Shown here one piece after another: positions 1 through 64,000 of a DNA stretch of 64,000 nucleotides. The notes under the pieces are model-generated. The model saw nothing but the letters and a program-made list of their open reading frames with translations, had not been told where the DNA came from and did not search any database. Positions within the stretch are counted from its first letter, which is position 1, and every line of letters starts with the position of its first letter. The translations under genes and the position numbers were made by a program. The DNA is from Gammaproteobacteria bacterium (lineage in GTDB: Bacteria; Pseudomonadota; Gammaproteobacteria; Eutrophobiales; Eutrophobiaceae), in assembly GCA_021773245.1 (NCBI GenBank), contig JAJFKK010000124.1:31336-95335 (forward strand), read 5' to 3'.

Positions 1-831
1 GAACATATCATCATCACCGAGACCGGCCATGCTTCTAAATGCTTGCTCGGCTTCCTGCTGGATAACATCAACAACATCATCAACTGTAATACGACCAAGC
101 AATAAGCCTTGATCGTCAACTACCGCAGCTGAAACCAGATCACGTTGTTCGAATAATTTAGCGACTTCAGTTTTAGGTGTGCTGGCAGAAAGGTAGGCCT
201 CTTCTTCCATCCATTCGCCAACAGACGTTTCAGGTCCTCTCACCAGTAACTCCGTTAACGGTAAGACGCCAAGGTAATTATTGTCGCGATCAACTACCAT
301 TAAATTATCTGTTTTTGTCGGTATTTGTCCTAATAAGCGTAAGTAACGTGCAACTGCATCAAGCGAAACATCAGCGCGAACAGAAATGATGTCGATGTTC
401 ATTAAACCGCCAGCAGTGTCTTCCGGATAAGTTAGTACCGAGGCAAGCCTTTGACGATGCTGTTCATCCATTGAAAGCAATACGGTGTCGGCAACGTCTT
501 CAGGAAGATCTTGCAAAATGTCGGCGATATCATCTGCATCAAGATCTTTGGTTGCGTCAGCAACTTGAGCCGGGTGCATGTTTTCAAGGAATTCTGTACG
601 AACCGCATCTTGCATATGCGACAGTACATCGCCTTCAAGTTCAGTATCGACTAGCTCCCATACATTTTCACGTTCACGACCGGGCCTGCTTTCGATGACA
701 TCGGCAATTTCAGATGGGTGAAGTGAAGCGATAGCATCTCGAGCAAGATCGGTATCGTTTTGATCCAATGCCTCATGCAATGAATCAACAGCAGATACTT
801 CGGTTTCTTCTTGTGTGGTCTTCTCGTCCAT
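1..831 (-). CDS. mgtE: Mg2+ transporter MgtE; N-terminus is in the window, C-terminal membrane domain runs off the window edge
   Basis: Manual minus-strand translation from ATG at 829-831 gives MDEKTTQEETEVS... with MgtE N-domain and CBS-like region. Absent from the ORF track because no stop lies inside the window. Confidence 0.7.
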   Translation of the reverse strand, partial: MDEKTTQEETEVSAVDSLHEALDQNDTDLARDAIASLHPSEIADVIESRPGRERENVWELVDTELEGDVLSHMQDAVRTEFLENMHPAQVADATKDLDADDIADILQDLPEDVADTVLLSMDEQHRQRLASVLTYPEDTAGGLMNIDIISVRADVSLDAVARYLRLLGQIPTKTDNLMVVDRDNNYLGVLPLTELLVRGPETSVGEWMEEEAYLSASTPKTEVAKLFEQRDLVSAAVVDDQGLLLGRITVDDVVDVIQQEAEQAFRSMAGLGDDDMF

Positions 832-940
832 AATTGTTGCCTATATGTCCAAGGTACTTGAACATTATTATGAATCAGAGTTTATCAGTGCTTGCTGTGC
901 AATGCTAAAGCTGTCTCAAAATATGAGAAGCATGAACGAT

Positions 941-2689
941 CTAAACTGTTTCCAATTGAAATTCTTGAAGTAATACTTTTATCTCAGCACCACACGTAGC
1001 TTTGAGTATTTTATTTATTAAATTTTCCAGCTCACTTATATCTGTATTGTTAATAATTTTCTTAACTTCCAGTAATGATGCTGGATGCACACTGAACTCT
1101 CTTAAGCCTAAGCCAAGTAATAGCTGGGTGTGTTCTATTTCTCCGGCCATTTCGCCACACATCGCCACAGGAATGTTTGCTTTTTTTCCAGCTTTAATAG
1201 TGGCCTGGATTAAACGTAATACGGCAGGATGCAAGGGATCATATAAATAGTTGACCTCATCATTAACACGATCAATGGCCATGGTATATTGGATTAAATC
1301 GTTTGTGCCAATAGAAAGAAAGTCTAATTTCTTGGCAAAGATATCTGCGCAAACTGCAGCAGCAGGGACTTCTATCATGCCGCCAATTTCTATATCAGAA
1401 TCATATTCAATGGATTCAGCATCAAGTCCTTCTTTTAGATCATCGATCATCTGTAGAACCTGTTGCATCTCCTGAGTATTCGTCAACATTGGAATCATGA
1501 TCCGCACAGGACCAAACGCTGACGCCCTTAGAATCGCTCGTAACTGTGGTCTGAATAATTCCGGTTCTTTTAAGCACAATCTAATTGCGCGCAATCCTAA
1601 CGCTGGATTAGACTTAACAGGTCCCGCTTGTTTGCCAGCACCGTCTACTTGTTTGTCTGCGCCTAAATCAAGAGTTCGGATTGTTAGCGGCAAGCCTCGT
1701 AATGCTTTAAGAACCTCTTTGTAGGTTTCAAAATGCTCTTCTTCATCGGGAGGGGTGTCTCGGTTCATGTAAAGAAACTCGGTTCGATACAAGCCAACAC
1801 CTTTTGCTCCAACATTTCTAACCGTTTCAAAATCTTTAGGCAGCTCAATATTTGCCATGAGCTCAACAGAAACCCCATCTATTGATTCAGTTGGTGCGTT
1901 TTTAAGCCTGCCTAATGATGAGTAATAACGCTTTACTTCCTTTTGTTTTCTTTCATAAAAAAGCTGAATTTTTTTATCGGGATTTATTATTACGGTGCCA
2001 GTGGTGCCATCAATGATGGCAGTGTCATTGTTTTTTATTAGGCGCTGTGCATTATGCAGCCCAATTACGGCTGGAATACCTAAACTTCTGGCAAGAATAG
2101 CCGTATGCGATGTCGGCCCGCCAAACTCTGTTGCAAAAGCAGCGATGCCATAATGTTGCATTAGTACCGTATCAGCTGGTGTTAAATCATCTGCGATGAT
2201 GACTTTATTTTTTAAATGATCATCCGGGACTTCATGTAGCAAAGGTTTTTGTTTCAATAATATACGCAGGATACGGTTTACAACATGATCAACATCATCT
2301 CTGCGTGTACTTAAATAAGCATCCTCCATTTCATCAAAGACATTAACCAGAGCATCGCGCTGTAATTTCAGTGCCCATTCCGCATTACAGAGTCGTTCTT
2401 TAATAATACGTTTCGGTTCTTCTGTTAATGCGTTGTCTTCCATCATTAACAAGTGCGTGTCTATAAAAGCAGAAATATCTACTGATGTTGAGCTTGGGAT
2501 ATGATCTCGTATTGCTCGAAGCTGTTGACGTGCATTAGATATGGCATCATTAAAACGTGAGACTTCATTTTCAATTTGTGTTTTTCGAACATTGTATTCA
2601 CGAACATCAAGTTGATCATGTTGAATAATGTGAACTGAGCCAATGGCAATGCCACGAGAAACACTCACACCATGAAGTGAGATGGTCAC
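941..2689 (-). CDS. ptsI: PTS enzyme I (phosphoenolpyruvate-protein phosphotransferase); no GAF domain, so EI rather than EI-Ntr
   Basis: 582 aa. N-terminal HPr-binding and phosphohistidine region plus C-terminal PEP-utilising domain. Overlaps the HPr gene stop by 4 bp. Confidence 0.9.
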   Translation of the reverse strand: MTISLHGVSVSRGIAIGSVHIIQHDQLDVREYNVRKTQIENEVSRFNDAISNARQQLRAIRDHIPSSTSVDISAFIDTHLLMMEDNALTEEPKRIIKERLCNAEWALKLQRDALVNVFDEMEDAYLSTRRDDVDHVVNRILRILLKQKPLLHEVPDDHLKNKVIIADDLTPADTVLMQHYGIAAFATEFGGPTSHTAILARSLGIPAVIGLHNAQRLIKNNDTAIIDGTTGTVIINPDKKIQLFYERKQKEVKRYYSSLGRLKNAPTESIDGVSVELMANIELPKDFETVRNVGAKGVGLYRTEFLYMNRDTPPDEEEHFETYKEVLKALRGLPLTIRTLDLGADKQVDGAGKQAGPVKSNPALGLRAIRLCLKEPELFRPQLRAILRASAFGPVRIMIPMLTNTQEMQQVLQMIDDLKEGLDAESIEYDSDIEIGGMIEVPAAAVCADIFAKKLDFLSIGTNDLIQYTMAIDRVNDEVNYLYDPLHPAVLRLIQATIKAGKKANIPVAMCGEMAGEIEHTQLLLGLGLREFSVHPASLLEVKKIINNTDISELENLINKILKATCGAEIKVLLQEFQLETV

Positions 2690-2955
2690 TCGTCTTCTCC
2701 AAACCTGTCGTTGATTAATGCATCAAGTGCTTCCATCGCTGCATCTTCGTCTGGGCCAATAGTTTTTATGTCGATGCTTGAGCCTTTGCCCGCTGCTAAC
2801 ATCATAATTCCCATAATGCTTTTGCCGCTGACTTCTTTGTGGCCGGAGTAGACATTTATTTCTGACTGAAAGTTTGATGCAACTTTTACAAACTTAGCCG
2901 CCGCTCGTGCATGTAAGCCCAGTTTGTTAATTATTGTTATCGTTTTTTGATTCAT
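2686..2955 (-). CDS. ptsH: Phosphocarrier protein HPr/NPr
   Basis: 89 aa. His15 motif GLHARAA and regulatory Ser46 motif GKSIMG. Confidence 0.85.
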   Translation of the reverse strand: MNQKTITIINKLGLHARAAAKFVKVASNFQSEINVYSGHKEVSGKSIMGIMMLAAGKGSSIDIKTIGPDEDAAMEALDALINDRFGEDE

Positions 2956-3353
2956 TATTTTTTTTCGTATGGAGCAATGCTGACTCCATCAACTCCGCCG
3001 CTGTAAGCTTTTTCGGTTAAGTTAGCAAGATTTAAATCAGGGTAATTGAAAACACGAATTAACATAGATAAATTTATCCCGGTTACAATGTTAATGTCCT
3101 TGTGTATCTGTAGTCGGTGTGCAATGTTGCTCGGCGTGGATCCGAGGAGGTCGGTTAGAACTAAAACGCCGTCGCCCACATCTAGCTCTTCAAGAAATGA
3201 CTTTGCTGTCTCAAGTTCTTTATCCGGATCACATTCACGACTTGCAGAAAGAAGTCTTACCTTTAATGGATTGTTTTCAATCATATTGTTTGCCGTGTCA
3301 AACAAGGCATCACCTATGCCGTCATGCGAAATGATTAAAATACCTACACTCAT
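2955..3353 (-). CDS. PTS EIIA component, mannose/fructose family
   Basis: MSVGILIISHDGIGDAL... matches EIIA-Man. Track ORF trimmed to the internal Met at 3353 because the longer version overlaps rapZ. Confidence 0.7.
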   Translation of the reverse strand: MSVGILIISHDGIGDALFDTANNMIENNPLKVRLLSASRECDPDKELETAKSFLEELDVGDGVLVLTDLLGSTPSNIAHRLQIHKDINIVTGINLSMLIRVFNYPDLNLANLTEKAYSGGVDGVSIAPYEKK

Positions 3354-3354
3354 A

Positions 3355-4224
3355 CTATAAATCCCGATGTCTAATGATAACTTGCTTGTCTGAGCTACTA
3401 AATATGGCCGCAAGTTGTTCAACAATAAATACAGAACGATGATGACCGCCAGTGCAGCCAAAGGCAATACTTAAATAACTGCGATTGTCAGCTTCAAATC
3501 GTGGTATCCAACGTTCTAGAAAATGCTCTAAATCTGATAACATTTGTTTAACATCATTTTGTTTTAATAAGAATTCAATGATGGGCTCATCTTTTCCAGA
3601 GTATTTCCGCAAATCTTTATTCCAATATGGGTTAGGAAGACACCTTAAATCAAAAACAAAATCAGCATCTTTAGGAATACCATTTTTATATCCAAAAGAC
3701 ATAAACTGTAAAGAAAGTGTCGCATCTTCTCTTTGAGCAATGCGATTTCGTACTATGTCGCGTAACTCATTTAATTGCATGTGGCTAGTGTCAATAGCTA
3801 AGTCGGCAGCTTCAGCAAGTTCACCAATAATATAACGTTCTAGTTTGATGGCATCTGTTAATGAAGTTTCGTCTGAAGAAAGTGGGTGTTTTCTTCGAGT
3901 TTCACTAAAACGTTTTGTTAATACATCATCGCTTGCTTCAATAAAAACCAGATCTGTTGAGATATTCTTTTCTCGTAGAGACGAAATTGTTTTTGGAAGA
4001 AAGGAAAAGTCATCCTGAGTATTTCTTGCATCTATGCCGATAACAATTTGTTTTGCCAGCTTGCTGTCTGCAGATGAAAACTGATCGATTAATTCATTGA
4101 GTAAACTAACAGGGAGGTTGTCAATCGTATAATAGGATAGATCTTCAAGCGTGTTTAGAACAACGGTTTTTCCTGCGCCAGATAAGCCACTAACAATGAT
4201 AAGTCGACGCGTCTGTTCATTCAT
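3355..4224 (-). CDS. rapZ: RNase adaptor protein RapZ (YhbJ), P-loop NTPase
   Basis: MNEQTRRLIIVSGLSGAGKTVVLNTLEDLSYYTIDNLP N-terminus is typical of RapZ. Confidence 0.9.
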   Translation of the reverse strand: MNEQTRRLIIVSGLSGAGKTVVLNTLEDLSYYTIDNLPVSLLNELIDQFSSADSKLAKQIVIGIDARNTQDDFSFLPKTISSLREKNISTDLVFIEASDDVLTKRFSETRRKHPLSSDETSLTDAIKLERYIIGELAEAADLAIDTSHMQLNELRDIVRNRIAQREDATLSLQFMSFGYKNGIPKDADFVFDLRCLPNPYWNKDLRKYSGKDEPIIEFLLKQNDVKQMLSDLEHFLERWIPRFEADNRSYLSIAFGCTGGHHRSVFIVEQLAAIFSSSDKQVIIRHRDL

Positions 4225-5196
4225 TTATTCTTCGCCTGATTCCATCAGTTTTCTTTGCCGTTTTGCAAATATTTTCGATGCATTGTAACCACTATCACGC
4301 AAGATATGGTTACGTGCGGCACACTCCAGCATAACAGCAAGGTTGCGACCCGGTGCTACAGGCAGGGTAATTTGCGGAACCTCCATATCCAGTATGCTTT
4401 GAGTATCATAACTTCCCTCCAGCCGATCAACAGACAGCAAGTCATTTGCATCCATCTGTTGTAATTGTACGATTAGTTTAAGGTATTTATTTTTTTTGAT
4501 TGCGCTGTCGCCAAATAATTCTCGTACATTGATAATGCCGAGTCCTCTGACTTCGAGAAAATCTTGTAGTGCTTTTGGGCAAGTGCCGTTAACAATGTCC
4601 GGTGCAATTTTAGAGAAAAGAGGTGCGTCGTCTGCAATTAAACGGTGACCCCGAGAAATCAGTTCCAGTGCAAGTTCGCTTTTACCTATACCACTTGGGC
4701 CTGTTATCAATACGCCAATCGCCATAACTTCCATGTAAACACCATGTAGCGTCAACATATCGGCGAATAGATTGGTTAAAAAGTAATGTAATACGTTAGC
4801 TAGTTTGTTGCCATCTTTTGGCGTTGCAAGCAGGGGGGTGTTGTATTCGTTGCTTTTACGTTTAAGCAAAGTGGGAGCGTTGCAGCCATCAGCAACAATA
4901 ATACAAACAGGCCTACTATTAAATAATTGGGCGATGGAGTCTTGCATGGAAATATCTCTTAATCCTTCAAGATATTTAATTTCCGTTTTGCCAATGATCT
5001 GTACCTGATGGGGGTGGATCAGGTTTAAATGGCCTACCCATGAAACGCTACTTGAATGTTCAGCCGACGTTTGTTCTTCGTCCTGGATAAGTGCGTGTTT
5101 AGCGCCTTCTTGTCCGGCAACCCACTCAAGTTTTAATTTATCGCGATGAATATTGTAGAGATCATCAATGCTTAACTGGTTAGTGAGTCCTGCCAT
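4225..5196 (-). CDS. hprK: HPr kinase/phosphorylase, full length with N-terminal domain
   Basis: 323 aa. Walker A GPSGIGKSE and HprK C-terminal domain. Start is adjacent to the rapZ stop. Confidence 0.9.
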   Translation of the reverse strand: MAGLTNQLSIDDLYNIHRDKLKLEWVAGQEGAKHALIQDEEQTSAEHSSSVSWVGHLNLIHPHQVQIIGKTEIKYLEGLRDISMQDSIAQLFNSRPVCIIVADGCNAPTLLKRKSNEYNTPLLATPKDGNKLANVLHYFLTNLFADMLTLHGVYMEVMAIGVLITGPSGIGKSELALELISRGHRLIADDAPLFSKIAPDIVNGTCPKALQDFLEVRGLGIINVRELFGDSAIKKNKYLKLIVQLQQMDANDLLSVDRLEGSYDTQSILDMEVPQITLPVAPGRNLAVMLECAARNHILRDSGYNASKIFAKRQRKLMESGEE

Positions 5197-5200
5197 AGGA

Positions 5201-5647
5201 TCATGCCGTCAAGATAGAATATATTTCATCCGAGGAACGAGATCGTCTCAGTTTACGAATGGTTGTTTTATCGCTAAACATTTCAGCCAGCGTTGCCAAT
5301 GTTTGCAGGTGTTCTTCGGTTGAGTCTTCTGGAACGATTAAAGCAAAAAGCAGATCAACAGGGGTTTTATCTATAGCGTCATAATCAACAGCAGTATCAA
5401 GTTGGATAAAAGCAGCAATAGTTTTTTTACCGCTTTTTAGCCTACCATGCGGAATCGCTACGCCATTACCAATACCCGTGCTTCCTAGCCTTTCGCGAGC
5501 AATCAAACAGTCAAATACTTCAGTTTGCGCTGTTTCATTGTCAGAATGAGCGATTGTTTTTGCCAAAGTGTCCAGCGCATCTTTTTTGCTATGGCAGCCC
5601 ATTTTTGGCAAAACACAATCGGGTGATAAAATATCTGAAATATTCAT
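5201..5647 (-). CDS. ptsN: Nitrogen-regulatory PTS EIIA-Ntr
   Basis: 148 aa. Active-site region GNGVAIPHGR. Conserved position after hpf. Confidence 0.85.
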   Translation of the reverse strand: MNISDILSPDCVLPKMGCHSKKDALDTLAKTIAHSDNETAQTEVFDCLIARERLGSTGIGNGVAIPHGRLKSGKKTIAAFIQLDTAVDYDAIDKTPVDLLFALIVPEDSTEEHLQTLATLAEMFSDKTTIRKLRRSRSSDEIYSILTA

Positions 5648-5683
5648 ATTGTTATTATAATTTTAATAAAAAACTCGAAGCGC

Positions 5684-6010
5684 TTAATCTTCAAGTTGGT
5701 TTTGTATGCTGCTTTCTCCGCGATGATGGTCAGTTAATTTTTCTTTATGTTTTTTTAACTGACGATCAAGTTTGTCTACTAATCCATCTATAGCTGCATA
5801 CATATCTTCCTGTTCGTTTTCAGCAAATAAATTACCGCGATTAACATGTACTGTTGCTTCTGCCTTTTGTCGTTCTTTTTCTACGCTTAAAATAACGTGT
5901 GTATTGTTGATATGTTCGAAGTGTCGTTCCAGTTTTTGGAATTTATTTTCTACATAAGCTTTTAATGAGTCAGTTATGTCTACATGTCTACCGGTTACAT
6001 CAATTTGCAT
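5684..6010 (-). CDS. hpf: Ribosome hibernation promoting factor
   Basis: MQIDVTGRHVDITDSLKAYVENKF... is a canonical HPF/YfiA N-terminus. Confidence 0.9.
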   Translation of the reverse strand: MQIDVTGRHVDITDSLKAYVENKFQKLERHFEHINNTHVILSVEKERQKAEATVHVNRGNLFAENEQEDMYAAIDGLVDKLDRQLKKHKEKLTDHHRGESSIQNQLED

Positions 6011-6035
6011 AGAACCCCCTTTAACAATTTTATTT

Positions 6036-7511
6036 TTAGGCTAATCTTTTACGTTCATTTGAAGGCGGAATAGCCATGGCCTCTCTGTATTTTGCTACAG
6101 TTCTTCGTGCTACATTAATCCCTTGTTCTTCCAATATGGCAGCTATTTTACTGTCACTTAATGGTTTTTGTGGTGTTTCAGCGGCGACTAATTTTTTTAT
6201 CAGTGCGCGAATAGCCGTTGACGAACAGGCGCCACCATAACTTGTACTAACATGACTGGAGAAAAAATATTTTAATTCAAATATTCCCCGAGGTGTATGC
6301 ATATATTTACGAGTCGTTACACGCGAGATAGTTGATTCATGCATGCCTAACGTTTCGGCAACATCATGCAGCACTAAAGGCTTCATTGCTTCTTCTCCAT
6401 AGTCGAGAAAAGCCCGTTGTCTTTCTACAATACAGGTTGTTACGCGCAATAATGTTTCACTTCGGCTACGCAGGCTTTTTATAAACCATCGTGCTTCCTG
6501 TAAATGGGATTTAAGTGAATTGTTGTCGTCACTATTGTCAGCGCGACGAATCATATTGGCGTATGAAGAATTTATTTTTAGACTGGGCATAGAATCAGTA
6601 TTTAAATCAACTTTCCAAACCCCTTTTACCTTTTTAACATAAACATCAGGCACCACATATTCGGTACGCGCTACGCTAACTTGGTTTCCCGGCCTAGGGT
6701 TCATGGATTGAATTAAAGCAACTACTTCTGTTAATTCTTCCTTGTCCAATTTCATTTTGCGCATGAGTTGGTTGTAATCATGGCCGGCCAGTAAGTCGAG
6801 ATAATTATTGACCAGGTTTTTTGCTTCATCCAGCCAAACGGTTTCTTTGTCACATTGTTTTAACTGAAGACTTAAACATTCTTTTATATCCCTTGAAGCA
6901 ACACCGATAGGATCCATGGATTGAATCATTCTTAAAACAGCTTCGACTTCTTCTGCGCCAATTTCTTCTTCTTCCAGATCATTGTCGTCGATAGCAGCGA
7001 GAATATCTTCAAGTGACTCAGTTAAATAGCCATCATCATCGAGTGAGTCAACGATAGTCATGGCGATAATCTTGTCCGTATCTGACGTTGGTGTCAGGTT
7101 AAGTTGCCATTCCAGATGTTCGCGTAATGTTTTTTCTTTTGAATCCTGATTTTCAAAACCATCGTAGCTACTGTCAGAGCCTGTTTTTGTAAAACTAGGC
7201 GTGCTGTCATAAACATCGTCCCAGCCACTATCAACGGCAAGTTCATCCGGCATCGTGTCCTGGTTCATTTCCGTGACTTGATCGGCTTGCTCATCAGACT
7301 CTTTCTTTAGCTTTGTTTCTTCTGCTTTGCCAGGGCTTTCTTCCGATGTACTTTGTGCGTCATCGACTTCCAGCATCATATTTGATTCGAGTGCATCTTG
7401 AACTTCAGCTTGTAGTTCAATGCTTGATAACTGCAACAAGCGGATAGCCTGTTGTAGTTGTGGTGTCATCGTTAGGCTTTGGCCTATTTTTAATTGTAAT
7501 GATGCTTTCAT
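6036..7511 (-). CDS. rpoN: RNA polymerase sigma-54 factor
   Basis: 491 aa. Gln-rich N-terminus, acidic region, and C-terminal RpoN box [10 protein letters not shown]. Confidence 0.95.
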
Positions 7512-7568
7512 ATTATTAAGTGTAACTTAAAATTTCATTGTTTGAAGCGGATCCAAAAAGCAATGAAA

Positions 7569-8294
7569 TTAAAGTGAAAACTCGTCTCCCAAATAAACTT
7601 CCCTAACTTTATCATTATTTAAAATTTGTTCTGTAGATCCTTCGGCAAGAATCTTGCCATCATGTACTACATAAGCACGATCACAGATACCTAGCGTTTC
7701 TCGAACATTATGATCAGTGATTAATATGCCGATTCCATGGTCGCAGAGGCGATGGATTAATCGTTGTATGTCATTGATTGAAATAGGGTCTATGCCCGCG
7801 AAAGGCTCATCCAGCAACAAAAAACGAGGTTCAGAAGCTAATGCTCTGGCGATTTCCAGTCGTCGGCGCTCACCACCAGAAAGGCTCATGCCGAGGTTGT
7901 CTCGTAGGTGAGTAATGTGGAATTCCTGTAGTAATAATTCCAGACGTTGTTTTGCTTTATCGCGGTCATTTGGCAAACGAGTTTCGAGTATCGCCATAAT
8001 ATTTTCTTCAACCGTCAATTTTCTGAACACGGATGCTTCTTGCGGCAGGTAGCCTAAGCCGAGGTGAGAACGCTCATCCATTGATAAACGGCTGATTTCA
8101 CGATTATCCAGATGAATAGTGCCGTTATCTGATGGTACAAGGCCGACAATCATATAAAAACTGGTTGTTTTGCCGGCACCGTTGGCTCCTAATAAACCAA
8201 TTGTTTCTCCACTTTGAACGCTTAGGCTGACATCAGAAACGACCTTTCTTGACCGATAAGACTTGGATAGATGACGTACGGATAAAATGCTCAT
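7569..8294 (-). CDS. lptB: LPS export ABC transporter ATPase LptB
   Basis: Near-collinear with E. coli LptB: Walker [10 protein letters not shown], signature LSGGERRR, C-terminus VYLGDEF. Confidence 0.95.
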
Positions 8295-8386
8295 GGCAAT
8301 ATGTCTTAAAACAGATTAGCAAATAACACTAATGGGCCGTTCAGTGATACACCTTATAATTAGTTAGATACAAAAGTTTAGATCCT

Positions 8387-8965
8387 TTATTGCTGCTTTT
8401 TCTTTTTAATTATTATTTTAACACGACCATCATTTTTCTTGTTGGTCTCGCCATCGTTAGCCTTCGTTGTTCTGGTCGAGCCTTTTGCTATTACCTTGCT
8501 AAGTACGGTGTCATATTCTATGCGTTTGCCACTCATTCGAGAGCCGTTTGGTTTTGTTACTAACGCCTTTTCTTTCAGGATAATGTAATCCTTAAGTGCA
8601 TAATACTCCATTTGTAATGCTTCGGCCTCATCATATGTTTCACTGTCATCGGGCAGCTGTCGATAGGTTGCCGGTTTGCCTTGCATGATTACCAGTTCCA
8701 TATCGCCACTCTCTGCAAAATGCACCGTCATAGTGTGCCCCGTCATTCGGATGCTACCTTGCGTTACTACAACGTCGCCACGGTATGTTGTCACGCCCTT
8801 TAGATCGTCCATTTCAGCTGAATCTGCTTCTATTTCGATATCTTTTTGTTTGTCAGTCGATAAAGCGAACACTGTATTCATCATTAAGATGAAAGTAGCG
8901 CCTAAAATAAATTTTAGAGTTATATTAAGGCGCTGGCGCACTTGATTCGATAGTTGTCTGTACAT
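8387..8965 (-). CDS. lptA: LPS transport periplasmic protein LptA
   Basis: OstA-like fold with VTTYRGDVVVTQGSIRMTG. Start chosen at Met17 (MYRQLS..., signal peptide) rather than the track start at 9013. Confidence 0.8.
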   Translation of the reverse strand: MYRQLSNQVRQRLNITLKFILGATFILMMNTVFALSTDKQKDIEIEADSAEMDDLKGVTTYRGDVVVTQGSIRMTGHTMTVHFAESGDMELVIMQGKPATYRQLPDDSETYDEAEALQMEYYALKDYIILKEKALVTKPNGSRMSGKRIEYDTVLSKVIAKGSTRTTKANDGETNKKNDGRVKIIIKKKKQQ

Positions 8966-9500
8966 TGTTAAGAAACTCCATTCGTTGTTCTTGTAAATAT
9001 GCGCGCATTCCAATAGAAGTTGTGGTTGATTTTTTACTAATTAACGTCGCCGCTTTATCGGTTTCAGCATATTTTTGATCAACTAATACACGTGCATCTT
9101 CGGTTATTAATTCAAGTTTAAGTTTTCCATCATCATCATTTTGATGAAGATAGACATTGCCGTTTAATAAAATAACGTCATTATTTGATGTTACCCAACC
9201 GGTATCGGACTTAACATTGATAGGCGGTTTATCTTTGCGAAAAATTTTTAATTCTGGCTCGTGCAATTCCGATGTGTTGTCGTCAGGGTAATGTGCCATA
9301 TAAACAGCATTTAAACGATTCTTTGGTGTGCCATCCTGATTCATCGTTAAAGTGGTGAAATTTTCCAAATAGTAATCCGGATAATGAGCCAACTTACTTA
9401 ATTTAGTTGCATCATCATCACTGAGTTTGTCTAAAGCCCAATAACTGAAAGCAGCGATAATGACGAGAATAAGTGCTAGTTGCCATCTACCTGTGAACAT
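8925..9500 (-). CDS. lptC: LPS export system protein LptC
   Basis: 191 aa with N-terminal TM anchor. Position between kdsC and lptA. Confidence 0.75.
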   Translation of the reverse strand: MFTGRWQLALILVIIAAFSYWALDKLSDDDATKLSKLAHYPDYYLENFTTLTMNQDGTPKNRLNAVYMAHYPDDNTSELHEPELKIFRKDKPPINVKSDTGWVTSNNDVILLNGNVYLHQNDDDGKLKLELITEDARVLVDQKYAETDKAATLISKKSTTTSIGMRAYLQEQRMEFLNNVQTTIESSAPAP

Positions 9501-9534
9501 AATTATTTTCTAAATTTGCTCAGACAAGATAAGC

Positions 9535-10065
9535 TCAGGATAGGTACGCTTTAATGCGTTCGTCAAATTTGCCTTGGGCTTTCATAATAAATTCACATAC
9601 TTCTCTAACGGCCCCTTGTCCACCTTGATCTTCAGTTACCCAGTTTGCATGTTCTTTTACTTCGGGTCTGGCATCAGCTACAGCAATAGCCAGCCCTACT
9701 TTTGTCATAGCAGGCAAGTCGATAACATCATCACCAACGTAGGCAATTTGCTCTCGTGCCAGCCCTAGCTCTTCAATGAGTTTCATTAACCTTGCGCCTT
9801 TGTCTTTTTCGCCTTGATAAACATATTTGATACCAAGAGACTCCATTCGTTCAGCAACAATTTTTGACGAGCGTGCTGTGATCACAGCAATATTACAACC
9901 TGACTCAAGTAGCATAACCAAACCATGCCCATCTCGCACATGAAATGACTTATATTCATTACCACTTTCGCCCAAAATAAGTTTGCCATCAGTTAAGACG
10001 CCATCGACATCAAATACAGCAAGTTTAACGTGGCTTGCTTTTTCCATTAGCGCTTTCTTGTCCAT
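9535..10065 (-). CDS. kdsC: KDO 8-phosphate phosphatase (HAD family)
   Basis: AVFDVDGVLTDG and GDDVIDLP HAD motifs. Confidence 0.9.
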   Translation of the reverse strand: MDKKALMEKASHVKLAVFDVDGVLTDGKLILGESGNEYKSFHVRDGHGLVMLLESGCNIAVITARSSKIVAERMESLGIKYVYQGEKDKGARLMKLIEELGLAREQIAYVGDDVIDLPAMTKVGLAIAVADARPEVKEHANWVTEDQGGQGAVREVCEFIMKAQGKFDERIKAYLS

Positions 10066-11048
10066 TAGACTACGCGAGCTCGTAATAAATCATGCATATT
10101 TAAAATACCTATTAATCTATTTTCGTCATTAACAACGACTAGCGCATTAATGCTATGTGATTCCATCAGCGCAAGCGCTGAAGCAGCAAGTGAATCGGCA
10201 GTGATGCTTTTTCCATCTTTTGTCATTACATCTTTAACGAGACAAGTTTTTACATCAATGCTTGAGTCGAGTGCTCGTCGCAAATCACCATCAGTAAAAA
10301 TGCCTAAAACATTATCATCATCATCAAGAATAGTTGTTATGCCTAAGCCTTTTTGCGTCATCTCAATGAGTGCTTCACTAAGCAAGGCTTGTTCAGAAAC
10401 TTTGGGAATGCCATCTCCAGTATGCATAATTTCACTAACATGCAGTAATAAACGCCGACCTAATGTTCCGCCAGGATGAGATAAAGCAAAATCGTTTTCA
10501 CTAAAGCCGCGTGCTTCAAGTAAAGCAATCGCGATTGCATCGCCCATCGCCAACGTTGCTGTTGTGCTTGCTGTTGGAGCAAGACCAAGTGGGCATGCTT
10601 CTTTGTTTACGCTCACATCAATATTAACCGTTGCTGATTTTGCCAATGTTGATTCGGAATTACCGGTTAGTGCGATCATTGGAGTGTTTAATCTTTTAAT
10701 GACGGGCAATAAAGCGATTACTTCATCTGTTTCCCCAGAATTGGATAGCACCATAACAATATCTTTACTGGTGATCATGCCCGAGTCACCATGACTGGCT
10801 TCGCCGGGATGAACAAAAAAAGCAGGGGTGCCAGTACTTGCTAAGGTTGCCGCAATTTTATTACCGATGTGTCCTGATTTGCCCATACCAATGACAATGA
10901 CACGTCCGTCACATTTGAGTATTTCATTACAAGCAGCAACAAACTTTTCATCAATACGATCAATTAAGCCTGCAAGTGCTGATTGCTCGGTTTTTATAAC
11001 CGCTTTTCCTAGCGTTTTAAGTTTGTCAGAACTAATTATTTCATTCAT
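10065..11048 (-). CDS. kdsD: Arabinose-5-phosphate isomerase (SIS plus tandem CBS)
   Basis: SIS domain GMGKSGHIG followed by CBS pair. Conserved position. Confidence 0.9.
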   Translation of the reverse strand: MNEIISSDKLKTLGKAVIKTEQSALAGLIDRIDEKFVAACNEILKCDGRVIVIGMGKSGHIGNKIAATLASTGTPAFFVHPGEASHGDSGMITSKDIVMVLSNSGETDEVIALLPVIKRLNTPMIALTGNSESTLAKSATVNIDVSVNKEACPLGLAPTASTTATLAMGDAIAIALLEARGFSENDFALSHPGGTLGRRLLLHVSEIMHTGDGIPKVSEQALLSEALIEMTQKGLGITTILDDDDNVLGIFTDGDLRRALDSSIDVKTCLVKDVMTKDGKSITADSLAASALALMESHSINALVVVNDENRLIGILNMHDLLRARVV

Positions 11049-11052
11049 TTTT

Positions 11053-12036
11053 TTATGTCAGAGCTATGCTTTGCGAGAACAACACATATTGATATGCGAA
11101 AAAACAAAACAATAGTATGGCTCCTTCAGGTCGTACAAGTTTACCCTTGCTTGTGATGAATACCATAGCGCCTATCAATAAAGTTAAGCCAATCATGGTT
11201 GGAAAATCTCGGTGTAAAACTTCTTCGGCGAAATAATCAGGGTTAATTAAAGTTGGGATGCCTAATACGGCAAGCATATTAAACATATTTGAGCCGATAA
11301 TATTGCCCACAGCAATGTCGGCCTCGTTTTTCTTTAAACTAATAATAGAGGCTGCAAGTTCAGGTAGGCTTGTGCCGATTGCGACAATAGTTAAACCTAT
11401 AACGAGATCCGGGACACCAAAAAATTCGGCGATAGAGACAGCGCCTCGTACTAGCAGGTCTGCCCCGAGTAATAACAAGACAAGCCCAATTAACAATTTC
11501 ATTATTGCTTTGCCTAATGCGTCCGGTTTGTTTGATTCATCGGAAAATTCTTGAGCAAATTCGGTTAGGAGAGGGTCGTCAGCACTGCTTCGTTTTGCAA
11601 TCCAAGTAATCCAGCTAATGGAAATAACAAGTGAGGCGAGCAATATTGCTGCATCAATTCGGCTAAGGTGGCCGTCTAGCATTACCGCAAGAGCAATCAT
11701 GGTGGCAGCACACATTAGCCCGTATTCTTTTTTTAATGTATTTGATGCAATCGTTATGGGGAAGATGAGCACACTAAAACCAAGAACTAAGCCGATATTA
11801 GTAATGTTAGAGCCGAGTGCATTACCAATAGCAATGGAGGTTTTGCCTTGCCAGGCAGAAACTGAGCCGACAATAATTTCAGGCGCGGAAGTGGCAAACC
11901 CAACAATTGTTAATCCAATTATTAACGGCGGCATACCTAATTGACGGGCTATGTTCGAAGCGCCATCAACAAAAATATCGGCGCCATATATAAGAAGTGC
12001 AAAGCCAATAAGAACTAATAAACATGAAACCAGCAT
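11053..12036 (-). CDS. yrbG: CaCA-family cation:proton antiporter (YrbG-like)
   Basis: 327 aa, two internal repeats with GNALGSNITN and GNIIGSNMFN alpha-repeat motifs. Confidence 0.8.
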   Translation of the reverse strand: MLVSCLLVLIGFALLIYGADIFVDGASNIARQLGMPPLIIGLTIVGFATSAPEIIVGSVSAWQGKTSIAIGNALGSNITNIGLVLGFSVLIFPITIASNTLKKEYGLMCAATMIALAVMLDGHLSRIDAAILLASLVISISWITWIAKRSSADDPLLTEFAQEFSDESNKPDALGKAIMKLLIGLVLLLLGADLLVRGAVSIAEFFGVPDLVIGLTIVAIGTSLPELAASIISLKKNEADIAVGNIIGSNMFNMLAVLGIPTLINPDYFAEEVLHRDFPTMIGLTLLIGAMVFITSKGKLVRPEGAILLFCFFAYQYVLFSQSIALT

Positions 12037-12165
12037 ATGCTAGCTATACTCCAATAAGAAAATTAACGAGATGATGCCAGAATAAGCGTGATCTGAGAAA
12101 TTTATAGTTATAGCCAAGATACTTAGGTTTTTACCTGAATCCGAAAAAATCATAGACTTCTAAGA

Positions 12166-12446
12166 GCCTGCTATTGTTTCATCTTTGTCTCTGTTGTCAT
12201 CGTAAAGGTGTCAATCACCAACAGTAGGCACTTTAGGCGAGGCGAGAGGAATGAGGTTTAGTCATTCTAAATGAATGACGAGCAACGTAGAGTGGCGCCT
12301 TTACGATGACAACCCGCAGGGCAGGGACTATTTTTGCACCCAGTGTCGTTGTCAATCACTCATGTAGAATACTACACTACGTTCTTTCCGCCTCACTGGG
12401 TGCAAAAATAGTCTCCAGCAGAGGTAAAGATGAAACAATAGCAGGC
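12166..12446. repeat. 281-bp nested inverted-repeat element (candidate MITE or structured RNA) in the yrbG/amgK divergent intergenic region
   Basis: 31-bp terminal inverted repeats (12166-12196 vs 12416-12446, about 28/31 matching) enclose two internal hairpins: 12193-12210/12297-12314 and an exact 19-bp pair 12327-12345/12394-12412. A small palindrome lies at 12261-12279 and direct repeat tgtcaatcac occurs at 12209 and 12350. Confidence 0.5.
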
Positions 12447-12475
12447 CCTGAGTTAAACTAATTATTAGACTTTGA

Positions 12476-13459
12476 ATGTCCAAACGTTATGAATCCTTGA
12501 AACACTGGTTAAGTGAAATACTTGAGACTAGTGACTTTGAATTAAAACCGGCATCGGAAGATGCCAGCTTCCGATCTTATTATCGTCTTTTCCTACAAGA
12601 CAAAACATTTATTGTTATGGATGCGCCGCCGCCGCAAGAAGACTGCAAACCCTTTGTAAAAGTAACCAATGCACTACTCGCCTGCGAGACAAATGTGCCG
12701 ACGATTCATAATCTGGATTTAGATCAGGGGTTTTTGCTCTTAGATGATTTTGGTGATGATTTATATCTCGATAAGCTCAATTCATCATCAGCAAATAAAC
12801 TATATTCTGATGCGATATCAGCATTAGCCGAGTTTCAGATATTGGCAGAAGTAAAAGAGTTGGATGACTATAATGAGCCTTTGTTACGGCGTGAAATGAG
12901 GTTGTTTACGGAATGGTTATTAGGAAAACATCTAAAGGTTGAACTGAGTAATGCCCAAACTAATTCAATGGCTTTGTTGTTTGATACGCTAGTGGATAAT
13001 GCACAGCAACAACCGCAAACCTTTGTTCATCGAGACTTTCACTCCAGAAACCTAATGATTACCAAAGCGAATAATCCCGGTATCATTGATTATCAAGATG
13101 CTGTTAATGGTCCGATTAGTTATGACCTCGTGTCTTTATTAAAGGATTGTTATATTAAATGGTCTAAAAATGAAATTAATGGTTGGCTTGAATATTATCT
13201 GAATCAACTTTCGCAGCGTGGATTTGAAGTTGACCGCGAGCAATTTCAGCGTTGGTTTGATTTAATGGGTGTTCAGCGTCATTTAAAAGCCAGCGGTATT
13301 TTTGCGAGGCTGTCTCATCGAGATGGTAAGCATGAGTATTTAAAAGATGTTCCACGAACGCTTTCTTATATCATTGACCTGCAAGAGGATTACCAAGAGT
13401 TAGTCCCATTGTGTTTAATAATAGAAGAATTTGTTTTGCCAAAGCTTGAGGAAACATAA
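12476..13459 (+). CDS. amgK: N-acetylmuramate/N-acetylglucosamine kinase (aminoglycoside phosphotransferase fold)
   Basis: APH-like kinase fold with HRDFHSRN catalytic motif. Paired with a downstream nucleotidyltransferase as in Pseudomonas amgK-murU. Confidence 0.8.
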   Translation: MSKRYESLKHWLSEILETSDFELKPASEDASFRSYYRLFLQDKTFIVMDAPPPQEDCKPFVKVTNALLACETNVPTIHNLDLDQGFLLLDDFGDDLYLDKLNSSSANKLYSDAISALAEFQILAEVKELDDYNEPLLRREMRLFTEWLLGKHLKVELSNAQTNSMALLFDTLVDNAQQQPQTFVHRDFHSRNLMITKANNPGIIDYQDAVNGPISYDLVSLLKDCYIKWSKNEINGWLEYYLNQLSQRGFEVDREQFQRWFDLMGVQRHLKASGIFARLSHRDGKHEYLKDVPRTLSYIIDLQEDYQELVPLCLIIEEFVLPKLEET

Positions 13460-13463
13460 TTAA

Positions 13464-14126
13464 ATGCATGCAATGATTTTAGCTGCAGGGCGTGGTGAAC
13501 GAATGCGTCCTTTGACTGATAAGATTCCCAAGCCATTGTTAGAAGTTGCAGGTAAAGCGTTAATTGTTCATCAGGTAGAAGCGCTTGAATCTGCCGGTGT
13601 CAAAAATATTGTTATTAATACAGGCCATTTTGGCGAGCAAATTCAGTATGAGCTTGGTACCGGGGCAGCATTTGGCGTGGATATTCTCTATTCAGATGAA
13701 GGCGACAACATACTCGAAACAGCAGGCGGTATTATTAAAGCGTTGCCGTTATTAGGCGATGATCCCTTCATTGTTACTAATGCGGATATCTTTACTGATT
13801 TTAATTATCGATCTTTGCCTGAGGAGCCTGACTTTGATGCGCATCTCGTATTAGTGGATAACCCGCCACACAATCCGCAAGGTGATTTTGCTTTTGAAAA
13901 TGGTCGTATTATTGAACAAGGCAGCAAGAAATTAACTTATAGTGGTATCGCTGTTTTTTATCCGCACTTCTTCGAAAGTTCCAGTCCAGGTCGCGCTTCC
14001 CTTGCGCCTTTATTGCATCGCGCTATAAAAACTGGCGGATTAGGTGGCCAGCATTTCATGGGCATATGGAATGATATTGGCACGCCATCTCGCCTCAAGG
14101 AGATAAATGAAAATATAGCGAATTAA
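13464..14126 (+). CDS. murU: N-acetylmuramate alpha-1-phosphate uridylyltransferase
   Basis: MHAMILAAGRGERMRPLTDKIPKPLL nucleotidyltransferase G-loop. 5 bp after amgK. Confidence 0.8.
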   Translation: MHAMILAAGRGERMRPLTDKIPKPLLEVAGKALIVHQVEALESAGVKNIVINTGHFGEQIQYELGTGAAFGVDILYSDEGDNILETAGGIIKALPLLGDDPFIVTNADIFTDFNYRSLPEEPDFDAHLVLVDNPPHNPQGDFAFENGRIIEQGSKKLTYSGIAVFYPHFFESSSPGRASLAPLLHRAIKTGGLGGQHFMGIWNDIGTPSRLKEINENIAN

Positions 14127-14316
14127 GAAAGTAAGTGCCAACTTTCATTTTCAAGCCGGTTTTTCTAGATTGAATCTTTTTGTCGCATTCACTGTCTAAT
14201 TGTTGCGATGCAACATATAGCGTGATACGGTTCACACTATGATAAAGCTGGTTTCTATATATTGTAGTTCCAAATATTTATACCACTATATATAGAATAA
14301 GCGCGTTAAAGAGAGT

Positions 14317-16563
14317 ATGATTCGCGCCAATTTCAGCCGTTTTGTCGTTAATTTAATACAATCCGATTTGAATTTAATGAAAATTATTTGTTCGCATAAA
14401 TTTGGCTTAAGTTTAAGAGTCCTGCTCCTCGCATTAATTGCGCCAGCATCAATTCAGGCTAATGAAAAAATTGCGGACATTGATTTCTGTCAGGTGCCGG
14501 ATGCTGCTTATCAACAGCTGGATGTATCTGAAACTTATTCTTCACTAGAAAATCTTCACGACGTTAAAACAATTAATGAACGCGGCATGTTGCGTGTTTT
14601 GTTACATAAGAAAAAAAATGACTGCACTATTAGTCAGACAGAACAGCAACTCATTCAAGAATTTACAAATATTCATGACCTAGATCTGATCTGGATCTAT
14701 GTTGAAAACGATTGGGAGTTACTTCCAGAGCTGATAAAGGGTAACGGTGATATTATTGTTGCTCAGGATCAAAGTCTATCCGCGAGCATTGAAGATGAAG
14801 TCAATTTCAGTCATTCATGGGCTAATGCAACATACAAAGTGGTTGGTCGTGCTGATAACAGTCGAATTAGTCGTTTTGAAGATCTTTCTGGGCGCCAGGT
14901 TGTTGCATATAAAGACTCCCCTGTCTGGAATACCTTAGTTGAATTATCTGAGTCGCAAACGGGACTGGTTTTAAAAGAAATTCCATCGACGCTATCTTAT
15001 CTAGAAGTTATGGATCGTATTAAAACGGGAGAATATGACTTGGCAGTTGCTGATAGTCTTTTCCTTGATACGTTTTTACCTTTGAACACAGAGTTACAAG
15101 CGAGCTTTAGTTTATCGAATGAACGAAATATGGCTTGGGCAGTAAGAACAGACGATAAAGAATTACACAAAACATTAAATCAATATTTGAATCAACAACA
15201 TGTGACGCATGACGTTGCCAGCACCCATTTTGATGATCTTGCCTTAATAAAAGATAGAGGTGTGTTGCGCGTTATAACCAGCGGGAATCCATCACACTAT
15301 TATCTGGACGAAGGCAAGTTACGTGGGTTTGAATATGAATTGTTAAATGAATTTGCCTCAGAACACATGCTTCGTCTTGATGTTGTCTTAGCGAATTCAC
15401 AAGAAGAAATGTTCACATTACTTACAGAAGGCAAAGGTGATGTGATTGCTGCTTCTTTACCTGGCAGCTTGATTGCGGAAAAAGATTCAATCGAATATAG
15501 CGAAGCATATCATTATGCCAGTCCTGTAATCGTTGGTCGTGATACCGATAACGCGATAATCGACATCCGTGATTTAGCAGGAAGAAGAATAACATTAGCT
15601 GAAGATAGTCCGTATTGGGATTACATGATGCAACTTAAACAGCAAGGCATAGAGTTTGACTTAGTTAAGGCCGATACCGGTGTAAACATGGAAGGCGCAT
15701 TATTGATGATTGCCTTAGGCATGTATGATTTGACTGTTGTTGGAAACCATCAAGTCGAATCAGCATACACAAAAGGAATAGGTATAAGAACACAGCTTGT
15801 GCTGACAGAGCCACTAGCACATCGTTGGGCCGTAAGGACTGAAGATCAGCAATTAAATAATGCATTGAATGAATATATTGAACAAACATTTCGAAGTGAA
15901 AAATATAATGTGTTACATGCAAAATATTTTGAACAGGCAAAAATACTAAATAACAATGATAGAGTTACTACATTTAGTTCCTTGTCGCCTTATGATGAAT
16001 TAACTCAACGCTATGCCGATGAATATGGTTTTGACTGGCGTTTGATTACTGCCTTGATGTTTCAGGAAAGTCAGTTTGACCCACAAGCAACATCTTATGC
16101 TGGCGCAGAAGGGTTAATGCAATTAATTCCGGCAACAGCCGAATTCATGGGAGTTAGCGATACTCGTAATGTGGACAGCAGTATTAATGCTGGTATTCGT
16201 TATCTGGATTATTTAAGAGCTAAGTTTGAAGACACATTATTGTTGGAAGACCGTATGTGGTTTACGCTTGCTTCCTACAATGCCGGTTATGGTCGTGTGA
16301 AACGTGCGCGGATACTGGCAGAAGAAATGGGCCTAGATAAGAATCAGTGGTTTGATAATGTTGAATTAGCGATGATGAAGCTTGCTAAGCCGTATATAAA
16401 AAATGGTGAAGAAGTTCGTTATTGTCGTTGTGGCCAAACGGTTGTTTATGTTCGTGAAATACGCACACGTTATTTCAATTACATACGTTTAGTAGAAACA
16501 CAAATGATCGCAAGACTTTCTCCGTCGGAAAGAAAAACGAACTATATTAGATCTATAAACTAA
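14317..16563 (+). CDS. mltF: Membrane-bound lytic murein transglycosylase F (two SBP-like domains plus SLT domain)
   Basis: 748 aa. C-terminal SLT catalytic region ESQFDP...GAEGLMQLIP. True start may be the internal Met at about 14377 (MKIICSHKF signal peptide). Confidence 0.85.
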   Translation: MIRANFSRFVVNLIQSDLNLMKIICSHKFGLSLRVLLLALIAPASIQANEKIADIDFCQVPDAAYQQLDVSETYSSLENLHDVKTINERGMLRVLLHKKKNDCTISQTEQQLIQEFTNIHDLDLIWIYVENDWELLPELIKGNGDIIVAQDQSLSASIEDEVNFSHSWANATYKVVGRADNSRISRFEDLSGRQVVAYKDSPVWNTLVELSESQTGLVLKEIPSTLSYLEVMDRIKTGEYDLAVADSLFLDTFLPLNTELQASFSLSNERNMAWAVRTDDKELHKTLNQYLNQQHVTHDVASTHFDDLALIKDRGVLRVITSGNPSHYYLDEGKLRGFEYELLNEFASEHMLRLDVVLANSQEEMFTLLTEGKGDVIAASLPGSLIAEKDSIEYSEAYHYASPVIVGRDTDNAIIDIRDLAGRRITLAEDSPYWDYMMQLKQQGIEFDLVKADTGVNMEGALLMIALGMYDLTVVGNHQVESAYTKGIGIRTQLVLTEPLAHRWAVRTEDQQLNNALNEYIEQTFRSEKYNVLHAKYFEQAKILNNNDRVTTFSSLSPYDELTQRYADEYGFDWRLITALMFQESQFDPQATSYAGAEGLMQLIPATAEFMGVSDTRNVDSSINAGIRYLDYLRAKFEDTLLLEDRMWFTLASYNAGYGRVKRARILAEEMGLDKNQWFDNVELAMMKLAKPYIKNGEEVRYCRCGQTVVYVREIRTRYFNYIRLVETQMIARLSPSERKTNYIRSIN

Positions 16564-16589
16564 TTTTAGTTTTATAAACGCTACTAAAT

Positions 16590-16826
16590 CTATTCCGAAA
16601 GTAGTCTTAGTAAGCTTTGAGCGTGATTTGCCGCTACAAGCCCTCTGTCAGTAAGATAGCCGCCATCAACATGATCCGTTAAGCCTTTTTCAAAAAGCCG
16701 TGCAGCAGCATCAACAGTTTCTTTAGCAGCTTCGTGAGAATGAACTTTTAATCCACTAGCTGTTGAACCAAGATCAAATTGACTTAATAGTTTAATTTCT
16801 TCCATCTTTTCATTTGTATGATGCAT
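16590..16826 (-). CDS. Hypothetical protein (78 aa)
   Basis: ORF only. No family recognised. Confidence 0.4.
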   Translation of the reverse strand: MHHTNEKMEEIKLLSQFDLGSTASGLKVHSHEAAKETVDAAARLFEKGLTDHVDGGYLTDRGLVAANHAQSLLRLLSE

Positions 16827-16875
16827 AGTCTTTCCTCTTCTGAACTGATGAATGATGACATTATTTTATACTAAG

Positions 16876-17244
16876 TTATTCATTGTATGTTTCTAAATTA
16901 TTCGATTTTGTTTCAAATAAAGGGGTTCCTTCAGAATCGACAATGCAGCTATAAAATTCGAGGGAAAATCGATTTAACTCTGCCTCGTTATCTTGATCAT
17001 TTAAGTACTGACGCCAGTTACTGCTTTCCATGCAACCTTTAATCTGAGTCTTGACCGTAGTGATACATGTTTTGTTGTTATCGCCACAGAGTTTTATTAA
17101 GTCGTGTTCGAGTGTCTTTCTAAATGCAAATTCTTCAATTTGTTGTTCACTGCAGCCAAAAGTGAACAAGAAAATAAACAATAAAGATATTATTCCCATT
17201 GGTAACAGTATGTTATCTGGTCGCGGTTTCGTATATTTCTCCAC
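16876..17244 (-). CDS. Hypothetical Cys-rich lipoprotein (122 aa)
   Basis: Signal peptide with lipobox LFTFGC. Several Cys residues. No family recognised. Confidence 0.45.
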   Translation of the reverse strand: MEKYTKPRPDNILLPMGIISLLFIFLFTFGCSEQQIEEFAFRKTLEHDLIKLCGDNNKTCITTVKTQIKGCMESSNWRQYLNDQDNEAELNRFSLEFYSCIVDSEGTPLFETKSNNLETYNE

Positions 17245-17262
17245 TCTATTTCAATAATACTG

Positions 17263-17940
17263 TTATTTATAAAGTGTCGGATCAATTAATAGTGCAGCTT
17301 CAAATCCTTCTTTTCTAAAACGGCAGGAATCACAAACGCCGCAGGCTTTCCCTTCATCATCGGCTTGATAACAGGATACAGTTAATGCGTAATCTACATT
17401 AAGCGTGCTTCCTTTTTTTATGATATCTGCTTTGCTTAACTCAATGAGTGGCGTGTGTATTTTGAATGAAGCCCCTTCGACGCCTGCTTTTGTTGCTAAC
17501 GTCGCCAGCTGTTCATAGGCTTTAATATATTCGGGTCTGCAATCAGGATAGCCTGAATAATCAATCGCATTTACTCCGATAAAGATATCATTAGCATCAA
17601 TAACCTCTGCCCAAGCTAAAGCATAACTTAAAAATATAGTATTTCGTGCTGGCACATAGGTGACAGGAATCCCTTCAGAAGCTTCTTCAGGTACATCAAT
17701 AGAAGAATCTGTTAGTGCTGATCCACCAATTTGTCCCATATCAAGATGGATAGTTTTGTGATCAATGACATCAAATGATTCAGCTACTTTTATAGCCGCG
17801 TTTAATTCGCTTATATGTCGTTGCCCATAATCAAAGCTTAAGGCATAACAATCAAAGCCAAGATCTTTTGCGATGGCTAATGTAGTCGTTGAATCAAGTC
17901 CTCCTGAAACGAGAACGATAGCTTTGTTAAAATTGGTCAC
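17263..17940 (-). CDS. queC: 7-cyano-7-deazaguanine synthase
   Basis: [13 protein letters not shown]-loop and C-terminal Zn-binding cysteines CGVCDSC. Confidence 0.9.
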
Positions 17941-17981
17941 GGTATTTAAAAATAATTAGTTTAAAGAAAAATAAATTTAAT

Positions 17982-18668
17982 TTATTTGCCGGGAACATTG
18001 CCCCACAAATATTTATGAAGTTGTACTTGCATACGAACATTCAAACGATCATCTAATATCCAATTAGCTAAGTCAGTTGAGTTTTGTGTTTCGTGTGCAG
18101 GTGAAAAAAGAACTTCACAATAGTCTGTTAATTTAAACTCGTTTAGTTTTTGTTTTGCCCATTCATAATCAGCTTGATTACAAATAACAAATTTTATCTG
18201 ATCGGTTTTATTCAGGTATTCAAGGTTTTCAAATTTGTTTTTAGCTTCTTCTTCTGAAGCGGGTGTTTTAATATCGACTATTTTCATGACACGTTCATCA
18301 ACATTAGCAATATCAATAGCGCCACTGGTCTCTAAAGAAACGTCATAACCTTCATCGCAAAGTCTGGCGAGTAATTCATGACAAGCACGTTGTGCTAATG
18401 GCTCGCCACCGGTGACGGTGACGTGTTTAGCACGATATTGGCTTACCTCTTGAATGATGTCGTTTATAGTGTTCTTTTCCCCTTCATGAAAAGCGTAGGC
18501 CGTATCGCAATACTGACAGCGAAGAGGGCAGCCTGTTAAACGAATGAAGATTGTTGGTAAACCAACCTTGGTGGATTCTCCCTGAAGAGAATAAAAAATT
18601 TCATTAATGCGTAACTCAGACGAAGTTTGATCTTGCGCTTTTGAGTCAGGTTGAGCGCCGGGTTTCAT
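17982..18668 (-). CDS. queE: 7-carboxy-7-deazaguanine synthase (radical SAM)
   Basis: CPLRCQYCDT radical-SAM cluster motif. Adjacent to queC. Confidence 0.9.
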   Translation of the reverse strand: MKPGAQPDSKAQDQTSSELRINEIFYSLQGESTKVGLPTIFIRLTGCPLRCQYCDTAYAFHEGEKNTINDIIQEVSQYRAKHVTVTGGEPLAQRACHELLARLCDEGYDVSLETSGAIDIANVDERVMKIVDIKTPASEEEAKNKFENLEYLNKTDQIKFVICNQADYEWAKQKLNEFKLTDYCEVLFSPAHETQNSTDLANWILDDRLNVRMQVQLHKYLWGNVPGK

Positions 18669-18669
18669 T

Positions 18670-19515
18670 TTAAGTGTTAGGTTCTTTTGCGGAACCTATC
18701 TTTCTTAAGCGATCATCAGCAAGTCGTGCTGCAGTCGTTCCAGGGTATTGTGTTTTTACTTCTTCTAGGGTTTTATGTGCATCATCGGCATTGCCCAACT
18801 CATCATAGCTATAACCAATTTTTAATAAGGCATGTGATGCTTTTTTGCTATTTGGAAAAGTATTTATCAATGCTTGATATTCATTAATTGCTAATTCGTA
18901 TTTTTGCAATACGTAGTTGGTTTCACCTAACCAATACTGTGCGTTATCACAGAAAGCACTATCTGGATAATCTTTTATAAAAGATTTAAACGCGACATGG
19001 GCTTGATCATACTGAGACTCTTTGAGCAATTTAAATGCTTTTTGATAAACAGCTTCAGCTTTTGCTGGATCGACAGGCTCCATATCAGTATTTTCTTCAG
19101 TTGCTATGGTTTCTTCTGTATCGGTTGTTGCTTCCTGACCACCTTCAGTTTCTGGTGTAGCAGGCTCATTATCATTGCTTGCAGCAGGTTTGTTTGACTC
19201 TATACGTTGTAGGCGTTTATCAACATCCGTATATAAATCACGTTGCTTATTTTTAAGCTGATCTATGGTATGTGTTTGTACTTCAATTTGGCCGCGTAGT
19301 GTACTTACTTCAACTTTTAATGACTCTAATAATTCAAGCATATCTAGTAGTGCTTTATTATTAAGCGACTTTTCTATTTTTGACAGACGTCCGTTAATGT
19401 CTTCGGTTATCGGTTCAAATACTGGAGCCTTGTCTTTATTTGTTTCTGTCTCTCCTGCCAATGCAGCATTAAAAATAAAAAAGCTAATTAAACAAAGTAA
19501 AAGTCGCATACACAT
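18670..19515 (-). CDS. cpoB: Tol-Pal system protein CpoB/YbgF (coiled coil plus TPR)
   Basis: Signal peptide, coiled-coil N-domain, C-terminal TPR. Located after pal. Confidence 0.85.
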   Translation of the reverse strand: MCMRLLLCLISFFIFNAALAGETETNKDKAPVFEPITEDINGRLSKIEKSLNNKALLDMLELLESLKVEVSTLRGQIEVQTHTIDQLKNKQRDLYTDVDKRLQRIESNKPAASNDNEPATPETEGGQEATTDTEETIATEENTDMEPVDPAKAEAVYQKAFKLLKESQYDQAHVAFKSFIKDYPDSAFCDNAQYWLGETNYVLQKYELAINEYQALINTFPNSKKASHALLKIGYSYDELGNADDAHKTLEEVKTQYPGTTAARLADDRLRKIGSAKEPNT

Positions 19516-19531
19516 AAGCCATCAATAATTA

Positions 19532-20071
19532 TTAATATAAAATCTCAACCCGTCGATTTTGTTGCCAGGAAGATTCATCATGTCCATCAATTGCAGGTCG
19601 TTCTTCACCATAGCTGACTAATCTAATTTGGCTTGAAGATGCCCCTAATATCAACATTTGCTGTTTGACTGCTTGAGCACGACTTTCACCGAGCGCCAGA
19701 TTATATTCACGTGATCCACGTTCATCCGCATGCCCTTCTAGTGTAATAGTTGTTGAAGGGTTTTGGCTTAGATAAGCTGCATGTGCCTCAATAGCTGAGC
19801 GATATTCGGAACTTATTTCGTTACTATTGTATTCGAAATAAATGATACGAATTGATAAGGCACTTTGTGGATCGTCAAGTGCATCAAAACCAGAAGTTGA
19901 GTTGTCATCAGTACCATAAGCCTGAGCGCCACTCTCATCAGTTACGTTGACATTGGCGGCATTGCTACTGAGGTCTTCTACAGTTACAGGTTCTTCTTCT
20001 TTAACTTGCTCGTTGCTACAGCCAAAAAGTAGGCCAGCTAAACTTACAACTAATAATAAGCGGATAGACAT
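19532..20071 (-). CDS. pal: Peptidoglycan-associated lipoprotein
   Basis: Lipobox LFGCS and OmpA-like C-domain with NRRVEI. Confidence 0.9.
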   Translation of the reverse strand: MSIRLLLVVSLAGLLFGCSNEQVKEEEPVTVEDLSSNAANVNVTDESGAQAYGTDDNSTSGFDALDDPQSALSIRIIYFEYNSNEISSEYRSAIEAHAAYLSQNPSTTITLEGHADERGSREYNLALGESRAQAVKQQMLILGASSSQIRLVSYGEERPAIDGHDESSWQQNRRVEILY

Positions 20072-20149
20072 ATTTTTTCTCCTTCCCAGTCTTAATATAG
20101 ACTGCTAATTAAACAGCATAACATTCAAAAGCCAGCATTATAAAGTGGC

Positions 20150-21445
20150 TTATTTTAAAAAAGGCCCCCACGCGGGTTCGCGCACATCACCTTGTTGTAA
20201 ACCTAGTCGTTGATGAATACGGCCATCAGTCGATACAGCGGCAAGCTGACCGCCACGGACACCTGTGGTTGCATAAATGACCATGCCGCCGTTTGGTGCA
20301 AAACTGGGGGACTCATCCAACCTTGCATCTGTTAATACATCAATAGAGCCATTGGCAAGATTAAGTATTCCGATACGATATGAGCCAGAAACAGCATGAA
20401 CCAAGGTTATTGATTTACCATCGGGAGAATATTCGGGGCGGGCATTATATTTCCCTTCAAAACTAATACGTTTAGGATCGCCACCATTGACACTGACTTC
20501 ATAAATTTGTGGTCCGCCACTGCGGTCAGACGTAAATGCTAATTTTTGTCCACTGGGTGACCAGCTTGGTTCGGTATCAATGCCGCCGTGGCGGGTAATA
20601 CGCTGTAATGACTTATCATTAAGACTCATTATATAAATTTCGGTATTACCATCTTTAGATAAAGTCAAAGCCAAACGTGAGCCATCCGGCGACCAATCTG
20701 GCGAACTGTTAATCCCAGCAAATGAAGATACTAGCTCGCGTTGACCGGTTAAAATGTTTTGCACATAAATAGCTGAGTTTTTTCCTTCGAAAGAAACATA
20801 GGCAATTTTTTTACCATCTGGAGACCAAGATGGAGAAAGCAGAGGTTCTGCTGATTCCAGCAATATTTGTGCATTGTAGCCATCCGCGTCTGCAATTTGC
20901 AGGGAATGGACTTTTTTATTCTTAATCTTGTTAACTGTTATGTAAGCAACGCGGGTATCAAAGGCGCCAGGTATTCCTACAAGCTTTTCAAAAATGATGT
21001 CACTAATTTGATGAGCAACGCGACGAAGTAAATCCGGCTTGGCAGGTATGCGAAAACCAGCAATCTGTTTTCCTCGATAAATATCAACCAGACGAAAACT
21101 GACTTCATAATCGCCAGCATCCGTCAGGTTTAGTTTACCGATCAGGATGTTTTCCATGCCTAGCTTACGCCAGTCACCAAAATTAATACTGTCATATTCA
21201 CTTGGTCGTTGTGGTAAATCTGCTTCGTCCATAACATCAAAGCGGCCACTGCGTTGCAGGTCATTGCTAATAATCGATGTTAAGTCGATTGGCGCCACAC
21301 TGCTGGCTTGTGACCAGCCAAACGGTACGATGGCAATTGGTAAGGACTGCTCTATTCCTTGTGTTATTTTTATGTCGAGAACAGCTTGAGCTTGCAGCGA
21401 GACAAGTAACAAGCTGGCAATCATTAATTTAAATAAAACTTTCAT
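20150..21445 (-). CDS. tolB: Tol-Pal system beta-propeller protein TolB
   Basis: 431 aa with repeated PxWSPDG propeller motifs. Confidence 0.95.
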   Translation of the reverse strand: MKVLFKLMIASLLLVSLQAQAVLDIKITQGIEQSLPIAIVPFGWSQASSVAPIDLTSIISNDLQRSGRFDVMDEADLPQRPSEYDSINFGDWRKLGMENILIGKLNLTDAGDYEVSFRLVDIYRGKQIAGFRIPAKPDLLRRVAHQISDIIFEKLVGIPGAFDTRVAYITVNKIKNKKVHSLQIADADGYNAQILLESAEPLLSPSWSPDGKKIAYVSFEGKNSAIYVQNILTGQRELVSSFAGINSSPDWSPDGSRLALTLSKDGNTEIYIMSLNDKSLQRITRHGGIDTEPSWSPSGQKLAFTSDRSGGPQIYEVSVNGGDPKRISFEGKYNARPEYSPDGKSITLVHAVSGSYRIGILNLANGSIDVLTDARLDESPSFAPNGGMVIYATTGVRGGQLAAVSTDGRIHQRLGLQQGDVREPAWGPFLK

Positions 21446-21471
21446 GTGATGTTCTATCCTAACCTTCTATC

Positions 21472-22386
21472 TTATGGTTCAAAAGTGAATCTTATATTAC
21501 GCATCTTCTCAAACAGTCTTGTTTCATCCGGCGCGGGCAATGGTGAAGCTGAATATACGGCAGTTTCAGCTCGTTTATCAAATAAGTCATTACCACTAGA
21601 TTTTACAATAGATGCTTCGACAACTTTACCGCCTTCAATCATCCTTATCAGAATTACACAGGACAAGCCTTCATCCAGTCCAAGCTGGTTAAACTTGCTT
21701 TCAATAGAACGTTGAATAGCGCCAATATATCTATCTATTTCTTTACCGTCTTGTAGTTCTTGCTCTGCTTCTTGTTCAGCAACAAGTTCGGCTTCTATCT
21801 CATCTTGTAGCGCTTTTTCACGTGCTTTTCGATCTTCTTCCTCTTTCGCCTTGCGTTTTTTCTCTTCGGCTTTCTTTTTTTCTTCCTCTAGCTTTTTCTT
21901 TTCTGCTTCTTTCTTTTGAATATCTTCTTCCAGTTTCTTTTTTTCTTTAGCTTCTTTTTTCTTTTTCTCTTCTTCGAGTTTTTTCTTCTTTTCAAGTTCC
22001 TTTTTTTCTTTTTCCAGTTTCTTTAAGCGTAACTTCTCATCCTTAAGTTTTTTTTGTTCCAGTTCTTTTTTCTTTTTTATCTCTTTAAGTTTTTTTTCTT
22101 CATTTTGAAGTTTCTTTTTTATTTCTGCTTCTTTTTTCTCAAGTTCTTTTTTGCGATTTAATTCATCTTCTTTCTTTTTATTTTCTTTATCCTTTATACG
22201 TTTTAGTTCTTTTTCAACCTGTTTCTTATCAACCGTCGCTGCTTTTACGATATTTGCCATCGGTTTAGGCTGCGGTATTGGTTTTGATGAAAAATTAAAA
22301 CTAAAGATCAGCACAATACCCAATATAAAGTGAAGGGCTAGAGACAATAAAAATGACCGTGAGGTCAGAAACCAATCTTCACGCAT
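21472..22386 (-). CDS. tolA: Tol-Pal system protein TolA
   Basis: N-terminal TM anchor, long Lys/Glu-rich helical domain, C-terminal TolA domain. Confidence 0.8.
   Translation of the reverse strand: MREDWFLTSRSFLLSLALHFILGIVLIFSFNFSSKPIPQPKPMANIVKAATVDKKQVEKELKRIKDKENKKKEDELNRKKELEKKEAEIKKKLQNEEKKLKEIKKKKELEQKKLKDEKLRLKKLEKEKKELEKKKKLEEEKKKKEAKEKKKLEEDIQKKEAEKKKLEEEKKKAEEKKRKAKEEEDRKAREKALQDEIEAELVAEQEAEQELQDGKEIDRYIGAIQRSIESKFNQLGLDEGLSCVILIRMIEGGKVVEASIVKSSGNDLFDKRAETAVYSASPLPAPDETRLFEKMRNIRFTFEP
21780..22230 (-). repeat. Low-complexity K/E-rich coding repeats within tolA
   Basis: Tandem degenerate KKEAEKKKLEEEKKK units visible in both DNA and protein. Confidence 0.6.
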
Positions 22387-22389
22387 AAA

Positions 22390-22812
22390 TTAATTTTCAG
22401 GTGGATCTGTCATCATGCCGACAGAAGGCGCGCCGGCGCGTTGTAGTAAAGACATGACTTGCACGACTTGTCCGTAGGGAACGCTAGCGTCACCACCTAT
22501 TAACACAGGTATATCAGGCGTATATTTTAATAAAGCGCTGACACGGTTAACCAATACATCTGGCGTTACTGGTTTATCTTGATCGTCACCATAATTAATA
22601 AAAAAGTTTCCGTCCTTATCAACATTAACTATCACAGGTTCTTTTTCATTCGGAGGTAAAGGCTCGGAAGCCGTTTGTGGCAAATCTACTTTAATGCCTT
22701 GGCTTAAAAGTGGCGCAGTGACCATAAATATAATGAGCAAGACCAGCATAACATCAATGTAAGGCACAACATTGATTTCAGACATCGGTTTCTTTTTAAT
22801 TCGTTGTCGCAT
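22390..22812 (-). CDS. tolR: Tol-Pal system protein TolR (ExbD family)
   Basis: ExbD/TolR fold with a single TM. Confidence 0.9.
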   Translation of the reverse strand: MRQRIKKKPMSEINVVPYIDVMLVLLIIFMVTAPLLSQGIKVDLPQTASEPLPPNEKEPVIVNVDKDGNFFINYGDDQDKPVTPDVLVNRVSALLKYTPDIPVLIGGDASVPYGQVVQVMSLLQRAGAPSVGMMTDPPEN

Positions 22813-22973
22813 TCTTTAATTAAGTCGGTTTGATAATGTTTCTAAAGTTATAATTTTTGTGCGAGAACAAGGAAGCACTGCACGGAGATTCTGAGTGTAT
22901 GTATGAATACATGATGAATCGAGTACAGCGCTGACGCTGTAATCGTGCGAAAAGTGTAGTTTTAAGAGCATTA

Positions 22974-23648
22974 TCATGAATGAGCGTGTCGGTGCAAGAT
23001 CGACGAAAACTCTTCCATAAAATTATCGTAACGATTAATTAACCGTTCAACATCATAGGAATAACGGTTATAAGCAATTACGGCAGGAATAGCCGCAAAC
23101 AAGCCCATTGCGGTTGCGACTAATGCTTCACTAATACCCGGAGCTACCATAGCAATCGTCGCTTGCTGTACAGTGCCTAATGCCTGAAAGCTATTCATAA
23201 TTCCCCAGACGGTCCCGAATAAACCAACATAAGGGCTAGTCGATCCAACCGTTGCTAGAAAAGATAAATTGGTTTCAAGGTGATCCATTTCTCTATTCAT
23301 AGCGATACGCATGGAGCGTTGCGAGCCATCAAGCACGGCGTCTGCATCAATGTTTTCCTGCTTATTTAAACGGGCAAATTCTTTAAAGCCAGCTTCAAAT
23401 ATTTTTTCCATGCCACTGGGCTGATGATGTCGCGCTGATATTTTAGTGTATAAAGGACTCAGATCTTCTGCTGACCAAAATTCATCTTCAAAATGTTCAG
23501 AATCATTTTTTGCACGTTTTAGTATGACGCGTTTATTGATAATCATGGTCCACGATACAATGGATGCTGCTACTAGTATTAGCATCACAAGTTGAACCAG
23601 TAAACTGGCATTCAGGACGAGATCGATAATTGAATGATCAGTGGTCAT
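22974..23648 (-). CDS. tolQ: Tol-Pal system protein TolQ (MotA/ExbB family)
   Basis: 224 aa, 3 TM, conserved TolQ C-terminal region. Confidence 0.9.
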   Translation of the reverse strand: MTTDHSIIDLVLNASLLVQLVMLILVAASIVSWTMIINKRVILKRAKNDSEHFEDEFWSAEDLSPLYTKISARHHQPSGMEKIFEAGFKEFARLNKQENIDADAVLDGSQRSMRIAMNREMDHLETNLSFLATVGSTSPYVGLFGTVWGIMNSFQALGTVQQATIAMVAPGISEALVATAMGLFAAIPAVIAYNRYSYDVERLINRYDNFMEEFSSILHRHAHS

Positions 23649-24048
23649 TAGCTAACTCCGTAAGTAATGCTTCAGGCATCGGCGATGCTTTTAATGTTGT
23701 TGCGTTTAAGCAGGCGACTTTCACTTCTGCCTGAGTCAATAATTCTTCTTTTTCATTTTTAATAAATTGTTGAAACGTAATACTGGCGCCACGATGATTT
23801 AATAATGTTGATGTTACGGTTAATAAGTCATCAAGTCGCCCTGGTTTTTTATAATCAATCGTTACGTTTTTCACTGCAAATATTAAGTTATGATCTTTAA
23901 TGAGTTGTTCATGTTCAAAGCCAACGCTTCTTAACCACTCGGTACGTGCCCGTTCCATAAATCGTAAATAGTTTGCATAAAATACCACGCCGCCAGCATC
24001 GGTATCTTCATAATAGACTCGTACTTGCCATTTAAATTCTGCGCTCAA
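23638..24048 (-). CDS. ybgC: Tol-Pal-associated acyl-CoA thioesterase YbgC (hotdog fold)
   Basis: 4HBT hotdog thioesterase with YYEDTD motif. Overlaps the tolQ start. Confidence 0.85.
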   Translation of the reverse strand: MSAEFKWQVRVYYEDTDAGGVVFYANYLRFMERARTEWLRSVGFEHEQLIKDHNLIFAVKNVTIDYKKPGRLDDLLTVTSTLLNHRGASITFQQFIKNEKEELLTQAEVKVACLNATTLKASPMPEALLTELANDH

Positions 24049-24066
24049 TTCAATTAAACTCTTTTG

Positions 24067-25113
24067 TCACTCTGTAGCGTCATTAAACAAATCATCTGCT
24101 TTCATAAGATCTTTTGGAACATCCAATCCAAAATGTAACCAGGCCGTTTTAGTTGCTATACGACCTCTGGAAGTTCGCATTAAAAAACCTTGCTGAATTA
24201 AATAAGGTTCAAGTACATCTTCAATAGTATCTCGTTCTTCACTTATCGCAGCAGCAAGACTATCCACACCAACAGGGCCACCATCAAATTTTTGTAATAT
24301 TGCGAGTAATAATTTGCGATCCATCATATCGAAACCATGTGCATCGACATTCAACATATCAAGAGCACGTGTAGAGATTTCTCCAGTGATGACGCCATCT
24401 CCTTTCACTTGAGCATAATCACGAACGCGACGTAATAATCGATTGGCGATCCGCGGTGTTCCGCGAGAACGTGCAGCAATTTCTCCCGCTCCCTTTGCTT
24501 CAATTTCTACTTCAAGAATTTTTGCTGATCGAATAACAATTTCACCCAGTTCTTGCGGCGAATAAAATTCAAGCCGTTGTACAATACCAAAACGGTCACG
24601 TAAGGGAGATGTAAGTAAGCCGGCGCGTGTTGTCGCACCAACCAGGGTAAAAGGTGGCACATCAAGTTTAATGGCGCGTGCCGCAGGTCCTTCGCCGATC
24701 ATAATATCGATTTGGTAATCTTCCATTGCTGGATACAGCACTTCTTCGACAACGGCTCCTAGACGGTGTATCTCATCAATAAAAAGTACATCGTGCGGTT
24801 CAAGATTTGTTAACAAGGCAGCCAAGTCGCCTGGTCGTTCCAGTACTGGGCCAGAAGTTTGTCGCATATTGACGCCCATTTCGTTGGCGATAATGTGTGC
24901 CAGCGTTGTTTTACCTAATCCGGGTGGGCCAAAGATTAAAACATGGTCAAGTGATTCAGCACGTTGTCGAGCAGCGCCGATAAAGATCTCCATTTGCTCG
25001 TGCACAGACGCTTGGCCAAGATAATCCTGTAAACGTTTTGGGCGTAAAGCATTATCAGCAACATCATCTTCTGCTGAGTTTTGGGGTGAAATGACTTCGT
25101 TTGGTTCGACCAT
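24067..25113 (-). CDS. ruvB: Holliday junction branch migration helicase RuvB
   Basis: AAA+ Walker [10 protein letters not shown] and conserved RuvB C-domain. Confidence 0.95.
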
Positions 25114-25272
25114 GTCGGGTGTCTATTTTCCCTGTAAACGTATGAATAAGCTAGTCGGGTTATTGATATTCATTTAAATATTAAAATCTGACAATGTTAT
25201 GACTTTAAAAAGGAAAACTACCGATTTTTTTCATTAACAAAATAGGATTTTAATCATTTATTGAGCTGACAG

Positions 25273-25740
25273 TTACTTGTCTTTCTTTTTTTGCTCTGGC
25301 AAAGCAAGAATACGAATAGTTCGTGTGGCGAGATGAACTTCGCGAAGGAAGAATGTGAGGCTAATAACGAGGGTTAATGTGGCACTCATGAACAGTATGC
25401 CTATTAGCCAGTTCAATTTTAAATGCAGGAGTGCTTCAAAAAAGAACATCGATACTACAGAGCATACTAACAAGGCTGAAAGCACACACATGTTAATCGC
25501 TGCGCTAGCTACATGGCGACGTTGCTCAAGGCTCTCTAATTCGGTTTTGATCTCGTCTGGTAACGTCCCATCAATATTTGAAGTGGTTTCCGAGAGACAA
25601 CGGCCTCGGTCGATTATTCGAGCTAGTCGGTTTGTCATTACGCTGAGTAACCCTGCAATGCCGGTAAGCAAGAATACGGGCGCTAAAGCTAGTTGAACTG
25701 CGTTGGTTACATCGCCGATATTTTCTATCCAATTGAACAT
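25273..25740 (-). CDS. DUF2721-like small membrane protein, inserted between ruvA and ruvB
   Basis: 155 aa with predicted TM helices. Resembles DUF2721 proteins by recollection only. Confidence 0.5.
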   Translation of the reverse strand: MFNWIENIGDVTNAVQLALAPVFLLTGIAGLLSVMTNRLARIIDRGRCLSETTSNIDGTLPDEIKTELESLEQRRHVASAAINMCVLSALLVCSVVSMFFFEALLHLKLNWLIGILFMSATLTLVISLTFFLREVHLATRTIRILALPEQKKKDK

Positions 25741-25832
25741 AAATTCATTTTTACTTTTTTTTTAAACTAAAAAGAGATTCTTGCTTTATTAATGTATAAA
25801 TATTTTTAGGAAGCAAAAGTATAAGACAGCGT

Positions 25833-26432
25833 CTATTTTTTAACGGAGTTCTTTAATGCTTCACGGATTAGTTCTTCACTGCTCATGTCATCATTTGCCA
25901 CAGCAAGTACAAATTTGCTAGCTTCTTGTGGTTTATAGCCTAGTCCAATTAATGCGCTTACAGCTTCATTAACTGGATCGTTGCTAATATTTGGTTTGTC
26001 ATTACTTCGAGAAGCAGAAGTCGCCGGCACATCGTCAAGTTTGTCGCGCATTTCTATGATAAGTCGTTCAGCTGTCTTTTTACCAACGCCGGGTAATTTA
26101 ACTAAACGGTCGGCATCATTATTTTTTACGCACATGGCAAACTCATCTGCTTCTATGCCGGATAAAATAGTAAGCCCCATTTTTGCCCCGACACCATTAA
26201 CCTTGATTAAGGTTCTAAATAGATGTCGTTCACCTTCGGTGGCAAAACCAAATAACAAATGTGCGTCATCACGTACAACCAGATGGGTAAATATTTCCAC
26301 TTCATTCTTGACTTCGGGCAACGCGTAAAATGTCGTCATTGGTGCTTCTATTTCATAACCAACACCTTGGACATCCAATAACAACAATGGTGGTTGTTTT
26401 TTAATAATAATGCCACGTAGAAAACCGATCAT
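25833..26432 (-). CDS. ruvA: Holliday junction DNA helicase RuvA
   Basis: MIGFLRGIIIKKQPPLLLLDVQGVGYEI N-terminus. Confidence 0.95.
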   Translation of the reverse strand: MIGFLRGIIIKKQPPLLLLDVQGVGYEIEAPMTTFYALPEVKNEVEIFTHLVVRDDAHLLFGFATEGERHLFRTLIKVNGVGAKMGLTILSGIEADEFAMCVKNNDADRLVKLPGVGKKTAERLIIEMRDKLDDVPATSASRSNDKPNISNDPVNEAVSALIGLGYKPQEASKFVLAVANDDMSSEELIREALKNSVKK

Positions 26433-26959
26433 TGTAAGCGTCCATAACGTATGCCACTAACGCCTTGCATACGTAATAAGCCTTCACGCGAGTTAGCATG
26501 GCAAAGCGCTATTGCTAATGCATCAGCGGCATCGGCTGTCGGTTGCTTATCTAAACAAAGTAATATCTTGATCATATGTTGCACTTGTTCTTTCGCCGCA
26601 TGGCCTTTGCCAACAGTAGCTTGTTTTACCTGATTGGCGGTATATTCGTAAACAGGCAAGTCTTGTATCGCACAGGCAGCAATAGCAACACCGCGTGCCT
26701 GACCCAGTTTTATTGCTGAATCTGCATTGCGATTCATAAATATTTTTTCAATAGAAACTTCTTCGGGTTTAAATTCTTCAATGATGGCCGTTAAGCCTTC
26801 GTGGATGACTTTTAGTTTATCGGCAAGTGTTTCGCCTTTGACTTTAATAATGCCGTTGCTGATATGTTTAGAGTGATTACCTTTGGAGTCAATGATGCCG
26901 TAGCCAGTTATTATAGAGCCGGGGTCAATACCAAGAACTCTTATCGATTGTGAGCTCAT
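26429..26959 (-). CDS. ruvC: Crossover junction endodeoxyribonuclease RuvC
   Basis: ILGIDPGS N-terminus. Overlaps ruvA by 4 bp. Confidence 0.95.
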   Translation of the reverse strand: MSSQSIRVLGIDPGSIITGYGIIDSKGNHSKHISNGIIKVKGETLADKLKVIHEGLTAIIEEFKPEEVSIEKIFMNRNADSAIKLGQARGVAIAACAIQDLPVYEYTANQVKQATVGKGHAAKEQVQHMIKILLCLDKQPTADAADALAIALCHANSREGLLRMQGVSGIRYGRLQ

Positions 26960-27008
26960 GCCAGAATTGATAAAAGTTTAGACAATGAGAATGATGCTTT
27001 TGTCATTG

Positions 27009-27755
27009 TTAATCTAATTGAGCCAATACTTCTTCAGAGATTTCTGCGTTTGAATAAACTTTTTGTACATCATCCAAATCTTCCAGTAAATCGAGCAGTT
27101 TTAACATTGAGGAGGCTTCTTTTAAGTTGAGTTCGCTGGAAGTTGAAGCGCGCATGGTGATTTCTGCATTTTCAGGTTCAAAGCCAGCTGTTATTAATGC
27201 TTCTTTTGCATCTACAAAGTTATCAGGTTCCGTGATCACATCAACAGAACCATCATCATTACTTACGACATCATCTGCACCGCCTTCCAAAGCGGCTTCC
27301 AAAATGGCATCTTCATCTGCACCACTTGGGTAAGAAATAAGACCTACTTTAGTAAATAGGTAAGCAACAGAACCATCTGTGCCTAAATTGCCGTTAAATT
27401 TAGTGAAAGCATGACGTACTTCAGCAACAGTACGATTTTTATTGTCAGTCATGGTGTCAACCAAAACGGCTACACCACCTGGACCGTAGCCTTCATAACG
27501 AAGCTCATCAACATTACCACCTTCTTCACCACCAGCACCACGCTTAACAGCTCGCTCAATGGTGTCTCGGGTCATATTATTTGATAGACCATTATCGATT
27601 GCCGCACGCAATCGAGGGTTAGCGTCTGAGTCGCCACCGCCTAATTTTGCAGCAACAGTAATTTCTCGAATAAGTTTGGTGAAGAGCTTTCCTCGTTTGG
27701 CGTCTTGTTTGCCTTTCCGGTGTTGGATATTCGCCCATTTACTATGACCTGCCAT
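27009..27755 (-). CDS. yebC: YebC/PmpR-family transcriptional regulatory protein
   Basis: [15 protein letters not shown]... hallmark N-terminus. Start moved to the internal Met at 27755. Confidence 0.9.
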
Positions 27756-27947
27756 GTGTTTTTCCGTATTTGTGATGTTGGTTGAAGAGTAAGAGTGTGA
27801 TTCTAACATTCAAGTCAAGGATGCCCAAGACAGGAAAAAATATGATCTGAATCAAACTTATATGTTATTTGATTCATTATTCGAGTTTGACTAAGAGTAT
27901 AATGATCTATTAATTTTAATATCGGCAATCAATTTGAGGCACTTATC

Positions 27948-28949
27948 ATGGCGAACGGCAAAGTAATAACTAAAGTAGAAAATGTAACTGCAGCTAGTGG
28001 TAAAACCGTGAAAAATAGTAACAAAGACGAGAAGGCGGCTTCTCGTAAACGTTCTGGGGCGGTTTTACATGAGCTTGCTGAAAAACGTCATAATCCTGAT
28101 GAGATTCGCCGAGCATTTGAGACAGGCGAGTATCCTTATCAATCGAAAATGCGCAGAGCGACGTATGAAAAACAAAAATCAATGTTGCAAGTTGAATTGA
28201 TTAAAGCCCAACAATGGGTGAAAGAGTCTGGCCAAAAGATAGTTTTGCTCTTTGAAGGACGTGATGCAGCGGGTAAGGGCGGTACAATAAAGCGTTATAT
28301 GGAGCATATGAACCCACGTAGCGCGCGCGTGGTGGCACTAGAAAAACCGACCGAGGAAGAATTTGGCCAATGGTATTTTCAACGCTATATTAATAATCTG
28401 CCAACAACTGGAGAAATAGTGCTATTTGATCGCTCCTGGTATAACCGAGCGGGTGTTGAGCGAGTAATGGGGTTTTGTAAACCTAGCGAATACCTTGAAT
28501 TTATGCGTCAAACGCCAGAACTTGAGCAAATGTTTGTGCGCAGTGGTATCCGAATGTTTAAGTACTGGTTTTCAATTACTCGTGAAGAGCAGGCTCGTCG
28601 TTTCGCTGCTCGCAGTGACGACCCACTTAAGCAGTGGAAACTGTCACCAATTGATAAAGCCTCTGTTGATCTTTGGGATGATTACACCGAGGCGAAAGAA
28701 GCCATGTTTTTTTATACTGATACGGCAGACTCACCTTGGAATATTGTTAAATCAGATGATAAGAAACGAGCTCGCTTGAATTGTATGAGGCACTTTTTGT
28801 GGAACCTGCCGTATCCTGATAAGAATCATCATGTTGTGCATCAGCCAGATCCATTAATTGTTGGATCAGGTAGTCATGTTGTCCATGCCAGCGAACATAT
28901 ACTCGGCAAGAGTCTGCACCCGAAAACGCGGCGTAAAGAGAAAGAGTAG
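27948..28949 (+). CDS. ppk2: Polyphosphate kinase 2 family protein
   Basis: Walker A GRDAAGKGG and PPK2 lid/Walker B region. Confidence 0.85.
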   Translation: MANGKVITKVENVTAASGKTVKNSNKDEKAASRKRSGAVLHELAEKRHNPDEIRRAFETGEYPYQSKMRRATYEKQKSMLQVELIKAQQWVKESGQKIVLLFEGRDAAGKGGTIKRYMEHMNPRSARVVALEKPTEEEFGQWYFQRYINNLPTTGEIVLFDRSWYNRAGVERVMGFCKPSEYLEFMRQTPELEQMFVRSGIRMFKYWFSITREEQARRFAARSDDPLKQWKLSPIDKASVDLWDDYTEAKEAMFFYTDTADSPWNIVKSDDKKRARLNCMRHFLWNLPYPDKNHHVVHQPDPLIVGSGSHVVHASEHILGKSLHPKTRRKEKE

Positions 28950-28967
28950 TTTTTGATTCTTTAGTTA

Positions 28968-29001
28968 GCGGGATGCCTGAATTATATTAGGCATCTCCCG
29001 C
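28968..29001. terminator. Imperfect hairpin between convergent ppk2 and nadA (possible bidirectional terminator)
   Basis: gcgggatgcct ... aggcatctcccgc stem with one bulge. Overlaps the nadA stop. Confidence 0.35.
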
Positions 29002-30054
29002 CAGCTTCTTTTGATCTTTGGTAAAATCAAGCAAGCGTTGAATAGAGCCTTTCGCTTTTTGAACAATATTAGCATCAACAAAAATTTCATTTTCGCCCGT
29101 CTCTAGAACACGCGCTAATTTTCTTAGGCTATTCATTGCCATCCATGGACAATGCGCGCAGCTAATACAGGTTGCGCTTTTGCCCGCAGTTGGAGCTTCG
29201 ATCAAAATTTTATCTGGTGCCGCTTCTTTTATTTTGTGGAAGATGCCTTTATCCGTCGCAATGATGAATTCTTTGGCTTTCATTTCGACAACAGCATTTA
29301 TAATGCCGGTGGTTGAGCTAACCAAATCGGCCTGTTCAATAACTGATGCCGGAGATTCAGGATGAACTAATACTTTTGCATCAGGGTGATGTGCGCGAAG
29401 TGTTTCGAGCTCCTGTCCTTTAAATTCTTCGTGAACAATACAGGCGCCTTGCCAGATGAGCATGTCAGCACCGGTTTCTTTTTGCACGTAATCGCCGAGA
29501 TATTTGTCTGGTGCCCAGATGATTTTTTTACCTTCTGCTGCTAAATGTTTAATCACATCAACCGCACTGCCTGAAGTCACCATCCAGTCGGCTCGCGCTT
29601 TGACAGCCGCACTGGTATTGGCGTATACGACGACAATGTGATCAGGGTGTGCATCACAAAAAGCGGAGAATTCATCTGCAGGACAACCTAGATCCAATGA
29701 ACAGTTTGCAGCGAGATCCGGCATGAGGATGCGTTTTTTCGGACTTAGGATTTTGGCTGTCTCACCCATGAACTTCACGCCACAAACAATCAGCGTTTCA
29801 GCATCGGATTCATAACCAAAACGAGCCATATCCAGCGAATCAGAAACATAGCCGCCGGTTTCATCTGCGAGGGTTTGTAAATCAGGCTCAGTATAATAAT
29901 GAGCGACCATGACAGCGTTTTGTTGCTTAAGTAGTGATTTAATTTTTTTGTTTAATTCCGCACGCTCGGAATCATCGATCTGTTCAACAACAGTCGGAGG
30001 GATTTGTTCTTTTTCCAGAGAATATGAACGATTCAGAATGGAGTCAGTTGTCAT
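28987..30054 (-). CDS. nadA: Quinolinate synthase A
   Basis: 355 aa with NadA Cys ligands and conserved core. Confidence 0.95.
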
Positions 30055-30135
30055 AATAAAATACAGGTTTAACTAGTGATGATTTACTAGGTAACTTTAG
30101 ACAAGTTTAAGACGAGAAGAAACTCTTATTCGGCC

Positions 30136-31929
30136 CTAGCTTTCGTTCTCGGTATCAGGTTTATTCGACTTTGCCAATTTAATCCCCAGTTCACGAAGTT
30201 GCCTTGTATTAGCTGCAGATGGCGCAGACGTTAATAAGCAACTCGCGCTTTGTGTTTTTGGAAAGGCAATAACATCACGAATCGAATCGCAACCTGCCAT
30301 TAGCATGACAGTACGATCTAGACCAAAGGCGATACCACCATGTGGCGGACAACCGAATTCAAGCGCGTCTAATAAGAAACCAAATTTTTCTTGTGCTTCT
30401 TCTTCACCAATACCGAGTAATTCCAATACTGCTGATTGCATTTCAGCGTCATGGATACGAATAGAACCGCCGCCGAGTTCTGTGCCGTTTAGTATCATGT
30501 CATAAGCGCGAGATAATGTTTGCCCAGGGTTTTCTTTGATCGATGCAATATCTTTTGTATTCGGCGCAGTAAAAGGATGATGCAGCGAATCCCAACGTTT
30601 TTCATCTTCGTTATATTCAAACATAGGGAAGTCGACAACCCATAATGGTGCCCAGTCTCCTTTAAGTAGATCAAGATCTTCAGCAACTTTATTACGTAGT
30701 GCACCAAGTGCATCGTTAACGACTTTTGTTTTATCCGCGCCAAAGAAAATTAAATCACCATCTTTCGAGTTGGTACGCTCAACTATGTTTGCAGCAACTT
30801 CTTCAGGCAAGAATTTCAATATAGGTGATTGCAAACCTTCTGCGCCAGCCGCGACATCATTAACTTTAATATACGCTAATCCTCTCGCACCATAATTAGC
30901 AACGTATTTGGTATAGTCGTCGATCTGTTTACGTGAAAGCGAGCTTCCGCCAGGAACATGTAATGTCGCAACACGGCCATTTTCCATATTGGCAGGGCCA
31001 GAGAAAACTTTAAATTCAACGTTTTTCATTAAATCGCTGACATCGATTAACTCTAATGGGTTTCTGAGATCCGGTTTATCGCTACCAAAGCGCTCCATTG
31101 CTTCTGCGTAAGTCATGCGCGGGAAAGGCGAAGGTAAATCAACATTCAAAACGTTTTTGAACAGTAAACACATCATTCCTTCCATCATGCCGGTAATTTC
31201 ATCCTCATTCATAAATGAGGTTTCGATATCAAGTTGGGTAAATTCGGGTTGACGATCAGCGCGTAAATCTTCATCACGGAAGCAACGCACGATTTGGTAA
31301 TAACGATCCATGCCGGACATCATTAACAATTGTTTAAATAATTGTGGTGATTGTGGCAGAGCAAAGAAATTTCCTGGATGTGTACGGCTAGGCACTAAAT
31401 AGTCTCGTGCTCCTTCAGGCGTTGCTTTGGTCAACATCGGGGTTTCAATATCGAGGAAACCATTATCGTCAAGATAGTTACGCATTTCTTTAGCAATCTG
31501 CGAACGTAAATGGAGATTACGTTGCATAAAAGGTCGACGTAAATCGATATAACGATAACGTAGTTTTATATCATCATGGACATGTTCGTCGTCCATTTGA
31601 ATCGGTGGTGTTTTAGATTTATTCAGAATTTCTATGTTATGACCCAGAATTTCAATCTCACCTGTAGGCATATCCGGATTAACTGTTCCTTCTGGTCGGG
31701 CACGAACTTTACCGGTAATTTTTATAACAAACTCATTTCTTACGGAATCAGCTATGGCGAAAGGTTCTGCTCGGTCAGGATCAAAAACAATCTGGGCAAT
31801 ACCTTCTCGGTCGCGAAGGTCAATAAAAATGACACCACCGTGGTCTCGGCGACGATGAACCCAACCGCAAAGCTCGATTTCTTGATCAATATGACTACTA
31901 TTTAATTCTCCGCAATAGTGACTGCGCAT
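30136..31929 (-). CDS. aspS: Aspartate--tRNA ligase
   Basis: 597 aa. OB-fold anticodon-binding N-domain and class II motifs, including GGGSIRIH. Confidence 0.95.
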
Positions 31930-32000
31930 TGTTTCTTCCGTCTGGTCTGAATAAGGGGCGGAATAGTACGAGTCGCAAGCCGTTTACGCAACTATAACGG

Positions 32001-32639
32001 TTAAGAAGTAACCTGCTTATTAGGTATTTCAGTGCGAATCGGGCCATCGGGAGTAATAACGCCCATGGAAATGATAAATTTAAAGCCTTCTTCAATAGTC
32101 ATATCCAGTTCGGTGATGTCTTCTCGAGGTGTCATTATGATAAATCCGGAAGTCGGGTTAGGCGTAGTGGGTATAAATACGGCAACTAATCCTTCCGGTA
32201 AGTCATCAATATCGGTGCTGACATTATCATTACTTAGAAAACCTATGCTCCATAGACCTTTGCGTGGATATTGTAGCATCACGACTTTACGAAAAGATTT
32301 GCCTTTGGAATCAAAAAGTGTGGTCGAAATCTGTTTAACACTGTTGTAGATCGTTCTGACTAAAGGAATACGGTTCAATACTGATTCCCAGAAGCCAACT
32401 AGTTTTCGTCCAAATAAATTGGCCGCCAACATGCCTGTTATTAATAGGGTAGATATCGCGAGAATAACGCCGAATCCGGGGATAGAAAAGCCTAAAACCG
32501 TTTCTGGCTGCCATTCTGGGGGCAATAACAAGATGGTCTTATCGAGTAAATCAACAACCAGTTTAACAATGACAACCGTTGCTGCGAGCGGTAACCATAC
32601 AAGTAAGCCAGCAATGAGATATTTTCGTAAAGAACCCAT
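32001..32639 (-). CDS. DUF502-family membrane protein
   Basis: N-terminal TM pair plus conserved DUF502-like core. Recollection only. Confidence 0.6.
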   Translation of the reverse strand: MGSLRKYLIAGLLVWLPLAATVVIVKLVVDLLDKTILLLPPEWQPETVLGFSIPGFGVILAISTLLITGMLAANLFGRKLVGFWESVLNRIPLVRTIYNSVKQISTTLFDSKGKSFRKVVMLQYPRKGLWSIGFLSNDNVSTDIDDLPEGLVAVFIPTTPNPTSGFIIMTPREDITELDMTIEEGFKFIISMGVITPDGPIRTEIPNKQVTS

Positions 32640-32651
32640 TTATTTAAGCTA

Positions 32652-32972
32652 TTACTTTGAATCAGAGCTGTTTGTTGAAGATGGCGAGCTTTTTTTCTCG
32701 GTACTTGCCGTCTTTTTTGTCTCAGAACTTACTGAAGTTTTAGTGTCAGGTTTCGTGCTGCTGCTCTTTTTTTCGTCTTTTTTCGGTTTTTTGTCTTTAA
32801 AATCTGTTTCATACCAACCTGTACCCTTCAACTTGAATGCCGCAGCTGAAACCAGTTTACGAAGACTATCTTTGCCACATTCTGGACAGGTTTTTGCTGG
32901 ATCATCACTAATTTTCTGTAATTTTTCTAATCTGTGATCACATTCATCACATTTATATTCATAAATCGGCAC
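32652..32972 (-). CDS. FmdB-family zinc-ribbon protein
   Basis: [13 protein letters not shown]...CPECG Cys-x2-Cys pairs and Ser/Lys-rich tail. Confidence 0.7.
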
Positions 32973-33163
32973 TTAAAAGGCTCCATTGTGTTTATGTTTG
33001 TCTTGAATAGGGCAGAAAATAGGGGCATAGACAATTAAAAGCAAGATATAACGACTCTTTAACAGTTTATATTTTACCCACAGGCATTTCTTGGGTATCA
33101 TCGCCGCCTTTGTTGTGCAGGCAAGATCTTCTCCGCCACAGAACATTCATAAAATCTCACACC

Positions 33164-33239
33164 GGGCCGTTAGCTCAGCCGGTAGAGCAGTGGATTTTTA
33201 ATCCATTGGTCGGGCGTTCGAATCGCCCACGGCCCACCA
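33164..33239 (+). tRNA. tRNA-Lys (anticodon TTT)
   Basis: 76-nt cloverleaf GGGCCGTTAGCTCAGCCGGTAGAGCAG..., anticodon loop TTTTTAA, T-arm GTTCGAATC, 3' CCA encoded. Confidence 0.9.
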
Positions 33240-33251
33240 TTTTCTAGATCA

Positions 33252-34334
33252 TTAATTTTTCTTAGAGTTTGAAGGATATAACAATTTCTTAGCATGGATA
33301 AGCTTTCCTGTCTGAGCTGCATTATAGCCGGGCAATTTATTGATTTTATTTTGAAGCTTATTATCTTTGATTATGGCTCGAATTTTATTTTTAAGCTCTT
33401 CAGGCAAAGATTTATTCAAAGCAATAACGTAGGTTTCGTGAATTAACGGCAAGAATGAAAGTTTAAATTGATTAGCTGCGGCTTTTAGCCCAAACCCGAC
33501 ATCAGCTTGACCGCTTGAGATCATTGCCGCTACTGCGGTGTGAGTGAACTCTTCTTTTTTATAGCCATTAATCTTATTTTTGTTGATTCCTTCTGATTTA
33601 ATTAATTGATCGAAAATTGCGCGAGTACCTGAGCCTTGTTGTCGGTTTATAAATTTGATCGCGCGACGTGTGATGCCGGTTAGCTCTTTTAGATGTTTAG
33701 ACAGAGCAGGTTTGAAGATTAGCCCTTGTTGTCTTGTTGCGAGATGGATGTATAGGTGTTTTGTATCATCAAGCAATGGCAGGTATTCAGGCGCTAATTG
33801 TTTCGCAAGGCTGGCATCTGGAAAATGAAAACCGACAATATTATATTTAGAAAACTGTAGTTGCTTAAGGGCATCAAGACTGCCACGCGCATTGAAGTCT
33901 ATCTCCAGGTTTTCTTCTTCACATAAGTCCTGTAAAAAGTTAATAGATAAATCATGACTAGTAAATGCAGTGATTTTTTCCTTTTTATTACTTTGTCCTA
34001 ATAACGTATCAATTTCGATATTTAGTTTATCAGCGCTAGCGTGTAAGGCATCAGCATAGTTCGAATCAATCGCAAGTTTTGTTTGTATTAGTTTTTGACC
34101 TAATGGCGTCAAGCTGGTGCCTTTACCCCTCGCCAAAGTACATAACGGAGTATTAAACGCGTCGTTCCAGTGGCGGATGATTTCCCAAGCTGTGCGGTAA
34201 GAGATGCCGACATCAACAGCTGCTGCTTGTAATGAAGCAGTTAGATTAATGCTTGCTAATAGATCTAATAATCGCGGATCTAACTCTTGTTCTGAATCAG
34301 AAATTAGCCAGCGCACGTCAAAGTCGATCTTCAT
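33252..34334 (-). CDS. ModE-N-terminal-like winged-HTH regulator fused to a periplasmic-binding-protein-like domain (one-component oxyanion sensor)
   Basis: N-terminus LQAAAVDVGISYRTAWEII...RGKGTSLTPLGQKLI matches the ModE HTH. The C-terminal about 230 aa resembles a type-2 PBP fold. Lies divergent to the porin/TupA pair. Confidence 0.65.
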   Translation of the reverse strand: MKIDFDVRWLISDSEQELDPRLLDLLASINLTASLQAAAVDVGISYRTAWEIIRHWNDAFNTPLCTLARGKGTSLTPLGQKLIQTKLAIDSNYADALHASADKLNIEIDTLLGQSNKKEKITAFTSHDLSINFLQDLCEEENLEIDFNARGSLDALKQLQFSKYNIVGFHFPDASLAKQLAPEYLPLLDDTKHLYIHLATRQQGLIFKPALSKHLKELTGITRRAIKFINRQQGSGTRAIFDQLIKSEGINKNKINGYKKEEFTHTAVAAMISSGQADVGFGLKAAANQFKLSFLPLIHETYVIALNKSLPEELKNKIRAIIKDNKLQNKINKLPGYNAAQTGKLIHAKKLLYPSNSKKN

Positions 34335-34433
34335 TTATATGCAATATCCTTCATATTTAGTTTTAAAATATTAACGCTAATATAGAGAATAATAAAACAA
34401 TATATATGTAATATATTGCATATATTTAGGTGA

Positions 34434-35834
34434 TTGAGGATTTTTAAAATGAAAAAATTAAGATTTGTTACTTTGCTCTTATCGATAATTGCGATTTTAT
34501 CAACGTCAGTAGCCCATGCTGGAACCAATCAAGCATTGGTAGAATTGTTAAAGGCATTAGAAGAAAACGGAACGATAAGTAAAGATGTTTATGAATTGGT
34601 TGTTGAAGTTGCCAATCAGGGAGAAACAAATCAAGCAAAAGCTATTGTAGCAAAAGAAGATGTGAAGAAGATGATTCAGGAAGAAGTGAAAGTTGTTGCA
34701 AAGAAACAGGCTAAAGATCAGCCAAAAATAACAATGAAGGATAAGTTTGTTGTTGAATCGGGTGACGGTGATTTCAGTTTACGTGTCGGAGGCCGAATAC
34801 AAGCCGACGCAGCAGCTTATTCAGAAGATATTCGTCGGCAAAATGATGGAACAGAAATGCGAAGAGCGCGTTTATTTGTACAGGGAAAATTTTGGGATGC
34901 CTGGAAATATAAGTTGCAATATGATTTTGTAAATACAGGTAGCGCCGGAATTGCAGATGCCTATCTTCAATATGCCGGAATGCCTTGGAAAGTTACGGTA
35001 GGCCATTTCAAACAGCCTTTCAGTTTGCAAAACATGACTAGCTCAAAATACATAACCTTTACAGAACGTGGTTTGCCACATTTGTTTACACCTGGACGTG
35101 CAATAGGTGTCGGCGCTGGCCGTAGTGGAAACAATTGGAGCTTGAACGCCGGTATATTTGGTGAAGGGATTGACGCAGCTAGCGGTGATGAAGATGAAGG
35201 CTTCGCGTTGACGGGTCGTGCAAGCTATGCACCGATATTAAATAAACAACAGCATTTACATCTTGGTTCATCACTTTCTTATCGCAATAGTGGCTCAAAC
35301 GATACTCTTACTTTTCGTGACCGCCCAGAATCACATGTGACTAATGTGCGTGAAGTTAATACCGGTTCGATCAATGCGGATTCAAATTTACGTGCTGTAG
35401 CTGAGCTTGCATACACGTATGGACCATTTTCGTTGCAAGGTGAATATTATTATGTCGATATAGATCGAGATTCAGCGACACTCTCTGATCTAGATTTTTC
35501 AGGTTATTACGCTGAAGGTAGCTGGTTTTTAACCGATGACATGCGTAATTACAGTGGTAGAAAAGGTTCATATGGAAAAATCAAACCAGGATCAGTTGTA
35601 GGAAAAGGCGGTTTAGGGGCATGGCAATTGGCAATGCGTTTTAGCAGCGTTGATTTAAATGACGCAGACATAGCAGGGGGTGAAGAACAAAATTTTAGTT
35701 TGGGCATGAATTGGTTTGCTACAAATAATATTCGTATGAGTGCTAACTATGTCAAAGTGCTAGATGTTAAAGGTGGTGCCGGTGATGGTGATGAGCCAGA
35801 AGCTTTTCAGGTACGCGCTCAAGCTGAATTCTAG
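34434..35834 (+). CDS. OprO/OprP-family anion-selective porin
   Basis: 466 aa, signal peptide, beta-barrel periodicity, C-terminal aromatic residue. Resembles phosphate-selective porins. Confidence 0.7.
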   Translation: MRIFKMKKLRFVTLLLSIIAILSTSVAHAGTNQALVELLKALEENGTISKDVYELVVEVANQGETNQAKAIVAKEDVKKMIQEEVKVVAKKQAKDQPKITMKDKFVVESGDGDFSLRVGGRIQADAAAYSEDIRRQNDGTEMRRARLFVQGKFWDAWKYKLQYDFVNTGSAGIADAYLQYAGMPWKVTVGHFKQPFSLQNMTSSKYITFTERGLPHLFTPGRAIGVGAGRSGNNWSLNAGIFGEGIDAASGDEDEGFALTGRASYAPILNKQQHLHLGSSLSYRNSGSNDTLTFRDRPESHVTNVREVNTGSINADSNLRAVAELAYTYGPFSLQGEYYYVDIDRDSATLSDLDFSGYYAEGSWFLTDDMRNYSGRKGSYGKIKPGSVVGKGGLGAWQLAMRFSSVDLNDADIAGGEEQNFSLGMNWFATNNIRMSANYVKVLDVKGGAGDGDEPEAFQVRAQAEF

Positions 35835-35869
35835 TTTTAGTAAATAATGAGAATCAAAGGAATATATAA

Positions 35870-36679
35870 ATGAAAAGTTTTTTATCATCAAGTTTGTTAA
35901 TCTTGTTGTTAGGTGTTTCTTTCCAGTCAGTTGCGGAAGTGGAACGATTAAAAATGGCAACAACGACCAGCACAGATAACTCAGGTTTGTTAGCGGTTTT
36001 AAATCCACCGTTTGAAAAAAAATATGATGTTAAATTAGATATTATTTCTGTAGGAACAGGCAAAGCAATACGGCTCGGTAAAAATGGGGATGTAGACTTT
36101 ATTCTCGTTCATGCGCCGGGAGCAGAAAAGGAATTTGTTGATGAAGGTTATGGCGTTGAGCGTGAACCTGTTATGCATAATGATTTTGTTATTGTTGGTC
36201 CTGCAAATGATCCAGTTGATTTAAAAAGTGCTAAGAATATTACTGATGCAATGAAGAAGTTATTGGAAAAAGAAGCTATCTTTGTCTCGAGGGGTGATGA
36301 TTCAGGCACGCATAAAAAAGAAAAAAATCTTTGGAGCAAGGTAGGAGGTGAACCTTCAGGTGTGTGGTATCTGGCTGTTGGTCAAGGTATGGGAGTTGTA
36401 TTAAGAATTGCTGATGATAAAGAAGCTTATACATTGACAGATAGAGGTACTTATTTAGCATACAAAGATAAAATGAAACTGAAAGTGTTATATGGAAATG
36501 ATGAAGCGTTATTCAATCCTTATCATGTGATTATGGTGAACCCAGAAAAACATCCGCATACAAAAATTGATCTGGCTAGAAAATATTCAGAATTTATTCG
36601 TGGTGAAGAAGGGCAAGCGTTAATACAAAATTTTAAAGTAAATGGTGAGTTGTTATTTCATCCAGACGTAATCAAATAA
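35870..36679 (+). CDS. tupA: TupA-like tungstate/oxyanion periplasmic binding protein; orphan, no permease or ATPase adjacent
   Basis: Signal peptide, then TTTSTDNSGLL, which matches the TupA tungstate-binding signature TTTSxxxSGLL. Confidence 0.7.
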   Translation: MKSFLSSSLLILLLGVSFQSVAEVERLKMATTTSTDNSGLLAVLNPPFEKKYDVKLDIISVGTGKAIRLGKNGDVDFILVHAPGAEKEFVDEGYGVEREPVMHNDFVIVGPANDPVDLKSAKNITDAMKKLLEKEAIFVSRGDDSGTHKKEKNLWSKVGGEPSGVWYLAVGQGMGVVLRIADDKEAYTLTDRGTYLAYKDKMKLKVLYGNDEALFNPYHVIMVNPEKHPHTKIDLARKYSEFIRGEEGQALIQNFKVNGELLFHPDVIK

Positions 36680-36710
36680 GCTCATCGCACAATTGTTATT
36701 TTGTCCTCTG

Positions 36711-36775
36711 GTGTCGTTAAAACTGTACTCAATCGGTCACTTATATGCATAAGCTCCCTCTCTCCGTGCAGTTTT
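36711..36775. terminator. Hairpin between convergent tupA-like and CPBP protease genes
   Basis: ttaaaactgtac ... gtgcagtttt arms with a tatgcata palindrome in the loop. Confidence 0.3.
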
Positions 36776-36834
36776 GCCTAACCAGTGAACAAAATTCCTG
36801 CTTGTGCAAAGACCTTATGCAATTTTAAAAATGC

Positions 36835-37710
36835 TTACTTGATCTTCTTTTGTATTTTTACGAAATAAAATATTGTAAATAGAAAAATAATAATGAAGCT
36901 AATCCAGCCAAATGTTGAATTATATTGGCTGACTAAATAATCATAAGTGCCACCATAGGTTCTATTGGTGGTGTAGTCAGAAATTTTTATCAGCATAACA
37001 ATGCCGGCATGTACCCCAATGCAGGCAGAGATGCTTTTATGCTTTAAGCGGAGCAACGCTAGTAACACACCAAAGATAAACAGTGTTGAAAAATAATCAA
37101 TGATAGACCATTCGTGAAAACGGCGGAATGCCTCTGGCATCATTGTTAGTCCGGTAGTCCAGCCTATTTCACTGTCAGCAGGAATATCGCGATAACGAAT
37201 AAAATGTACTGCCGCATAGACTAAGCTTGAAAAGAAAGTAGCTATGACGGCACCTGTTTCTTTATATAAACCAGTAAACAACGCGCCGCGGAATATAGAC
37301 TCTTCGATAGTCGCAATTAAAACGCCAACAATAATAGCCTTGGTTATTAGTAGTAGAATCGAATCTATAGAGTAATTACGAGTAGTGTCTATTTCATGTA
37401 TGCCAAGTAAAAAAAGTACTATTTCGATCAATAGCATAATACTCAAGCCGTAAACAAAGCCATTAAACATACCTTTTAAAAAAGTAATAAACTTTTCGTT
37501 ATAACCGAATGCTTTAAATGAAAGTAAGTTATAAAGTTGTAAATAAATGCCGCTGATAACCAAGCCGCTAATTAAAGTTGCGTAAGTCAGGTATTTACGA
37601 AAAGCGAGTTCAAGTACTGGATCGAGTAATAGTTTTAAAGGGTAGGCTAATACCGCACCAACAATAAAGGCGAGTACGATGAATAAGCAAAAAACGATTA
37701 TGGCGCGCAT
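36835..37710 (-). CDS. CPBP-family intramembrane metalloprotease (CAAX protease-like)
   Basis: Multi-TM protein with EESIFRGALF (EExxxR) and downstream His motifs. Confidence 0.7.
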   Translation of the reverse strand: MRAIIVFCLFIVLAFIVGAVLAYPLKLLLDPVLELAFRKYLTYATLISGLVISGIYLQLYNLLSFKAFGYNEKFITFLKGMFNGFVYGLSIMLLIEIVLFLLGIHEIDTTRNYSIDSILLLITKAIIVGVLIATIEESIFRGALFTGLYKETGAVIATFFSSLVYAAVHFIRYRDIPADSEIGWTTGLTMMPEAFRRFHEWSIIDYFSTLFIFGVLLALLRLKHKSISACIGVHAGIVMLIKISDYTTNRTYGGTYDYLVSQYNSTFGWISFIIIFLFTIFYFVKIQKKIK

Positions 37711-37734
37711 GAGGTTGTTTCTGGATAATTGAGA

Positions 37735-38049
37735 CTAATTAATTAATGTCTCGAATTTATCAGTCTTATCTTGAGTGTCAAGCCAGCTAAGCTCTAGTTT
37801 GTCTCCAGCTTTTGCTCCTGCAAACATGAATGAAAGGTAAGGGTTTTTAGAAACAGCTCGGCTCCAATCACAAGAAAATACGATTTGATCATTATGTTTT
37901 ACTGTAACAAGTTTAATGAAATGTGCAGGGACAAGATTTCCGCTATCTATGTCAACTCTGAAACCCGTTTCCATCGGGTGGCGTATAATCGCGCGTACCG
38001 TAGTAATATTATTCCTGGTTTTAGTTTTTAAACGAATCGAAGAAGACAT
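37735..38049 (-). CDS. soxZ: Thiosulfate-oxidation carrier complex protein SoxZ
   Basis: 104 aa with a SoxZ-like sequence. Immediately follows soxY. Confidence 0.85.
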   Translation of the reverse strand: MSSSIRLKTKTRNNITTVRAIIRHPMETGFRVDIDSGNLVPAHFIKLVTVKHNDQIVFSCDWSRAVSKNPYLSFMFAGAKAGDKLELSWLDTQDKTDKFETLIN

Positions 38050-38498
38050 TATCCGCAGCCTCCCTCGTGAACTTCAACGAATGTTTTTGTTGAAAAAAAC
38101 TTTCCATTTGATTTTACGATAACAATGATGTCTGAGGGTTGTTCCATTTTTATTCGCGTAGAGACAAAGCCAACACAACCAGGGGAAAGATCAAAGTTTG
38201 CAATTAATGGCGTTGGGTTTTTATCAACAAAAATCGTAATAGATTCAAGATTGGATAAATTAGTATTTATTTTTAGTGGTACGACAGCCCCATTTTCGAC
38301 TTCAGGGTGTACGCCTATTTTAATCTGATCGGTTTCTTCAAATTGTTGTTCTGGAAAGTAACTATTAATAGCATGGTTATAATCGGTGGCATCAAATGCC
38401 TCTTGGTTCCATTTTGCCAAAGCAGATAGCGGCTTAAGCAAGCCAAATAATAAGGTTGAACCAGATGCAAGGTACTGAAGGAGTTCTCTACGTAACAT
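38049..38498 (-). CDS. soxY: Sulfur carrier protein SoxY
   Basis: Tat signal RRELL and C-terminal GGCG carrier-cysteine motif. Confidence 0.85.
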   Translation of the reverse strand: MLRRELLQYLASGSTLLFGLLKPLSALAKWNQEAFDATDYNHAINSYFPEQQFEETDQIKIGVHPEVENGAVVPLKINTNLSNLESITIFVDKNPTPLIANFDLSPGCVGFVSTRIKMEQPSDIIVIVKSNGKFFSTKTFVEVHEGGCG

Positions 38499-38499
38499 T

Positions 38500-39996
38500 T
38501 TATAAGTTTAGGTTTTCTTCTAGTTCCAGTTCGTACTCAAATTCAGCCAGACGTGCTGTTGCACGTTGTTCTTGATAATAATCGAGTTTGTATTGTTGTT
38601 TTATGAATTTAAGCTTATCGATAGCAAGTTTGGTATTGGCAGCAAGAAAATAATATTCGGCTTGTATAAAAGCTGTTTCAATTTCATTGCCCAGCATAGC
38701 TTCCGCCTGACCCAATAAAGAATATGTATTTAAATCATGAGAATAATGGCGTTCATAATTTTTTAATATATCTCTTGCTTCCTTTGCTTTTTTTACATCA
38801 AGTAGGGCACGGCTATATGCCTTAATGACAGGTTTGTAGTCAGGGAATAATTGGTAAGCTTTTTTGAAAATGGTAAAAGCAGCATCATAATTTGATTGTT
38901 TGGTTTGTAATTTAGCTGCTAATAAAAGATAAGCGATATTATCAGTGTCATCTTTTAATAAATAATCAATTTGTTGTTTTGCACGAACATAATCGCTATC
39001 AATAATATAGGCATAAGCTAAACCATAACGAATCGGTAACTTATCTTTTGCTGTGCCTGTATTTTTATTAAGTTCTCCGCGTAGATGGTTTGCCGCTTCT
39101 TTTCCGGTTTTGAATGAACCGACGAGTAATTTGTAACGAATTAATTCATAAGAGTGAGTATTCTCATAAACTTTCTCCGGATATTCTTCTGCACGAGCGA
39201 TTGAGTCCGAAATACGAGATGTCGTTAACGGGTGCGAGCGCAAAAATTCTGGTGCAGCGCTTTGAGAGTATCGAGAAATACGCTGTAATGTTTCAAAAAA
39301 TCCCGGCATACCGCGTGGGTTAAAATTAGCTCTTACTAGCGTTTGCATGCCGACGCGATCTGCTTCTTCTTCATTTGCGCGAGTAAAGTTAATCTGGTTT
39401 TGTGTGCTTAAACCTGTGACGCTTGCTAATGCTGCCGCACCCGCTTCAGGGTTGACGACTGCAACAAGAATAGCACCGACCATTGCTGCGGCTGTAGGTA
39501 TGCTAAGTAAACTTTGTTGTTCAAACTGGCGTGCGAGATGTCGTTGCGTAACGTGAGCGATTTCATGCGCCATTACTGCCGCTAATTCACTTTCGTTGCT
39601 TGAGTTGAGAATAACGCCACTATTAATGCCTATTACACCACCGGGGCCGGCAAATGCATTAATGGCGGTGTTGTTAACAACAAAAAAGGTGAATGACTGC
39701 TCTGCATTGTCACTATGAGAAGCAAGTTGATAACCGATAGATTGAATATATGACTCTACTTCTGGATCATTTACAACACGTTCAAACTGGCGAACCTGAT
39801 TTAGAAAAAGTTTTCCTAGTCGTCGTTCAAATTCTGGTGAGACGACACTCCCTGCGGAATCACCGAAATCGGGTAAATCATCTGTCGCCGCAGCGAAAGC
39901 CAGGATCGGTATTAGGATAAGAAAGGTGAACGTTGATTTTAAGTAACGTCGTTGTATTTTTATAAGAAATTGCATAAATCTAATATGGTGTTGCAT
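38500..39996 (-). CDS. bepA: M48 zinc metalloprotease with TPR domain (BepA/YfgC-like)
   Basis: HEIAHVTQRH zinc motif plus C-terminal TPR repeats. Signal peptide present. Confidence 0.8.
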   Translation of the reverse strand: MQHHIRFMQFLIKIQRRYLKSTFTFLILIPILAFAAATDDLPDFGDSAGSVVSPEFERRLGKLFLNQVRQFERVVNDPEVESYIQSIGYQLASHSDNAEQSFTFFVVNNTAINAFAGPGGVIGINSGVILNSSNESELAAVMAHEIAHVTQRHLARQFEQQSLLSIPTAAAMVGAILVAVVNPEAGAAALASVTGLSTQNQINFTRANEEEADRVGMQTLVRANFNPRGMPGFFETLQRISRYSQSAAPEFLRSHPLTTSRISDSIARAEEYPEKVYENTHSYELIRYKLLVGSFKTGKEAANHLRGELNKNTGTAKDKLPIRYGLAYAYIIDSDYVRAKQQIDYLLKDDTDNIAYLLLAAKLQTKQSNYDAAFTIFKKAYQLFPDYKPVIKAYSRALLDVKKAKEARDILKNYERHYSHDLNTYSLLGQAEAMLGNEIETAFIQAEYYFLAANTKLAIDKLKFIKQQYKLDYYQEQRATARLAEFEYELELEENLNL

Positions 39997-40046
39997 CCTA
40001 TAGCAACATATTATCTCTCGTTTGCTTTATCATTACAGTTTATACC

Positions 40047-40197
40047 CATGATACTTCGAAATGCAGGTTTATAGCACGCCTGTTTTCATCCAGAGCTGCG
40101 TTGCTCCTCCTTACAGGGAGCGGCCATGTGCGTCGTCTCGTCTAGCTCTGTATAAAAACAAACGCACTCTAAATCCAGCATTTCGAAGTATCATAGG
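40047..40197. repeat. About 150-bp element bounded by near-perfect 20-bp inverted repeats, upstream of pfp
   Basis: catgatacttcgaaatgcagg (40047-40067) versus ccagcatttcgaagtatcatag (40175-40196), with a 16-bp exact core. Internal sub-palindromes cagagct/agctctg and gctcc/ggagc. Confidence 0.45.
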
Positions 40198-40263
40198 TAT
40201 CTCACAACAAATAGACCGTATTTATTGCGATTTGTTTAAAAATATATCAGGAGAATTAAGAAT

Positions 40264-41529
40264 ATGGCAGTGCCCAAGAATGCATTTTATGCTCAGTCTG
40301 GTGGAGTAACGGCTGTTATCAACGCTAGTGCCTGTGGTCTGATTGAGACAGCAAGAAAACATAGGGACAAGATCGCAAATGTTTATGCAGGTCGTAACGG
40401 TATTATTGGTGCATTAACCGAAGACTTAATTGATACGAACCTTGAATCAGAAGCAGATATTGCTGCGCTTCGTCATACGCCGTCCGGAGCATTTGGGTCT
40501 TGTCGTTACAAGCTTAAAGGTTTGGAAGAAAACAAGGCAGAATATGAGCGTTTGATTGAAGTTTTCAAAGCGCATGATATAGGCTATTTCTTTTATAACG
40601 GCGGCGGGGATTCAGCTGACACCTGCCATAAGATTTCTCAAATTTCAGAGAAAATGGGTTTCCCTATTCAAGCGGTTCATGTTCCTAAAACGGTAGATAA
40701 TGACTTACCGATCACCGATGTTTGCCCGGGTTTCGGTTCAGTTGCCAAATATATTGCGATATCCACTCGTGAAGCGTCATTCGATGTTTGTTCGATGGCA
40801 AAAACATCAACAAAAGTATTCGTGCTCGAAGTGATGGGTCGTCATGCTGGCTGGATTGCTGCCGCTGGTGGATTAGCAGCTGATGCCGACAATGATATTC
40901 CTGTCGTTATTCTTTTTCCTGAAGTGGAGTTTAATCAAGAAGCATTCATTGCAAAGGTCAAAGAAAAAATAGAACAATATGGTTATTGCTCTATTGTTGT
41001 TTCAGAAGGCGCCCATTGGTCTGATGGAAAATTTTTAGCTGAACAAGGTACGCGAGATGCATTTGGTCATGCTCAGTTAGGTGGTGCAGCGCCGGTAGTT
41101 GCTAATATGGTTAAGGATGCCTTGGGACATAAGTTTCATTGGGCAGTTGCAGATTATTTGCAACGGGCAGCCAGACATATCGCTTCAAAGACCGATGTTG
41201 AACAAGCATATGCGTTGGGAAAGGCCGCAGTTGAAATGGCAATAGCTGGAGAAAATGCGGTTATGCCAACGATTGATAGAAAATCAGACGTTCCTTATGT
41301 ATGGGAAATTGGTAAAGCAAAATTGGAAAACGTCGCCAATGTTGAAAAAATGATGCCTAAAGATTTTATTACCGAAGATGGTTTTGGTATTACTGAAGCG
41401 TGTCGTCGTTACCTTGCACCATTGATAGAAGGTGAAGACTATCCTCCTTATGAAAATGGTTTGCCTAAATATGTAACATTAAAAAATAATCCCGTAGATA
41501 AAATTCTAAATACAGCGTTTGAGCTTTAG
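40264..41529 (+). CDS. pfp: Pyrophosphate-dependent 6-phosphofructokinase
   Basis: 421 aa. PFK fold with GGDGS-like NGGGDS and the long-type PPi-PFK architecture. Confidence 0.85.
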   Translation: MAVPKNAFYAQSGGVTAVINASACGLIETARKHRDKIANVYAGRNGIIGALTEDLIDTNLESEADIAALRHTPSGAFGSCRYKLKGLEENKAEYERLIEVFKAHDIGYFFYNGGGDSADTCHKISQISEKMGFPIQAVHVPKTVDNDLPITDVCPGFGSVAKYIAISTREASFDVCSMAKTSTKVFVLEVMGRHAGWIAAAGGLAADADNDIPVVILFPEVEFNQEAFIAKVKEKIEQYGYCSIVVSEGAHWSDGKFLAEQGTRDAFGHAQLGGAAPVVANMVKDALGHKFHWAVADYLQRAARHIASKTDVEQAYALGKAAVEMAIAGENAVMPTIDRKSDVPYVWEIGKAKLENVANVEKMMPKDFITEDGFGITEACRRYLAPLIEGEDYPPYENGLPKYVTLKNNPVDKILNTAFEL

Positions 41530-41538
41530 GTTCATAAG

Positions 41539-42156
41539 ATGTCAGACAAGTTATATTATGCTTACGATCCAATGTGTAGCTGGTGTTATGCATTCAGGCC
41601 AACATTCAATACGCTAATAGAGAAATTACCAAAGCAGCTTGAGGTTATTTCTTTACTAGGTGGTTTAGCAGTGGATAGTGATAAGCCCATGCCTGAAGAA
41701 ACGCAAGCGTTTGTAAAAGCGAATTGGCAAAGAATTGAAGAGCAGGTTCCGGGAACAAAATTTAATTATGATTTCTGGAAACATTGCCAGCCACGAAGAA
41801 GTACTTATCCGGCATGTCGGGCGGTTATTGCGGCTCGGGAGCAAGGCGAAGAATATGATCTAGAAATGATCTATGCCATTCAACAAGCGTATTATTTACA
41901 AGCTCGAAACCCTTCCGATATTACAACGCTATGTGAATTAGCCGTTGAGATTGGTTTGGATAAAGATAAGTTCGCTAATGATATTCAGTCATTGGAAGTA
42001 GATGAGATGTTGCGACAAGAAATAAAGCAATCACGACGTTTAGGATTAAATAGCTTTCCAGGGTTTTTGCTGGAAACAGCAAATCAGAGCGTCAGAATTG
42101 ATCCTGATTATTTGACTATTGATGTTATGTTGGAAAAGATAAACCGATATTTTTAA
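41539..42156 (+). CDS. DsbA-family thioredoxin-fold protein (COG3531-like predicted disulfide isomerase)
   Basis: YAYDPMCSWCYAF N-terminal CxxC in a DsbA/FrnE-like context. Confidence 0.7.
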   Translation: MSDKLYYAYDPMCSWCYAFRPTFNTLIEKLPKQLEVISLLGGLAVDSDKPMPEETQAFVKANWQRIEEQVPGTKFNYDFWKHCQPRRSTYPACRAVIAAREQGEEYDLEMIYAIQQAYYLQARNPSDITTLCELAVEIGLDKDKFANDIQSLEVDEMLRQEIKQSRRLGLNSFPGFLLETANQSVRIDPDYLTIDVMLEKINRYF

Positions 42157-42211
42157 TCATTAGATATTTTCTGTAACCTCAATACACTTTAATTTAAGAT
42201 AATAAAAAATA

Positions 42212-43837
42212 ATGACACGTTTTATCCACGGATTTTCTTTAGATAATTTACGCGGCGATATTTATGGTGGCTTAACGGCTGCTGTTGTTGCTTTACCTCT
42301 CGCTCTTGCTTTTGGTGTTGCTTCTGGTGCTGGTCCATTAGCAGGCATGTATGGCGCAATACTGGTTGGTTTTTTTGCTGCTATTTTCGGTGGCACACCA
42401 TCTCAAGTCTCTGGCCCTACTGGCCCGATGACGGTGGTTATGACTGGCATTATCATGCACTTTGCAGGGAACCCGGCGATGGCATTTACCGTTGTTATGC
42501 TTGGTGGCGTATTTCAAATTATTTTTGGTATGTTGAAGTTTGGACGTTTTATCAACCTTGTGCCTTATCCGGTAGTCTCCGGATTCATGAGCGGTATTGG
42601 TTGTATTATCATTATCTTGCAACTTGCGCCGCTAGTAGGTGGAGAATCCGTTAAGGGGATTTTGCAATCCGTCTTGGCTTTGCCTAATTTAATTCACCAG
42701 ATGCAAACTCACGCGTTTAGCTTGGGACTCATTGCATTAGCCATTGTTTGTTTTCTTCCTAAACAGATTAGCCGTTATATCCCTGGTCCTTTATTAGCAT
42801 TAATCGTTGGCACAATAGCGGGAGTCATGTTTTTTAAAGATGCGAGTGTTATCGGTGAGATCCCAACCGGTTTGCCTAGTATGCAATTACCCGTTTTTTC
42901 AGTGGAAGAATTTGCCACCATTATTCAATTCTCTTTGATTCTTGCGTTTCTTGGATCAATTGATTCCTTATTAACGTCATTAATTGCGGATAGTGTTACT
43001 AGAACACATCATAAATCTGATCGTGAATTAGTCGGCCAAGGTATCGGTAATATTGTTGCTGGGTTGTTTGGCGCTATTCCTGGTGCAGGTGCAACGATGC
43101 GAACCGTAGTTAATGTTCGTGCTGGAGGACGTACGCCGATCTCGGGAGCGTTACATGCCATCGTTTTATTGTTAATGGTGTTAGGTTTGGGAGGTCTCGC
43201 TGAACATATTCCTCATGCCGTACTTGCAGGTATTTTGCTTAAAGTCGGTTATGACATTATTGATTGGAATTACGTTAAACGTCTTCATCAGGTTCCACGA
43301 TCCGGTGTACTGATAATGTTAACCACACTAGTGTTAACAGTATTGGTTGATCTTGTTACAGCTGTTGCGGTAGGAACAATTATGGCGAGCATGCTATTTG
43401 TTAAACGTATGGCAAATACTCAGGCAGAAAGCATGAAGATTGTAGGCGGAGCCGGTGATTGGCATGCATTGACTGAAGAAGAAGTTGCCTTATTTGATCG
43501 TGCCAATGGCCGTATTGTTTTATTTCATATAGAAGGGCCAATGAGTTTCGGATCGACTAAAGACATTGTGCAATTATTAACGGCTGATCGTGAACAAGAT
43601 GTACTTATTCTTGATTTTACCGATGTCACGTTTATCGACAGTAGCGCAACATTTGCAGTTGAAGAAGTAGTCAGACAAGCACAGGATGATAATGACTCAG
43701 TTATTATTTGCGGCATGAGTGAATCAGTCGAAAAAGTAATACGAAGTATTGGCGTGAATAAACTTTTGCCATATGAATATATAAAGAAAACAAGACTACA
43801 AGCGTTGCAATTTTCAGAGGAGATACTGAAAAAGTAG
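42212..43837 (+). CDS. SulP-family anion transporter with C-terminal STAS domain
   Basis: 541 aa. SulP signature region SQVSGPTGPMTV and a STAS domain at the C-terminus. Confidence 0.85.
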   Translation: MTRFIHGFSLDNLRGDIYGGLTAAVVALPLALAFGVASGAGPLAGMYGAILVGFFAAIFGGTPSQVSGPTGPMTVVMTGIIMHFAGNPAMAFTVVMLGGVFQIIFGMLKFGRFINLVPYPVVSGFMSGIGCIIIILQLAPLVGGESVKGILQSVLALPNLIHQMQTHAFSLGLIALAIVCFLPKQISRYIPGPLLALIVGTIAGVMFFKDASVIGEIPTGLPSMQLPVFSVEEFATIIQFSLILAFLGSIDSLLTSLIADSVTRTHHKSDRELVGQGIGNIVAGLFGAIPGAGATMRTVVNVRAGGRTPISGALHAIVLLLMVLGLGGLAEHIPHAVLAGILLKVGYDIIDWNYVKRLHQVPRSGVLIMLTTLVLTVLVDLVTAVAVGTIMASMLFVKRMANTQAESMKIVGGAGDWHALTEEEVALFDRANGRIVLFHIEGPMSFGSTKDIVQLLTADREQDVLILDFTDVTFIDSSATFAVEEVVRQAQDDNDSVIICGMSESVEKVIRSIGVNKLLPYEYIKKTRLQALQFSEEILKK

Positions 43838-44090
43838 GCCAAAGCAAACTCCTTTCCCATAGGTGACCAAATATTTCTGTTTTCCAGTTTGAGAAAAGCA
43901 TCAATAATATAAGTGATTGATATTAATATATAATACTTCCTCTCCCCTTGTTTTTTGATAGCCAATTTCTTGAGTAATTGACCAAGAAAAGAAGTCTCTA
44001 AATCAGCTATAATTATATTTCTCATGGGCATAAGGACGTTGTTTGAGAGTAATACCGAAATAATAAAAATTATTAAATCCGGAATAAGAG

Positions 44091-45338
44091 ATGGCTGATA
44101 GTTTAATTGGGGAAATCATCGCCTGTCACGAGTGCGATAACCTGCATCATTATGAATTGATCCCTGTTGGTGCAAAAGCCAATTGCCTGCACTGTGGAAA
44201 TTTATTATATAGACACGTTCCCGATTCTATAAACCGAACTTTAGCCTTATATCTTACTGCTCTATTCCTTTTTATTATTGCTAATACCTTTCCTTTTCTT
44301 TCTCTTGAGCTAGGTGGCCGGGTAGTTGAGAATATTTTATTTTCCAGTGGTTGGGCGATGTATGAGTTAGGTATGGGTGAATTAGGCGTCCTTATTTTTT
44401 TAACGAGTATTTTGTTTCCGTTAATTGTTATTGTTGGCATGCTCTATTTATTAATACCTGCAAGTTTAGGGAAAGTTGCACCACATATGGGACAAGTCTA
44501 CCGTATTATCAATGCATTACTTCCCTGGAGTTTGATTGGTGTGTTTATGCTGGGTGTGTTGATAGGCATTGTTAAACTACAAGATCTGGCTAATGTCATT
44601 TTCGGCCCTGCAATTATTGCCTTAGCCTTATTATTGCTTGTCTATACTGCGGCGAGGGCAAGTTTTAATCCTCATGAATTATGGTCATTAACCGAACATA
44701 CATCGTTGGACCTTTCCAGTGATGAACTAGCGAATAAAAATATTATCAATTGTCATACTTGTGGTTTTCTTAGCCTCGAATCAGGTGAACATCAACATTG
44801 CTTACGATGTGATTCACAATTACATCATAGAATAAATAACAGTGTTGAAACGACATGGGCATTATTAATTTCAGCAGTTGTACTTCTAATACCAGCAAAT
44901 CTTTATCCGGTAATGACGGTGATACGTTTTGGTCAGGGCGAACCAAATACGATTTTGAGTGGTGTCCTGCATTTAATCGAATCTGGCATGTGGGGTTTGG
45001 CGATGATTGTATTTGTTGCCAGCATTGTCGTTCCAGTAACGAAATTAATTATTTTGAGTTTTTTATTAATTAGTGTTCAAAAAAAATCAGTTTGGCGTCC
45101 GCGCGACCGAACCTTGCTTTATCGTGTGACGGAAGTAGTTGGTGCCTGGTCTATGGTTGATATTTTTCTGGTTGGCTTGTTATCCGCATTAGTAAGTTTG
45201 GGTGCTTTATCAACAATACGTCCGGGAGTTGGTGCAATTTTCTTTGCCGGAGCAGTAGTAGTGACGATGTTTGCCGCGCAAAGTTTTGATTCGCGCCTGA
45301 TTTGGGATAATGTTAGGGAAAAAGAAACTGAAAATTAG
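44091..45338 (+). CDS. pqiA: Intermembrane transport protein PqiA
   Basis: Two PqiA repeats, each beginning with a CxxC...CxxC zinc-ribbon-like motif, and 8 TM. Confidence 0.85.
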   Translation: MADSLIGEIIACHECDNLHHYELIPVGAKANCLHCGNLLYRHVPDSINRTLALYLTALFLFIIANTFPFLSLELGGRVVENILFSSGWAMYELGMGELGVLIFLTSILFPLIVIVGMLYLLIPASLGKVAPHMGQVYRIINALLPWSLIGVFMLGVLIGIVKLQDLANVIFGPAIIALALLLLVYTAARASFNPHELWSLTEHTSLDLSSDELANKNIINCHTCGFLSLESGEHQHCLRCDSQLHHRINNSVETTWALLISAVVLLIPANLYPVMTVIRFGQGEPNTILSGVLHLIESGMWGLAMIVFVASIVVPVTKLIILSFLLISVQKKSVWRPRDRTLLYRVTEVVGAWSMVDIFLVGLLSALVSLGALSTIRPGVGAIFFAGAVVVTMFAAQSFDSRLIWDNVREKETEN

Positions 45339-45340
45339 AA

Positions 45341-47035
45341 ATGGAAATCTCAAGCCCAAAAGTTAGCAAACGTTCTGGCCCTTCTGTTGTCTGGATAATT
45401 CCATTCCTTACTTTGCTTGTCGGTGGCTGGCTAATAGTAAAAACGCTCTCCGAACAAGGCCCGCAGGCGAGTATTAGTTTTAAAACGGCGGAAGGCATTG
45501 AAGTAGGCAAGACTAAAATCAAATATAAGAGTGTTGATATTGGTGTTGTTGAACATATTAAATTTAGTGATGATTTTTCTAATGTCATTTTAACTGCGGA
45601 ATTTAGTCAAGGATCAGAGAAGTTCTTGCATCGCGGTACTCGCTTTTGGGTGGTTAAACCTCAACTTGGGTTACAAGGCGCGTCTGGATTGAGCACTTTA
45701 ATATCCGGCGCTTATATTGAAATTGAACCAGGGCCCGGTGCTCAACAACGGCATTTTATCGGTTTAGAAAAGCAACCTGTCATTAAAGCCGATGAACAGG
45801 GAAAGGAGATTGTATTAATTACGAATAAACTTGGTTCAATAGATCGAGGCTCGCCTATTTATTTTCAAGGTTTGCTAGCTGGTGAAGTTCTTGGTCATGA
45901 ACTCGGCAATGATCAGAAGAGTGTTTACATTCATGCTTTTATTAAAGATCCGTTTGATCAACTAATTCGTGGTAATACTAATTTTTGGAATGTTAGCGGT
46001 ATTAATGTCTCAATGAGTGCGGATGGCTTTAAAGTAAAAACCGAATCACTTCGCTCTATGATGTTTGGCGGTATCGCGTTTGATACACCGGAAACACTAG
46101 AGTTAGTCACGACTGATGTTGATAACCTGGTTTTTACTTTGCATGATAGTTTTGAAGCGATTCAGGAAAACTCTTATACCCGAAAGCTTAAGTTTATTAT
46201 GTTCTTTGACAGTTCAGTCCGTGGCTTAACTATTGGTGCGCCGGTTGAGTTTAAAGGTATTAAAGTTGGCTCTGTACTCGATGTTAGACTTGAATTTGAT
46301 AGTGATGACACATCATTTCGTATTCCAGTATTAATTGAAATTGAACTACAACGAATTATTGAACGTGGAAATGAAGATAGTGGTTCGACATATGAAACAT
46401 TGGGTAAATTAGTTGAGCGTGGACTTCGTGCGCGTTTGCAAACAGGGAGTTTGTTGACCAGCCAATTGTATGTTGAATTGGATATGCATCCTGATTCTCC
46501 CATCAATATTAGTGGTGAAGAAACAGCATTCCCAGAATTACCGACTTTACCAACAGCTAATTTTGGCGCAATAACTCAATCTGCTGAAAAATTATTGGCG
46601 AAACTAAATGCAATTGATATTGATAATGTTTCAACTGTATTACTTGAAACAATAACTAATGCAAATAGCACGTTGCAGATTGCAGACGAAACAATCACCA
46701 ACGCTAATGCGTTAATTACTTTACCAGGCATTCCGACGGCAATAGAAGATATGCAAGCTTCATTAAGTAATTTTAAAAATATAATGCAGAAAATAGATGC
46801 TTCTAATATTACAGAGGCGATCGATGCCGGTCATCTTGCTCTGGAAAGTTTAACCGTTACATTAGGTAAAACGAATAATATTTTAGAACCAAATTCACCG
46901 GCACAATATAACTTGATAAAACTAACTGGTGAACTTGAAGAGACCGCACGTTCAATACGATCATTGGTCGAGACTTTGGAGCGCAATCCGCAAGCTTTAA
47001 TTTTTGGCAAGGATAAAAAGGCCAAAGGAGAATAA
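45341..47035 (+). CDS. pqiB: Intermembrane transport protein PqiB (triple MCE domains)
   Basis: 564 aa, N-terminal TM, three MCE-like domains, C-terminal helical needle. Confidence 0.85.
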   Translation: MEISSPKVSKRSGPSVVWIIPFLTLLVGGWLIVKTLSEQGPQASISFKTAEGIEVGKTKIKYKSVDIGVVEHIKFSDDFSNVILTAEFSQGSEKFLHRGTRFWVVKPQLGLQGASGLSTLISGAYIEIEPGPGAQQRHFIGLEKQPVIKADEQGKEIVLITNKLGSIDRGSPIYFQGLLAGEVLGHELGNDQKSVYIHAFIKDPFDQLIRGNTNFWNVSGINVSMSADGFKVKTESLRSMMFGGIAFDTPETLELVTTDVDNLVFTLHDSFEAIQENSYTRKLKFIMFFDSSVRGLTIGAPVEFKGIKVGSVLDVRLEFDSDDTSFRIPVLIEIELQRIIERGNEDSGSTYETLGKLVERGLRARLQTGSLLTSQLYVELDMHPDSPINISGEETAFPELPTLPTANFGAITQSAEKLLAKLNAIDIDNVSTVLLETITNANSTLQIADETITNANALITLPGIPTAIEDMQASLSNFKNIMQKIDASNITEAIDAGHLALESLTVTLGKTNNILEPNSPAQYNLIKLTGELEETARSIRSLVETLERNPQALIFGKDKKAKGE

Positions 47036-47040
47036 TAATT

Positions 47041-47655
47041 ATGTGGAACACACGATATAAAGTAATAACTTTGTTATTTGTCGTTAGCTTATTAAGTGCG
47101 TGTATGGGAAGCGGCGCGACAACGCCAATAAGATATTACCTTGTTGAACCGGTAGAGTATCCAGGCAGATCACTTAAGGCAGTCAGGCCACTAAGTATAG
47201 AAATTCTTGATCTGCATATTCCTCAGTATCTGGAACGATTTCAGATTGCTTCACGCAGTAGTGAAAGTCGACTTGAGTTCTCTGATGATAATCAGTGGGG
47301 AGAAAACTTACGTAAGAATTTGCTACGAAGTATGGCGAGAAACTTATCAAGGCAGCTTTCAACGATTGATATAGGTACACCTTTGAATCGATCGTCATCA
47401 TTACCAGATTATCGTGTGCAAATTCATATTGAGCAATTTGAACAAGATATTGATAACAAGGTGAAGTTAATGGCTCGATGGCAATTAACCAGCGGTGAAG
47501 AATCAAAGTCACTTGGCGTATTTGGTGCTGAATTAGCAAGTGAACAAGTTATTGAAAAAGATAATTACGATCAAATGATCTTATCCATGCGTCAGCTATA
47601 CGGTGAGCTTAGTGAACGGATAGCCGATAGTATAATTGCCCAAGAAAATAATTAG
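47041..47655 (+). CDS. pqiC: PqiC/YmbA-family lipoprotein
   Basis: Lipobox LLSACMG and ABC-transport-auxiliary lipoprotein fold. Immediately after pqiB. Confidence 0.75.
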   Translation: MWNTRYKVITLLFVVSLLSACMGSGATTPIRYYLVEPVEYPGRSLKAVRPLSIEILDLHIPQYLERFQIASRSSESRLEFSDDNQWGENLRKNLLRSMARNLSRQLSTIDIGTPLNRSSSLPDYRVQIHIEQFEQDIDNKVKLMARWQLTSGEESKSLGVFGAELASEQVIEKDNYDQMILSMRQLYGELSERIADSIIAQENN

Positions 47656-48586
47656 AAAACTAACTGGGAAAGTTATACAAAATTTAACAATGAAACTCCG
47701 GTCTCAACAAAACACGGTTATCGTTGCACTTATGACTTCATGTCTATTTGTACAGAATAGTTTTGCTTTAATAAGTGAAGAAACTAGTGGCATTGAAATA
47801 ATGGAAGAAGTACAAAAACGACATCAGCAATTTCCTTATATTTATGAAGAACAGTCTATGGTTATGGAAGATAGACATGGTAAACGTGATACACGTAAAG
47901 CCAGACGTTATTCAAGAATGGAAGAAGATGGTTCGGTAAAGTTTCTTTTATTATTTGATTATCCAAAGGAAGTAAAAGGTGTTGCCTTGTTAGCTAATCG
48001 TGACGCGAATGGTAATACAAATAAATATATCTATTTGCCTGCATTAGGTGAACAGCTAATCGAAAGTACGGGTGAAGGAAGTAATGACAATTTTCTCGGC
48101 ACTGATTTTTCAGTTGAAAATTTAACAGGTGAAATACTTATTGAACATGCTTATGTTCGACGTAATGATAAAGAAATTAAAGGTATAAAATATTTTGTGA
48201 TTGATGTTTATAGTGCAAATGGACTCATGTCAGAAAAACAAGTTTTAAGACGACACTTTATTCAACAAGACAATCTATACATTACTCTTACTCATCATTT
48301 TGATAAGCAAGGTCGAGTTTCACGTATACAAAGTCACCATGATCTCAAGCCCGTTGATGGTGATATGTGGCGTGCTAACATGATTCTTATGGTAGATAAG
48401 AGAGAACGACATCAATCATTAATAAAAATATCAAAGCGAATTTTTTCGCATGATTATGTTCCGGCTGAAGTTTTTACCGCTAAGTGGTTATATGAAAATT
48501 ATCCTTATATTGAATCTCCGGATAATTCAGATGTTGAAGAAGATTCGGTAGTGTCGAACGAGACAACAGAGGAAAATGCAGAATGA
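47636..48586 (+). CDS. LolA-like outer-membrane lipoprotein-sorting family protein (partner of MMPL exporters)
   Basis: Signal peptide (likely true start near 47690, MKLRSQQ...). About 260-aa LolA-like periplasmic domain. Overlaps the downstream MMPL gene by 4 bp. Confidence 0.6.
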   Translation: MPKKIIRKLTGKVIQNLTMKLRSQQNTVIVALMTSCLFVQNSFALISEETSGIEIMEEVQKRHQQFPYIYEEQSMVMEDRHGKRDTRKARRYSRMEEDGSVKFLLLFDYPKEVKGVALLANRDANGNTNKYIYLPALGEQLIESTGEGSNDNFLGTDFSVENLTGEILIEHAYVRRNDKEIKGIKYFVIDVYSANGLMSEKQVLRRHFIQQDNLYITLTHHFDKQGRVSRIQSHHDLKPVDGDMWRANMILMVDKRERHQSLIKISKRIFSHDYVPAEVFTAKWLYENYPYIESPDNSDVEEDSVVSNETTEENAE

Positions 48587-51318
48587 TCGTAAAAATGTGT
48601 CTATTGGGTTATAAGCATCGTGTTCCAGTGACACTATTGTTGCTACTTGTAACCTTGTTTTCTCTTTTTGGCATGCAACGTTTACAAGTTGATACCGGTA
48701 TAGATAGTTTAATTCCTGCTGATGATCCTGCACGCCAGGTTTATCAAAGAGTCATGGGTGAATTTGGTACAGATAATAAAACCATTATCTATATTAAGGA
48801 TAAGAATTTATGGACGCCAGAAAAACTGACTCGAATTGAACAGCTACATCTGGCGGTAGAAAAAATTGAAGGAGTTACTCGAGTTGATAGCTTATTCAGC
48901 TTACATACGATTCATGGTGATGATGGTAAAATTGTTTCACGACCTGTATTACGATCTGCACCAAAAACAGAGGAAGATGCACTAAGTGCAAAAGAAAGCG
49001 CATTAGCTAACCCACTTTATCTTGGAAATTATTTCTCAAATGATGGTGAAGTAACAGCAATGATAGTTTCTGTTGCTGATGTAGAAGATAAAAATGATTT
49101 TAGTCGAACTATCTATCAAGCACTAGAAGATCAAATTGAAGTTCATCGTTCCGAGTTTAACCGCCTTACACAGGTTGGGCCACCAAGAATTAATGCTGAA
49201 TTAAAGCAGAGTCTTTATGAAGATTTCTTATTACTAGGGCCGTTGTCTGCCTTAATTCTGGTTCTGTCTATTTTAATATTTATGCGTAGTTGGTTATCTG
49301 CGATGGTGCCATTAGTAACGTCGTTGATAACTATTATCTGGACTTTTGGTCTATTAGGCTGGTTAGGTATTCCACTTAATATACTCAGCGCAATGATACC
49401 TTCATTAATTATTGTCATAGGATCAACCGAAGATACGCATTTGATGGCTGCATTTTTACGTGGTCTTGATGAAGATGTTGAAGGAGACTCTCGTCAGCAT
49501 GCGGTTAAATACATGGCAAAACATATTGGTTTGCCATTGGTTCTTACCGTGTTAACAACGGCAATGGGTTTTGCCAGTAATCTTTTTAGTAATATTGAGT
49601 TGATTCAACATTTCTCAATTGCGGCAACTTTCGCTATGTTGGCAAATGGTTTTATTACGGTGCTGGTTTTACCATTGATGCTGTCTTTGTTTGCTCCTGA
49701 TAAAAACATCAGTCTCGTTAAAGACAAGAATACAAAAAGTGTTCCTAATCGGATAATGAAATTATTTCGTTATTCTCAAGATCATTTTCCTTTGTCGACG
49801 TTGCTAGTAACCGCGGTCTTATGCATATTTTTTGTTATGCAGGCAGCCAAGTTATATGTCACAAATGATCCGCTTTCTTATTTTCCAAGCGATCGTCCAT
49901 TAATACAGGATGTTAAACAAATTCATGAAGATCTTGCTGGCGTAAAAATATTCTTTATATCGCTTGAATCTAAACAAGCTAAAGCATTTCAAGATCCAAA
50001 AAATATTAAAAAATTATCTGCGATACAGGAATTTCTTGATAGTCAGGGCGCTTATGATCGCACGATATCTTTAGCCGATCACTTGAAGTTTATGAATCGC
50101 GAATTTCGTAACACTTCTGTTGAGGGCTCTATCCCTGAAACGCGACAATTAGTTGCTCAGTACCTGATGTTTTTTCATCGTAGTGATTTGGATAGTTATG
50201 TCAGCCATGATTACAGTCGTGCCAATATTGTTGTACGTCATAACATTACGGACTCGCATACACTTAACCAATATATTGAAGAACTGGAAAGTGTTTTGGA
50301 GCAAATTGTTGGTCCAGATATGAGATCTTATATTGTTGGTGAAAATCTAATGGTAAATCACGCCGCTGAAAGTTTAATGGTGGAGCAAGTAAAAGCATTG
50401 GTTTTACTGATGACATTAATTTTCTTGATCATGTCGGCAATGTTTACTTCTTTTAAAGGTGGTTTTATTTCACTGGTACCAGCTATTATTCCAATTACCT
50501 TAATGTTTGGCATCATGGGCTTTCTTGATATTCCATTAAATCCGGGCACGGCGATGGTCGCCGTAATCGCAATTGGTATTGCAATTGATGGCACGATTCA
50601 TCTATTAGCGAGATACAATGAGCTTTGTCGTCGCACCTCTGATTATGTTGAGGCAGTTAATACGGCTGTGCAAGAAGAGGCCACGCCGCTTATTGTCTCG
50701 AGCATTGCACTTGCATTTGGATTTGGAATTTTAATCTTTTCAAATTTTACTATTGTTGCACAGTTTGGCGCTTTGGCTGCAGCAACAATGTTATTTTCTA
50801 TCTTTGCTAATCTTTTGATTACGCCGATAATAATGTCACGTATTCGCTTGATTGGTCTTTATCAAATTTTGGCAATGTCAGTCGATCGTGAAGTTCTTGA
50901 CGGTAGTCCGTTATTACAAAACATGACCAACTATCAGCGGCGTAAAGCAATTCTAATATCAGAACTACATGAATTTGAAAAAGGAGAATTACTTGTAGAG
51001 CAGGATACAATTGGTCGAGATATGTATCTTATACTTTCTGGTGAAGTAGAAGTAATTCGAAAAGATGATGGTGAATCTCGTTCATTGGCTGTTTTGAAAC
51101 CGGGACAAATTTTTGGTGAGATTGGTTATATTCGTGAAACTGAAAGAACAGCGGATGTATTAGCGCTAGAGAATGTTTCAGCCTTACGTTTTGACTATGA
51201 ACGTATGCAAAAAGACTTAAAGTTTTTTCCAAATATTGTTGCTAAGCTAAATTTCAATATTAGTTATATCCTCGGTAAACGCTTGGCAGATATGGTCGGT
51301 AGCTCGAAAAGTAAATAA
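48583..51318 (+). CDS. MMPL/RND-superfamily exporter (COG1033-like, 12 TM, two periplasmic loops) fused to a C-terminal cyclic-nucleotide-binding (CAP-type) domain
   Basis: 911 aa. Two 6-TM bundles with SSD-like cores. C-terminal about 135 aa (approximately 50905-51315) carries FGEIGYI...RTADV, the hallmark cNMP-binding beta-roll/phosphate-binding cassette. Confidence 0.8.
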   Translation: MIVKMCLLGYKHRVPVTLLLLLVTLFSLFGMQRLQVDTGIDSLIPADDPARQVYQRVMGEFGTDNKTIIYIKDKNLWTPEKLTRIEQLHLAVEKIEGVTRVDSLFSLHTIHGDDGKIVSRPVLRSAPKTEEDALSAKESALANPLYLGNYFSNDGEVTAMIVSVADVEDKNDFSRTIYQALEDQIEVHRSEFNRLTQVGPPRINAELKQSLYEDFLLLGPLSALILVLSILIFMRSWLSAMVPLVTSLITIIWTFGLLGWLGIPLNILSAMIPSLIIVIGSTEDTHLMAAFLRGLDEDVEGDSRQHAVKYMAKHIGLPLVLTVLTTAMGFASNLFSNIELIQHFSIAATFAMLANGFITVLVLPLMLSLFAPDKNISLVKDKNTKSVPNRIMKLFRYSQDHFPLSTLLVTAVLCIFFVMQAAKLYVTNDPLSYFPSDRPLIQDVKQIHEDLAGVKIFFISLESKQAKAFQDPKNIKKLSAIQEFLDSQGAYDRTISLADHLKFMNREFRNTSVEGSIPETRQLVAQYLMFFHRSDLDSYVSHDYSRANIVVRHNITDSHTLNQYIEELESVLEQIVGPDMRSYIVGENLMVNHAAESLMVEQVKALVLLMTLIFLIMSAMFTSFKGGFISLVPAIIPITLMFGIMGFLDIPLNPGTAMVAVIAIGIAIDGTIHLLARYNELCRRTSDYVEAVNTAVQEEATPLIVSSIALAFGFGILIFSNFTIVAQFGALAAATMLFSIFANLLITPIIMSRIRLIGLYQILAMSVDREVLDGSPLLQNMTNYQRRKAILISELHEFEKGELLVEQDTIGRDMYLILSGEVEVIRKDDGESRSLAVLKPGQIFGEIGYIRETERTADVLALENVSALRFDYERMQKDLKFFPNIVAKLNFNISYILGKRLADMVGSSKSK

Positions 51319-51433
51319 TTTTATTATTCACTGGCATTCTATAAAATACAATTATCCGTTTTTCAAACAATTAATTATTAATGACCTCCTCTGTTTCGTA
51401 AAAGCTAGTCTTGGTTTTTTAATTAGTCCTTAT

Positions 51434-52066
51434 TTGGTTAATAAAATGAAATCAGTTATTAAAAAAAATATTATCTTATTGATTATTCTTTTATCAGCAG
51501 GACATACAGGGTTCGCATTTTCAGAAACAAGGGGAAAAGAGCTTTTCCCTGATAATATTATTGTTGAATATAATAATGAAAAATTAGATTTGTCATTGAC
51601 GGGTATAGCTATTCGAAAGAAATTTTTTCTAAAAATTTATAGGATGGCTCATTATCTTGAACAGAACTCCAGAATGTCATTCAAAAATAATGAGATCTAT
51701 TCATCTATATTGCAACATAGTGGTGCAAAGCAAATCTCGATGGTTTTTCTGCGGTCCTTGGCGGCGAAGCAGATTCAGGACTCCTTGATAACGGGTCTTA
51801 AATTGAATATGAAAGAAGAAGATTATTTGCAAATTCTGCCTAATGTCGAGATTTTCATGCGTGCGATCTATGAAGATGTTAAAGAAAACGATGAATTTGT
51901 CATTCGATGGCATCCTGATGGTACAATGGTCTCACTTTTTCAGGGTAAAGAGATCAGTTCAATCAAGGATGAGAACTTTGCCAAAGCGTTATGGTCTATC
52001 TGGTTTGGTGATTTCTCAGTCGTAGATCGCGATTTACTTATAAAAGAACTGTTAACTAGTTCCTAA
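51434..52066 (+). CDS. Chalcone-isomerase-like (fatty-acid-binding) family secreted protein
   Basis: Signal peptide and LTGIAIRKKFFLKIYRMAHYLE, typical of bacterial CHI-like domain proteins. Confidence 0.55.
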   Translation: MVNKMKSVIKKNIILLIILLSAGHTGFAFSETRGKELFPDNIIVEYNNEKLDLSLTGIAIRKKFFLKIYRMAHYLEQNSRMSFKNNEIYSSILQHSGAKQISMVFLRSLAAKQIQDSLITGLKLNMKEEDYLQILPNVEIFMRAIYEDVKENDEFVIRWHPDGTMVSLFQGKEISSIKDENFAKALWSIWFGDFSVVDRDLLIKELLTSS

Positions 52067-52195
52067 ATTGTTTTAGTGAGTTTGTAAATAATTCTTTATA
52101 ATTTCCTGAGAAGGTTTATATTCCTGAATTCATTTCCTGATAGTTGCCATCCTGTCAAGATAATCAAAGAGTTACGTAAATTAAGAACATATTAG

Positions 52196-53005
52196 ATGAA
52201 AATTATTAAAGGTGAACTAAGCCACGGGCGATTTATTGTCCCATATCGAATTTATGGCGAAGCGAAGAAGACGATTGTTTGTATTAGTGGTGCAAAACAG
52301 ACAATGGCAGCTTGGCGTTCATTTGTTAGTCACTTCGTTTCCGAATACTCAGTCGTATTATTTGATATGCCTGGTCAAGGTAGAGCCTCAATTTTATCTG
52401 GTTCTTTAGGCATTACTTTCGATGAGCAAGTTGATGTTTTATATAATATTATTAATGAAACTAATCGAAATGGTACGGTTATATTAGCGGCAGCATCATG
52501 GGGAACAATTATCTCTGCAGCGATTGCAGCGCGTTACCCTGAATTAGTCGATAAAATGATCCTGGGTAGTTTTGGAGCTAAACCAAGCAAAGCGGTCATT
52601 GATATTATTAAAGCAGGACAAGGTTTGTTTAATGGTGATAAAACTGAACAGATTGCGCCTTTAATGATAGAAAAATTTGGTCAACATATTCCTGCCACTC
52701 AGAAAAAACAGATGATCGACCAATTTCGAGATATGAGTCGAGAACAGTTTGTCAGTTTTTACGAACATTGTGAATTTGTCGAAAAAGCATCTGATATTGA
52801 AGAATATATAGAATTAGGCAAGATTACAGCTTCGACGCTTATTTTGAGCGGTGAATATGATGCGATTCTTGATCAGGACGATATTGAAAAAGCGTCATCA
52901 AAGATTCCTGACTGTGAGTATAAAATGATTCCAGGTGCGGGGCATTTTTTACATTGGGAGCAATCAGACATTCTTTATACTTATAGCGAGTTCCTTTCCA
53001 GATAA
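52196..53005 (+). CDS. Alpha/beta-hydrolase fold protein
   Basis: Nucleophile elbow AASWG and C-terminal GAGHFLHWE His region. Confidence 0.7.
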   Translation: MKIIKGELSHGRFIVPYRIYGEAKKTIVCISGAKQTMAAWRSFVSHFVSEYSVVLFDMPGQGRASILSGSLGITFDEQVDVLYNIINETNRNGTVILAAASWGTIISAAIAARYPELVDKMILGSFGAKPSKAVIDIIKAGQGLFNGDKTEQIAPLMIEKFGQHIPATQKKQMIDQFRDMSREQFVSFYEHCEFVEKASDIEEYIELGKITASTLILSGEYDAILDQDDIEKASSKIPDCEYKMIPGAGHFLHWEQSDILYTYSEFLSR

Positions 53006-53007
53006 GA

Positions 53008-53856
53008 TTGTCAATGTCTATTAAGCTTTCACCTGTTGATAAAGTTTCGTCTATCGAACAGGAATCATTTCTTGCTTCATATTATAAACCTTTAAAGCCT
53101 GTTGTTATTCAGGAACCTTCAAAACCATGGCCGGCATTTAAAAAGTGGACTCCGGAATTCTTTAAAGAGCAGCATGGTAACAAACAAGTCAAAGTTTATG
53201 ACGGCAGTTTTGTTGTGGCTGGAAAGAATTATATGTCTAATGCAAAAACTATATCTTTTAAAAAGTATATTGATTTAGTAATGACGACTTCACAAGATCT
53301 TCGTATGTTTCTCTACAATATTAAATCAGAAATTCCAGAGTTAGTTGATGATATTAATTTTCCAACATTAATTAATAATGTTTCAAAAAGTTTTGTATTT
53401 ATGTTTTTCGGTTGTAAAAATTCAGTAACACAAATGCATTTTGATATTGATATGTCGCATGTTTTCCATACAGCGATACGTGGCCGAAAAACAGTTTATT
53501 TATTTCCTTATGAAGAGTCTAAAAACCTACACCGCTATCCGTTTACCTGTAGAAGTTATGTTGATGTTGAAAAACCGGATTTTGAAAAATACCCCGGGTT
53601 GAGAAAAGCACAAGGCTATAAGGTTCAGCTTGAAGCAGGCGAGACCTTATATATTCCGAGCGGTTATTGGCATCACTTTGTTTATGATGAAGCAGCTTAT
53701 GCAATATCGCTTCGATGTGCTAATCAGACATTGTTGGGTAAAGTTCATGGCTTTTATAATTTAATCATAATGCAAAGCATTGATCGTATAATGAATAAAA
53801 TCTTTCCGAAGAATTGGTTTGAGTGGAAAGAGGAACAAGCGTTAAAAGCTAATTAA
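53008..53856 (+). CDS. JmjC/cupin-8-like Fe(II)/2-oxoglutarate oxygenase-fold protein
   Basis: HFDID...H...HHF putative HxD/E...H facial triad in a cupin fold. 2 bp after the hydrolase gene. Confidence 0.6.
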   Translation: MSMSIKLSPVDKVSSIEQESFLASYYKPLKPVVIQEPSKPWPAFKKWTPEFFKEQHGNKQVKVYDGSFVVAGKNYMSNAKTISFKKYIDLVMTTSQDLRMFLYNIKSEIPELVDDINFPTLINNVSKSFVFMFFGCKNSVTQMHFDIDMSHVFHTAIRGRKTVYLFPYEESKNLHRYPFTCRSYVDVEKPDFEKYPGLRKAQGYKVQLEAGETLYIPSGYWHHFVYDEAAYAISLRCANQTLLGKVHGFYNLIIMQSIDRIMNKIFPKNWFEWKEEQALKAN

Positions 53857-53863
53857 TTTGAAA

Positions 53864-54376
53864 TCAAGCTAAAATTAATTCTTTAATTATTCTCCATTCT
53901 GAAAGTTTTTTCTCTCTACTCATAGCAGCATGTGCTGGACTAGTAGAAGGTAATTTGTGAAACGTTAAGTTTTCAGCATCTTTTAAAGTTTTTAAAACTT
54001 CTTTCTTAAAAAGTTGTTCTGCCTTAGCGCCATTAAAGAATACATTATTTATTTTCGGAAACTTTATAAAGAACGATTTAAAATCATTAGCTTCAATTGT
54101 TGATGGGTCAATATCTGAATCAAGACTGCCTTTTCGATAGCAACTTTTTAATACATCCCATAATGCAATATTGTTGTCGTACAATAATTGCTTACGTTGC
54201 TCATAATTTATTTTTTCATCAGAATTAAATAACTCACATATTATAGGCCAAAAACTATTACGTGGATGAGCATAGTATTGGTTTTCATCAAGTGATTTTT
54301 GTCCCGGCATAGAGCCGAGTATCAGTATCGTTGCATCTGGTTTTGCTATAGAAGGAAAGCCATTACTATCTGTCAT
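53864..54376 (-). CDS. DNA-deoxyinosine (hypoxanthine) glycosylase, UDG-superfamily
   Basis: ILILGSMPG ... HPRNSFW ... PSTSPA motifs of family-6 UDG-like glycosylases. Confidence 0.7.
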   Translation of the reverse strand: MTDSNGFPSIAKPDATILILGSMPGQKSLDENQYYAHPRNSFWPIICELFNSDEKINYEQRKQLLYDNNIALWDVLKSCYRKGSLDSDIDPSTIEANDFKSFFIKFPKINNVFFNGAKAEQLFKKEVLKTLKDAENLTFHKLPSTSPAHAAMSREKKLSEWRIIKELILA

Positions 54377-54390
54377 TTATGTTTTCCCAT

Positions 54391-54425
54391 AAAAAAAGCC
54401 GCATCATGATGATGCGGCTTTTTAC
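54391..54425 (-). terminator. Rho-independent terminator downstream of hppA
   Basis: On the minus strand, aaaaagccgcatcatcatgatgcggc is followed by uuuuuuu. A perfect 11-bp GC-rich stem plus U-run, 16 nt after the hppA stop. Confidence 0.7.
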
Positions 54426-54440
54426 TAATAGCAGTACAAT

Positions 54441-56480
54441 CTAAACTAACAATGGAGCAATCACTAAACTAACAATTGCCATTACATTAATCAGAATGTT
54501 CATTGCTGGACCAGAGGTATCCTTTAATGGATCACCAACGGTATCACCAACAACAACAGCAGCATGAAGATCTGTTCCTTTGCCACCAAGGTTACCTTTT
54601 TCAACATACTTCTTAGCGTTGTCCCAGGCACCACCCGCGTTTGCCATCATCAGTGCCATCATCACACAACAGATTAATGCGCCGCCCAACATGCCGCCTA
54701 AAGCTTGTGGACCAAGACCGAAGCCAACGACAACAGGAGCAAGTACCGCTAGTGAACCCGGAGCAATCATGCGTTTTAATGCAGCACGAGTTGCAATATC
54801 AATACAACGTGCATTATCAGGTTGTGCTGTACCTTCCATTAAACCAGGGATTTCTTTGAATTGGCGACGTATTTCCTTAATCATTTCAAAAGCCGCATCA
54901 CCAACCGCTGTCATGGTCATAGAGCTAACCAGGAATGGAAAAATACCGCCAAGGAACATGCCGCAAAGAACAATTGGATCATCAATTCTTAAGATAAGCT
55001 CTTCGCTTCCTCCAGATGCTTCATGTAAGGCTAGAGACACTTTCTCAATATAAGCACTGATTAATGCCAGCGCTGCAAGTGCAGCCGCACCAATAGCAAA
55101 GCCCTTACCGATTGCAGCAGTAGTATTTCCTACTTCATCAAGTGAATCAGTAATCTCACGTGTCTCTTTACCCATCCCAGACATTTCCGCAATACCACCG
55201 GCGTTATCTGCAACGGGGCCATACGCGTCAATTGCCATGGTAATGCCAACAGTACTCAACATACCAACAGCTGCAATACCAACACCGTAAAGACCAGCAT
55301 AATGACTCGCTGTAAAGATAATGGCGCAGATTGTAATAACAGGGATAGCTACCGATTGCATGCCTATTGCTAGACCACTAATCATCACGGTAGCAGGTCC
55401 TGTTTCACCGTCTTTTGCAATCTTTCTGACTGGAGCACCGCCGGTGTAATACTCGGTGACAAGGCCGATAACAATACCGCCTAAAGCACCTGAAATTACA
55501 GCTATCCAAACATTGGTAGAAGCTCCCATGTAACAAATCAATACATATGCAGCGATGATAAAAATAATAGAAGAACCCATCGTACCAATACGTAATGCTG
55601 TTTCAGGGCTTTTTGATGAAAAAAGTTTTACTGAGTAAATACCTATCATCGAACAAATCAAACCAACAGAAGCAAGGGCTAATGGCATAAAGGTTAATGT
55701 GCCTGTATCGCCTTCAGGTGCTAAGTTAGCTACTTCGGCTAAAGTCATCGTAGCTGCTAGAGCAATCGTTGCGATCATCGCACCACAATATGATTCAAAA
55801 ATATCAGAACCCATACCGGCAACGTCACCGACATTATCACCAACGTTATCTGCAATAACGCCAGGGTTACGTGGGTCATCTTCTGGGATGCCCGCTTCAA
55901 TCTTACCAACCAAATCAGCACCGACGTCAGCACACTTGGTAAAAATACCGCCACCAACACGTGAGAACAAAGCAACTGAAGATGCGCCCATAGCGAAACC
56001 TTCAATAGCGTGAATAGTATGTGTATCACCTGCGAAGAAATAGTAAAGAATACCAACACCAAATAAGCCCATTGCTGCAACTGTTAGTCCCATAATAGAA
56101 CCACCGAAGAATGCAATGTTTAAGGCTTCAGCTGCACCTTTGGTGTTCGCAGCAACCGCTGTTCTAACGTTAGCGTGAGTTGCGGTATACATGCCCCAAT
56201 AGCCCGCTGAACCTGAGCATACTGCACCAAGTAAAAAGGCCAATGCGGTATTCATACCTAAATCAGACATAGCAATCGCAGTAATACAAACTACGCAAAA
56301 TATAGCTAAACGTTTATATTCGCTGTTCATAAAGACCATTGCGCCTAAATGGATAGCATCAGAAATTTCTTTTAATTTTCCCTCACCGGCAGGTGATTTT
56401 TTAATACTGACAAAAACTAGAAAAGCGGCAAAAAGGCCGAATATGCCCAAACCAATGGGTATAAAAGCAATTGAATTCAT
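54441..56480 (-). CDS. hppA: Membrane-bound proton/sodium-translocating pyrophosphatase
   Basis: 679 aa, about 16 TM, with conserved DVGADLVGK and [11 protein letters not shown] motifs. Confidence 0.95.
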
Positions 56481-56693
56481 TAAAGCTTCCTCTTGATTAA
56501 CTTACTATATAGTTATTATTGAGCGGACTGATTGTTCTAAATTATGTGCTCCCCGGGTCATTCTTATACCGATATCAAGACTTTCTGTAAAGCCAAGTCT
56601 CTGCAAAGCGGCATATTTCCTTATCATCCCAAAATATTTTGTGCACGAAGTAATTTTATTTATAATATTTAGTCATAAATTCTATTAAATTGG

Positions 56694-57185
56694 GTGATAT
56701 TCATGATTAAACTGTCATATCGGCAATATTTACATGTTTTCATCATTTTCATCGCCTGCTTACCCGTAGCAGCGGAATCAATACGTGAATACCACCAACG
56801 ACAATGTGTGAAAGGTAATACAGTAAGTTGCGGTAAAGCAGCAGCAATGCTGGAAGGTGAGCGACATGCAGAGCGAATCGTTGAATTAGGTGACAACTTT
56901 GCAAAAACTGTAGATCGTTCAGCGCTGGAAGAGGGAAACAAACCGTTACTGAATGAGGCTTATACGGTTGTGCTTGCAGATTATTTTAAGCAAGAATCCG
57001 ACAATGGAATTAAAAGAGGAGTAGCAATTGATATCTTAGAGCTGTGCGCTAATCATTATCATGATCATTGGCGCAATCGAAAAATGTGGTGGCCGACGAA
57101 TGATGCTGGTGAACCGGATTGGTCAACGATATATTATTATATCGTTGAGCATTATTATGGTTATTGTTTGAGGCAATCGCTTTGA
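56694..57185 (+). CDS. Hypothetical secreted protein (163 aa)
   Basis: Signal-peptide-like N-terminus. His/Trp/Tyr-rich C-terminus. No family recognised. Confidence 0.4.
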   Translation: MIFMIKLSYRQYLHVFIIFIACLPVAAESIREYHQRQCVKGNTVSCGKAAAMLEGERHAERIVELGDNFAKTVDRSALEEGNKPLLNEAYTVVLADYFKQESDNGIKRGVAIDILELCANHYHDHWRNRKMWWPTNDAGEPDWSTIYYYIVEHYYGYCLRQSL

Positions 57186-57207
57186 TAGCGATCGCTGTAT
57201 AAAGTTT

Positions 57208-57957
57208 TTAGGCAGCTTTTTTAAGTTTATTTGTCGCAATACCGACTTCAAGTGCTTCAAACCAGTCAAGAAAGCGTTTGACATCATCGCCTTTAAAAAT
57301 TCGACCATGTTGGGGAGCCATCATTTCTATATCAAGATTACGTACTCGCGCGACCCAATCATTTTTTGCTTTATTTGATGGCATCCAACGCTGATGGAAA
57401 AGTGTCATATTCTGAGTATGTGCATCGAAGTCTTCAACAAACATCCCTGAACCGGCTGGTTCAAGTGCTGCGCCAATATCACCACTCATTAATATTTTTG
57501 CATTTGAGTCATAAACATTATAATTGCCGGACGCGTGTAGATAATGCGCAGGTATAAAAACCAATTTGCTGTTGTTTAATTCCAGCTCACAACCCTCATC
57601 AGGAATACCCATGTACTCAATATTCTCGCAACCGAAGTGCCGAATAAATCCTTCCCATAACCAAGGTGCATGTAAACGAGCATGAGGTAATGCTTTATCC
57701 CATAAACCTAAAGAAGAAATAATATCTGGATCTTGATGAGAGGCAAAAATATCACTGATATCATCTAAACGAACATGTCGAGTGATGGAGGCTAGCATCG
57801 CTGAAAAGGTTTCTATTCCGCCGGGGTCTAATAACAAAGAACGGTTGCCGTCTTTAATTAGGTATTGATTGGTATCAATAATTTTTTCAGGTTTATCCGG
57901 ATCCCGACCAAAGAAAATCCACTGGTATCCTTTATCAAACAATATATTGTCGTTCAT
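57208..57957 (-). CDS. Stand-alone MBL-fold protein lacking a flavodoxin domain; possible ODP-like di-iron O2/Fe sensor, which is inference
   Basis: 249 aa. Metallo-beta-lactamase fold with variant metal motif SHQDPD (HxDxD) and later His/Asp candidates. Size and domain content resemble the N-terminal lactamase-like domain of flavodiiron proteins. Confidence 0.6.
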   Translation of the reverse strand: MNDNILFDKGYQWIFFGRDPDKPEKIIDTNQYLIKDGNRSLLLDPGGIETFSAMLASITRHVRLDDISDIFASHQDPDIISSLGLWDKALPHARLHAPWLWEGFIRHFGCENIEYMGIPDEGCELELNNSKLVFIPAHYLHASGNYNVYDSNAKILMSGDIGAALEPAGSGMFVEDFDAHTQNMTLFHQRWMPSNKAKNDWVARVRNLDIEMMAPQHGRIFKGDDVKRFLDWFEALEVGIATNKLKKAA

Positions 57958-58001
57958 TTTTTACATTTCCTTAGCTGACATGTTTCTGTTTTGTGTGATA
58001 T

Positions 58002-58604
58002 TTAATTTAATAAGTCATCACAATCTTTAACGATCATTGCTATTTTACTTGTTGCCGTGTCCACGTTCTCAGCGACGACTCCCAGGCTGGTTTCGTGTTC
58101 TTCAGCTTGTGTGGCTTCAACTCTGGAGCAAGTGGATATCACTGCTGAAGCTCGCATTTGTGTTTTAATTTCAATTAATAAATCAACCAGTTTGCTTTTT
58201 TCTTTTTTTAAAGCGACGCCATGTTCGGAAAGTTCTTCTGAGGCCGCATCTATTAAGCGTTGTATCGATGATATTGCATCTTTGTCAGCATATTCTTTGG
58301 CAGTGAGAAACCTTTGATAGGCATCGTTTGCACGCAGTTCATCAACAGCAATTCTGGAGACTTCCAGTGCTTTAGTATTTATGCTTTTTACCAACGATAT
58401 CGTTTCGTGCCCCATTTCATCAATAAAGTCCGTAATAGGGCGGAAACCATTTGCCTTTTCGCCTGCCCGTTCGGCAATGGCTTTGGCATTTTTTGCCGCA
58501 AGTGAAATTTCCTTTGCGATGTGCATAACGGATATCAGGCTTCCGGCAACGGTTGCTGCTGAAGCAAAGAAAGGGCGTTCCTGTGTTCGTAGATTATTTT
58601 CCAT
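58002..58604 (-). CDS. Soluble MCP-signalling-domain-like protein (200 aa, no TM, no sensor domain)
   Basis: Residues about 20-65, LISVMHIAKEISLAAKNAKAIAERAGEKANGF, align with the chemoreceptor tip consensus I..[26 protein letters not shown]. The rest is predicted coiled coil. Confidence 0.5.
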   Translation of the reverse strand: MENNLRTQERPFFASAATVAGSLISVMHIAKEISLAAKNAKAIAERAGEKANGFRPITDFIDEMGHETISLVKSINTKALEVSRIAVDELRANDAYQRFLTAKEYADKDAISSIQRLIDAASEELSEHGVALKKEKSKLVDLLIEIKTQMRASAVISTCSRVEATQAEEHETSLGVVAENVDTATSKIAMIVKDCDDLLN

Positions 58605-58685
58605 AGTAAAAACAAAGCAATTACTATGCCTATTGAAGGAAGCTTCTTTCTAATAGAGAAGTGTGAAAAGAGGTATAAAGAACAT

Positions 58686-59234
58686 TTACGGTGATAGTAA
58701 ACTCTTGGTTTCAAATAAAGGTAAACCCATTACGCCGCTATAACTTCCCTCGAGTTGTTTAATAAAGACTGCTGCTTTTCCCTGAATGGCATAACCGCCG
58801 GCTTTGCCAATCGGTTCATTTGTTTCAACGTAATCGGCTATTTCTGTTTTTGTCAGTTTCTTGAATGTAACCTTACTTATACTAAGTAAAGTCTTCTCTT
58901 TTTTATGAATCAAACTGACTGCGGATAAAACAGTATGTGTCTTGTTTGACAATTTTTTCAGCATCGCAATCGCATCTTCTTTAGTCTCAGCCTTGCCTAA
59001 TATTTCGCCATCTAAAATAACAGCAGTATCGGCGGCTAAAACAGGAAAATCTTCATCGCTAAACGCATTTCCTGCGCGCGCTTTTTCCAAGGCAATGCGT
59101 TGAACATAATTTTCAGGCGTTTCTTTACTATCCCAACTTTCATCTATATCGATATCAATCAGTTCATGTTCAACACCAATTTGATCGAGCAATTCTCGAC
59201 GACGGGGAGATCTTGAAGCAAGATAGATTTTCAT
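58686..59234 (-). CDS. maf: Maf-family nucleoside triphosphate pyrophosphatase
   Basis: MKIYLASRSPRRRELL N-terminus. Confidence 0.85.
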   Translation of the reverse strand: MKIYLASRSPRRRELLDQIGVEHELIDIDIDESWDSKETPENYVQRIALEKARAGNAFSDEDFPVLAADTAVILDGEILGKAETKEDAIAMLKKLSNKTHTVLSAVSLIHKKEKTLLSISKVTFKKLTKTEIADYVETNEPIGKAGGYAIQGKAAVFIKQLEGSYSGVMGLPLFETKSLLSP

Positions 59235-59282
59235 GCGTTAATCTTTTTCTAGAGGCATGATATTTGGAAATGCAGGAATTAG

Positions 59283-59379
59283 AGTGCTTCTGTTTTTATT
59301 CAGAACAAGACGCGACGACGCGCATGGCCATCCCCTGCAAGAAGGAGCAACGATGTTCTGGATGAAAACAGAGGTGCTA
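59283..59379 (+). ncRNA. Candidate structured RNA: 25-bp stem with 5 G-U wobbles on the plus strand only, enclosing a 47-nt loop with SD plus a 9-codon ORF
   Basis: agugcuucuguuuuuauucagaaca pairs with uguucuggaugaaaacagaggugcu in full when G-U pairs are allowed on the plus-strand RNA. On the minus strand these become C-A mismatches. The loop carries gaaggag-N5-AUG UUC UGG AUG AAA ACA GAG GUG CUA UAA. Confidence 0.3.
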
Positions 59380-59399
59380 TAAACTTGCATTTCTAGATA

Positions 59400-60299
59400 T
59401 CATGTTTCTATGCCGCCAAATTCTTCAAGTAACTCTTTAATGAACTCATGTAACTGTAACACCATCACAGCAAAGTCTTGGTCAAACTGAGTTGCTCTAT
59501 CATCAGCTTCGCCTTCAGCTTGTTCTTGAATAATTTCTTCAAAACGAACACGTTTAATAGCAAAGTCATCCGATAAAACAAAACGAATTGCATCACGCCA
59601 AATCATTGCAAGTTGCGTAACACGTTTACCTGCTTTTAAATGACTTAATACTTCAGCGCTTTCCAGCTCCTGATTTTTACAACGAACGACGTTTTTACTT
59701 TCGCGAGGGTTCTGTAATTCACATTCATTATCAAGTTCAAATATTTTTGGCGCAGTGTCCTGTAACCAATGCGTCATAATATTTGCTGCATCACCATGAC
59801 ACTTTAAAGGCACGACAGGTAGGCTGCCTAAGGTTGCGCGTAGATGGTCCATAAATTCTTCAGCCTTATTCGCACTGGCAGAATCAATAATTAATAATTT
59901 ATGTTTAGGATCAAAATAGGCATAAACCAGATAGGAGCGCGTTAATGCACGTGGTAATAAGGAATGAATGACATCTTCTTTAAGAGTACGTTTTTCCTGA
60001 CGGTAAATAGGGCGCGTTTGTTCCTGTTCAAAATCAAGCACCTTCTCATCAACTACTTCGTTCACAGCTGCAGGAGGCAAGATCTTTTCTTGTTTACGCG
60101 CACAGATCATGACGTAATCACCGGTACGATGCGTATACATCTCGCTGTTCTTGCCTAAAGGCGGCACCCAGCCATATTTGGAAAAATCCATATTCGCGCA
60201 AGGGGTAAAGTTTTGCTCTGCTAAGGCGTCTTCTAACGTTTCAGGAGAAATATCAATATCTTTAGTAAGACGGTAAATACGAAGGTTTTTGAACCACAT
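59400..60299 (-). CDS. rdgC: Recombination-associated protein RdgC
   Basis: MWFKNLRIYRL... canonical RdgC N-terminus. 299 aa. Confidence 0.9.
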   Translation of the reverse strand: MWFKNLRIYRLTKDIDISPETLEDALAEQNFTPCANMDFSKYGWVPPLGKNSEMYTHRTGDYVMICARKQEKILPPAAVNEVVDEKVLDFEQEQTRPIYRQEKRTLKEDVIHSLLPRALTRSYLVYAYFDPKHKLLIIDSASANKAEEFMDHLRATLGSLPVVPLKCHGDAANIMTHWLQDTAPKIFELDNECELQNPRESKNVVRCKNQELESAEVLSHLKAGKRVTQLAMIWRDAIRFVLSDDFAIKRVRFEEIIQEQAEGEADDRATQFDQDFAVMVLQLHEFIKELLEEFGGIET

Positions 60300-60386
60300 T
60301 ATTATTATCTATTCTGTTTTGAAAAAGAGGCGGATTATCTCGTACCTGAGCTTAGGTAAGCAAGAGAAATAAAGCCATGACGCCTT

Positions 60387-60410
60387 GCGTTATATAACGG
60401 GGTGCGTTAT
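60387..60410 (+). promoter_or_regulatory. Putative HigA operator overlapping the higBA promoter
   Basis: Perfect 12-bp palindrome cgttatataacg (60388-60399) plus a third gcgttat half-site at 60404-60410, directly upstream of the higB start. Confidence 0.4.
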
Positions 60411-60419
60411 GCTTTATTG

Positions 60420-60701
60420 ATGATACGGAGTTTTAACTGCGAACAAACGGAATTGATCTGGAATGGTCAGGTAACTAGAAAATTACCTCATGCCATGCAG
60501 GCTGTAGCTCGTAGAAAATTAAGGATGATAAATAACTCTACCGTGTTGAATGATTTACGAATTCCGCCCGCTAATCGATTAGAAAAGCTGAAAGGAGGTA
60601 GAGCTGGACAATATAGCATTCGTATAAATAATCAGTGGCGAATATGTTTTGTCTGGGAAAATGGCGACGCATTAAGAGTCGAAATTGTTGATTATCACTA
60701 A
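60420..60701 (+). CDS. higB: HigB-family (RelE/ParE superfamily) mRNA interferase toxin
   Basis: MIRSFNCEQTELIWNG...LKGGRAGQYSIRINNQWRICFVWENGDALRVEIVDYH matches the plasmid-maintenance killer protein family. Start set at the ATG at 60420, not the GTG at 60402. Confidence 0.8.
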   Translation: MIRSFNCEQTELIWNGQVTRKLPHAMQAVARRKLRMINNSTVLNDLRIPPANRLEKLKGGRAGQYSIRINNQWRICFVWENGDALRVEIVDYH

Positions 60702-60716
60702 TACAGGTTTATTGAA

Positions 60717-61007
60717 ATGAAGAAATTACCAAATATACACCCCGGTGAAATCTTGCTGGAAGAATTTTTGCTACCGATGGAAATTAGCCAAAATCGTATC
60801 GCGCGTGATATTGGTGTGCCACCAAGGCGAATTAATGAAATTGTGCATGGCAAACGATCAGTAACAGCAGATACCGCCGTTCGATTGGCAAAATATTTTA
60901 ATGTATCAGAATCATTTTGGATGGGATTGCAATCAGACTATGATGTTGAAGAAGCGCATCGTGTATTGGGAAAAAAATTAGATAAGATTCCATCTTATGC
61001 AGCATGA
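60717..61007 (+). CDS. higA: HigA-family antitoxin (XRE-type HTH)
   Basis: IHPGEILLEEFLLPMEISQNRIARDIGVPPRRINEIVHGKRSVTADTAVRLAKYF matches the VapI/HigA consensus. 15 bp after higB. Confidence 0.85.
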   Translation: MKKLPNIHPGEILLEEFLLPMEISQNRIARDIGVPPRRINEIVHGKRSVTADTAVRLAKYFNVSESFWMGLQSDYDVEEAHRVLGKKLDKIPSYAA

Positions 61008-61016
61008 TAATTAAAT

Positions 61017-61298
61017 ATGAAATCGCCTGTAAAAAAATTATTAGAAAGTCACAAAAAGCTTATTCATTCAGAAATGATGAAAGTCACCTCGCATGTGCAA
61101 AGAGAAGATAAAGACAAGATCTGGTTGATTAATACAGTAACAATAGAAGGCTATGATGTGCCGTTTAGATTTAAACGAAAGAAACAATATCATAATCTTA
61201 AAGGAGCTTATGTGAATATGACTTATTATCCAATAGTCGAGAATGTTGGTGGGTTTGATATGGAGATTATGACTGTTGTTAGGATTAAGAAATCATAG
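61017..61298 (+). CDS. Hypothetical protein (93 aa) co-directional with higBA
   Basis: ORF only. No family recognised. Confidence 0.35.
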   Translation: MKSPVKKLLESHKKLIHSEMMKVTSHVQREDKDKIWLINTVTIEGYDVPFRFKRKKQYHNLKGAYVNMTYYPIVENVGGFDMEIMTVVRIKKS

Positions 61299-61390
61299 AT
61301 CTTGATTTCATTTTATTCGTAGTTTTTTTTAACTTATGTTTCGCTATCAAGCGAAACATAATCTTTAACGAAGGTATAAAATTAAAAGGA

Positions 61391-61861
61391 CTACTCGCGG
61401 TGATAAGGATGATTTTGCGTAATTGTCCATGCTCTATAAATTTGTTCAACCATCATTACTCTTACTAATCCATGCGGCAATGTCATTTCTGATAATGACC
61501 ACAATTGATGTGCTTTCTTTTTTATTGCGTCGCTTAATCCATCAGCGCCTCCAATAATAAAACTAATATGTTTGTTTTCGTCGTTCCAGTTTTGTAGTTG
61601 GTTTGCGAGTGATTGACTGCTGATTGATTTTCCGTGTTCGTCTAGTGCAATAATTAAACTGTTTGCTGCGAGTGTGGTGTTTATATTTTCTTCTTCTTTT
61701 AGTTTGTAGTTTTCTGCGCTGTTATTTTTGCCGCGAATGGCGGGATTGATTTCTATTAATTTAAAATTAATGTTTTTAGGCAATCGTTTTGCGTATTCCT
61801 TAAATCCTGATTCTATCCATGTTGGCATACGTTTGCCGACGGTGATTAAATCGATTTGCAT
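61391..61861 (-). CDS. rlmH: 23S rRNA (pseudouridine1915-N3)-methyltransferase RlmH
   Basis: 156 aa SPOUT fold with a conserved C-terminal region. Confidence 0.9.
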   Translation of the reverse strand: MQIDLITVGKRMPTWIESGFKEYAKRLPKNINFKLIEINPAIRGKNNSAENYKLKEEENINTTLAANSLIIALDEHGKSISSQSLANQLQNWNDENKHISFIIGGADGLSDAIKKKAHQLWSLSEMTLPHGLVRVMMVEQIYRAWTITQNHPYHRE

Positions 61862-61863
61862 AT

Positions 61864-62217
61864 TTAGTTTTCAGCTTGCGCTGCTTCTCTATCTTCTGAT
61901 GAGCTCCAGAGTTTCTCGAGTTGGTAGTATTCGCGTGTTTCCGGGTACATGATATGAACAATAATATCGCCGAGATCAACTAATACCCATTCGCCTTCTG
62001 TTTTACCTTCTACGCCTAATGGTTTAACGCCATTTTTCTTAGCAGCTTCAACAACCTTGTCTGCTAATGCAGCAACTTGTCGTTTTGATTTACCGCTGGC
62101 GATAATCATATAGTCAGAGATGCTGGTTAATTTACTGACTTCAAATACAACAACGTCTATTGCTTTAACGTCTTCAAGTGCAGCAAGGGTAATTTCAACA
62201 AGTTTTTTTATGTTCAT
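61864..62217 (-). CDS. rsfS: Ribosomal silencing factor RsfS (Iojap)
   Basis: LEDVKAIDVVVFEV...SDYMIIASG matches the Iojap family. Confidence 0.9.
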   Translation of the reverse strand: MNIKKLVEITLAALEDVKAIDVVVFEVSKLTSISDYMIIASGKSKRQVAALADKVVEAAKKNGVKPLGVEGKTEGEWVLVDLGDIIVHIMYPETREYYQLEKLWSSSEDREAAQAEN

Positions 62218-62858
62218 GCAGTGTCCAGGTAAAGGTGATTATCTTTAATATAAGTTTGAATTCTTTCAGGGAGTAAATTGTCGACGGTTTTATTTTTTGA
62301 ATAGCGCTGTCGAATCATGCTTGATGAGATATCAAGCATGGGAATGTTCATTAAGTAAATATGTCCAAATAAATTATTTTTAAGTAGCGTTTTATCAATT
62401 GTTCGATGCTTTTCTATCCATGCTTCTAATTTGGCTGATAGTCGATTATTTGATTCATCTGGCCGATTCGCAACGATAATATGCGCGTAGTGTAATAGTT
62501 CCTGCCAATCTTTCCAGCTATCAATTTTATTAAAGGCATCTCGGCCGAGAATTAAGCAGAGTGAATCGTTAGCAAGTTCATTCCGTAATGATTTTAGAGT
62601 ATTGATACTATAGGAGATATCCGTGCTTTTCAGTTCCCGCAAATCAATGGAAAGACCGGGTTCTTCTGCAAGGGCAAGTTCGAGCATGTTGCGCCGATGC
62701 ACTGATGATGCAACGGGTTTGTCTCGATGTGGCGGAATATTAAGCGGTATTAATCGAACTTGATCAAGTTTGAGATGTTCCTGTGCCTTGATAGCCAGTC
62801 GGAGGTGTCCGTTATGAATCGGGTCGAATGTACCGCCTAAGATGCCAATTAAATTCAT
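62214..62858 (-). CDS. nadD: Nicotinate-nucleotide adenylyltransferase
   Basis: GILGGTFDPIHNGHL (H/T)xGH motif. Confidence 0.9.
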   Translation of the reverse strand: MNLIGILGGTFDPIHNGHLRLAIKAQEHLKLDQVRLIPLNIPPHRDKPVASSVHRRNMLELALAEEPGLSIDLRELKSTDISYSINTLKSLRNELANDSLCLILGRDAFNKIDSWKDWQELLHYAHIIVANRPDESNNRLSAKLEAWIEKHRTIDKTLLKNNLFGHIYLMNIPMLDISSSMIRQRYSKNKTVDNLLPERIQTYIKDNHLYLDTA

Positions 62859-62861
62859 TAA

Positions 62862-64000
62862 TTAGGTTCGAATATGTCCGTCTCCCAAGACGATATATTT
62901 CTTCGAGGTTAGTCCTTCTAAACCAACAGGGCCACGTGCATGGAATTTATCCGTACTGATGCCAATTTCTGCACCGAGTCCGTATTCAAAGCCATCAGCA
63001 AAACGTGTTGATGCATTGACCATCACCGAGCTTGAATCAACTTCTCTTAAGAATCGACGAGAAGTCGTGTAGTTTTCTGTGACGATTGCTTCAGTATGCT
63101 GAGAGCTGTACTTGCTAATGTGGCTCATTGCTTCATCAACATCGGCGACAATTTTTAATGACATAATCGGAGCAAGGTATTCTGTACCGTAATCTTCTTC
63201 TGTCGCAATCTTAATGCCGTCTATTAGTTTGGCTGATTCTTTACAACCACGAATTTCAACGCCGGCTTTTTTGTATAAAGGTGCAAGTTTATCGAGAACT
63301 TCTTTTGCAACAGACTTAGCAACTAATAAACATTCCATCGTGTTACAGGTACCGTAACGTTGTGTTTTTGCATTCAAGGCAATCTTTACTGCTTTATCAA
63401 TATCAGCATCATTATCAATATAGACATGACATATACCATCGAGATGTTTAATGACAGGCATACGAGCTTCATTACTAATTCGTTCGATTAACCCTTTGCC
63501 GCCGCGTGGCACAATGACATCAACGTATTCAGGCATAGTCAATAACTCACCAACGGCTGCACGATCCGTTGTTGAAATAACTTGCACGGCTTCTTGTGGC
63601 AAGTCGGCTTCTACCATGCCAATGTTTATACACTTGGCAATCGCTTGATTTGAATTTAATGCTTCCGAGCCACCACGTAAGATAGCTGCATTACCAGATT
63701 TCAAACAAAGTGCGGCTGCATCGGCAGTAACATTCGGTCTTGATTCATAAATAATGCCGACAACACCAAGAGGCACACGCATGTTACCTACTTGTATGCC
63801 GCTAGGACGCATGGCTAGATCAGTAATGGTGCCGATAGGATCACTTAAGCTTGCGATTTGGTTTAAACCTTCAACCATAGAATCAATACGCGCATCAGTT
63901 AATTCAAGTCTGTCGACTAAGGATGCTTCTAGATTTTTTTCTTTTGCCGCTTTCAGATCTTCTTCATTGGCTTTAGCCAATGCATGTTTATGTTTAATAA
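62862..64000 (-). CDS. proA: Gamma-glutamyl phosphate reductase; N-terminal about 45 aa lie beyond the window
   Basis: Aldehyde-dehydrogenase-fold ProA. The reading frame is open to the window edge, and the track start at 63980 is a TTG alternative start. Confidence 0.9.

Follow-up and report, generated by a model that had tools for sequence, protein, structure and literature searches.

A 293-bp palindromic insertion between yrbG and amgK, with a homologue in Methylophaga, is a candidate MITE-like mobile element

Why does the 439-bp spacer between the divergent genes yrbG and amgK carry a nested set of inverted repeats, and what kind of sequence do these repeats form? The spacer lies in a 64,000-nt stretch of gammaproteobacterial DNA (hereafter the window, meaning the whole stretch analyzed). 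A first-pass annotation had described a nested inverted-repeat element at this place and proposed that it was a MITE or REP-like mobile repeat or a novel structured non-coding RNA. All the features that it described are present in the sequence. The AmgK assignment is a best match, yet its score lies under the NCBIfam equivalog cut-off. The locus is laid out as follows:

11053-12036, minus strand: YrbG-type Ca/Na antiporter gene (yrbG), left neighbour of the element
12160-12452, no strand: inserted element in full, 293 bp; carried by the window and L001, missing from L002, L003 and L076-L079
12160-12196, plus strand: left terminal inverted repeat (arm A), 37 nt, pairs with 12416-12452; exact core 12166-12186
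12193-12216, plus strand: hairpin B, 5' arm, 24 nt, 88% complementary to B'; continues straight from arm A
12209-12218, plus strand: TGTCAATCAC, copy 1, direct duplicate of copy 2
12239-12287, plus strand: segment X, within the hairpin B loop; complementarity to X' about 73%, which permits an alternative rod-like fold
12261-12279, no strand: small palindrome GTCATTC-TAAAT-GAATGAC within the loop of hairpin B
12290-12313, minus strand: hairpin B, 3' arm (B'), partner of 12193-12216
12314-12325, no strand: linker CCGCAGGGCAGG between hairpins B and C, with a mini-hairpin CCC-GCA-GGG
12326-12345, plus strand: hairpin C, 5' arm, exact 20-bp stem
12347-12394, minus strand: segment X' in the loop of hairpin C, partner of X
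12350-12359, no strand: TGTCAATCAC, copy 2, includes a TTGACA hexamer on the minus strand
12394-12413, minus strand: hairpin C, 3' arm (C'), partner of 12326-12345
12416-12452, minus strand: right terminal inverted repeat (arm A'); exact core 12426-12446
12476-13459, plus strand: AmgK-like kinase gene (amgK), right neighbour of the element, followed by murU

The modules follow one another in the order A-B-X-B'-linker-C-X'-C'-A'. Arms A and A' (37 nt) are 86% complementary and share an exact 21-mer core (12166-12186 / 12426-12446). The 31-nt terminal repeats noticed earlier (12166-12196 / 12416-12446, 28/31 complementary) are borne out and extend outward to these 37 nt. The internal stem given as an exact 19 bp is indeed exact and is really 20 bp long (12326-12345 / 12394-12413), while the second internal hairpin could be placed at 12193-12216 / 12290-12313, the small palindrome at 12261-12279 and the two copies of the duplicated motif TGTCAATCAC at 12209 and 12350. 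Beyond that description, the loops of the two hairpins are complementary to each other; with about 73% complementarity between X and X', the element as a whole thus amounts to a degenerate global palindrome as well. The linker at 12314-12325 belongs to the best-conserved block of the element family (B'-linker-C). No arm motif of the element occurs elsewhere in the 64-kb window.

To place the element in its lineage, orthologous loci were fetched via the closest AmgK homologues. The closest named ones (71-72% identity) are labelled as Thiotrichaceae or Proteobacteria metagenome-assembled genomes. Six relatives have no element: their yrbG-amgK spacer measures 118-158 bp, the gene order is unchanged (AmgK identity 91% in L002, 77% in L003, 76% in L076 and L077, 79% in L078 and 76% in L079), and the flanks of these empty sites align with the window right up to the element ends. 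The empty site reads ...ATCATAGACTGTCGATAGTTAAAC... in L002 and L079, ...CTGTAGATAAAC in L076 and ...CCCTTAGTTAAT in L003; the filled site in the window reads ...ATCATAGACTT-CTAAG[AGCC...GGCC]CTGAG-TTAAAC. Since the orthologous spacers are empty in six relatives, the most parsimonious reading is that the element was gained recently, as an insertion in this strain's lineage.

Inverted-repeat chimeras occur in amplified and metagenomic assemblies, and both an assembly artefact and a palindrome formed by chance were weighed here. The comparison of filled and empty sites rules out the artefact. An independent Logan assembly, SRR15505515 (L001, AmgK 99% identical), moreover has the same 439-bp spacer with the element present and differs from the window by two substitutions, one of them within the element and one in the flank. 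A 79%-identical homologue in another genus and a folding energy far from that of shuffled sequences (z = -13), both described below, likewise count against this explanation, to which we assign a practically negligible probability.

The ends of the insertion carry two pentamers that bear on its target site:

12160-12164, no strand: CTAAG, left outer pentamer, paired with CTGAG
12448-12452, no strand: CTGAG, right outer pentamer, partner of 12160-12164

They differ at one position in five, and the empty sites hold a single CTNAG-like pentamer (CTTAG in L003, CTGTAG in L076, CGATAG in L002 and L079). The target may have been such a CTNAG-like pentamer, and a 5-bp duplication (or a 3-bp TNA duplication) followed by one later substitution would fit CTAAG/CTGAG. 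If the outer pentamers are a target duplication, the element proper is 283 bp long (12165-12447). In the Methylophaga-type contig L086, the homologous copy ends in CCAAG...CTAGG, an inverted and not a direct repeat, and has no clean direct repeat. Since this copy also retains the pentamer at its ends, and the pentamer reads as a palindrome, duplication and repeat extension are inseparable: CTAAG/CTGAG is ambiguous between an imperfect 5-bp or inner 3-bp TNA target duplication and the outermost part of the inverted repeat.

Evidence for a wider family came from plasmids. A blastn search matched window 12291-12455 to positions 18640-18805 of NC_017858.1, an IncP plasmid of Methylophaga frappieri, at 76% identity (E = 6e-22). 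The plasmid fragment sits between a truncated trbL, which has lost its N-terminal part and retains only Pfam TrbL positions 126-215, and a block made up of bfd, a TonB-dependent receptor gene and cysZ. Homologues of the receptor identify this block as Methylophaga chromosomal DNA, and L086, a JGI contig, encodes a receptor 100% identical to that of the plasmid. L086 contains a full-length element of 324 bp (12404-12727), placed between the divergent genes bfd and mdoG. It aligns with the window copy from end to end at 79% column identity, the two copies agree in module order and termini, and the profile match of the element to the Methylophaga-type copy also spans the full length. The L086 copy has an extra 51-nt GC-rich block ahead of B' and lacks 22 nt of the B loop. 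The terminus ..GCCCTNNG of arm A' recurs in both L086 and the plasmid, and the plasmid holds the right-hand 235 nt of the L086 copy at 99% identity.

Two other accounts of the plasmid match were rejected. The homology does not start exactly at the trbL junction, as L086 extends it 68 nt further, and the apparent first 19 residues of the plasmid "TrbL" are therefore element sequence. Nor does the plasmid homologue represent the 3' end of the aminotransferase gene found next to bfd in other Methylophaga genomes. Because a homologue is present in a distant genus, Methylophaga, and in an unrelated genomic context, sequence comparison shows the element family to move between sites and hosts. On the plasmid, the element marks the breakpoint of a chromosomal gene pick-up by a conjugative plasmid.

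Some further observations concern Methylophaga replicons. The N-terminal loss in trbL on NC_017858.1 (L051 2634-7627) coincides with the captured block of cysZ, TonB receptor gene, bfd and 235-nt element, and this plasmid, typed as conjugative in PLSDB, may be transfer-defective. At ~1,902,000-1,922,300 of M. nitratireducenticrescens CP021973.1 (L083-L085), a 3,095-bp unit carrying bfd and a TonB-dependent receptor gene is repeated in tandem four or more times, and a truncated aminotransferase gene is present in one boundary unit. L086 carries a Tn3-family transposase gene (DUF4158 + DDE_Tnp_Tn3; 17587-20559) 5 kb from the element. The element has no match elsewhere in L086, so no Tn3-type end there resembles the element repeats.

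Copy number was assessed with a two-copy profile, which detected no further copy when run over the 64-kb window and about 800 kb of fetched related loci. An 18-mer from the terminal repeat, searched as an exact word in 185,579 species-representative genomes, had 14 single matches ascribed to chance, none of them two-armed; the conserved 18-mer GGCAGGGACTATTTTTGC had 22 chance matches in JGI metagenomes, one or more of which fall in histidine-kinase coding sequence (AGTIFA motif). Such exact-word scans would miss copies of about 80% identity and are weak evidence on copy number, the GGCAGGGACTATTTTTGC scan having missed L086 owing to one mismatch. Four motif scans of viral contigs returned nothing relevant. 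When the element, the repeat arm and the Methylophaga copy were compared by blastn with phages and plasmids, only the M. frappieri plasmid was recovered. Neither a transposase partner nor any element whose ends match turned up in the plasmid and phage collections or the fetched loci. Open reading frames in the element reach at most 51 aa, and the frames differ between the window and Methylophaga copies; the concatenated six-frame translation had no match among 5.8 billion proteins.

These searches divide the original MITE or REP-like proposal. Its mobile part is supported by the empty sites and the Methylophaga homologue, and its repeated part finds no support in the DNA searched, with one copy in the window; REP-like fails on size and copy number. 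The BLASTN check of copy number that had been suggested, in which multiple copies would have indicated a MITE, gave one copy in the window, none in the ~800 kb of related loci and the distant homologue in Methylophaga. We read 12160-12452 as a low-copy, horizontally spread, non-autonomous MITE-like mobile element of a new family, and put the probability of this reading at roughly 60%. The 37-nt terminal repeats would then be the probable recognition sites of a transposase supplied from elsewhere, and the architecture may mirror the two ends of a parent insertion sequence, for instance hairpins that normally control transposase expression.

The same data can be read as an immobile relic, in which the ends of an insertion sequence or transposon, inserted once per lineage, were fused when the interior was lost, leaving a single scar. 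This would agree with one copy per locus set, with an interior that varies (the 51-nt GC-rich block only in L086, the 22 nt only in the window) and with an inward-facing promoter-like site near one end that resembles a transposase promoter. However, both copies share the internal junction, B'-linker-C being best conserved, across genera and sites; the deletion therefore predates the separation of the copies, and the short form has moved at least once. The near-perfect stems of the window copy and the 21-nt core identical in both arms are also unlike an old scar, and we regard the relic as unlikely, if still worth keeping in view.

Is the structure itself more than a by-product of palindromic sequence? 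The plus strand has an RNA minimum free energy of -140.5 kcal/mol against -76.9 ± 4.9 for shuffles (z = -13.0), and at minimum energy it folds into a three-way junction whose arm A leads straight into arm B, in line with the fold that the first-pass annotation had predicted. The structure of the element is far beyond chance, and the earlier view that the region is more than a simple divergent promoter region also holds, in that the spacer contains a discrete inserted element with this fold. The minus strand folds with z = -13.1, and DNA parameters give z = -11.2; equal folding of both strands is as expected for a DNA palindrome. In the window copy, the three-way junction is favoured by 35 kcal/mol over the rod-like alternative based on X:X'; in L086 the two are about iso-energetic. 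The plasmid fragment of the element has no excess stability (z = -0.3).

Conservation of pairing was scored by mapping the three-way junction of the window on a two-sequence alignment (window and L086), with controls in which the partner was slid by 1-3 columns. In this mapping, 93% of cells pair, and 15 pairs have changed on both sides yet remain paired, against 0-2 in the slid controls. The helices, compared with L086, are as follows:

helix A: 31 pairs, 6 compensatory, 3 broken
helix B: 20 pairs, 5 compensatory, 1 broken
helix C: 25 pairs, 3 compensatory, 6 broken

In helix C of L086, the A/T-rich proximal 11 bp are retained and the distal part has decayed. Between the copies, X:X' consists mostly of unchanged bases, with 1 compensatory, 5 one-sided and 5 broken pairs, and the rod-like pairing has no separate support from changes. 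The first-pass annotation had named a single copy without conserved pairing or transcription as the outcome that would count against it: the copy is single in the window, and the pairing is conserved, with 15 compensatory changes. As far as two aligned copies reveal, palindromic symmetry is maintained in the family and the foldback architecture A-B-B'-C-C'-A' is inherited. Two independent sequences do not distinguish between the possible causes of this symmetry, be it concerted evolution of the palindrome arms, symmetric sites for protein binding, or structure at the level of RNA or hairpin DNA.

Two promoter-like sites bear on the likely effect of the insertion on its neighbours:

12327-12355, minus strand: promoter-like site TTGACA-17-AATAGT, best in the window element (10/12); faces outward across hairpin B and the left end, toward yrbG
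12130-12158, plus strand: putative native amgK promoter TTTACC-17-TAGACT, outside the element; weak sigma-70 match (8/12), read by eye

The first of these has an ortholog in L086, where it is the only promoter-like site detected in the spacer and faces mdoG. Between the two copies, 12/12 hexamer positions are identical and 8/17 spacer positions differ. The second drew no call from the promoter scanner, and its block is conserved in L002 and L076-L079; we infer that the short ancestral spacer offers no other plausible amgK promoter. The element begins 2 nt past the putative -10 box of this site and ends 23 nt ahead of the amgK ATG. An amgK transcript from the native promoter would be expected to start with the whole 293-nt three-way junction as its leader; alternatively, amgK-murU would rely on a promoter inside the element. 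The conserved sigma-70-like site of the element may in turn drive transcription out of the left end, toward yrbG or mdoG. The two full-length copies are oriented alike with respect to the divergent genes on either side (n = 2, too few for statistics), at these distances:

window copy: right end to ATG 23 nt (amgK), left end to ATG 123 nt (yrbG)
L086 copy: right end to ATG 68 nt (bfd), left end to ATG 131 nt (mdoG)

Folding, pairing and promoter together bear on the possibility of a horizontally acquired structured ncRNA gene or RNA leader, with the terminal repeats as its closing helix and transcription from an internal or the amgK promoter. The extreme fold speaks for it, as do the excess of compensatory pairs over the controls (five of them in hairpin B) and the conserved promoter-like site, with its invariant 17-nt spacing despite a diverged spacer sequence. 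In the window stems A and B, 5/6 transition-type mismatches are G-U on the plus strand, which also favours this reading; a strand-asymmetry test (G-U vs A-C) was not decisive. However, the opposite strand folds equally well, and the promoter-like site lies on the minus strand while the G-U bias favours the plus strand. Stem C has decayed in Methylophaga (6/25 pairs broken), the plasmid fragment lacks excess stability, the neighbours are functionally unrelated (amgK/yrbG vs bfd/mdoG), and no terminator was found after the element. Rfam gave no relevant match at E <= 10 for the window region or at E <= 1 for L086, the only match above gathering score in the whole window being a tRNA, and with two sequences the co-variation fits concerted evolution of a DNA palindrome as well as it fits RNA structure. 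An RNA gene or leader is in our judgment improbable; of the original ncRNA proposal, conserved pairing remains, and the RNA itself is not required by a sequence that folds equally on both strands, matches no Rfam family and has unrelated neighbours.

Recognition of the termini by a transposase alone leaves the five compensatory changes in hairpin B unexplained. The three-way fold itself could conceivably be under selection, which would make the element a structure-dependent mobile module distinct from classical MITEs, for example the substrate of a recombinase or transposase acting on folded single strands, or else a mobile promoter/RNA cassette that rewires divergent promoter regions. In either form it would have spread among distant gammaproteobacteria at very low copy number. 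We hold this, too, to be improbable.

A further alternative would be a DNA signal active in single strands, such as a plasmid or phage hairpin promoter or priming site, or a parvovirus-like T hairpin, displaced to the chromosome. The A-B-B'-C-C'-A' layout does correspond to a T- or Y-shaped hairpin, a -10-like hexamer lies within stem C, and one fragment is on an IncP plasmid. That fragment, however, is a truncated by-product of chromosomal capture and is located in a disrupted trbL instead of a leading or origin region; the two full copies occupy intergenic sites on chromosomes; no fold places the -35 and -10 hexamers in duplex simultaneously; and no match was found in phage or viral collections. 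Such an origin seems very improbable.

The same genome contains a second, unrelated palindromic family of about 150-170 bp. One copy, at window 40036-40206, has a 29-nt inverted repeat and a rod-like fold (z = -9.9); others lie at window 59257-59404 (83% identity, opposite orientation) and at L002 191-357 (75%), and the site of the L002 copy is empty in the window at ~8320-8345. The family matches neither Rfam nor plasmids. It is a genuine dispersed, insertion-polymorphic MITE-like family, and with three copies and an empty site, the lineage therefore demonstrably hosts active miniature palindromic repeats, which counts in favour of the MITE-like reading of 12160-12452. Elsewhere in the window, positions 60300-61390 form 1.09 kb without an ORF of at least 120 aa, with a 24-nt overlapping palindrome at 60376-60411 and no Rfam match above gathering score. 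An AT-rich imperfect palindrome at 34336-34424 (37-nt arms, 76% complementary, 15 nt apart) occupies the divergent spacer between ORFs 33252-34334 (minus strand) and 34434-35834 (plus strand). The window also encodes SoxY/SoxZ (38049-38498 and its neighbour, seen via L074 1132-1895) and a PFK-family (PF00365) phosphofructokinase; the genes for SoxY, SoxZ and the PF00365 phosphofructokinase suggest a sulfur-oxidizing gammaproteobacterium.

If the MITE-like reading is correct, a new family of small mobile palindromes would be common to a sulfur-oxidizing marine gammaproteobacterium and Methylophaga. It would offer an example of such elements landing in promoters, here 2 nt past the putative -10 box of the peptidoglycan-recycling operon amgK-murU, where the element may supply a promoter of its own. 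For annotation, 12160-12452 would be labelled a mobile insert, not a riboswitch or RNA gene, and could also serve as a strain-level marker.

How does the element compare with known kinds of small repeats? REP and BIME sequences are imperfect palindromes of 20-40 bp, present in tens to hundreds of copies and mostly at the 3' ends of genes; this class was rejected for an element of 293 bp, single in the window and in a divergent 5' spacer. The parvovirus (AAV) inverted terminal repeat shares the A-B-B'-C-C'-A' layout and its T- or Y-shaped hairpin, an analogy of shape only: our element is chromosomal and bacterial, has twice the length and large loops, and lies away from any genome end, with no Rep-type nickase nearby. 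Tn3-derived miniature elements (TIMEs) have repeats of about 38 bp beginning GGGG and a 5-bp duplication. The element resembles them in its size (about 200-300 bp), its ~38-bp repeats and a possible 5-bp duplication; a TIME was nevertheless rejected, as the repeats begin CTAAGAGCC / CTCAGGGCC with no terminal GGGG, and no matching ends accompany the Tn3-family transposase that lies 5 kb from the element in L086. In the IS5 superfamily and its MITEs, targets are of the 3-bp TNA or CTAG type, and elements of the IS1031 group end in GAG. The G(A/G)GCC ends of our element, its TAA/TGA flanks in a C-TNA-G context and the CTNAG-like empty sites are similar and give a lead only, whereas no IS5-type transposase or matching insertion-sequence end was found and the duplication is imperfect, and missing in the Methylophaga copy.

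Prokaryotic MITEs are under 500 bp, have terminal inverted repeats as well as direct repeats that erode over time, and lie in intergenic regions; their transcripts form stable stem-loops, sigma-70-like promoters are common, and copy number goes down to 1 in some genomes or families (PMC10969869). Our element has the size (293 bp), the lack of coding capacity, the terminal repeats, the presence/absence polymorphism and the unrelated contexts of this class. With Correia (Neisseria), QMITE2 (Coxiella), MITEAba12 (Acinetobacter) and ERIC it shares a length under 500 bp, a non-coding sequence, terminal repeats and an intergenic location, as well as very stable stem-loops predicted for the transcript, an internal sigma-70-like promoter sequence and strain-polymorphic insertion; copy number in such MITEs can be as low as 1 (PMC10969869). 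Unlike these MITEs, to which it has no sequence similarity, it has longer repeats (37 nt), its fold is a conserved three-way junction instead of a single rod, and its family, at about 79% identity, spans distant gammaproteobacterial genera.

Follow-up and report, generated by a model that had tools for sequence, protein, structure and literature searches.

The window, that is, the entire 64,000-nucleotide stretch of gammaproteobacterial DNA analyzed here, contains three adjacent genes that encode a predicted transcription regulator, a porin and a TupA-family binding protein. Do these genes form a route by which a trace-metal oxyanion crosses the outer membrane and, if so, which anion is carried and what does the regulator sense? 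An earlier note on this DNA had proposed a regulated outer-membrane-to-periplasm oxyanion route; this general idea fits the evidence presented below, and its three domain assignments turned out to be right (PF12727 together with a ModE-like winged helix-turn-helix (wHTH) domain in the regulator, PF07396 in the porin and PF12849 in the binding protein).

Organization and conservation of the locus

The regulator gene is divergent from the porin and tupA genes, as previously described, and the 114 bp that separate it from the porin gene are indeed very AT-rich (82% A+T) (Table 1). The porin gene most likely starts with the ATG at 34449 rather than with the TTG at 34434 given in the list of open reading frames, because this ATG is preceded by GAGGA and matches the MKK... 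start of the homologues. The gap between the porin gene and tupA is 35 nt long and contains AAGGAA; the two genes are probably co-transcribed as an operon. The soxYZ genes are located 1 kb downstream of the module, and a SulP transporter gene 5.5 kb away.

Table 1. Features of the regulator-porin-tupA locus (positions in the window)
Feature	Position	Strand	Basis
tRNA-Lys(UUU)	33164..33239	+	found by ARAGORN and Rfam
Regulator ORF	33252..34334	-	360 aa; family and structure searches
Operator box 1 (predicted), ATATGCAATATCCTTCATAT	34337..34356	.	exact ATATG-N10-CATAT match
Putative -10 element TAATAT (porin-tupA promoter)	34378..34383	+	positional conservation; not mapped
Operator box 2 (predicted), ATATGTAATATATTGCATAT	34404..34423	.	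exact ATATG-N10-CATAT match
OprO/P-family porin	34449..35834	+	PF07396, PDB OprP/OprO matches
TupA-family binding protein	35870..36679	+	269 aa; family and PDB matches

No homologues of tupB or tupC were detected by tblastn in the 64-kb window, which extends the earlier observation that none is adjacent to tupA. The sole ABC-ATPase match in this search (7647-8285, 26% identity) is inside an ORF (7569-8294) that we read as lptB on account of its size (241 aa) and the 491-aa rpoN-like ORF beside it.

The conservation of the module was assessed in metagenomic loci that carry this porin subfamily. The regulator gene is divergent upstream of the porin in 42 of 56 testable loci, and tupA directly follows the porin in 48 of 64; tupB comes after tupA in just 4 of 34 related metagenomic loci and is not adjacent in the other 30. 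The module is also present, with unrelated flanks, in three GTDB genomes. Many marine Gammaproteobacteria have conserved this trio, and an orphan TupA is the rule for this porin subfamily. Some related loci run on into transporter genes, namely into TupA2-TupB-TupC in four cases (L086 and three others), where the porin-linked TupA1 is found alongside a second TupA copy fused to TupB, and into TupB-TupC in two more. In two otherwise syntenic relatives, the slot of the porin has other contents: in L162, an AlgE-like barrel that is not homologous to the porin, and in L161, a porin that has decayed. Because this slot can be filled by an OprP-like porin, an AlgE-like barrel or a decayed porin, it is the outer-membrane channel function that is tied to TupA.

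The TupA-family binding protein

The binding protein possesses a Sec signal peptide (...QSVA/EVE), matches PF12849 (E = 4.7e-47) and aligns with the Geobacter TupA structure 3LR1 (E = 1.7e-81, about 60% identity as read off the alignment) and with 5MY5 (E = 1.1e-67); the tungstate signature TTTSTDNSGLL noted previously is present. The tungstate pocket of Desulfovibrio alaskensis TupA consists of T9-T11, S12, H59, R118, T124 and D170, and this protein binds no sulfate, phosphate or perchlorate (PMC5517513). The TupA described here retains all eight pocket residues, as judged by its alignment to 5MY5. The score against NF041772 is 240 bits, below the 400-bit equivalog cutoff; given that TupA copies within tupABC clusters of related Gammaproteobacteria are likewise below this cutoff, at 234-235 bits, the cutoff seems too strict where this lineage is concerned. 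The TupB proteins of the lineage, including copies inside canonical tupABC clusters, also score below the respective NCBIfam equivalog cutoff. Judging from these features, the protein is a predicted periplasmic tungstate/molybdate-binding protein.

Compared with the TupABC systems of Eubacterium acidaminophilum, Campylobacter jejuni, D. alaskensis G20 and Geobacter sulfurreducens (3LR1), the fold, the family and the periplasmic signal peptide of TupA are the same, and equivalents of TTTS, His59, Arg118, Thr124 and Asp170 are all present. A hallmark of TupA in TupABC is that it binds tungstate at picomolar and molybdate at nanomolar levels. The difference is in the gene context: here, tupA adjoins neither tupB nor tupC and is paired with an outer-membrane porin instead of a permease, although some related loci do have tupB and tupC directly downstream.

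This context brings up the possibility that TupA is a periplasmic buffer, sink or selectivity filter that functions without a transporter, with the porin controlling access, for example, such that tungstate is kept away from molybdate uptake or stored. The lack of tupBC beside tupA in 30 of 34 loci is compatible with such a role, and the coexistence of TupA1 with a TupB-fused second copy in the L086-type loci means that TupA1 could have a function distinct from delivery. However, ABC systems commonly include orphan binding proteins that share a distantly encoded permease, both the pocket and the overall sequence are those of transporter-linked TupAs, the six related loci mentioned above run straight into tupB(C), and there is no obvious gain from a sink at the picomolar tungstate concentrations of seawater. 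We consider this role improbable.

The porin

The porin matches PF07396 (Porin_O_P; E = 3.9e-72, 244 bits against a gathering cutoff of 20.9), the family of OprP and OprO of Pseudomonas aeruginosa (2O4V, 4RJW), and retrieves both of these from the PDB (E = 3.7e-27 for OprP 2O4V and 3.6e-26 for OprO). It consists of a signal peptide (...SVAHA/GT), an N-terminal helical extension of approximately 75 residues that is additional to OprP and OprO, and a domain of the 16-strand-barrel family with a C-terminal Phe. The binding-site residues are largely shared: in the phmmer alignment to 2O4V, equivalents of OprP R34, R59, R60, K74, D94, S124, S125, K126 and R133 are retained, and the arginine-ladder and central-site residues are mostly invariant in the subfamily alignment A2. 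In contrast, three lysines of OprP are lost (K121 to N, K109 to T and K25 to G), K30 is replaced by Arg, Y62 by Arg and Y114 by Lys. The latter two residues reportedly differ between OprP (Y62/Y114, phosphate) and OprO (F62/D114, pyrophosphate), and we take their equivalents to be the specificity positions of this porin as well; the Arg (in RRAR) and the Lys (in HFKQPF) are both invariant in the five-member alignment. With the OprP alignment at about 25% identity, the substrate specificity of the porin cannot be read from the sequence. Genomic linkage differs too: OprP and OprO are linked to pst/Pho, whereas the linkage of this porin is with tupA and a regulator of the FdsR family (see below).

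The known substrates of the porin family are phosphate and pyrophosphate, and the TupA score is under the NCBIfam cutoff. Both assignments might be misleading and the module might handle phosphate, sulfate, thiosulfate or another anion; the neighboring soxYZ and SulP genes would be in line with this. Yet the tungstate pocket of TupA is conserved in eight of eight residues, the D. alaskensis homologue rejects sulfate, phosphate and perchlorate, and both OprP/OprO specificity positions are changed in the porin. Furthermore, the soxYZ neighborhood is incidental because the module has unrelated flanks in other lineages. Taken together, a substrate of this kind seems very unlikely.

The regulator and its family

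In the regulator, a wHTH domain similar to the N-terminal domain of ModE and to HTH_1 (residues ~18-89) is followed by a long linker helix (77-111) and a sensor with the periplasmic-binding-protein (PBP) fold (~120-345). The earlier claim of a PBP fold in the C-terminal domain held in HMM search, with residues 141-312 matching PF12727 (PBP_like) at E = 2.4e-47; for the sensor, the MoeA-fusion model NF011068 is a further match, through its C-terminal PBP domain (E = 1.4e-48). It is PF12727 that takes the place of the LysR_substrate domain (PF03466) as the effector domain, and there is no match to a TOBE/Mop domain in the regulator. The wHTH domain scores 49.3 bits against TIGR00637 (E = 3.8e-13), below the 98.5-bit cutoff, and 26.3 bits against Pfam HTH_1 (cutoff 26.6); the closest PDB sequence matches of the winged helix are the ModE structures 1O7L and 1B9M, which align to residues 18-89 at E = 1e-6. 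For the AlphaFold (AF2) model of the regulator (pLDDT 88.9), the best 50 Foldseek matches listed are all full-length LTTRs (top E of about 1e-13, probability 1.00). According to the model, the regulator has the full LysR-type architecture, with the wHTH, linker helix and PBP-fold sensor in one chain. The earlier note had described a ModE-type HTH joined to a PBP domain instead of TOBE/Mop; the domains stand, but the arrangement is not an unusual hybrid, as it belongs to a large family, with members at 596 or more loci in the GTDB species genomes, that is already labeled 'ModE-like' in public annotation.

Family members are divergent from fdsGBA in four Cupriavidus species, where they share 35-36% identity with the regulator over residues 21-346 (E = 5e-65 to 2e-63); among the best 80 GTDB loci, approximately 45 show such divergence from fdsGBA(C)D, these four species included. 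FdsR is reportedly the LysR-type regulator of fdsGBACD, which encodes the NAD-linked formate dehydrogenase of Cupriavidus necator. Given that divergence from fdsGBA is the arrangement that defined the FdsR system, the family, by synteny, includes FdsR, the formate-responsive regulator of the Cupriavidus formate dehydrogenase. FdsR is the sole family member with experimental data, which concern a response to formate and no metal oxyanion: the C. necator FdsR/PfdsG system is formate-inducible, with a Km of 130 uM, and is listed among the systems active in E. coli (Hanko et al., 2020; PMC7057948).

The residues S126, H127, H170, R201, Q203, R231, Q232, S235, T237, R238, E262, T264 and H265 are invariant, and nearly all pocket-motif residues are common to fds-linked and TupA-linked members. 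The regulators from these different contexts fall in separate clades: only the porin/TupA-linked clades show full or nearly full conservation of G151-S152 and E261, which are relaxed in the fds-linked ones, whereas M276 is 95% conserved only in fds-linked members. Thus, the regulator and FdsR belong to the same family by synteny-anchored homology (about 35% identity) and share the wHTH, the linker helix, the PF12727 sensor, the divergent arrangement and two boxes of the ATATG-N10-CATAT type in the control region; however, the regulator described here is in a separate clade (G151-S152 and E261 fixed, M276 absent), and its putative targets are the porin and TupA, not formate dehydrogenase. A weak profile alignment (probability 9%, E = 0.0035) places GFHFP and NRQQGSGTR of the regulator onto LVHAP and SRGDDSGTH of TupA.

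Predicted operators and the effector

The window contains exactly two copies of the sequence ATATG-N10-CATAT, each of them in the divergent region, against 0.12 copies expected by chance. The near-palindrome at 34413-34427 that had been proposed as the operator was mis-specified, as it covers only the right half of box 2. The fetched DNA (2.3 Mb) contains 79 exact copies; 72 of them have a detected regulator gene no more than 400 bp away, and 6 of the 7 others also adjoin a family regulator gene that the script did not score, which brings the total to 78 of 79. With 0-1 mismatch, the boxes are found upstream of family members in the fds, tupABC and porin contexts alike. The box has the form T-N12-A, compared with T-N11-A for LysR-type regulators, and the regulator is divergent from its putative target operon. 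We predict that ATATG-N10-CATAT is the operator of this regulator family. Like the ModE operator, it is an A+T-rich palindrome with TATAT-like arms, which here are ATATG and CATAT, 10 bp apart.

Box 1 lies upstream of the regulator ATG, at a distance of 2 nt, and harbors the ribosome-binding site of the regulator in its spacer; its placement next to the start of the regulator gene recurs in related loci. Box 2 is 25 nt upstream of the porin ATG. The start-to-start distance between the boxes is 65-68 bp across 25 non-redundant related loci, compared with mostly 75-100 bp in fds loci. A generic sigma-70 scan called no promoter in the divergent region; among 25 homologous, non-redundant intergenic regions, 23 have a TAnnnT hexamer that starts 22-23 nt past box 1. 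Relative to the putative promoter (Table 1), box 1 is centered at about -44 and box 2 is at about +23, a geometry that suggests dual control (activation and repression) over simple repression. The ligand-sensing oxyanion repressor of the earlier note is therefore plausible as to the ligand, but the only tested family member responds to formate and the geometry points away from a plain repressor.

Could formate be the signal here as well? In that case, the module would serve a formate dehydrogenase regulon as its metal-supply branch: on the appearance of formate, the channel and TupA would be made and would obtain tungsten or molybdenum for the enzyme cofactor. Apart from the formate-inducibility of FdsR and the approximately 45 fds-divergent loci, this is supported by the operator box that is common to all contexts, by the almost complete sharing of the pocket-motif residues, by two loci in which tupA is beside fds genes on the same strand and modABC flanks the regulator on its opposite side, and by one contig (L158) that bears fdsGBA along with modA, tupA, two porin genes and a regulator of the porin clade. 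Against it, there are no fds genes in the window or in the flanks of the syntenic relatives, and the porin/TupA-linked regulators are separated from the fds-linked ones both by clade and at G151-S152, E261 and position 276. Moreover, metal-oxyanion uptake is usually under feedback by the transported ion, as in the case of ModE and modABC. We regard formate control as a rather unlikely alternative and consider the oxyanion itself the most likely effector.

Proposed mechanism

Our preferred reading, to which we assign a probability of about 0.58, is a chromosomal, regulated tungstate acquisition module, with molybdate as the second-best ligand and the permease encoded elsewhere. Under this scenario, a promoter between the two operators would probably transcribe the porin-tupA operon; the OprP-type anion-specific channel, with its selectivity filter remodelled, would admit the oxyanion into the periplasm, where TupA would bind it with very high affinity and deliver it to TupBC (or ModBC), an inner-membrane permease with its genes at a remote site of the genome. 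The hand-over is a putative step, given that the window encodes no permease or ATPase for TupA and that tupB is so rarely linked. The FdsR-family regulator of LysR architecture, with its TupA/ModA-like PBP-fold sensor, would bind both operators. Box 1 would overlap the -35 region of the porin promoter and sit in the regulator leader, and box 2 would lie in the porin leader, so that effector-set occupancy of the two boxes may tune the operon and autoregulate the regulator. The similarity to ModE, the molybdate-responsive repressor of modABC, would extend to the control of an oxyanion uptake system, but not to the Mop/TOBE molybdate-binding domains, which are replaced by the PBP-fold sensor.

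More tentatively, the porin could be the first dedicated outer-membrane channel for tungstate/molybdate, the regulator a third class of W/Mo-sensing transcription factor, and the two together with the free TupA a capture unit. If so, a PF12727-type LysR-like regulator, distinct from ModE and TunR, would recognize ATATG-N10-CATAT, an OprP-type barrel with Arg and Lys at the specificity positions would serve tungstate or molybdate, and many marine Gammaproteobacteria would possess a self-contained unit for scavenging picomolar tungstate against a thousand-fold excess of molybdate. The module is a testable candidate for the passage of trace-metal oxyanions across the outer membrane.

Genomic setting

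The earlier note had defined the module as tRNA-Lys-adjacent, and the tRNA gene is indeed convergent with the 3' end of the regulator gene, 12 nt from its stop codon. This proximity could be taken as a sign of a genomic island that was acquired recently, with the three genes inserted at tRNA-Lys. The G+C content of the module (0.37-0.41) is, however, the same as that of its flanks, no integrase was seen, and the entire neighborhood is syntenic in relatives whose regulators are just 58-72% identical to this one, so that recent acquisition is hardly credible. Four syntenic relatives have the same tRNA gene 12-16 nt from the regulator stop codon, and two other loci (L002 and L093) have the module without an adjoining tRNA-Lys. 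The adjacency is lineage-specific synteny and neither a functional nor a mobility feature, and the tRNA gene is a mere neighbor outside the functional module. The syntenic block in the relatives comprises soxYZ, a CPBP protease, tupA, the porin slot, the regulator, tRNA-Lys, a Zn-ribbon protein, DUF502, aspS and nadA.

Organization of the locus

The earlier note had described a regulator gene transcribed divergently from genes for an OprP-like porin and an orphan TupA-like binding protein; its coordinates and gene calls held up on re-analysis, and its interpretation was supported in part, among other points for the domain assignments and the missing tupBC genes. Judged by sequence similarity, every part of this module belongs to a known family (see the table below). 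The porin gene is listed among the open reading frames (ORFs) with a TTG start at 34434 but the ATG at 34449 is the likelier start; the gap of 35 nt between the porin gene and tupA contains a ribosome-binding site, and the two genes probably form a single operon. A generic promoter and terminator scan called no terminator after tupA, an Rfam search of the window yielded no Moco/Tuco riboswitch or other RNA family besides the tRNA, and no signs of a genomic island were found at the module, the G+C content being uniform across the region. The tRNA-Lys gene is a neighbor that lies outside the module: only members of the window's own lineage have it beside the regulator, and it is missing from other module-bearing lineages.

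Features of the window discussed in the text
Feature	Position	Strand	Length	Remarks
ABC-ATPase match	7647-8285		ORF 241 aa	sole match in the window, 26% identity (tblastn)
tRNA-Lys(UUU)	33164-33239			ARAGORN and Rfam
Regulator ORF	34334 to 33252	minus	360 aa	PF12727 sensor region
Divergent intergenic region			114 bp	82% A+T
Box 1	34337-34356			predicted operator
Putative -10 element	34378-34383	plus		TAATAT
Box 2	34404-34423			predicted operator
Porin gene	34449-35834	plus		probable start ATG 34449, GAGGA ahead; homologs start MKK...
Porin N-terminal extension	34449-34740	plus		porin residues about 25-97
tupA	35870-36679	plus	269 aa	
CPBP/Rce1-like protease	36835-37710	minus		next gene after tupA, convergent with it
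soxY-soxZ-protease	36835-38498	minus		in order of transcription
SulP-family anion transporter	42212-43837	plus		STAS domain; PF00916, 8e-94
LolA-like and MMPL/RND-type proteins	47636-51318	plus		second protein 911 aa

The binding protein can be identified as TupA on the basis of its matches to the Geobacter protein 3LR1 (E = 1.7e-81) and to the biochemically characterized D. alaskensis protein 5MY5 (1.1e-67). All tungstate-pocket residues named for D. alaskensis TupA (Thr9-11, Ser12, His59, Arg118, Thr124 and Asp170; PMC5517513) are conserved. A look-up of the exact TupA sequence retrieved no entry. The wild-type D. alaskensis protein binds tungstate best and molybdate second (PMC5517513) and, given that Arg is kept at position 118, the same order would be expected here. 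The NCBIfam TupA score of 240 bits falls short of the equivalog cutoff of 400 bits but, since TupA proteins in tupABC-type clusters of related Gammaproteobacteria score similarly low (234-235 bits, with 156-179 bits for TupB), this cutoff appears uninformative for the lineage. Using queries from related loci, tblastn detected no TupB or TupC homologs in the 64-kb window, which extends the earlier statement that neither gene is adjacent; the sole ABC-ATPase match was taken for lptB on the basis of its size and a 491-aa rpoN-like neighbor.

Conservation of the module

Metagenome contigs were scanned with an alignment of five porins of the window subfamily, and 80 loci were returned (these and the related loci from GTDB genomes carry L numbers). 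The regulator gene is divergently upstream of the porin gene in 42 of the 56 metagenomic loci with enough upstream sequence, TupA directly follows the porin in 48 of 64, and TupB comes after TupA in only 4 of the 34 loci with at least 2.5 kb of further sequence. A TupA located beside a porin and lacking an adjoining transporter is the rule, and this arrangement is conserved, not accidental. Across lineages, the three genes remain neighbors although their flanks differ and, in most loci without tupBC, the gene past tupA is convergent and unrelated. Where tupBC is present, it accompanies a second TupA copy (L086, L089, L091 and L101) or directly continues the cluster (L123 and L124).

In the former four loci, the second TupA is in frame with TupB in a single 510-aa ORF (L086:10215-11747; NCBIfam TupA 235 bits in the N-terminal part, TupB 179 bits in the C-terminal part) followed by TupC, so that a permease-fused TupA is found alongside the free, porin-linked one. 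ABC ATPases 28-32% identical to TupC, encoded 2 kb past tupA in many metagenomic loci, were rejected as partners because they belong to an unrelated ABC-2-type system and a convergent gene lies ahead of them.

Within the window's lineage (L001, L081, L161 and L162), the flanks are syntenic and the outer-membrane slot is variable: the window shares the OprP-like porin with L001 and L081, L162 has a non-homologous AlgE-like barrel in its place (8495-9877; PF13372, 8e-51), and in L161 (GCA_025491055.1) the porin gene has decayed to a remnant of about 490 bp (9514-10000). Despite this decay, the regulator gene and tupA are still present in L161, together with at least one exact copy of the operator.

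The porin

The porin is a clear member of Porin_O_P (E = 3.9e-72), and OprP and OprO are distant homologs (E about 1e-27, roughly 25% identity). The OprP residues R34, R59, R60, K74, D94, S124, S125, K126 and R133 (2O4V numbering) are kept, whereas K121 is replaced by Asn, K109 by Thr, K30 by Arg and K25 by Gly, and the tyrosines Y62 and Y114 by Arg (in RRAR) and Lys (in HFKQPF), respectively. The latter two substitutions are invariant in the five-member subfamily alignment and affect positions that we take to set the preference for phosphate versus pyrophosphate in OprP and OprO. The retained anion-site residues together with the changed filter positions suggest an anion-specific channel with a remodelled filter, and it is genetic linkage that points to tungstate or molybdate as its preferred substrate. 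Unlike OprP, the subfamily carries about 75 additional N-terminal residues, a helical extension that includes the conserved motif LLKALxxNGTIxxxxYELV; the Pfam matches of this extension are weak and unconvincing (SHOCT-like, E = 0.003 in one homolog, and the Porin_5 N-terminus), and it might be a periplasmic docking or oligomerization element.

The regulator family and its genomic contexts

The sensor region of the regulator belongs to PF12727 (PBP_like, E = 2.4e-47), and the closest similarity of the N-terminal winged helix is to the N-domain of ModE (TIGR00637, 3.8e-13, under the cutoff; ModE in the PDB, 1e-6), with Pfam HTH_1 at 26.3 bits against a cutoff of 26.6; domain-family searches gave no match to a Mop/TOBE domain. 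In an AlphaFold model built on 30 homologs (pLDDT 88.9), the winged helix is followed by a linker helix of 35 residues and then by an alpha/beta domain with two lobes, and the top 50 matches listed by Foldseek against the PDB were all full-length LysR-type regulators (best E about 1e-13). The model and these matches indicate a LysR-type architecture, the commonest among bacterial regulators, except that the effector domain is PF12727 rather than PF03466. The reading of the protein as a ModE-like winged helix joined to a periplasmic-binding-protein domain without TOBE/Mop was correct, whereas its portrayal as an odd hybrid was not. TunR combines ModE-like sensor domains with a XerC-like DNA-binding domain, and on this domain make-up was dropped as a close relative.

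The family comprises at least 414 protein clusters, for many of which JGI gives the annotation 'molybdate transport repressor ModE-like protein', and at least 596 confirmed loci when each GTDB species is represented by a single genome. When the 80 best of these loci were mapped, three contexts recurred. In the first, the regulator is divergent from fdsGBA(C)D, the genes of an NAD-linked formate dehydrogenase; these loci are mainly betaproteobacterial, those of four Cupriavidus species among them, and often include a gene for an oxalate/formate-type MFS protein. In the second, it lies beside tupABC and/or modA. In the third, it is divergent either from a porin-tupA pair of the window type (L001-L003 and L049) or from the porin gene alone (L007). 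The arrangement in Cupriavidus is the one that defines the FdsR/PfdsG system of C. necator, which is formate-inducible (Km 130 uM, 4.5-fold) and listed among the systems active in E. coli (PMC7057948); by this synteny in the four Cupriavidus species, FdsR would belong to the regulator family.

In some loci, formate dehydrogenase genes are physically linked with genes for tungsten/molybdenum capture. In two metagenome-assembled genomes, of Oxalicibacterium and Herminiimonas (L012 and L023, about 2800-11100), tupA adjoins fdsGBA-fdhD on the same strand and modABC lies on the opposite side of the regulator; one metagenomic contig (L158:1-15600) carries fdsGBA, a porin-clade regulator, two tandem porins of the window subfamily, a ModA-type binding protein and TupA.

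A predicted family-wide operator

Alignment of the divergent regions by eye disclosed the palindrome ATATG-N10-CATAT. The window contains exactly two copies (boxes 1 and 2), against a mean of 0.12 expected by chance from dinucleotide-preserving shuffles, and only one further site, located elsewhere, appears when one mismatch is tolerated. The near-palindrome atatattgcatatat of the earlier note does lie in this operator but is merely the right half of box 2. Across 25 non-redundant porin-type loci, the starts of the two boxes are 65-68 bp apart, the first box adjoins or overlaps the regulator start codon, and the arms are 85-100% conserved around an A/T-rich, variable spacer. The 2.3 Mb of fetched DNA contain 79 exact boxes. 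For 72 of these, a regulator gene was detected no more than 400 bp away, and six of the remaining seven adjoin regulator genes that are truncated or outside the BLAST set. Boxes, usually two copies 70-120 bp apart, also precede family members at loci of the fds and tupABC types, in high-G+C genomes as well. The occurrence near regulators in all three contexts argues for a family-wide operator.

As a generic scan called no sigma-70 promoter in the divergent region, the porin promoter was placed by positional conservation, and its geometry has to be considered conditional. In 23 of the 25 regions, a TAnnnT hexamer on the porin strand starts 22-23 nt past box 1, with other offsets far behind. If the respective sequence of the window, TAATAT, is the -10 element, transcription would start near 34390, with box 1 centered near -44, over a poor -35 region, and box 2 near +23. 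Box 1 is 2 nt upstream of the regulator ATG and holds the AAGGA ribosome-binding site of the regulator within its spacer, which would place it in the regulator's own leader. Such a layout would fit autorepression combined with dual control of the operon, in which box 1 would serve activation and box 2 repression. FdsR is described as a dual regulator, which this layout would match.

What the regulator may sense

The genes under the regulator are oxyanion-uptake genes, which counts for oxyanion sensing. The sensor domain has a match in the MoeA-fusion model NF011068, namely to the PBP domain at its C-terminal end (E = 1.4e-48), and a statistically weak profile-profile alignment with TupA (E = 0.0035) sets GFHFP on LVHAP (His59) and NRQQGSGTR on SRGDDSGTH (Arg118 and Thr124). 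The main rival possibility is that the regulator senses formate, as does FdsR, the sole family member with experimental data; nearly all conserved residues of the pocket motifs are common to the fds-linked and TupA-linked members, and a strict comparison of these two groups (at least 75% conservation in each, with differing residues) singles out position 283 only. In a neighbor-joining tree of 121 regulators, the porin-, TupA- and fds-linked proteins fall into largely separate clades and, in a looser three-group comparison, G151-S152 (100%) and E261 (87-93%) are conserved in the porin- and TupA-linked groups and variable in the fds-linked group, where Met276 is 95% conserved, in that group only. 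Clade separation and group-specific residues favor functional divergence between the groups. For the window's protein, the sensing of tungstate or molybdate is therefore the favored reading, with a probability of about 0.55-0.6, and formate sensing is the main rival, at a clearly lower probability.

Implications and neighboring genes

To our knowledge, the passage of molybdate and tungstate through the outer membrane is poorly understood, and we know of no sensors of these anions other than ModE and TunR. Within the one library searched, no open-access paper was found that connects tupA with a porin of the OprP type or a regulator of the LysR type, nor a published description of the combination, its wide conservation, its transporter-less design or its defined operator. 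As concrete, testable objects, the locus offers a porin subfamily whose genetic link with TupA extends over dozens of lineages, a regulator family whose operator is sharply defined and which already includes, in one branch, a characterized member (FdsR), and the conserved pairing of a porin with a transporter-less TupA. Should the regulator sense tungstate, it would be a ready-made biosensor scaffold; should it sense formate, the module would couple substrate sensing to the supply of a cofactor metal; either outcome bears on tungsten use by aerobic marine bacteria.

Several neighbors of the module deserve mention. Beyond the intramembrane protease gene come soxZ and then soxY, the protease being directly downstream of them in transcription order, and this trio is also kept in the syntenic relatives L081, L161 and L162. 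The SulP-family transporter gene, 5.5 kb downstream of tupA, has a counterpart in L161 that is called as two genes, part of it with a weak Pfam match to MOT1 (molybdate transporter); no evidence ties the window gene to the module. Further downstream, a LolA-like protein precedes an MMPL/RND-type membrane protein that combines a sterol-sensing-type domain with a cyclic-nucleotide-binding domain at its C terminus, apparently an uncommon fusion.

What the first reader, a model, noticed from the sequence alone, without database searches (positions are those of the whole stretch)
47636..53856. Compact lipid-handling locus: LolA-like, MMPL-cNMP, CHI-like fatty-acid-binding protein, alpha/beta hydrolase and JmjC-like oxygenase
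Five co-directional, tightly spaced genes combine a periplasmic lipid chaperone (LolA-like), an inner-membrane exporter, a chalcone-isomerase-like fatty-acid-binding secreted protein, a serine hydrolase and a cupin/JmjC Fe(II) oxygenase. The content suggests synthesis or modification (hydroxylation, deacylation) of a lipid or hydrophobic metabolite followed by export to the outer membrane. No polyketide or fatty-acid synthase genes are present, so this is not an aryl-polyene cluster. The product is unknown.
Basis: inference. Interest (0 to 1): 0.6.

Follow-up and report, generated by a model that had tools for sequence, protein, structure and literature searches.

The report
Two lipid gene modules, side by side
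The five flagged genes are real, but they are the meeting point of two separately conserved gene sets; the more notable one couples the PqiABC membrane-bridging lipid conduit to a proton-driven, cyclic-nucleotide-sensing pump and a periplasmic lipid chaperone, a combination I found described nowhere.

Summary
All five ORFs and all five family calls are confirmed (LolA_like, MMPL/RND with a C-terminal cNMP domain, Chalcone_3, alpha/beta hydrolase, Cupin_8/JmjC). The five genes are not one conserved unit. Comparison with 135 related loci shows two independent modules. Module A is pqiA-pqiB-pqiC-LolA-like-RND-cNMP (44091-51318). All four upstream genes are collinear with the RND in 41/41 metagenome loci with enough flank (RND identity 57-87%). 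Only 1/41 has the hydrolase and cupin downstream. Module B is (CHI-like)-hydrolase-cupin (51446-53856). The hydrolase directly precedes the cupin in 44/50 loci, in about ten unrelated contexts. CHI is present in 17/40 and is a decaying pseudogene in three close relatives. Only 4/31 have module A upstream. A sister lineage is collinear with the window over 16 kb but lacks exactly pqiABC-LolA-RND-CHI. The hydrolase's nearest solved relative is RhlA, an acyl-ACP-dependent lipid acyltransferase, at 24% identity. The cupin keeps an intact iron-binding triad. Best reading: module A is an energised, cNMP-gated variant of the Pqi lipid transporter. Module B is an uncharacterised enzyme pair, possibly making a hydroxylated fatty-acyl product. 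Coupling between the modules is not supported.

The parts
44091..45338 (+). pqiA, the inner-membrane subunit of the Pqi lipid transport system (module A, gene 1)
   Evidence: Pfam PqiA at 304 bits. NCBIfam TIGR00155 pqiA_fam at 282.8 bits, above its 260.35 cut-off. Collinear with the RND in 41/41 loci.
45341..47035 (+). pqiB, the periplasm-spanning MCE protein with three MCE (MlaD) domains (module A, gene 2)
   Evidence: Pfam MlaD in 3 stretches. NCBIfam PqiB equivalog at 478 bits, just below its 525 cut-off. The gap to pqiA is 2 nt.
47041..47655 (+). pqiC-like outer-membrane lipoprotein (module A, gene 3)
   Evidence: Pfam ABC_trans_aux at 97 bits. Lipobox LLSAC is visible in the sequence. 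Present upstream of the RND in 68/68 loci.
47690..48586 (+). Soluble periplasmic LolA-like protein (module A, gene 4). The ORF could start at TTG 47636, but ATG 47690 is the likely start.
   Evidence: Pfam LolA_like at 79 bits. PDB relatives 3bk5 and 9tp6, E about 1e-12. Signal peptide present and Cys not conserved. Adjacent to the RND in 74/74 loci. Its stop overlaps the RND start by 4 nt.
48583..50889 (+). RND/MMPL (HAE3-like) membrane transporter domain (module A, gene 5, residues 1 to about 769)
   Evidence: Pfam MMPL, Sterol-sensing and Patched. Best NCBIfam match is HAE3 TIGR00921, below its cut-off. Invariant TM4 GSTEDTH and TM10 GIAIDGTIH motifs. A low-confidence model matches only lipid-type RNDs: MmpL3/4/5, NPC1, Patched, HpnN.
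50890..51318 (+). C-terminal cytoplasmic cyclic-nucleotide-binding domain, fused to the RND (residues about 770-911)
   Evidence: Pfam cNMP_binding at 69 bits. PDB profile hits to PKG, PKA and SthK CNB domains, E about 1e-14. Phosphate-binding cassette FGE...R(T/V)A conserved. The fusion is present in all listed homologues.
51446..52066 (+). Secreted CHI-fold (Chalcone_3) protein, a facultative first gene of module B
   Evidence: Pfam Chalcone_3 at 89 bits. AF2 model with pLDDT 76; Foldseek matches CHI, CHIL, FAP and Aim18p at TM about 0.6. Weak profile hit to AtFAP3. Upstream of ABH in 17/40 loci. Pseudogenised in L005, L007 and L011.
52196..53005 (+). Cytoplasmic alpha/beta-fold enzyme, distantly RhlA/PhaG-like (module B core)
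   Evidence: Pfam Abhydrolase_1. Family profile against PDB: RhlA 8ik2 at 97.9 bits, next best 66.5. 24% identity, nearly gapless over 233 aa. Ser101/Asp222/His250 invariant. Median 76% identity across loci.
53014..53856 (+). Cytoplasmic JmjC/Cupin_8 Fe(II)/2-oxoglutarate oxygenase (module B core)
   Evidence: Pfam Cupin_8 at 111 bits. H142-x-D144...H220/H221 invariant. The best solved relatives are JMJD5, TYW5 and FIH. ABH lies immediately upstream in 44/50 loci, and immediately downstream in 2 more.

Best explanation
The flagged interval is the junction of two separately inherited gene modules that happen to be neighbours in this lineage.

Module A (44091-51318) is a five-gene operon: pqiA, pqiB, pqiC, a LolA-like gene and an RND-cNMP gene. 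[quoted passage not shown] Fixed to it are a soluble periplasmic LolA-like lipid chaperone and a lipid-type RND/MMPL transporter. That transporter keeps the acidic transmembrane motifs used for proton coupling and carries a cytoplasmic cyclic-nucleotide-binding domain.

My proposed mechanism for module A is inferred, not shown. The RND uses the proton-motive force to lift a membrane lipid out of the inner membrane. It passes the lipid to the LolA-like protein and/or into the PqiB tunnel for delivery at PqiC. cAMP or cGMP binding to the C-terminal domain switches the flux on or off. This would give an otherwise passive Pqi conduit both direction and regulation.

Module B (51446-53856) is a cytoplasmic enzyme pair, often preceded by a secreted CHI-fold binding protein. 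The pair is an RhlA/PhaG-like alpha/beta-fold enzyme and a JmjC Fe(II)/2OG oxygenase. I propose, also by inference, that the alpha/beta enzyme takes a (hydroxy)acyl thioester such as acyl-ACP and releases or condenses it. The oxygenase would hydroxylate the substrate or the product. The CHI-fold protein, where present, would bind the resulting amphiphile in the periplasm.

Nothing requires module B's product to be module A's cargo.
For: Organisation (shown):

- In 80 metagenome loci found with the RND profile, LolA-like is adjacent in 74/74 and pqiC is upstream in 68/68. pqiA-B-C-LolA are all collinear in 41/41, at RND identity 57-87%. ABH+cupin lie downstream in only 1/41.
- Four independently gene-called loci give the same picture, including 4.7 Mb and 2.8 Mb contigs. 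In each, the LolA stop overlaps the RND start.
- In 52 genome loci found with the cupin profile, ABH is immediately upstream in 44/50 and immediately downstream in 2 more. CHI is upstream in 17/40 and module A upstream in 4/31.
- Module B's flanks are unrelated housekeeping genes in about ten different contexts.
- L138 and L139 are collinear with the window from SoxZ to the PPase, except for the six-gene block pqiABC-LolA-RND-CHI.
- The gaps in the window (253 | 2, 5, 34, -4 | 127 | 129 | 8 nt) fall at the module borders.

Parts (shown):

- Pfam and NCBIfam calls.
- The cNMP phosphate-binding cassette and the TM4/TM10 acidic motifs are invariant.
- The RND model matches only lipid-type RNDs.
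- The LolA-like protein is soluble and periplasmic.
- The ABH profile is closest to RhlA by 31 bits, with an invariant Ser-Asp-His triad.
- The cupin HxD...H triad is invariant.
- The CHI fold is confirmed.

Precedent (literature):

- LolA-like plus RND act as lipid-to-outer-membrane transport sets in ApeLMN (PMC8253772) and AmeABCD (PMC6394551).
- PqiABC is passive and bidirectional in vitro, and PMF coupling in vivo is explicitly left open (bioRxiv 10.64898/2026.09.15.751761).
Against: - No experiment or interaction prediction links the RND or the LolA-like protein physically to PqiABC. Co-transcription could reflect only shared regulation.
- The RND falls below the NCBIfam HAE3 cut-off, and its model is poor (pLDDT 61), so its cargo class is inferred from fold class alone.
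- The ABH is only 24% identical to RhlA. Bona fide RhlA and PhaG proteins share 35-50%, and no rhlB-like gene is present.
- All characterised relatives of the cupin hydroxylate proteins or tRNA, not lipids.
- CHI-fold proteins can bind haem as well as fatty acids (8ew8 Aim18p appears among the fold hits).
- The two modules are adjacent and co-directional, with no predicted terminator between them, in several related genomes. CHI travels with module A in the indel against the sister lineage. Some coupling in this particular clade therefore cannot be excluded.
Confidence: 0.6

Rival explanations
1. LolA-like, RND-cNMP, CHI-like, hydrolase and oxygenase form one operon. The two enzymes make or tailor a lipid, which the CHI-like protein binds and the RND/LolA pair (with Pqi) exports to the outer membrane.
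For: - The genes are adjacent and co-directional in the window and in L002, L004 and L059.
- No terminator-like site lies in the 127-nt and 129-nt gaps.
- Both halves have a lipid flavour: RhlA-like ABH, CHI/FAP fold, and a lipid-type RND with a LolA-like partner.
- CHI is gained or lost together with module A relative to L138.
Against: - Only 1/41 RND loci has ABH-cupin downstream, and only 4/31 ABH-cupin loci have the RND upstream.
- ABH-cupin persists unchanged without module A in a collinear sister lineage and in about ten other contexts.
- CHI decays to a pseudogene while both flanking modules stay intact.
- The largest intergenic gaps sit exactly at the proposed joins.
Confidence: 0.15
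2. In module A the genes are co-regulated but mechanistically separate. The LolA-like/RND pair is a self-sufficient exporter of a hydrophobic compound, like AmeABCD or HpnN. It shares a promoter with pqiABC only because both answer the same envelope stress.
For: - HAE3-type RNDs such as HpnN can work without a bridging complex, and LolA-superfamily partners occur with RNDs in systems that lack MCE proteins.
- E. coli PqiABC functions as a three-protein complex.
Against: - The five-gene order is invariant in 41/41 loci down to 57% RND identity and across different flanking contexts.
- The genes are tightly packed (2, 5, 34 and -4 nt). This is more than shared regulation usually preserves.
- Among the 80 loci retrieved, no RND-cNMP orthologue was found without pqiC upstream wherever the flank was long enough (68/68).
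Confidence: 0.25
3. Module B has nothing to do with lipids. The JmjC protein is a protein (or RNA) hydroxylase like its characterised relatives. The alpha/beta-fold protein is its partner or a peptide/ester hydrolase acting on the same macromolecule. CHI-like is an unrelated periplasmic neighbour.
For: - The closest solved relatives of the cupin are JMJD5, TYW5, FIH and JMJD7, which are all protein or tRNA hydroxylases.
- Sequence conservation is unusually high for small-molecule enzymes: ABH median 76%, cupin 70%.
- A relative is fused to an effector-associated domain, EAD11.
- CHI is dispensable.
Against: - The ABH family profile prefers RhlA, an acyl-ACP-using lipid acyltransferase, by 31 bits over any other structure, and the alignment includes the cap domain. 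High conservation is also expected for an ACP-docking enzyme.
- CHI-ABH-cupin recurs in the same order in Gammaproteobacteria of several orders and in Nitrospiraceae.
- Lipid genes recur nearby. An Mpo1-like 2-hydroxy-fatty-acid dioxygenase gene sits next to the pair in Methylococcales, and a patatin gene in Nitrospiraceae.
Confidence: 0.25

Closest known systems
E. coli PqiABC (paraquat-inducible MCE lipid transport system)
   Same: It has the same three components in the same order. PqiA is an integral inner-membrane protein. PqiB has three MCE domains. PqiC is a lipoprotein of the ABC_trans_aux family.
   Different: Here the operon invariably continues into a LolA-like periplasmic protein and an RND-cNMP transporter (41/41). 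PqiB and PqiC score below the NCBIfam equivalog cut-offs. E. coli Pqi has no dedicated energy-coupling or nucleotide-sensing subunit.
ApeL/ApeM/ApeN of aryl-polyene clusters (LolA-like chaperone + RND transporter + LolB-like acceptor)
   Same: A LolA-like periplasmic protein is paired with an RND transporter and proposed to move a lipid to the outer membrane (PMC8253772).
   Different: There is no surrounding ketosynthase, ACP or dehydratase biosynthetic cluster and no DUF3261 LolB-like gene. The outer-membrane end is PqiB/PqiC instead. The RND also carries a cNMP domain.
AmeABCD and HpnN (HAE3-family RND systems for hydrophobic compounds and hopanoids)
   Same: The best NCBIfam match of the RND is HAE3. 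AmeD also works with a LolA-superfamily periplasmic protein and an outer-membrane component (PMC6394551). HpnN appears among the fold matches.
   Different: The score is below the HAE3 cut-off (219 against 352 bits) and far below the HpnN equivalogs. The partners are PqiABC, not DUF1302, DUF1329 or COG4447 proteins. The C-terminal cNMP domain is absent from those systems.
RhlA / PhaG (3-hydroxyacyl-ACP-dependent HAA synthase / transacylase)
   Same: RhlA is the nearest solved structure by a wide margin. The alignment is collinear through core and cap, and the Ser-Asp-His triad aligns.
   Different: Identity is 24%, against 35-50% within the RhlA/PhaG family. No rhlB or rhlC glycosyltransferase or PHA genes are nearby. 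The partner is a JmjC oxygenase, which is unknown for RhlA or PhaG.
JMJD5 / FIH / TYW5-type JmjC (Cupin_8) 2-oxoglutarate oxygenases
   Same: It has the Cupin_8 fold, an HxD...H iron triad, and full-length alignment to JMJD5 at E 1e-23.
   Different: It is a single-domain bacterial protein locked in a gene pair with an alpha/beta-fold enzyme. Its substrate is unknown. This neighbourhood is not among the bacterial JmjC contexts surveyed by Iyer et al. 2010.
Plant FAP / CHI-fold fatty-acid-binding proteins (AtFAP1, AtFAP3) and yeast Aim18p
   Same: It has a Chalcone_3 domain and a CHI fold at TM about 0.6. The only PDB sequence-profile hit is AtFAP3.
   Different: It is a bacterial protein with a signal peptide, so it is periplasmic. 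Identity to any solved member is 11-18%. The ligand (fatty acid, haem or other) is undetermined.

Membership tests
PqiABC (MCE) intermembrane lipid transport system | PqiA-family integral membrane subunit | tested here: met
   PF04403 at 304 bits. TIGR00155 at 282.8 bits, above its 260.35 cut-off.
PqiABC (MCE) intermembrane lipid transport system | PqiB with three tandem MCE domains, passing the PqiB equivalog model | tested here: inconclusive
   Three MlaD stretches are present. NF008070 scores 478 bits against a 525 cut-off, so it is close but below.
PqiABC (MCE) intermembrane lipid transport system | PqiC-type outer-membrane lipoprotein encoded after pqiB | tested here: met
   PF03886 at 97 bits, and a lipobox LLSAC is visible. 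The NCBIfam pqiC 'exception' model scores only 38 against 200, so this is a divergent orthologue.
PqiABC (MCE) intermembrane lipid transport system | A stand-alone three-gene operon, as in E. coli | tested here: not met
   The operon is extended by LolA-like and RND-cNMP genes in 41/41 loci.
HAE3 family of RND transporters (TIGR00921; HpnN, AmeD) | Passes the family HMM cut-off | tested here: not met
   TIGR00921 scores 219.5 against 351.9. The HpnN models score 110 against 752 and 51 against 1100. HAE3 is still the best-scoring RND family.
HAE3 family of RND transporters (TIGR00921; HpnN, AmeD) | RND architecture with paired TM4/TM10 charged motifs and lipid-type periplasmic domains | tested here: inconclusive
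   Invariant GSTEDTH and GIAIDGTIH motifs are present. Foldseek matches MmpL, NPC1, Patched and HpnN, but the model pLDDT is only 61.
Cyclic-nucleotide-binding (CAP/PKA-type) domain | cNMP_binding HMM match plus a phosphate-binding cassette with Gly-Glu and Arg-Thr/Ser-Ala | tested here: met
   PF00027 at 69 bits. FGEIGYIRE..R(T/V)A is conserved. Actual nucleotide binding was not tested.
LolA_like / TP_0789-like periplasmic proteins (PF17131) | HMM match above the cut-off, and an exported soluble protein | tested here: met
   79 bits against a cut-off of 30. PDB relatives are 3bk5 and 9tp6. Signal peptide present, with no conserved lipobox Cys.
Aryl-polyene ApeLMN-type export set | Embedded in a KS/ACP/DH biosynthetic cluster with a DUF3261 LolB-like gene | tested here: not met
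   No such genes occur within about 10 kb. For comparison see PMC8253772.
RhlA/PhaG acyltransferases | Ser-Asp-His triad in an alpha/beta fold with an RhlA-like cap | tested here: met
   S101, D222 and H250 are invariant. The alignment to 8ik2 is nearly gapless through the cap. RhlA is the top PDB hit by 31 bits.
RhlA/PhaG acyltransferases | Sequence identity in the family range (35-50%) and glycolipid (rhlB) or PHA gene context | tested here: not met
   Identity is 24%, against the 35-50% reported in PMC7054101. No rhlB-like gene is present in any of the 52 loci.
RhlA/PhaG acyltransferases | Uses (R)-3-hydroxyacyl-ACP to form HAA or 3-hydroxyacyl-CoA | not testable with these tools
   This needs an enzyme assay or heterologous expression with LC-MS.
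JmjC / Cupin_8 Fe(II)/2OG oxygenases | Cupin_8 HMM match and an HxD/E...H metal triad | tested here: met
   PF13621 at 111 bits. H142, D144 and H220/H221 are invariant in 24 sequences. JMJD5 aligns at E 1e-23.
CHI-fold fatty-acid-binding proteins (FAP; Chalcone_3) | Chalcone_3 HMM match and a CHI fold | tested here: met
   PF16036 at 89 bits against a cut-off of 27. Foldseek probability is 1.0 and TM about 0.6 to CHI, CHIL and FAP.
CHI-fold fatty-acid-binding proteins (FAP; Chalcone_3) | Binds a fatty acid | not testable with these tools
   The fold search does not separate FAP from enzymatic CHI or haem-binding Aim18p. The only sequence hit is AtFAP3 at E 0.014.

The most novel reading that the evidence does not exclude
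In a broad group of marine and aquatic Gammaproteobacteria (and relatives binned elsewhere), PqiABC is not a passive three-protein conduit but an obligate five-protein machine. A proton-driven RND lipid pump with a cyclic-nucleotide switch, plus a LolA-like adaptor, would feed or drain the PqiB tunnel. That would supply the directionality and regulation so far missing from models of MCE-tunnel lipid transport. The neighbouring RhlA-like/JmjC pair would separately define a new route to hydroxylated acyl lipids.
Probability: 0.3. Interest if true: 0.8.

Novelty: new variant of a known kind. Interest (0 to 1): 0.55.

Why it matters
How Gram-negative bacteria move phospholipids between their two membranes is an active, unsettled question, and so are the direction and energy source of that movement. 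The newest in-vitro work shows PqiABC behaving as a passive, bidirectional conduit. It explicitly leaves open a coupling to the proton-motive force in vivo.

An operon that, in every one of 41 informative loci, welds pqiABC to three further elements makes that question testable:

- a transporter of the proton-driven RND lipid-pump class;
- a cytoplasmic cyclic-nucleotide sensor fused to that transporter;
- a periplasmic lipid chaperone.

It names the candidate energy-coupling and regulatory subunits and the residues to mutate (E283/D284, D669, and R855 of the cNMP cassette). A second-messenger-gated lipid transporter in the envelope would also be a new kind of link between signalling and membrane homeostasis.

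The second module is a smaller prize. It is a strongly conserved, completely uncharacterised pairing of an RhlA-like enzyme with a JmjC oxygenase. If it is lipid-directed, it would be an early example of a bacterial JmjC enzyme working in lipid metabolism.

Tried and rejected
- **Promoter and terminator scan of 43400-54600.** The counts were no higher than in shuffles (39 against 42 promoter-like sites, 8 against 7 terminator-like sites). No + strand terminator lies in the junction gaps. This gives no evidence either way on transcript boundaries.
- **Rfam scan of 43500-54600 at E <= 0.1.** Nothing was found, so the 127-129 nt gaps hold no known riboswitch or leader.
- **Base composition.** The locus genes are 33-39% GC against 39.3% for the window, so there is no island signature.
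- **Rosetta-stone search with the cupin profile in 1.84 billion representatives.** The family is compact (77 clusters at E <= 1e-30). One EAD11-cupin fusion (P0371) was found. One distant cupin+ABH-like protein (P0487) was found, but its hydrolase part has no specific similarity to this ABH family (hhalign probability 0.2%). I rejected P0487 as evidence.
- **DUF6116.** This small gene sits next to pqiA in L054, L055 and L082, and next to CHI in the L006 clade. I considered it a possible shared partner of both modules. It is within 1.5 kb of pqiA in only 3/37 module-A loci, so I rejected it as a general link.
- **RND structure prediction.** The model has pLDDT 61 and pTM 0.46. I used it only for fold class, not for pocket or interface inference.
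- **Sequence search of CHI-like against PDB.** The single sequence gave no hit. The profile gave only AtFAP3 at E 0.014.
- **Look-up of the window's own cupin (P0104) to name the source assembly.** It was not on record. The organism is inferred only as a sulfur-oxidising gammaproteobacterium, from SoxYZ and from the Thiotrichaceae-labelled relatives.
- **Literature.** Nine full-text searches found no paper linking Pqi with LolA-like or RND genes, and none linking a JmjC with an RhlA-like enzyme. Iyer et al. 2010 on bacterial JmjC neighbourhoods does not mention this context.
- **Aryl-polyene cluster.** I considered and rejected this, because there are no KS, ACP or DH genes.
- **NCBIfam.** It gave no model for the LolA-like, CHI-like or cupin proteins.

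Full report
**1. What is in the sequence**

Each matches the stated Pfam family above the gathering score.

| Gene | Pfam family | Score |
|---|---|---|
| LolA-like | LolA_like PF17131 | 79 bits |
| RND | MMPL PF03176, with Sterol-sensing and Patched matches | 112 bits |
| RND C-terminus | cNMP_binding PF00027 | 69 bits |
| CHI-like | Chalcone_3 PF16036 | 89 bits |
| Hydrolase (ABH) | Abhydrolase_1 PF00561 | 76 bits |
| Cupin | Cupin_8 PF13621 / JmjC | 111 bits |

The gene calls on an identical public contig (L001) put the likely starts at 47690, 51446 and 53014.

A complete pqiA (44091-45338), pqiB (45341-47035, three MCE domains) and pqiC (47041-47655, lipobox LLSAC) run straight into the LolA-like gene.

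Gene spacing is uneven. The large gaps are where the comparative data place the module borders.

| Junction | Gap (nt) |
|---|---|
| SulP -> pqiA | 253 |
| pqiA -> pqiB | 2 |
| pqiB -> pqiC | 5 |
| pqiC -> LolA-like | 34 |
| LolA-like -> RND | -4 (overlap) |
| RND -> CHI | 127 |
| CHI -> ABH | 129 |
| ABH -> cupin | 8 |

The promoter/terminator scan and the Rfam scan added nothing. Base composition is unremarkable.

**2. Synteny test from the cupin side**

The cupin is highly conserved, at about 70% identity over hundreds of clusters, with an invariant H142-x-D144...H220/H221 triad. A scan of one genome per species with the cupin profile returned 52 loci with 10-kb flanks. They come from several orders of Gammaproteobacteria: Thiotrichaceae, Methylococcales, Alteromonas and Woeseiaceae. 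Others are from Nitrosomonas, Nitrospiraceae, Nitrospinaceae, Binatia, Planctomycetota, Verrucomicrobiota and a Synechococcus.

I mapped the eight window proteins onto these loci.

| Feature | Loci with it / loci with enough flank |
|---|---|
| ABH immediately upstream of the cupin | 44/50 |
| ABH immediately downstream of the cupin | 2 more |
| CHI-like gene upstream of ABH | 17/40 |
| RND upstream of ABH | 4/31 |

What flanks (CHI)-ABH-cupin differs from lineage to lineage and consists of unrelated housekeeping genes:

- PpnN, rhodanese and DUF6116;
- SulP;
- PFK;
- glutamate synthase;
- a PP2C-kinase and NirB;
- SAM decarboxylase;
- RNase E;
- KatG.

ABH is the best-conserved protein of the whole region. 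Median identity to the window is 76% for ABH, 70% for the cupin and 57% for CHI.

**3. Synteny test from the RND side**

The RND-cNMP fusion is itself a large, uniform orthologue group. Its members are about 910 aa, always carry the cNMP domain, and are at least 70% identical over the 120 listed clusters.

Four divergent members on long contigs were gene-called independently, including contigs of 4.7 Mb and 2.8 Mb and a Nitrospinota-labelled MAG. All four show pqiA-pqiB-pqiC-LolA-like-RND with the LolA stop overlapping the RND start. Their downstream genes are unrelated.

A metagenome scan with the RND profile gave 80 more loci.

| Feature | Loci with it / loci with enough flank |
|---|---|
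| LolA-like adjacent | 74/74 |
| pqiC upstream | 68/68 |
| All four upstream genes collinear (RND identity 57-87%) | 41/41 |
| ABH+cupin downstream | 1/41 |

**4. How the two modules came to be neighbours**

Upstream of pqiA the window carries SoxZ, SoxY, an M48/TPR protease, PFK, a DsbA-like protein and SulP. A sister lineage (L009, L013, L017, L138 and L139; contigs of 1.07 and 1.49 Mb) has the same genes in the same order. These are followed directly by ABH, cupin, the DNA glycosylase and the H+-PPase. The only difference over more than 16 kb is the six-gene block pqiABC-LolA-RND-CHI.

In three close relatives that keep module A next to ABH-cupin (L011, L005, L007), the RND-ABH gap contains frame-shifted fragments of the CHI gene. 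In L011 these are 76% identical over 34 aa and 82% over 17 aa. CHI is therefore being lost repeatedly while both neighbours stay intact.

Taken together, the parts are gained and lost independently. The adjacency of modules A and B is confined to a shallow clade.

**5. Module A, parts and mechanism**

- **PqiABC.** It is the known envelope-spanning MCE system.
- **LolA-like protein.** It has an ordinary signal peptide and no conserved lipobox cysteine, so it is soluble and periplasmic. Its solved relatives are two uncharacterised 'lipoprotein-sorting' proteins, 3bk5 and 9tp6.
- **RND classification.** Its best NCBIfam family is HAE3, but it scores below the cut-off. By sequence it has no close solved relative in the membrane part.
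- **RND fold class.** A low-confidence model (pLDDT 61) matches only lipid-handling RNDs: MmpL3/4/5, NPC1/NPC1L1/NCR1, Patched, Dispatched and HpnN.
- **RND motifs.** The acidic TM4 and TM10 motifs GSTEDTH and GIAIDGTIH are invariant. From general knowledge of RND, Patched and MmpL transporters, these positions form the proton relay.
- **cNMP domain.** It aligns to PKG, PKA and SthK domains and keeps the phosphate-binding cassette.

LolA-like plus RND pairs are already proposed as lipid-to-outer-membrane shuttles in aryl-polyene clusters (ApeL/M/N). HAE3 RNDs work with LolA-superfamily proteins in AmeABCD.

The newest Pqi study finds passive, bidirectional phospholipid exchange in vitro and leaves PMF coupling in vivo open.

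I therefore infer a five-protein machine. The RND extracts lipid using the PMF under cNMP control. The LolA-like protein and/or the PqiB tunnel carry the lipid across the periplasm. The gene organisation and motifs are shown. The physical coupling, the cargo and the direction of transport are inferred.

**6. Module B, parts and mechanism**

ABH and the cupin have no signal peptides, so they are cytoplasmic. CHI-like has one, so it is periplasmic.

- **ABH.** The single sequence hits RhlA (8ik2, HAA synthase) at 70 bits, against 45 or less for generic esterases. With a 15-sequence family profile the margin grows to 97.9 against 66.5 bits. The alignment is 24% identical but almost gapless through core and cap, and the Ser-Asp-His triad is aligned and invariant.
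- **Limits on the RhlA link.** True RhlA and PhaG proteins share 35-50% identity and sit with rhlB or PHA genes. Neither holds here, so this is a sister family, not an RhlA.
- **Cupin.** Its solved relatives are protein or tRNA hydroxylases. Its neighbourhood is not among those catalogued for bacterial JmjC proteins.
- **CHI-like.** The CHI fold is confirmed, but the ligand class is not resolved.
- **Nearby lipid genes.** An Mpo1-like 2-hydroxy-fatty-acid dioxygenase gene lies next to the pair in Methylococcales. A patatin gene lies next to it in Nitrospiraceae.

My working model is release or condensation of an acyl thioester by ABH, hydroxylation by the JmjC enzyme, and optional periplasmic binding by CHI-like. 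This is inference with modest confidence. A protein-hydroxylase reading remains a serious rival.

**7. Verdict**

What is new is the invariant pqiABC-LolA-like-RND-cNMP operon. I could not find it described in nine full-text literature searches. It is a new variant of a known kind of system, and it bears directly on how Pqi-type conduits are energised and regulated. The RhlA-like/JmjC pair is a second, smaller lead.

Noticed in passing
window 44091-47655: A complete pqiA-pqiB-pqiC set lies directly upstream of the flagged interval and runs into the LolA-like gene (gaps of 2, 5 and 34 nt). It proved to be the true conserved partner of LolA-like/RND.
   Followed up: yes
L011:8755-9160, L005:8610-9179, L007:488-974: Frame-shifted remnants of the CHI-like gene sit between the RND and ABH genes in three close relatives. 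CHI is being lost by decay while its neighbours stay intact.
   Followed up: yes
window 37735-43837 compared with L138:2820-8827: SoxZ, SoxY, M48/TPR (BepA-like) protease, PFK, DsbA-like and SulP are collinear with a sister lineage that lacks exactly pqiABC-LolA-RND-CHI. SoxYZ marks the organism as a probable sulfur oxidiser. The sister contigs are only 1.07-1.5 Mb, which may mean reduced genomes.
   Followed up: partly
window 53864-56480 compared with L138:10951-13787: A DNA-deoxyinosine glycosylase (TIGR04274, 169 bits) is convergent with the cupin, 7 nt away. The H+-pyrophosphatase next to it is on the - strand in the window but on the + strand in the sister lineage, which indicates a local inversion. 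With the nearby PFK, this hints at PPi-based energy metabolism.
   Followed up: no
L054:4942-5193, L055:5124-5399, L082:5131-5370; L006:2439-2708 and L010, L016, L019, L025, L038: A small DUF6116 membrane protein is divergent from pqiA in three module-A loci and co-directional just upstream of CHI/ABH in one module-B clade. It is within 1.5 kb of pqiA in only 3/37 module-A loci, so this is probably coincidental or a relic of older synteny.
   Followed up: yes
P0371 (484 aa, metagenomic protein): A relative of the cupin (E 8e-54) is fused to an N-terminal EAD11 'effector-associated domain', typical of conflict and signalling systems. This suggests that the JmjC family can be deployed as an effector on macromolecules.
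   Followed up: partly
L029:11128-11577, L023, L052; L041:5797-7668, L042: An Mpo1-like (2-hydroxy-fatty-acid dioxygenase family) gene is convergent with the cupin in three Methylococcales loci. A patatin-like phospholipase gene is divergent from CHI in two Nitrospiraceae loci. These are recurrent lipid-related neighbours of module B.
   Followed up: no
L057:6263-8506: PqiB is 747 aa in the Nitrospinota-labelled locus, against about 550-565 aa elsewhere, with a faint 'Helical_needle' match. This may be a longer tunnel for a wider periplasm.
   Followed up: no
L044:10001-11761, L050:10001-12342: In a Nitrospinaceae locus and one Methylococcales locus the gene order is reversed (cupin then ABH), at 48-55% identity. 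The pair is kept but the order is not, which argues for functional linkage rather than mere inheritance of an operon.
   Followed up: no
window 43525-44031 (-), 47183-47539 (-), 54580-55053 (+): Several long antisense or overlapping ORFs in the mechanical ORF list have low-complexity translations and overlap well-supported genes. They are almost certainly not genes.
   Followed up: no
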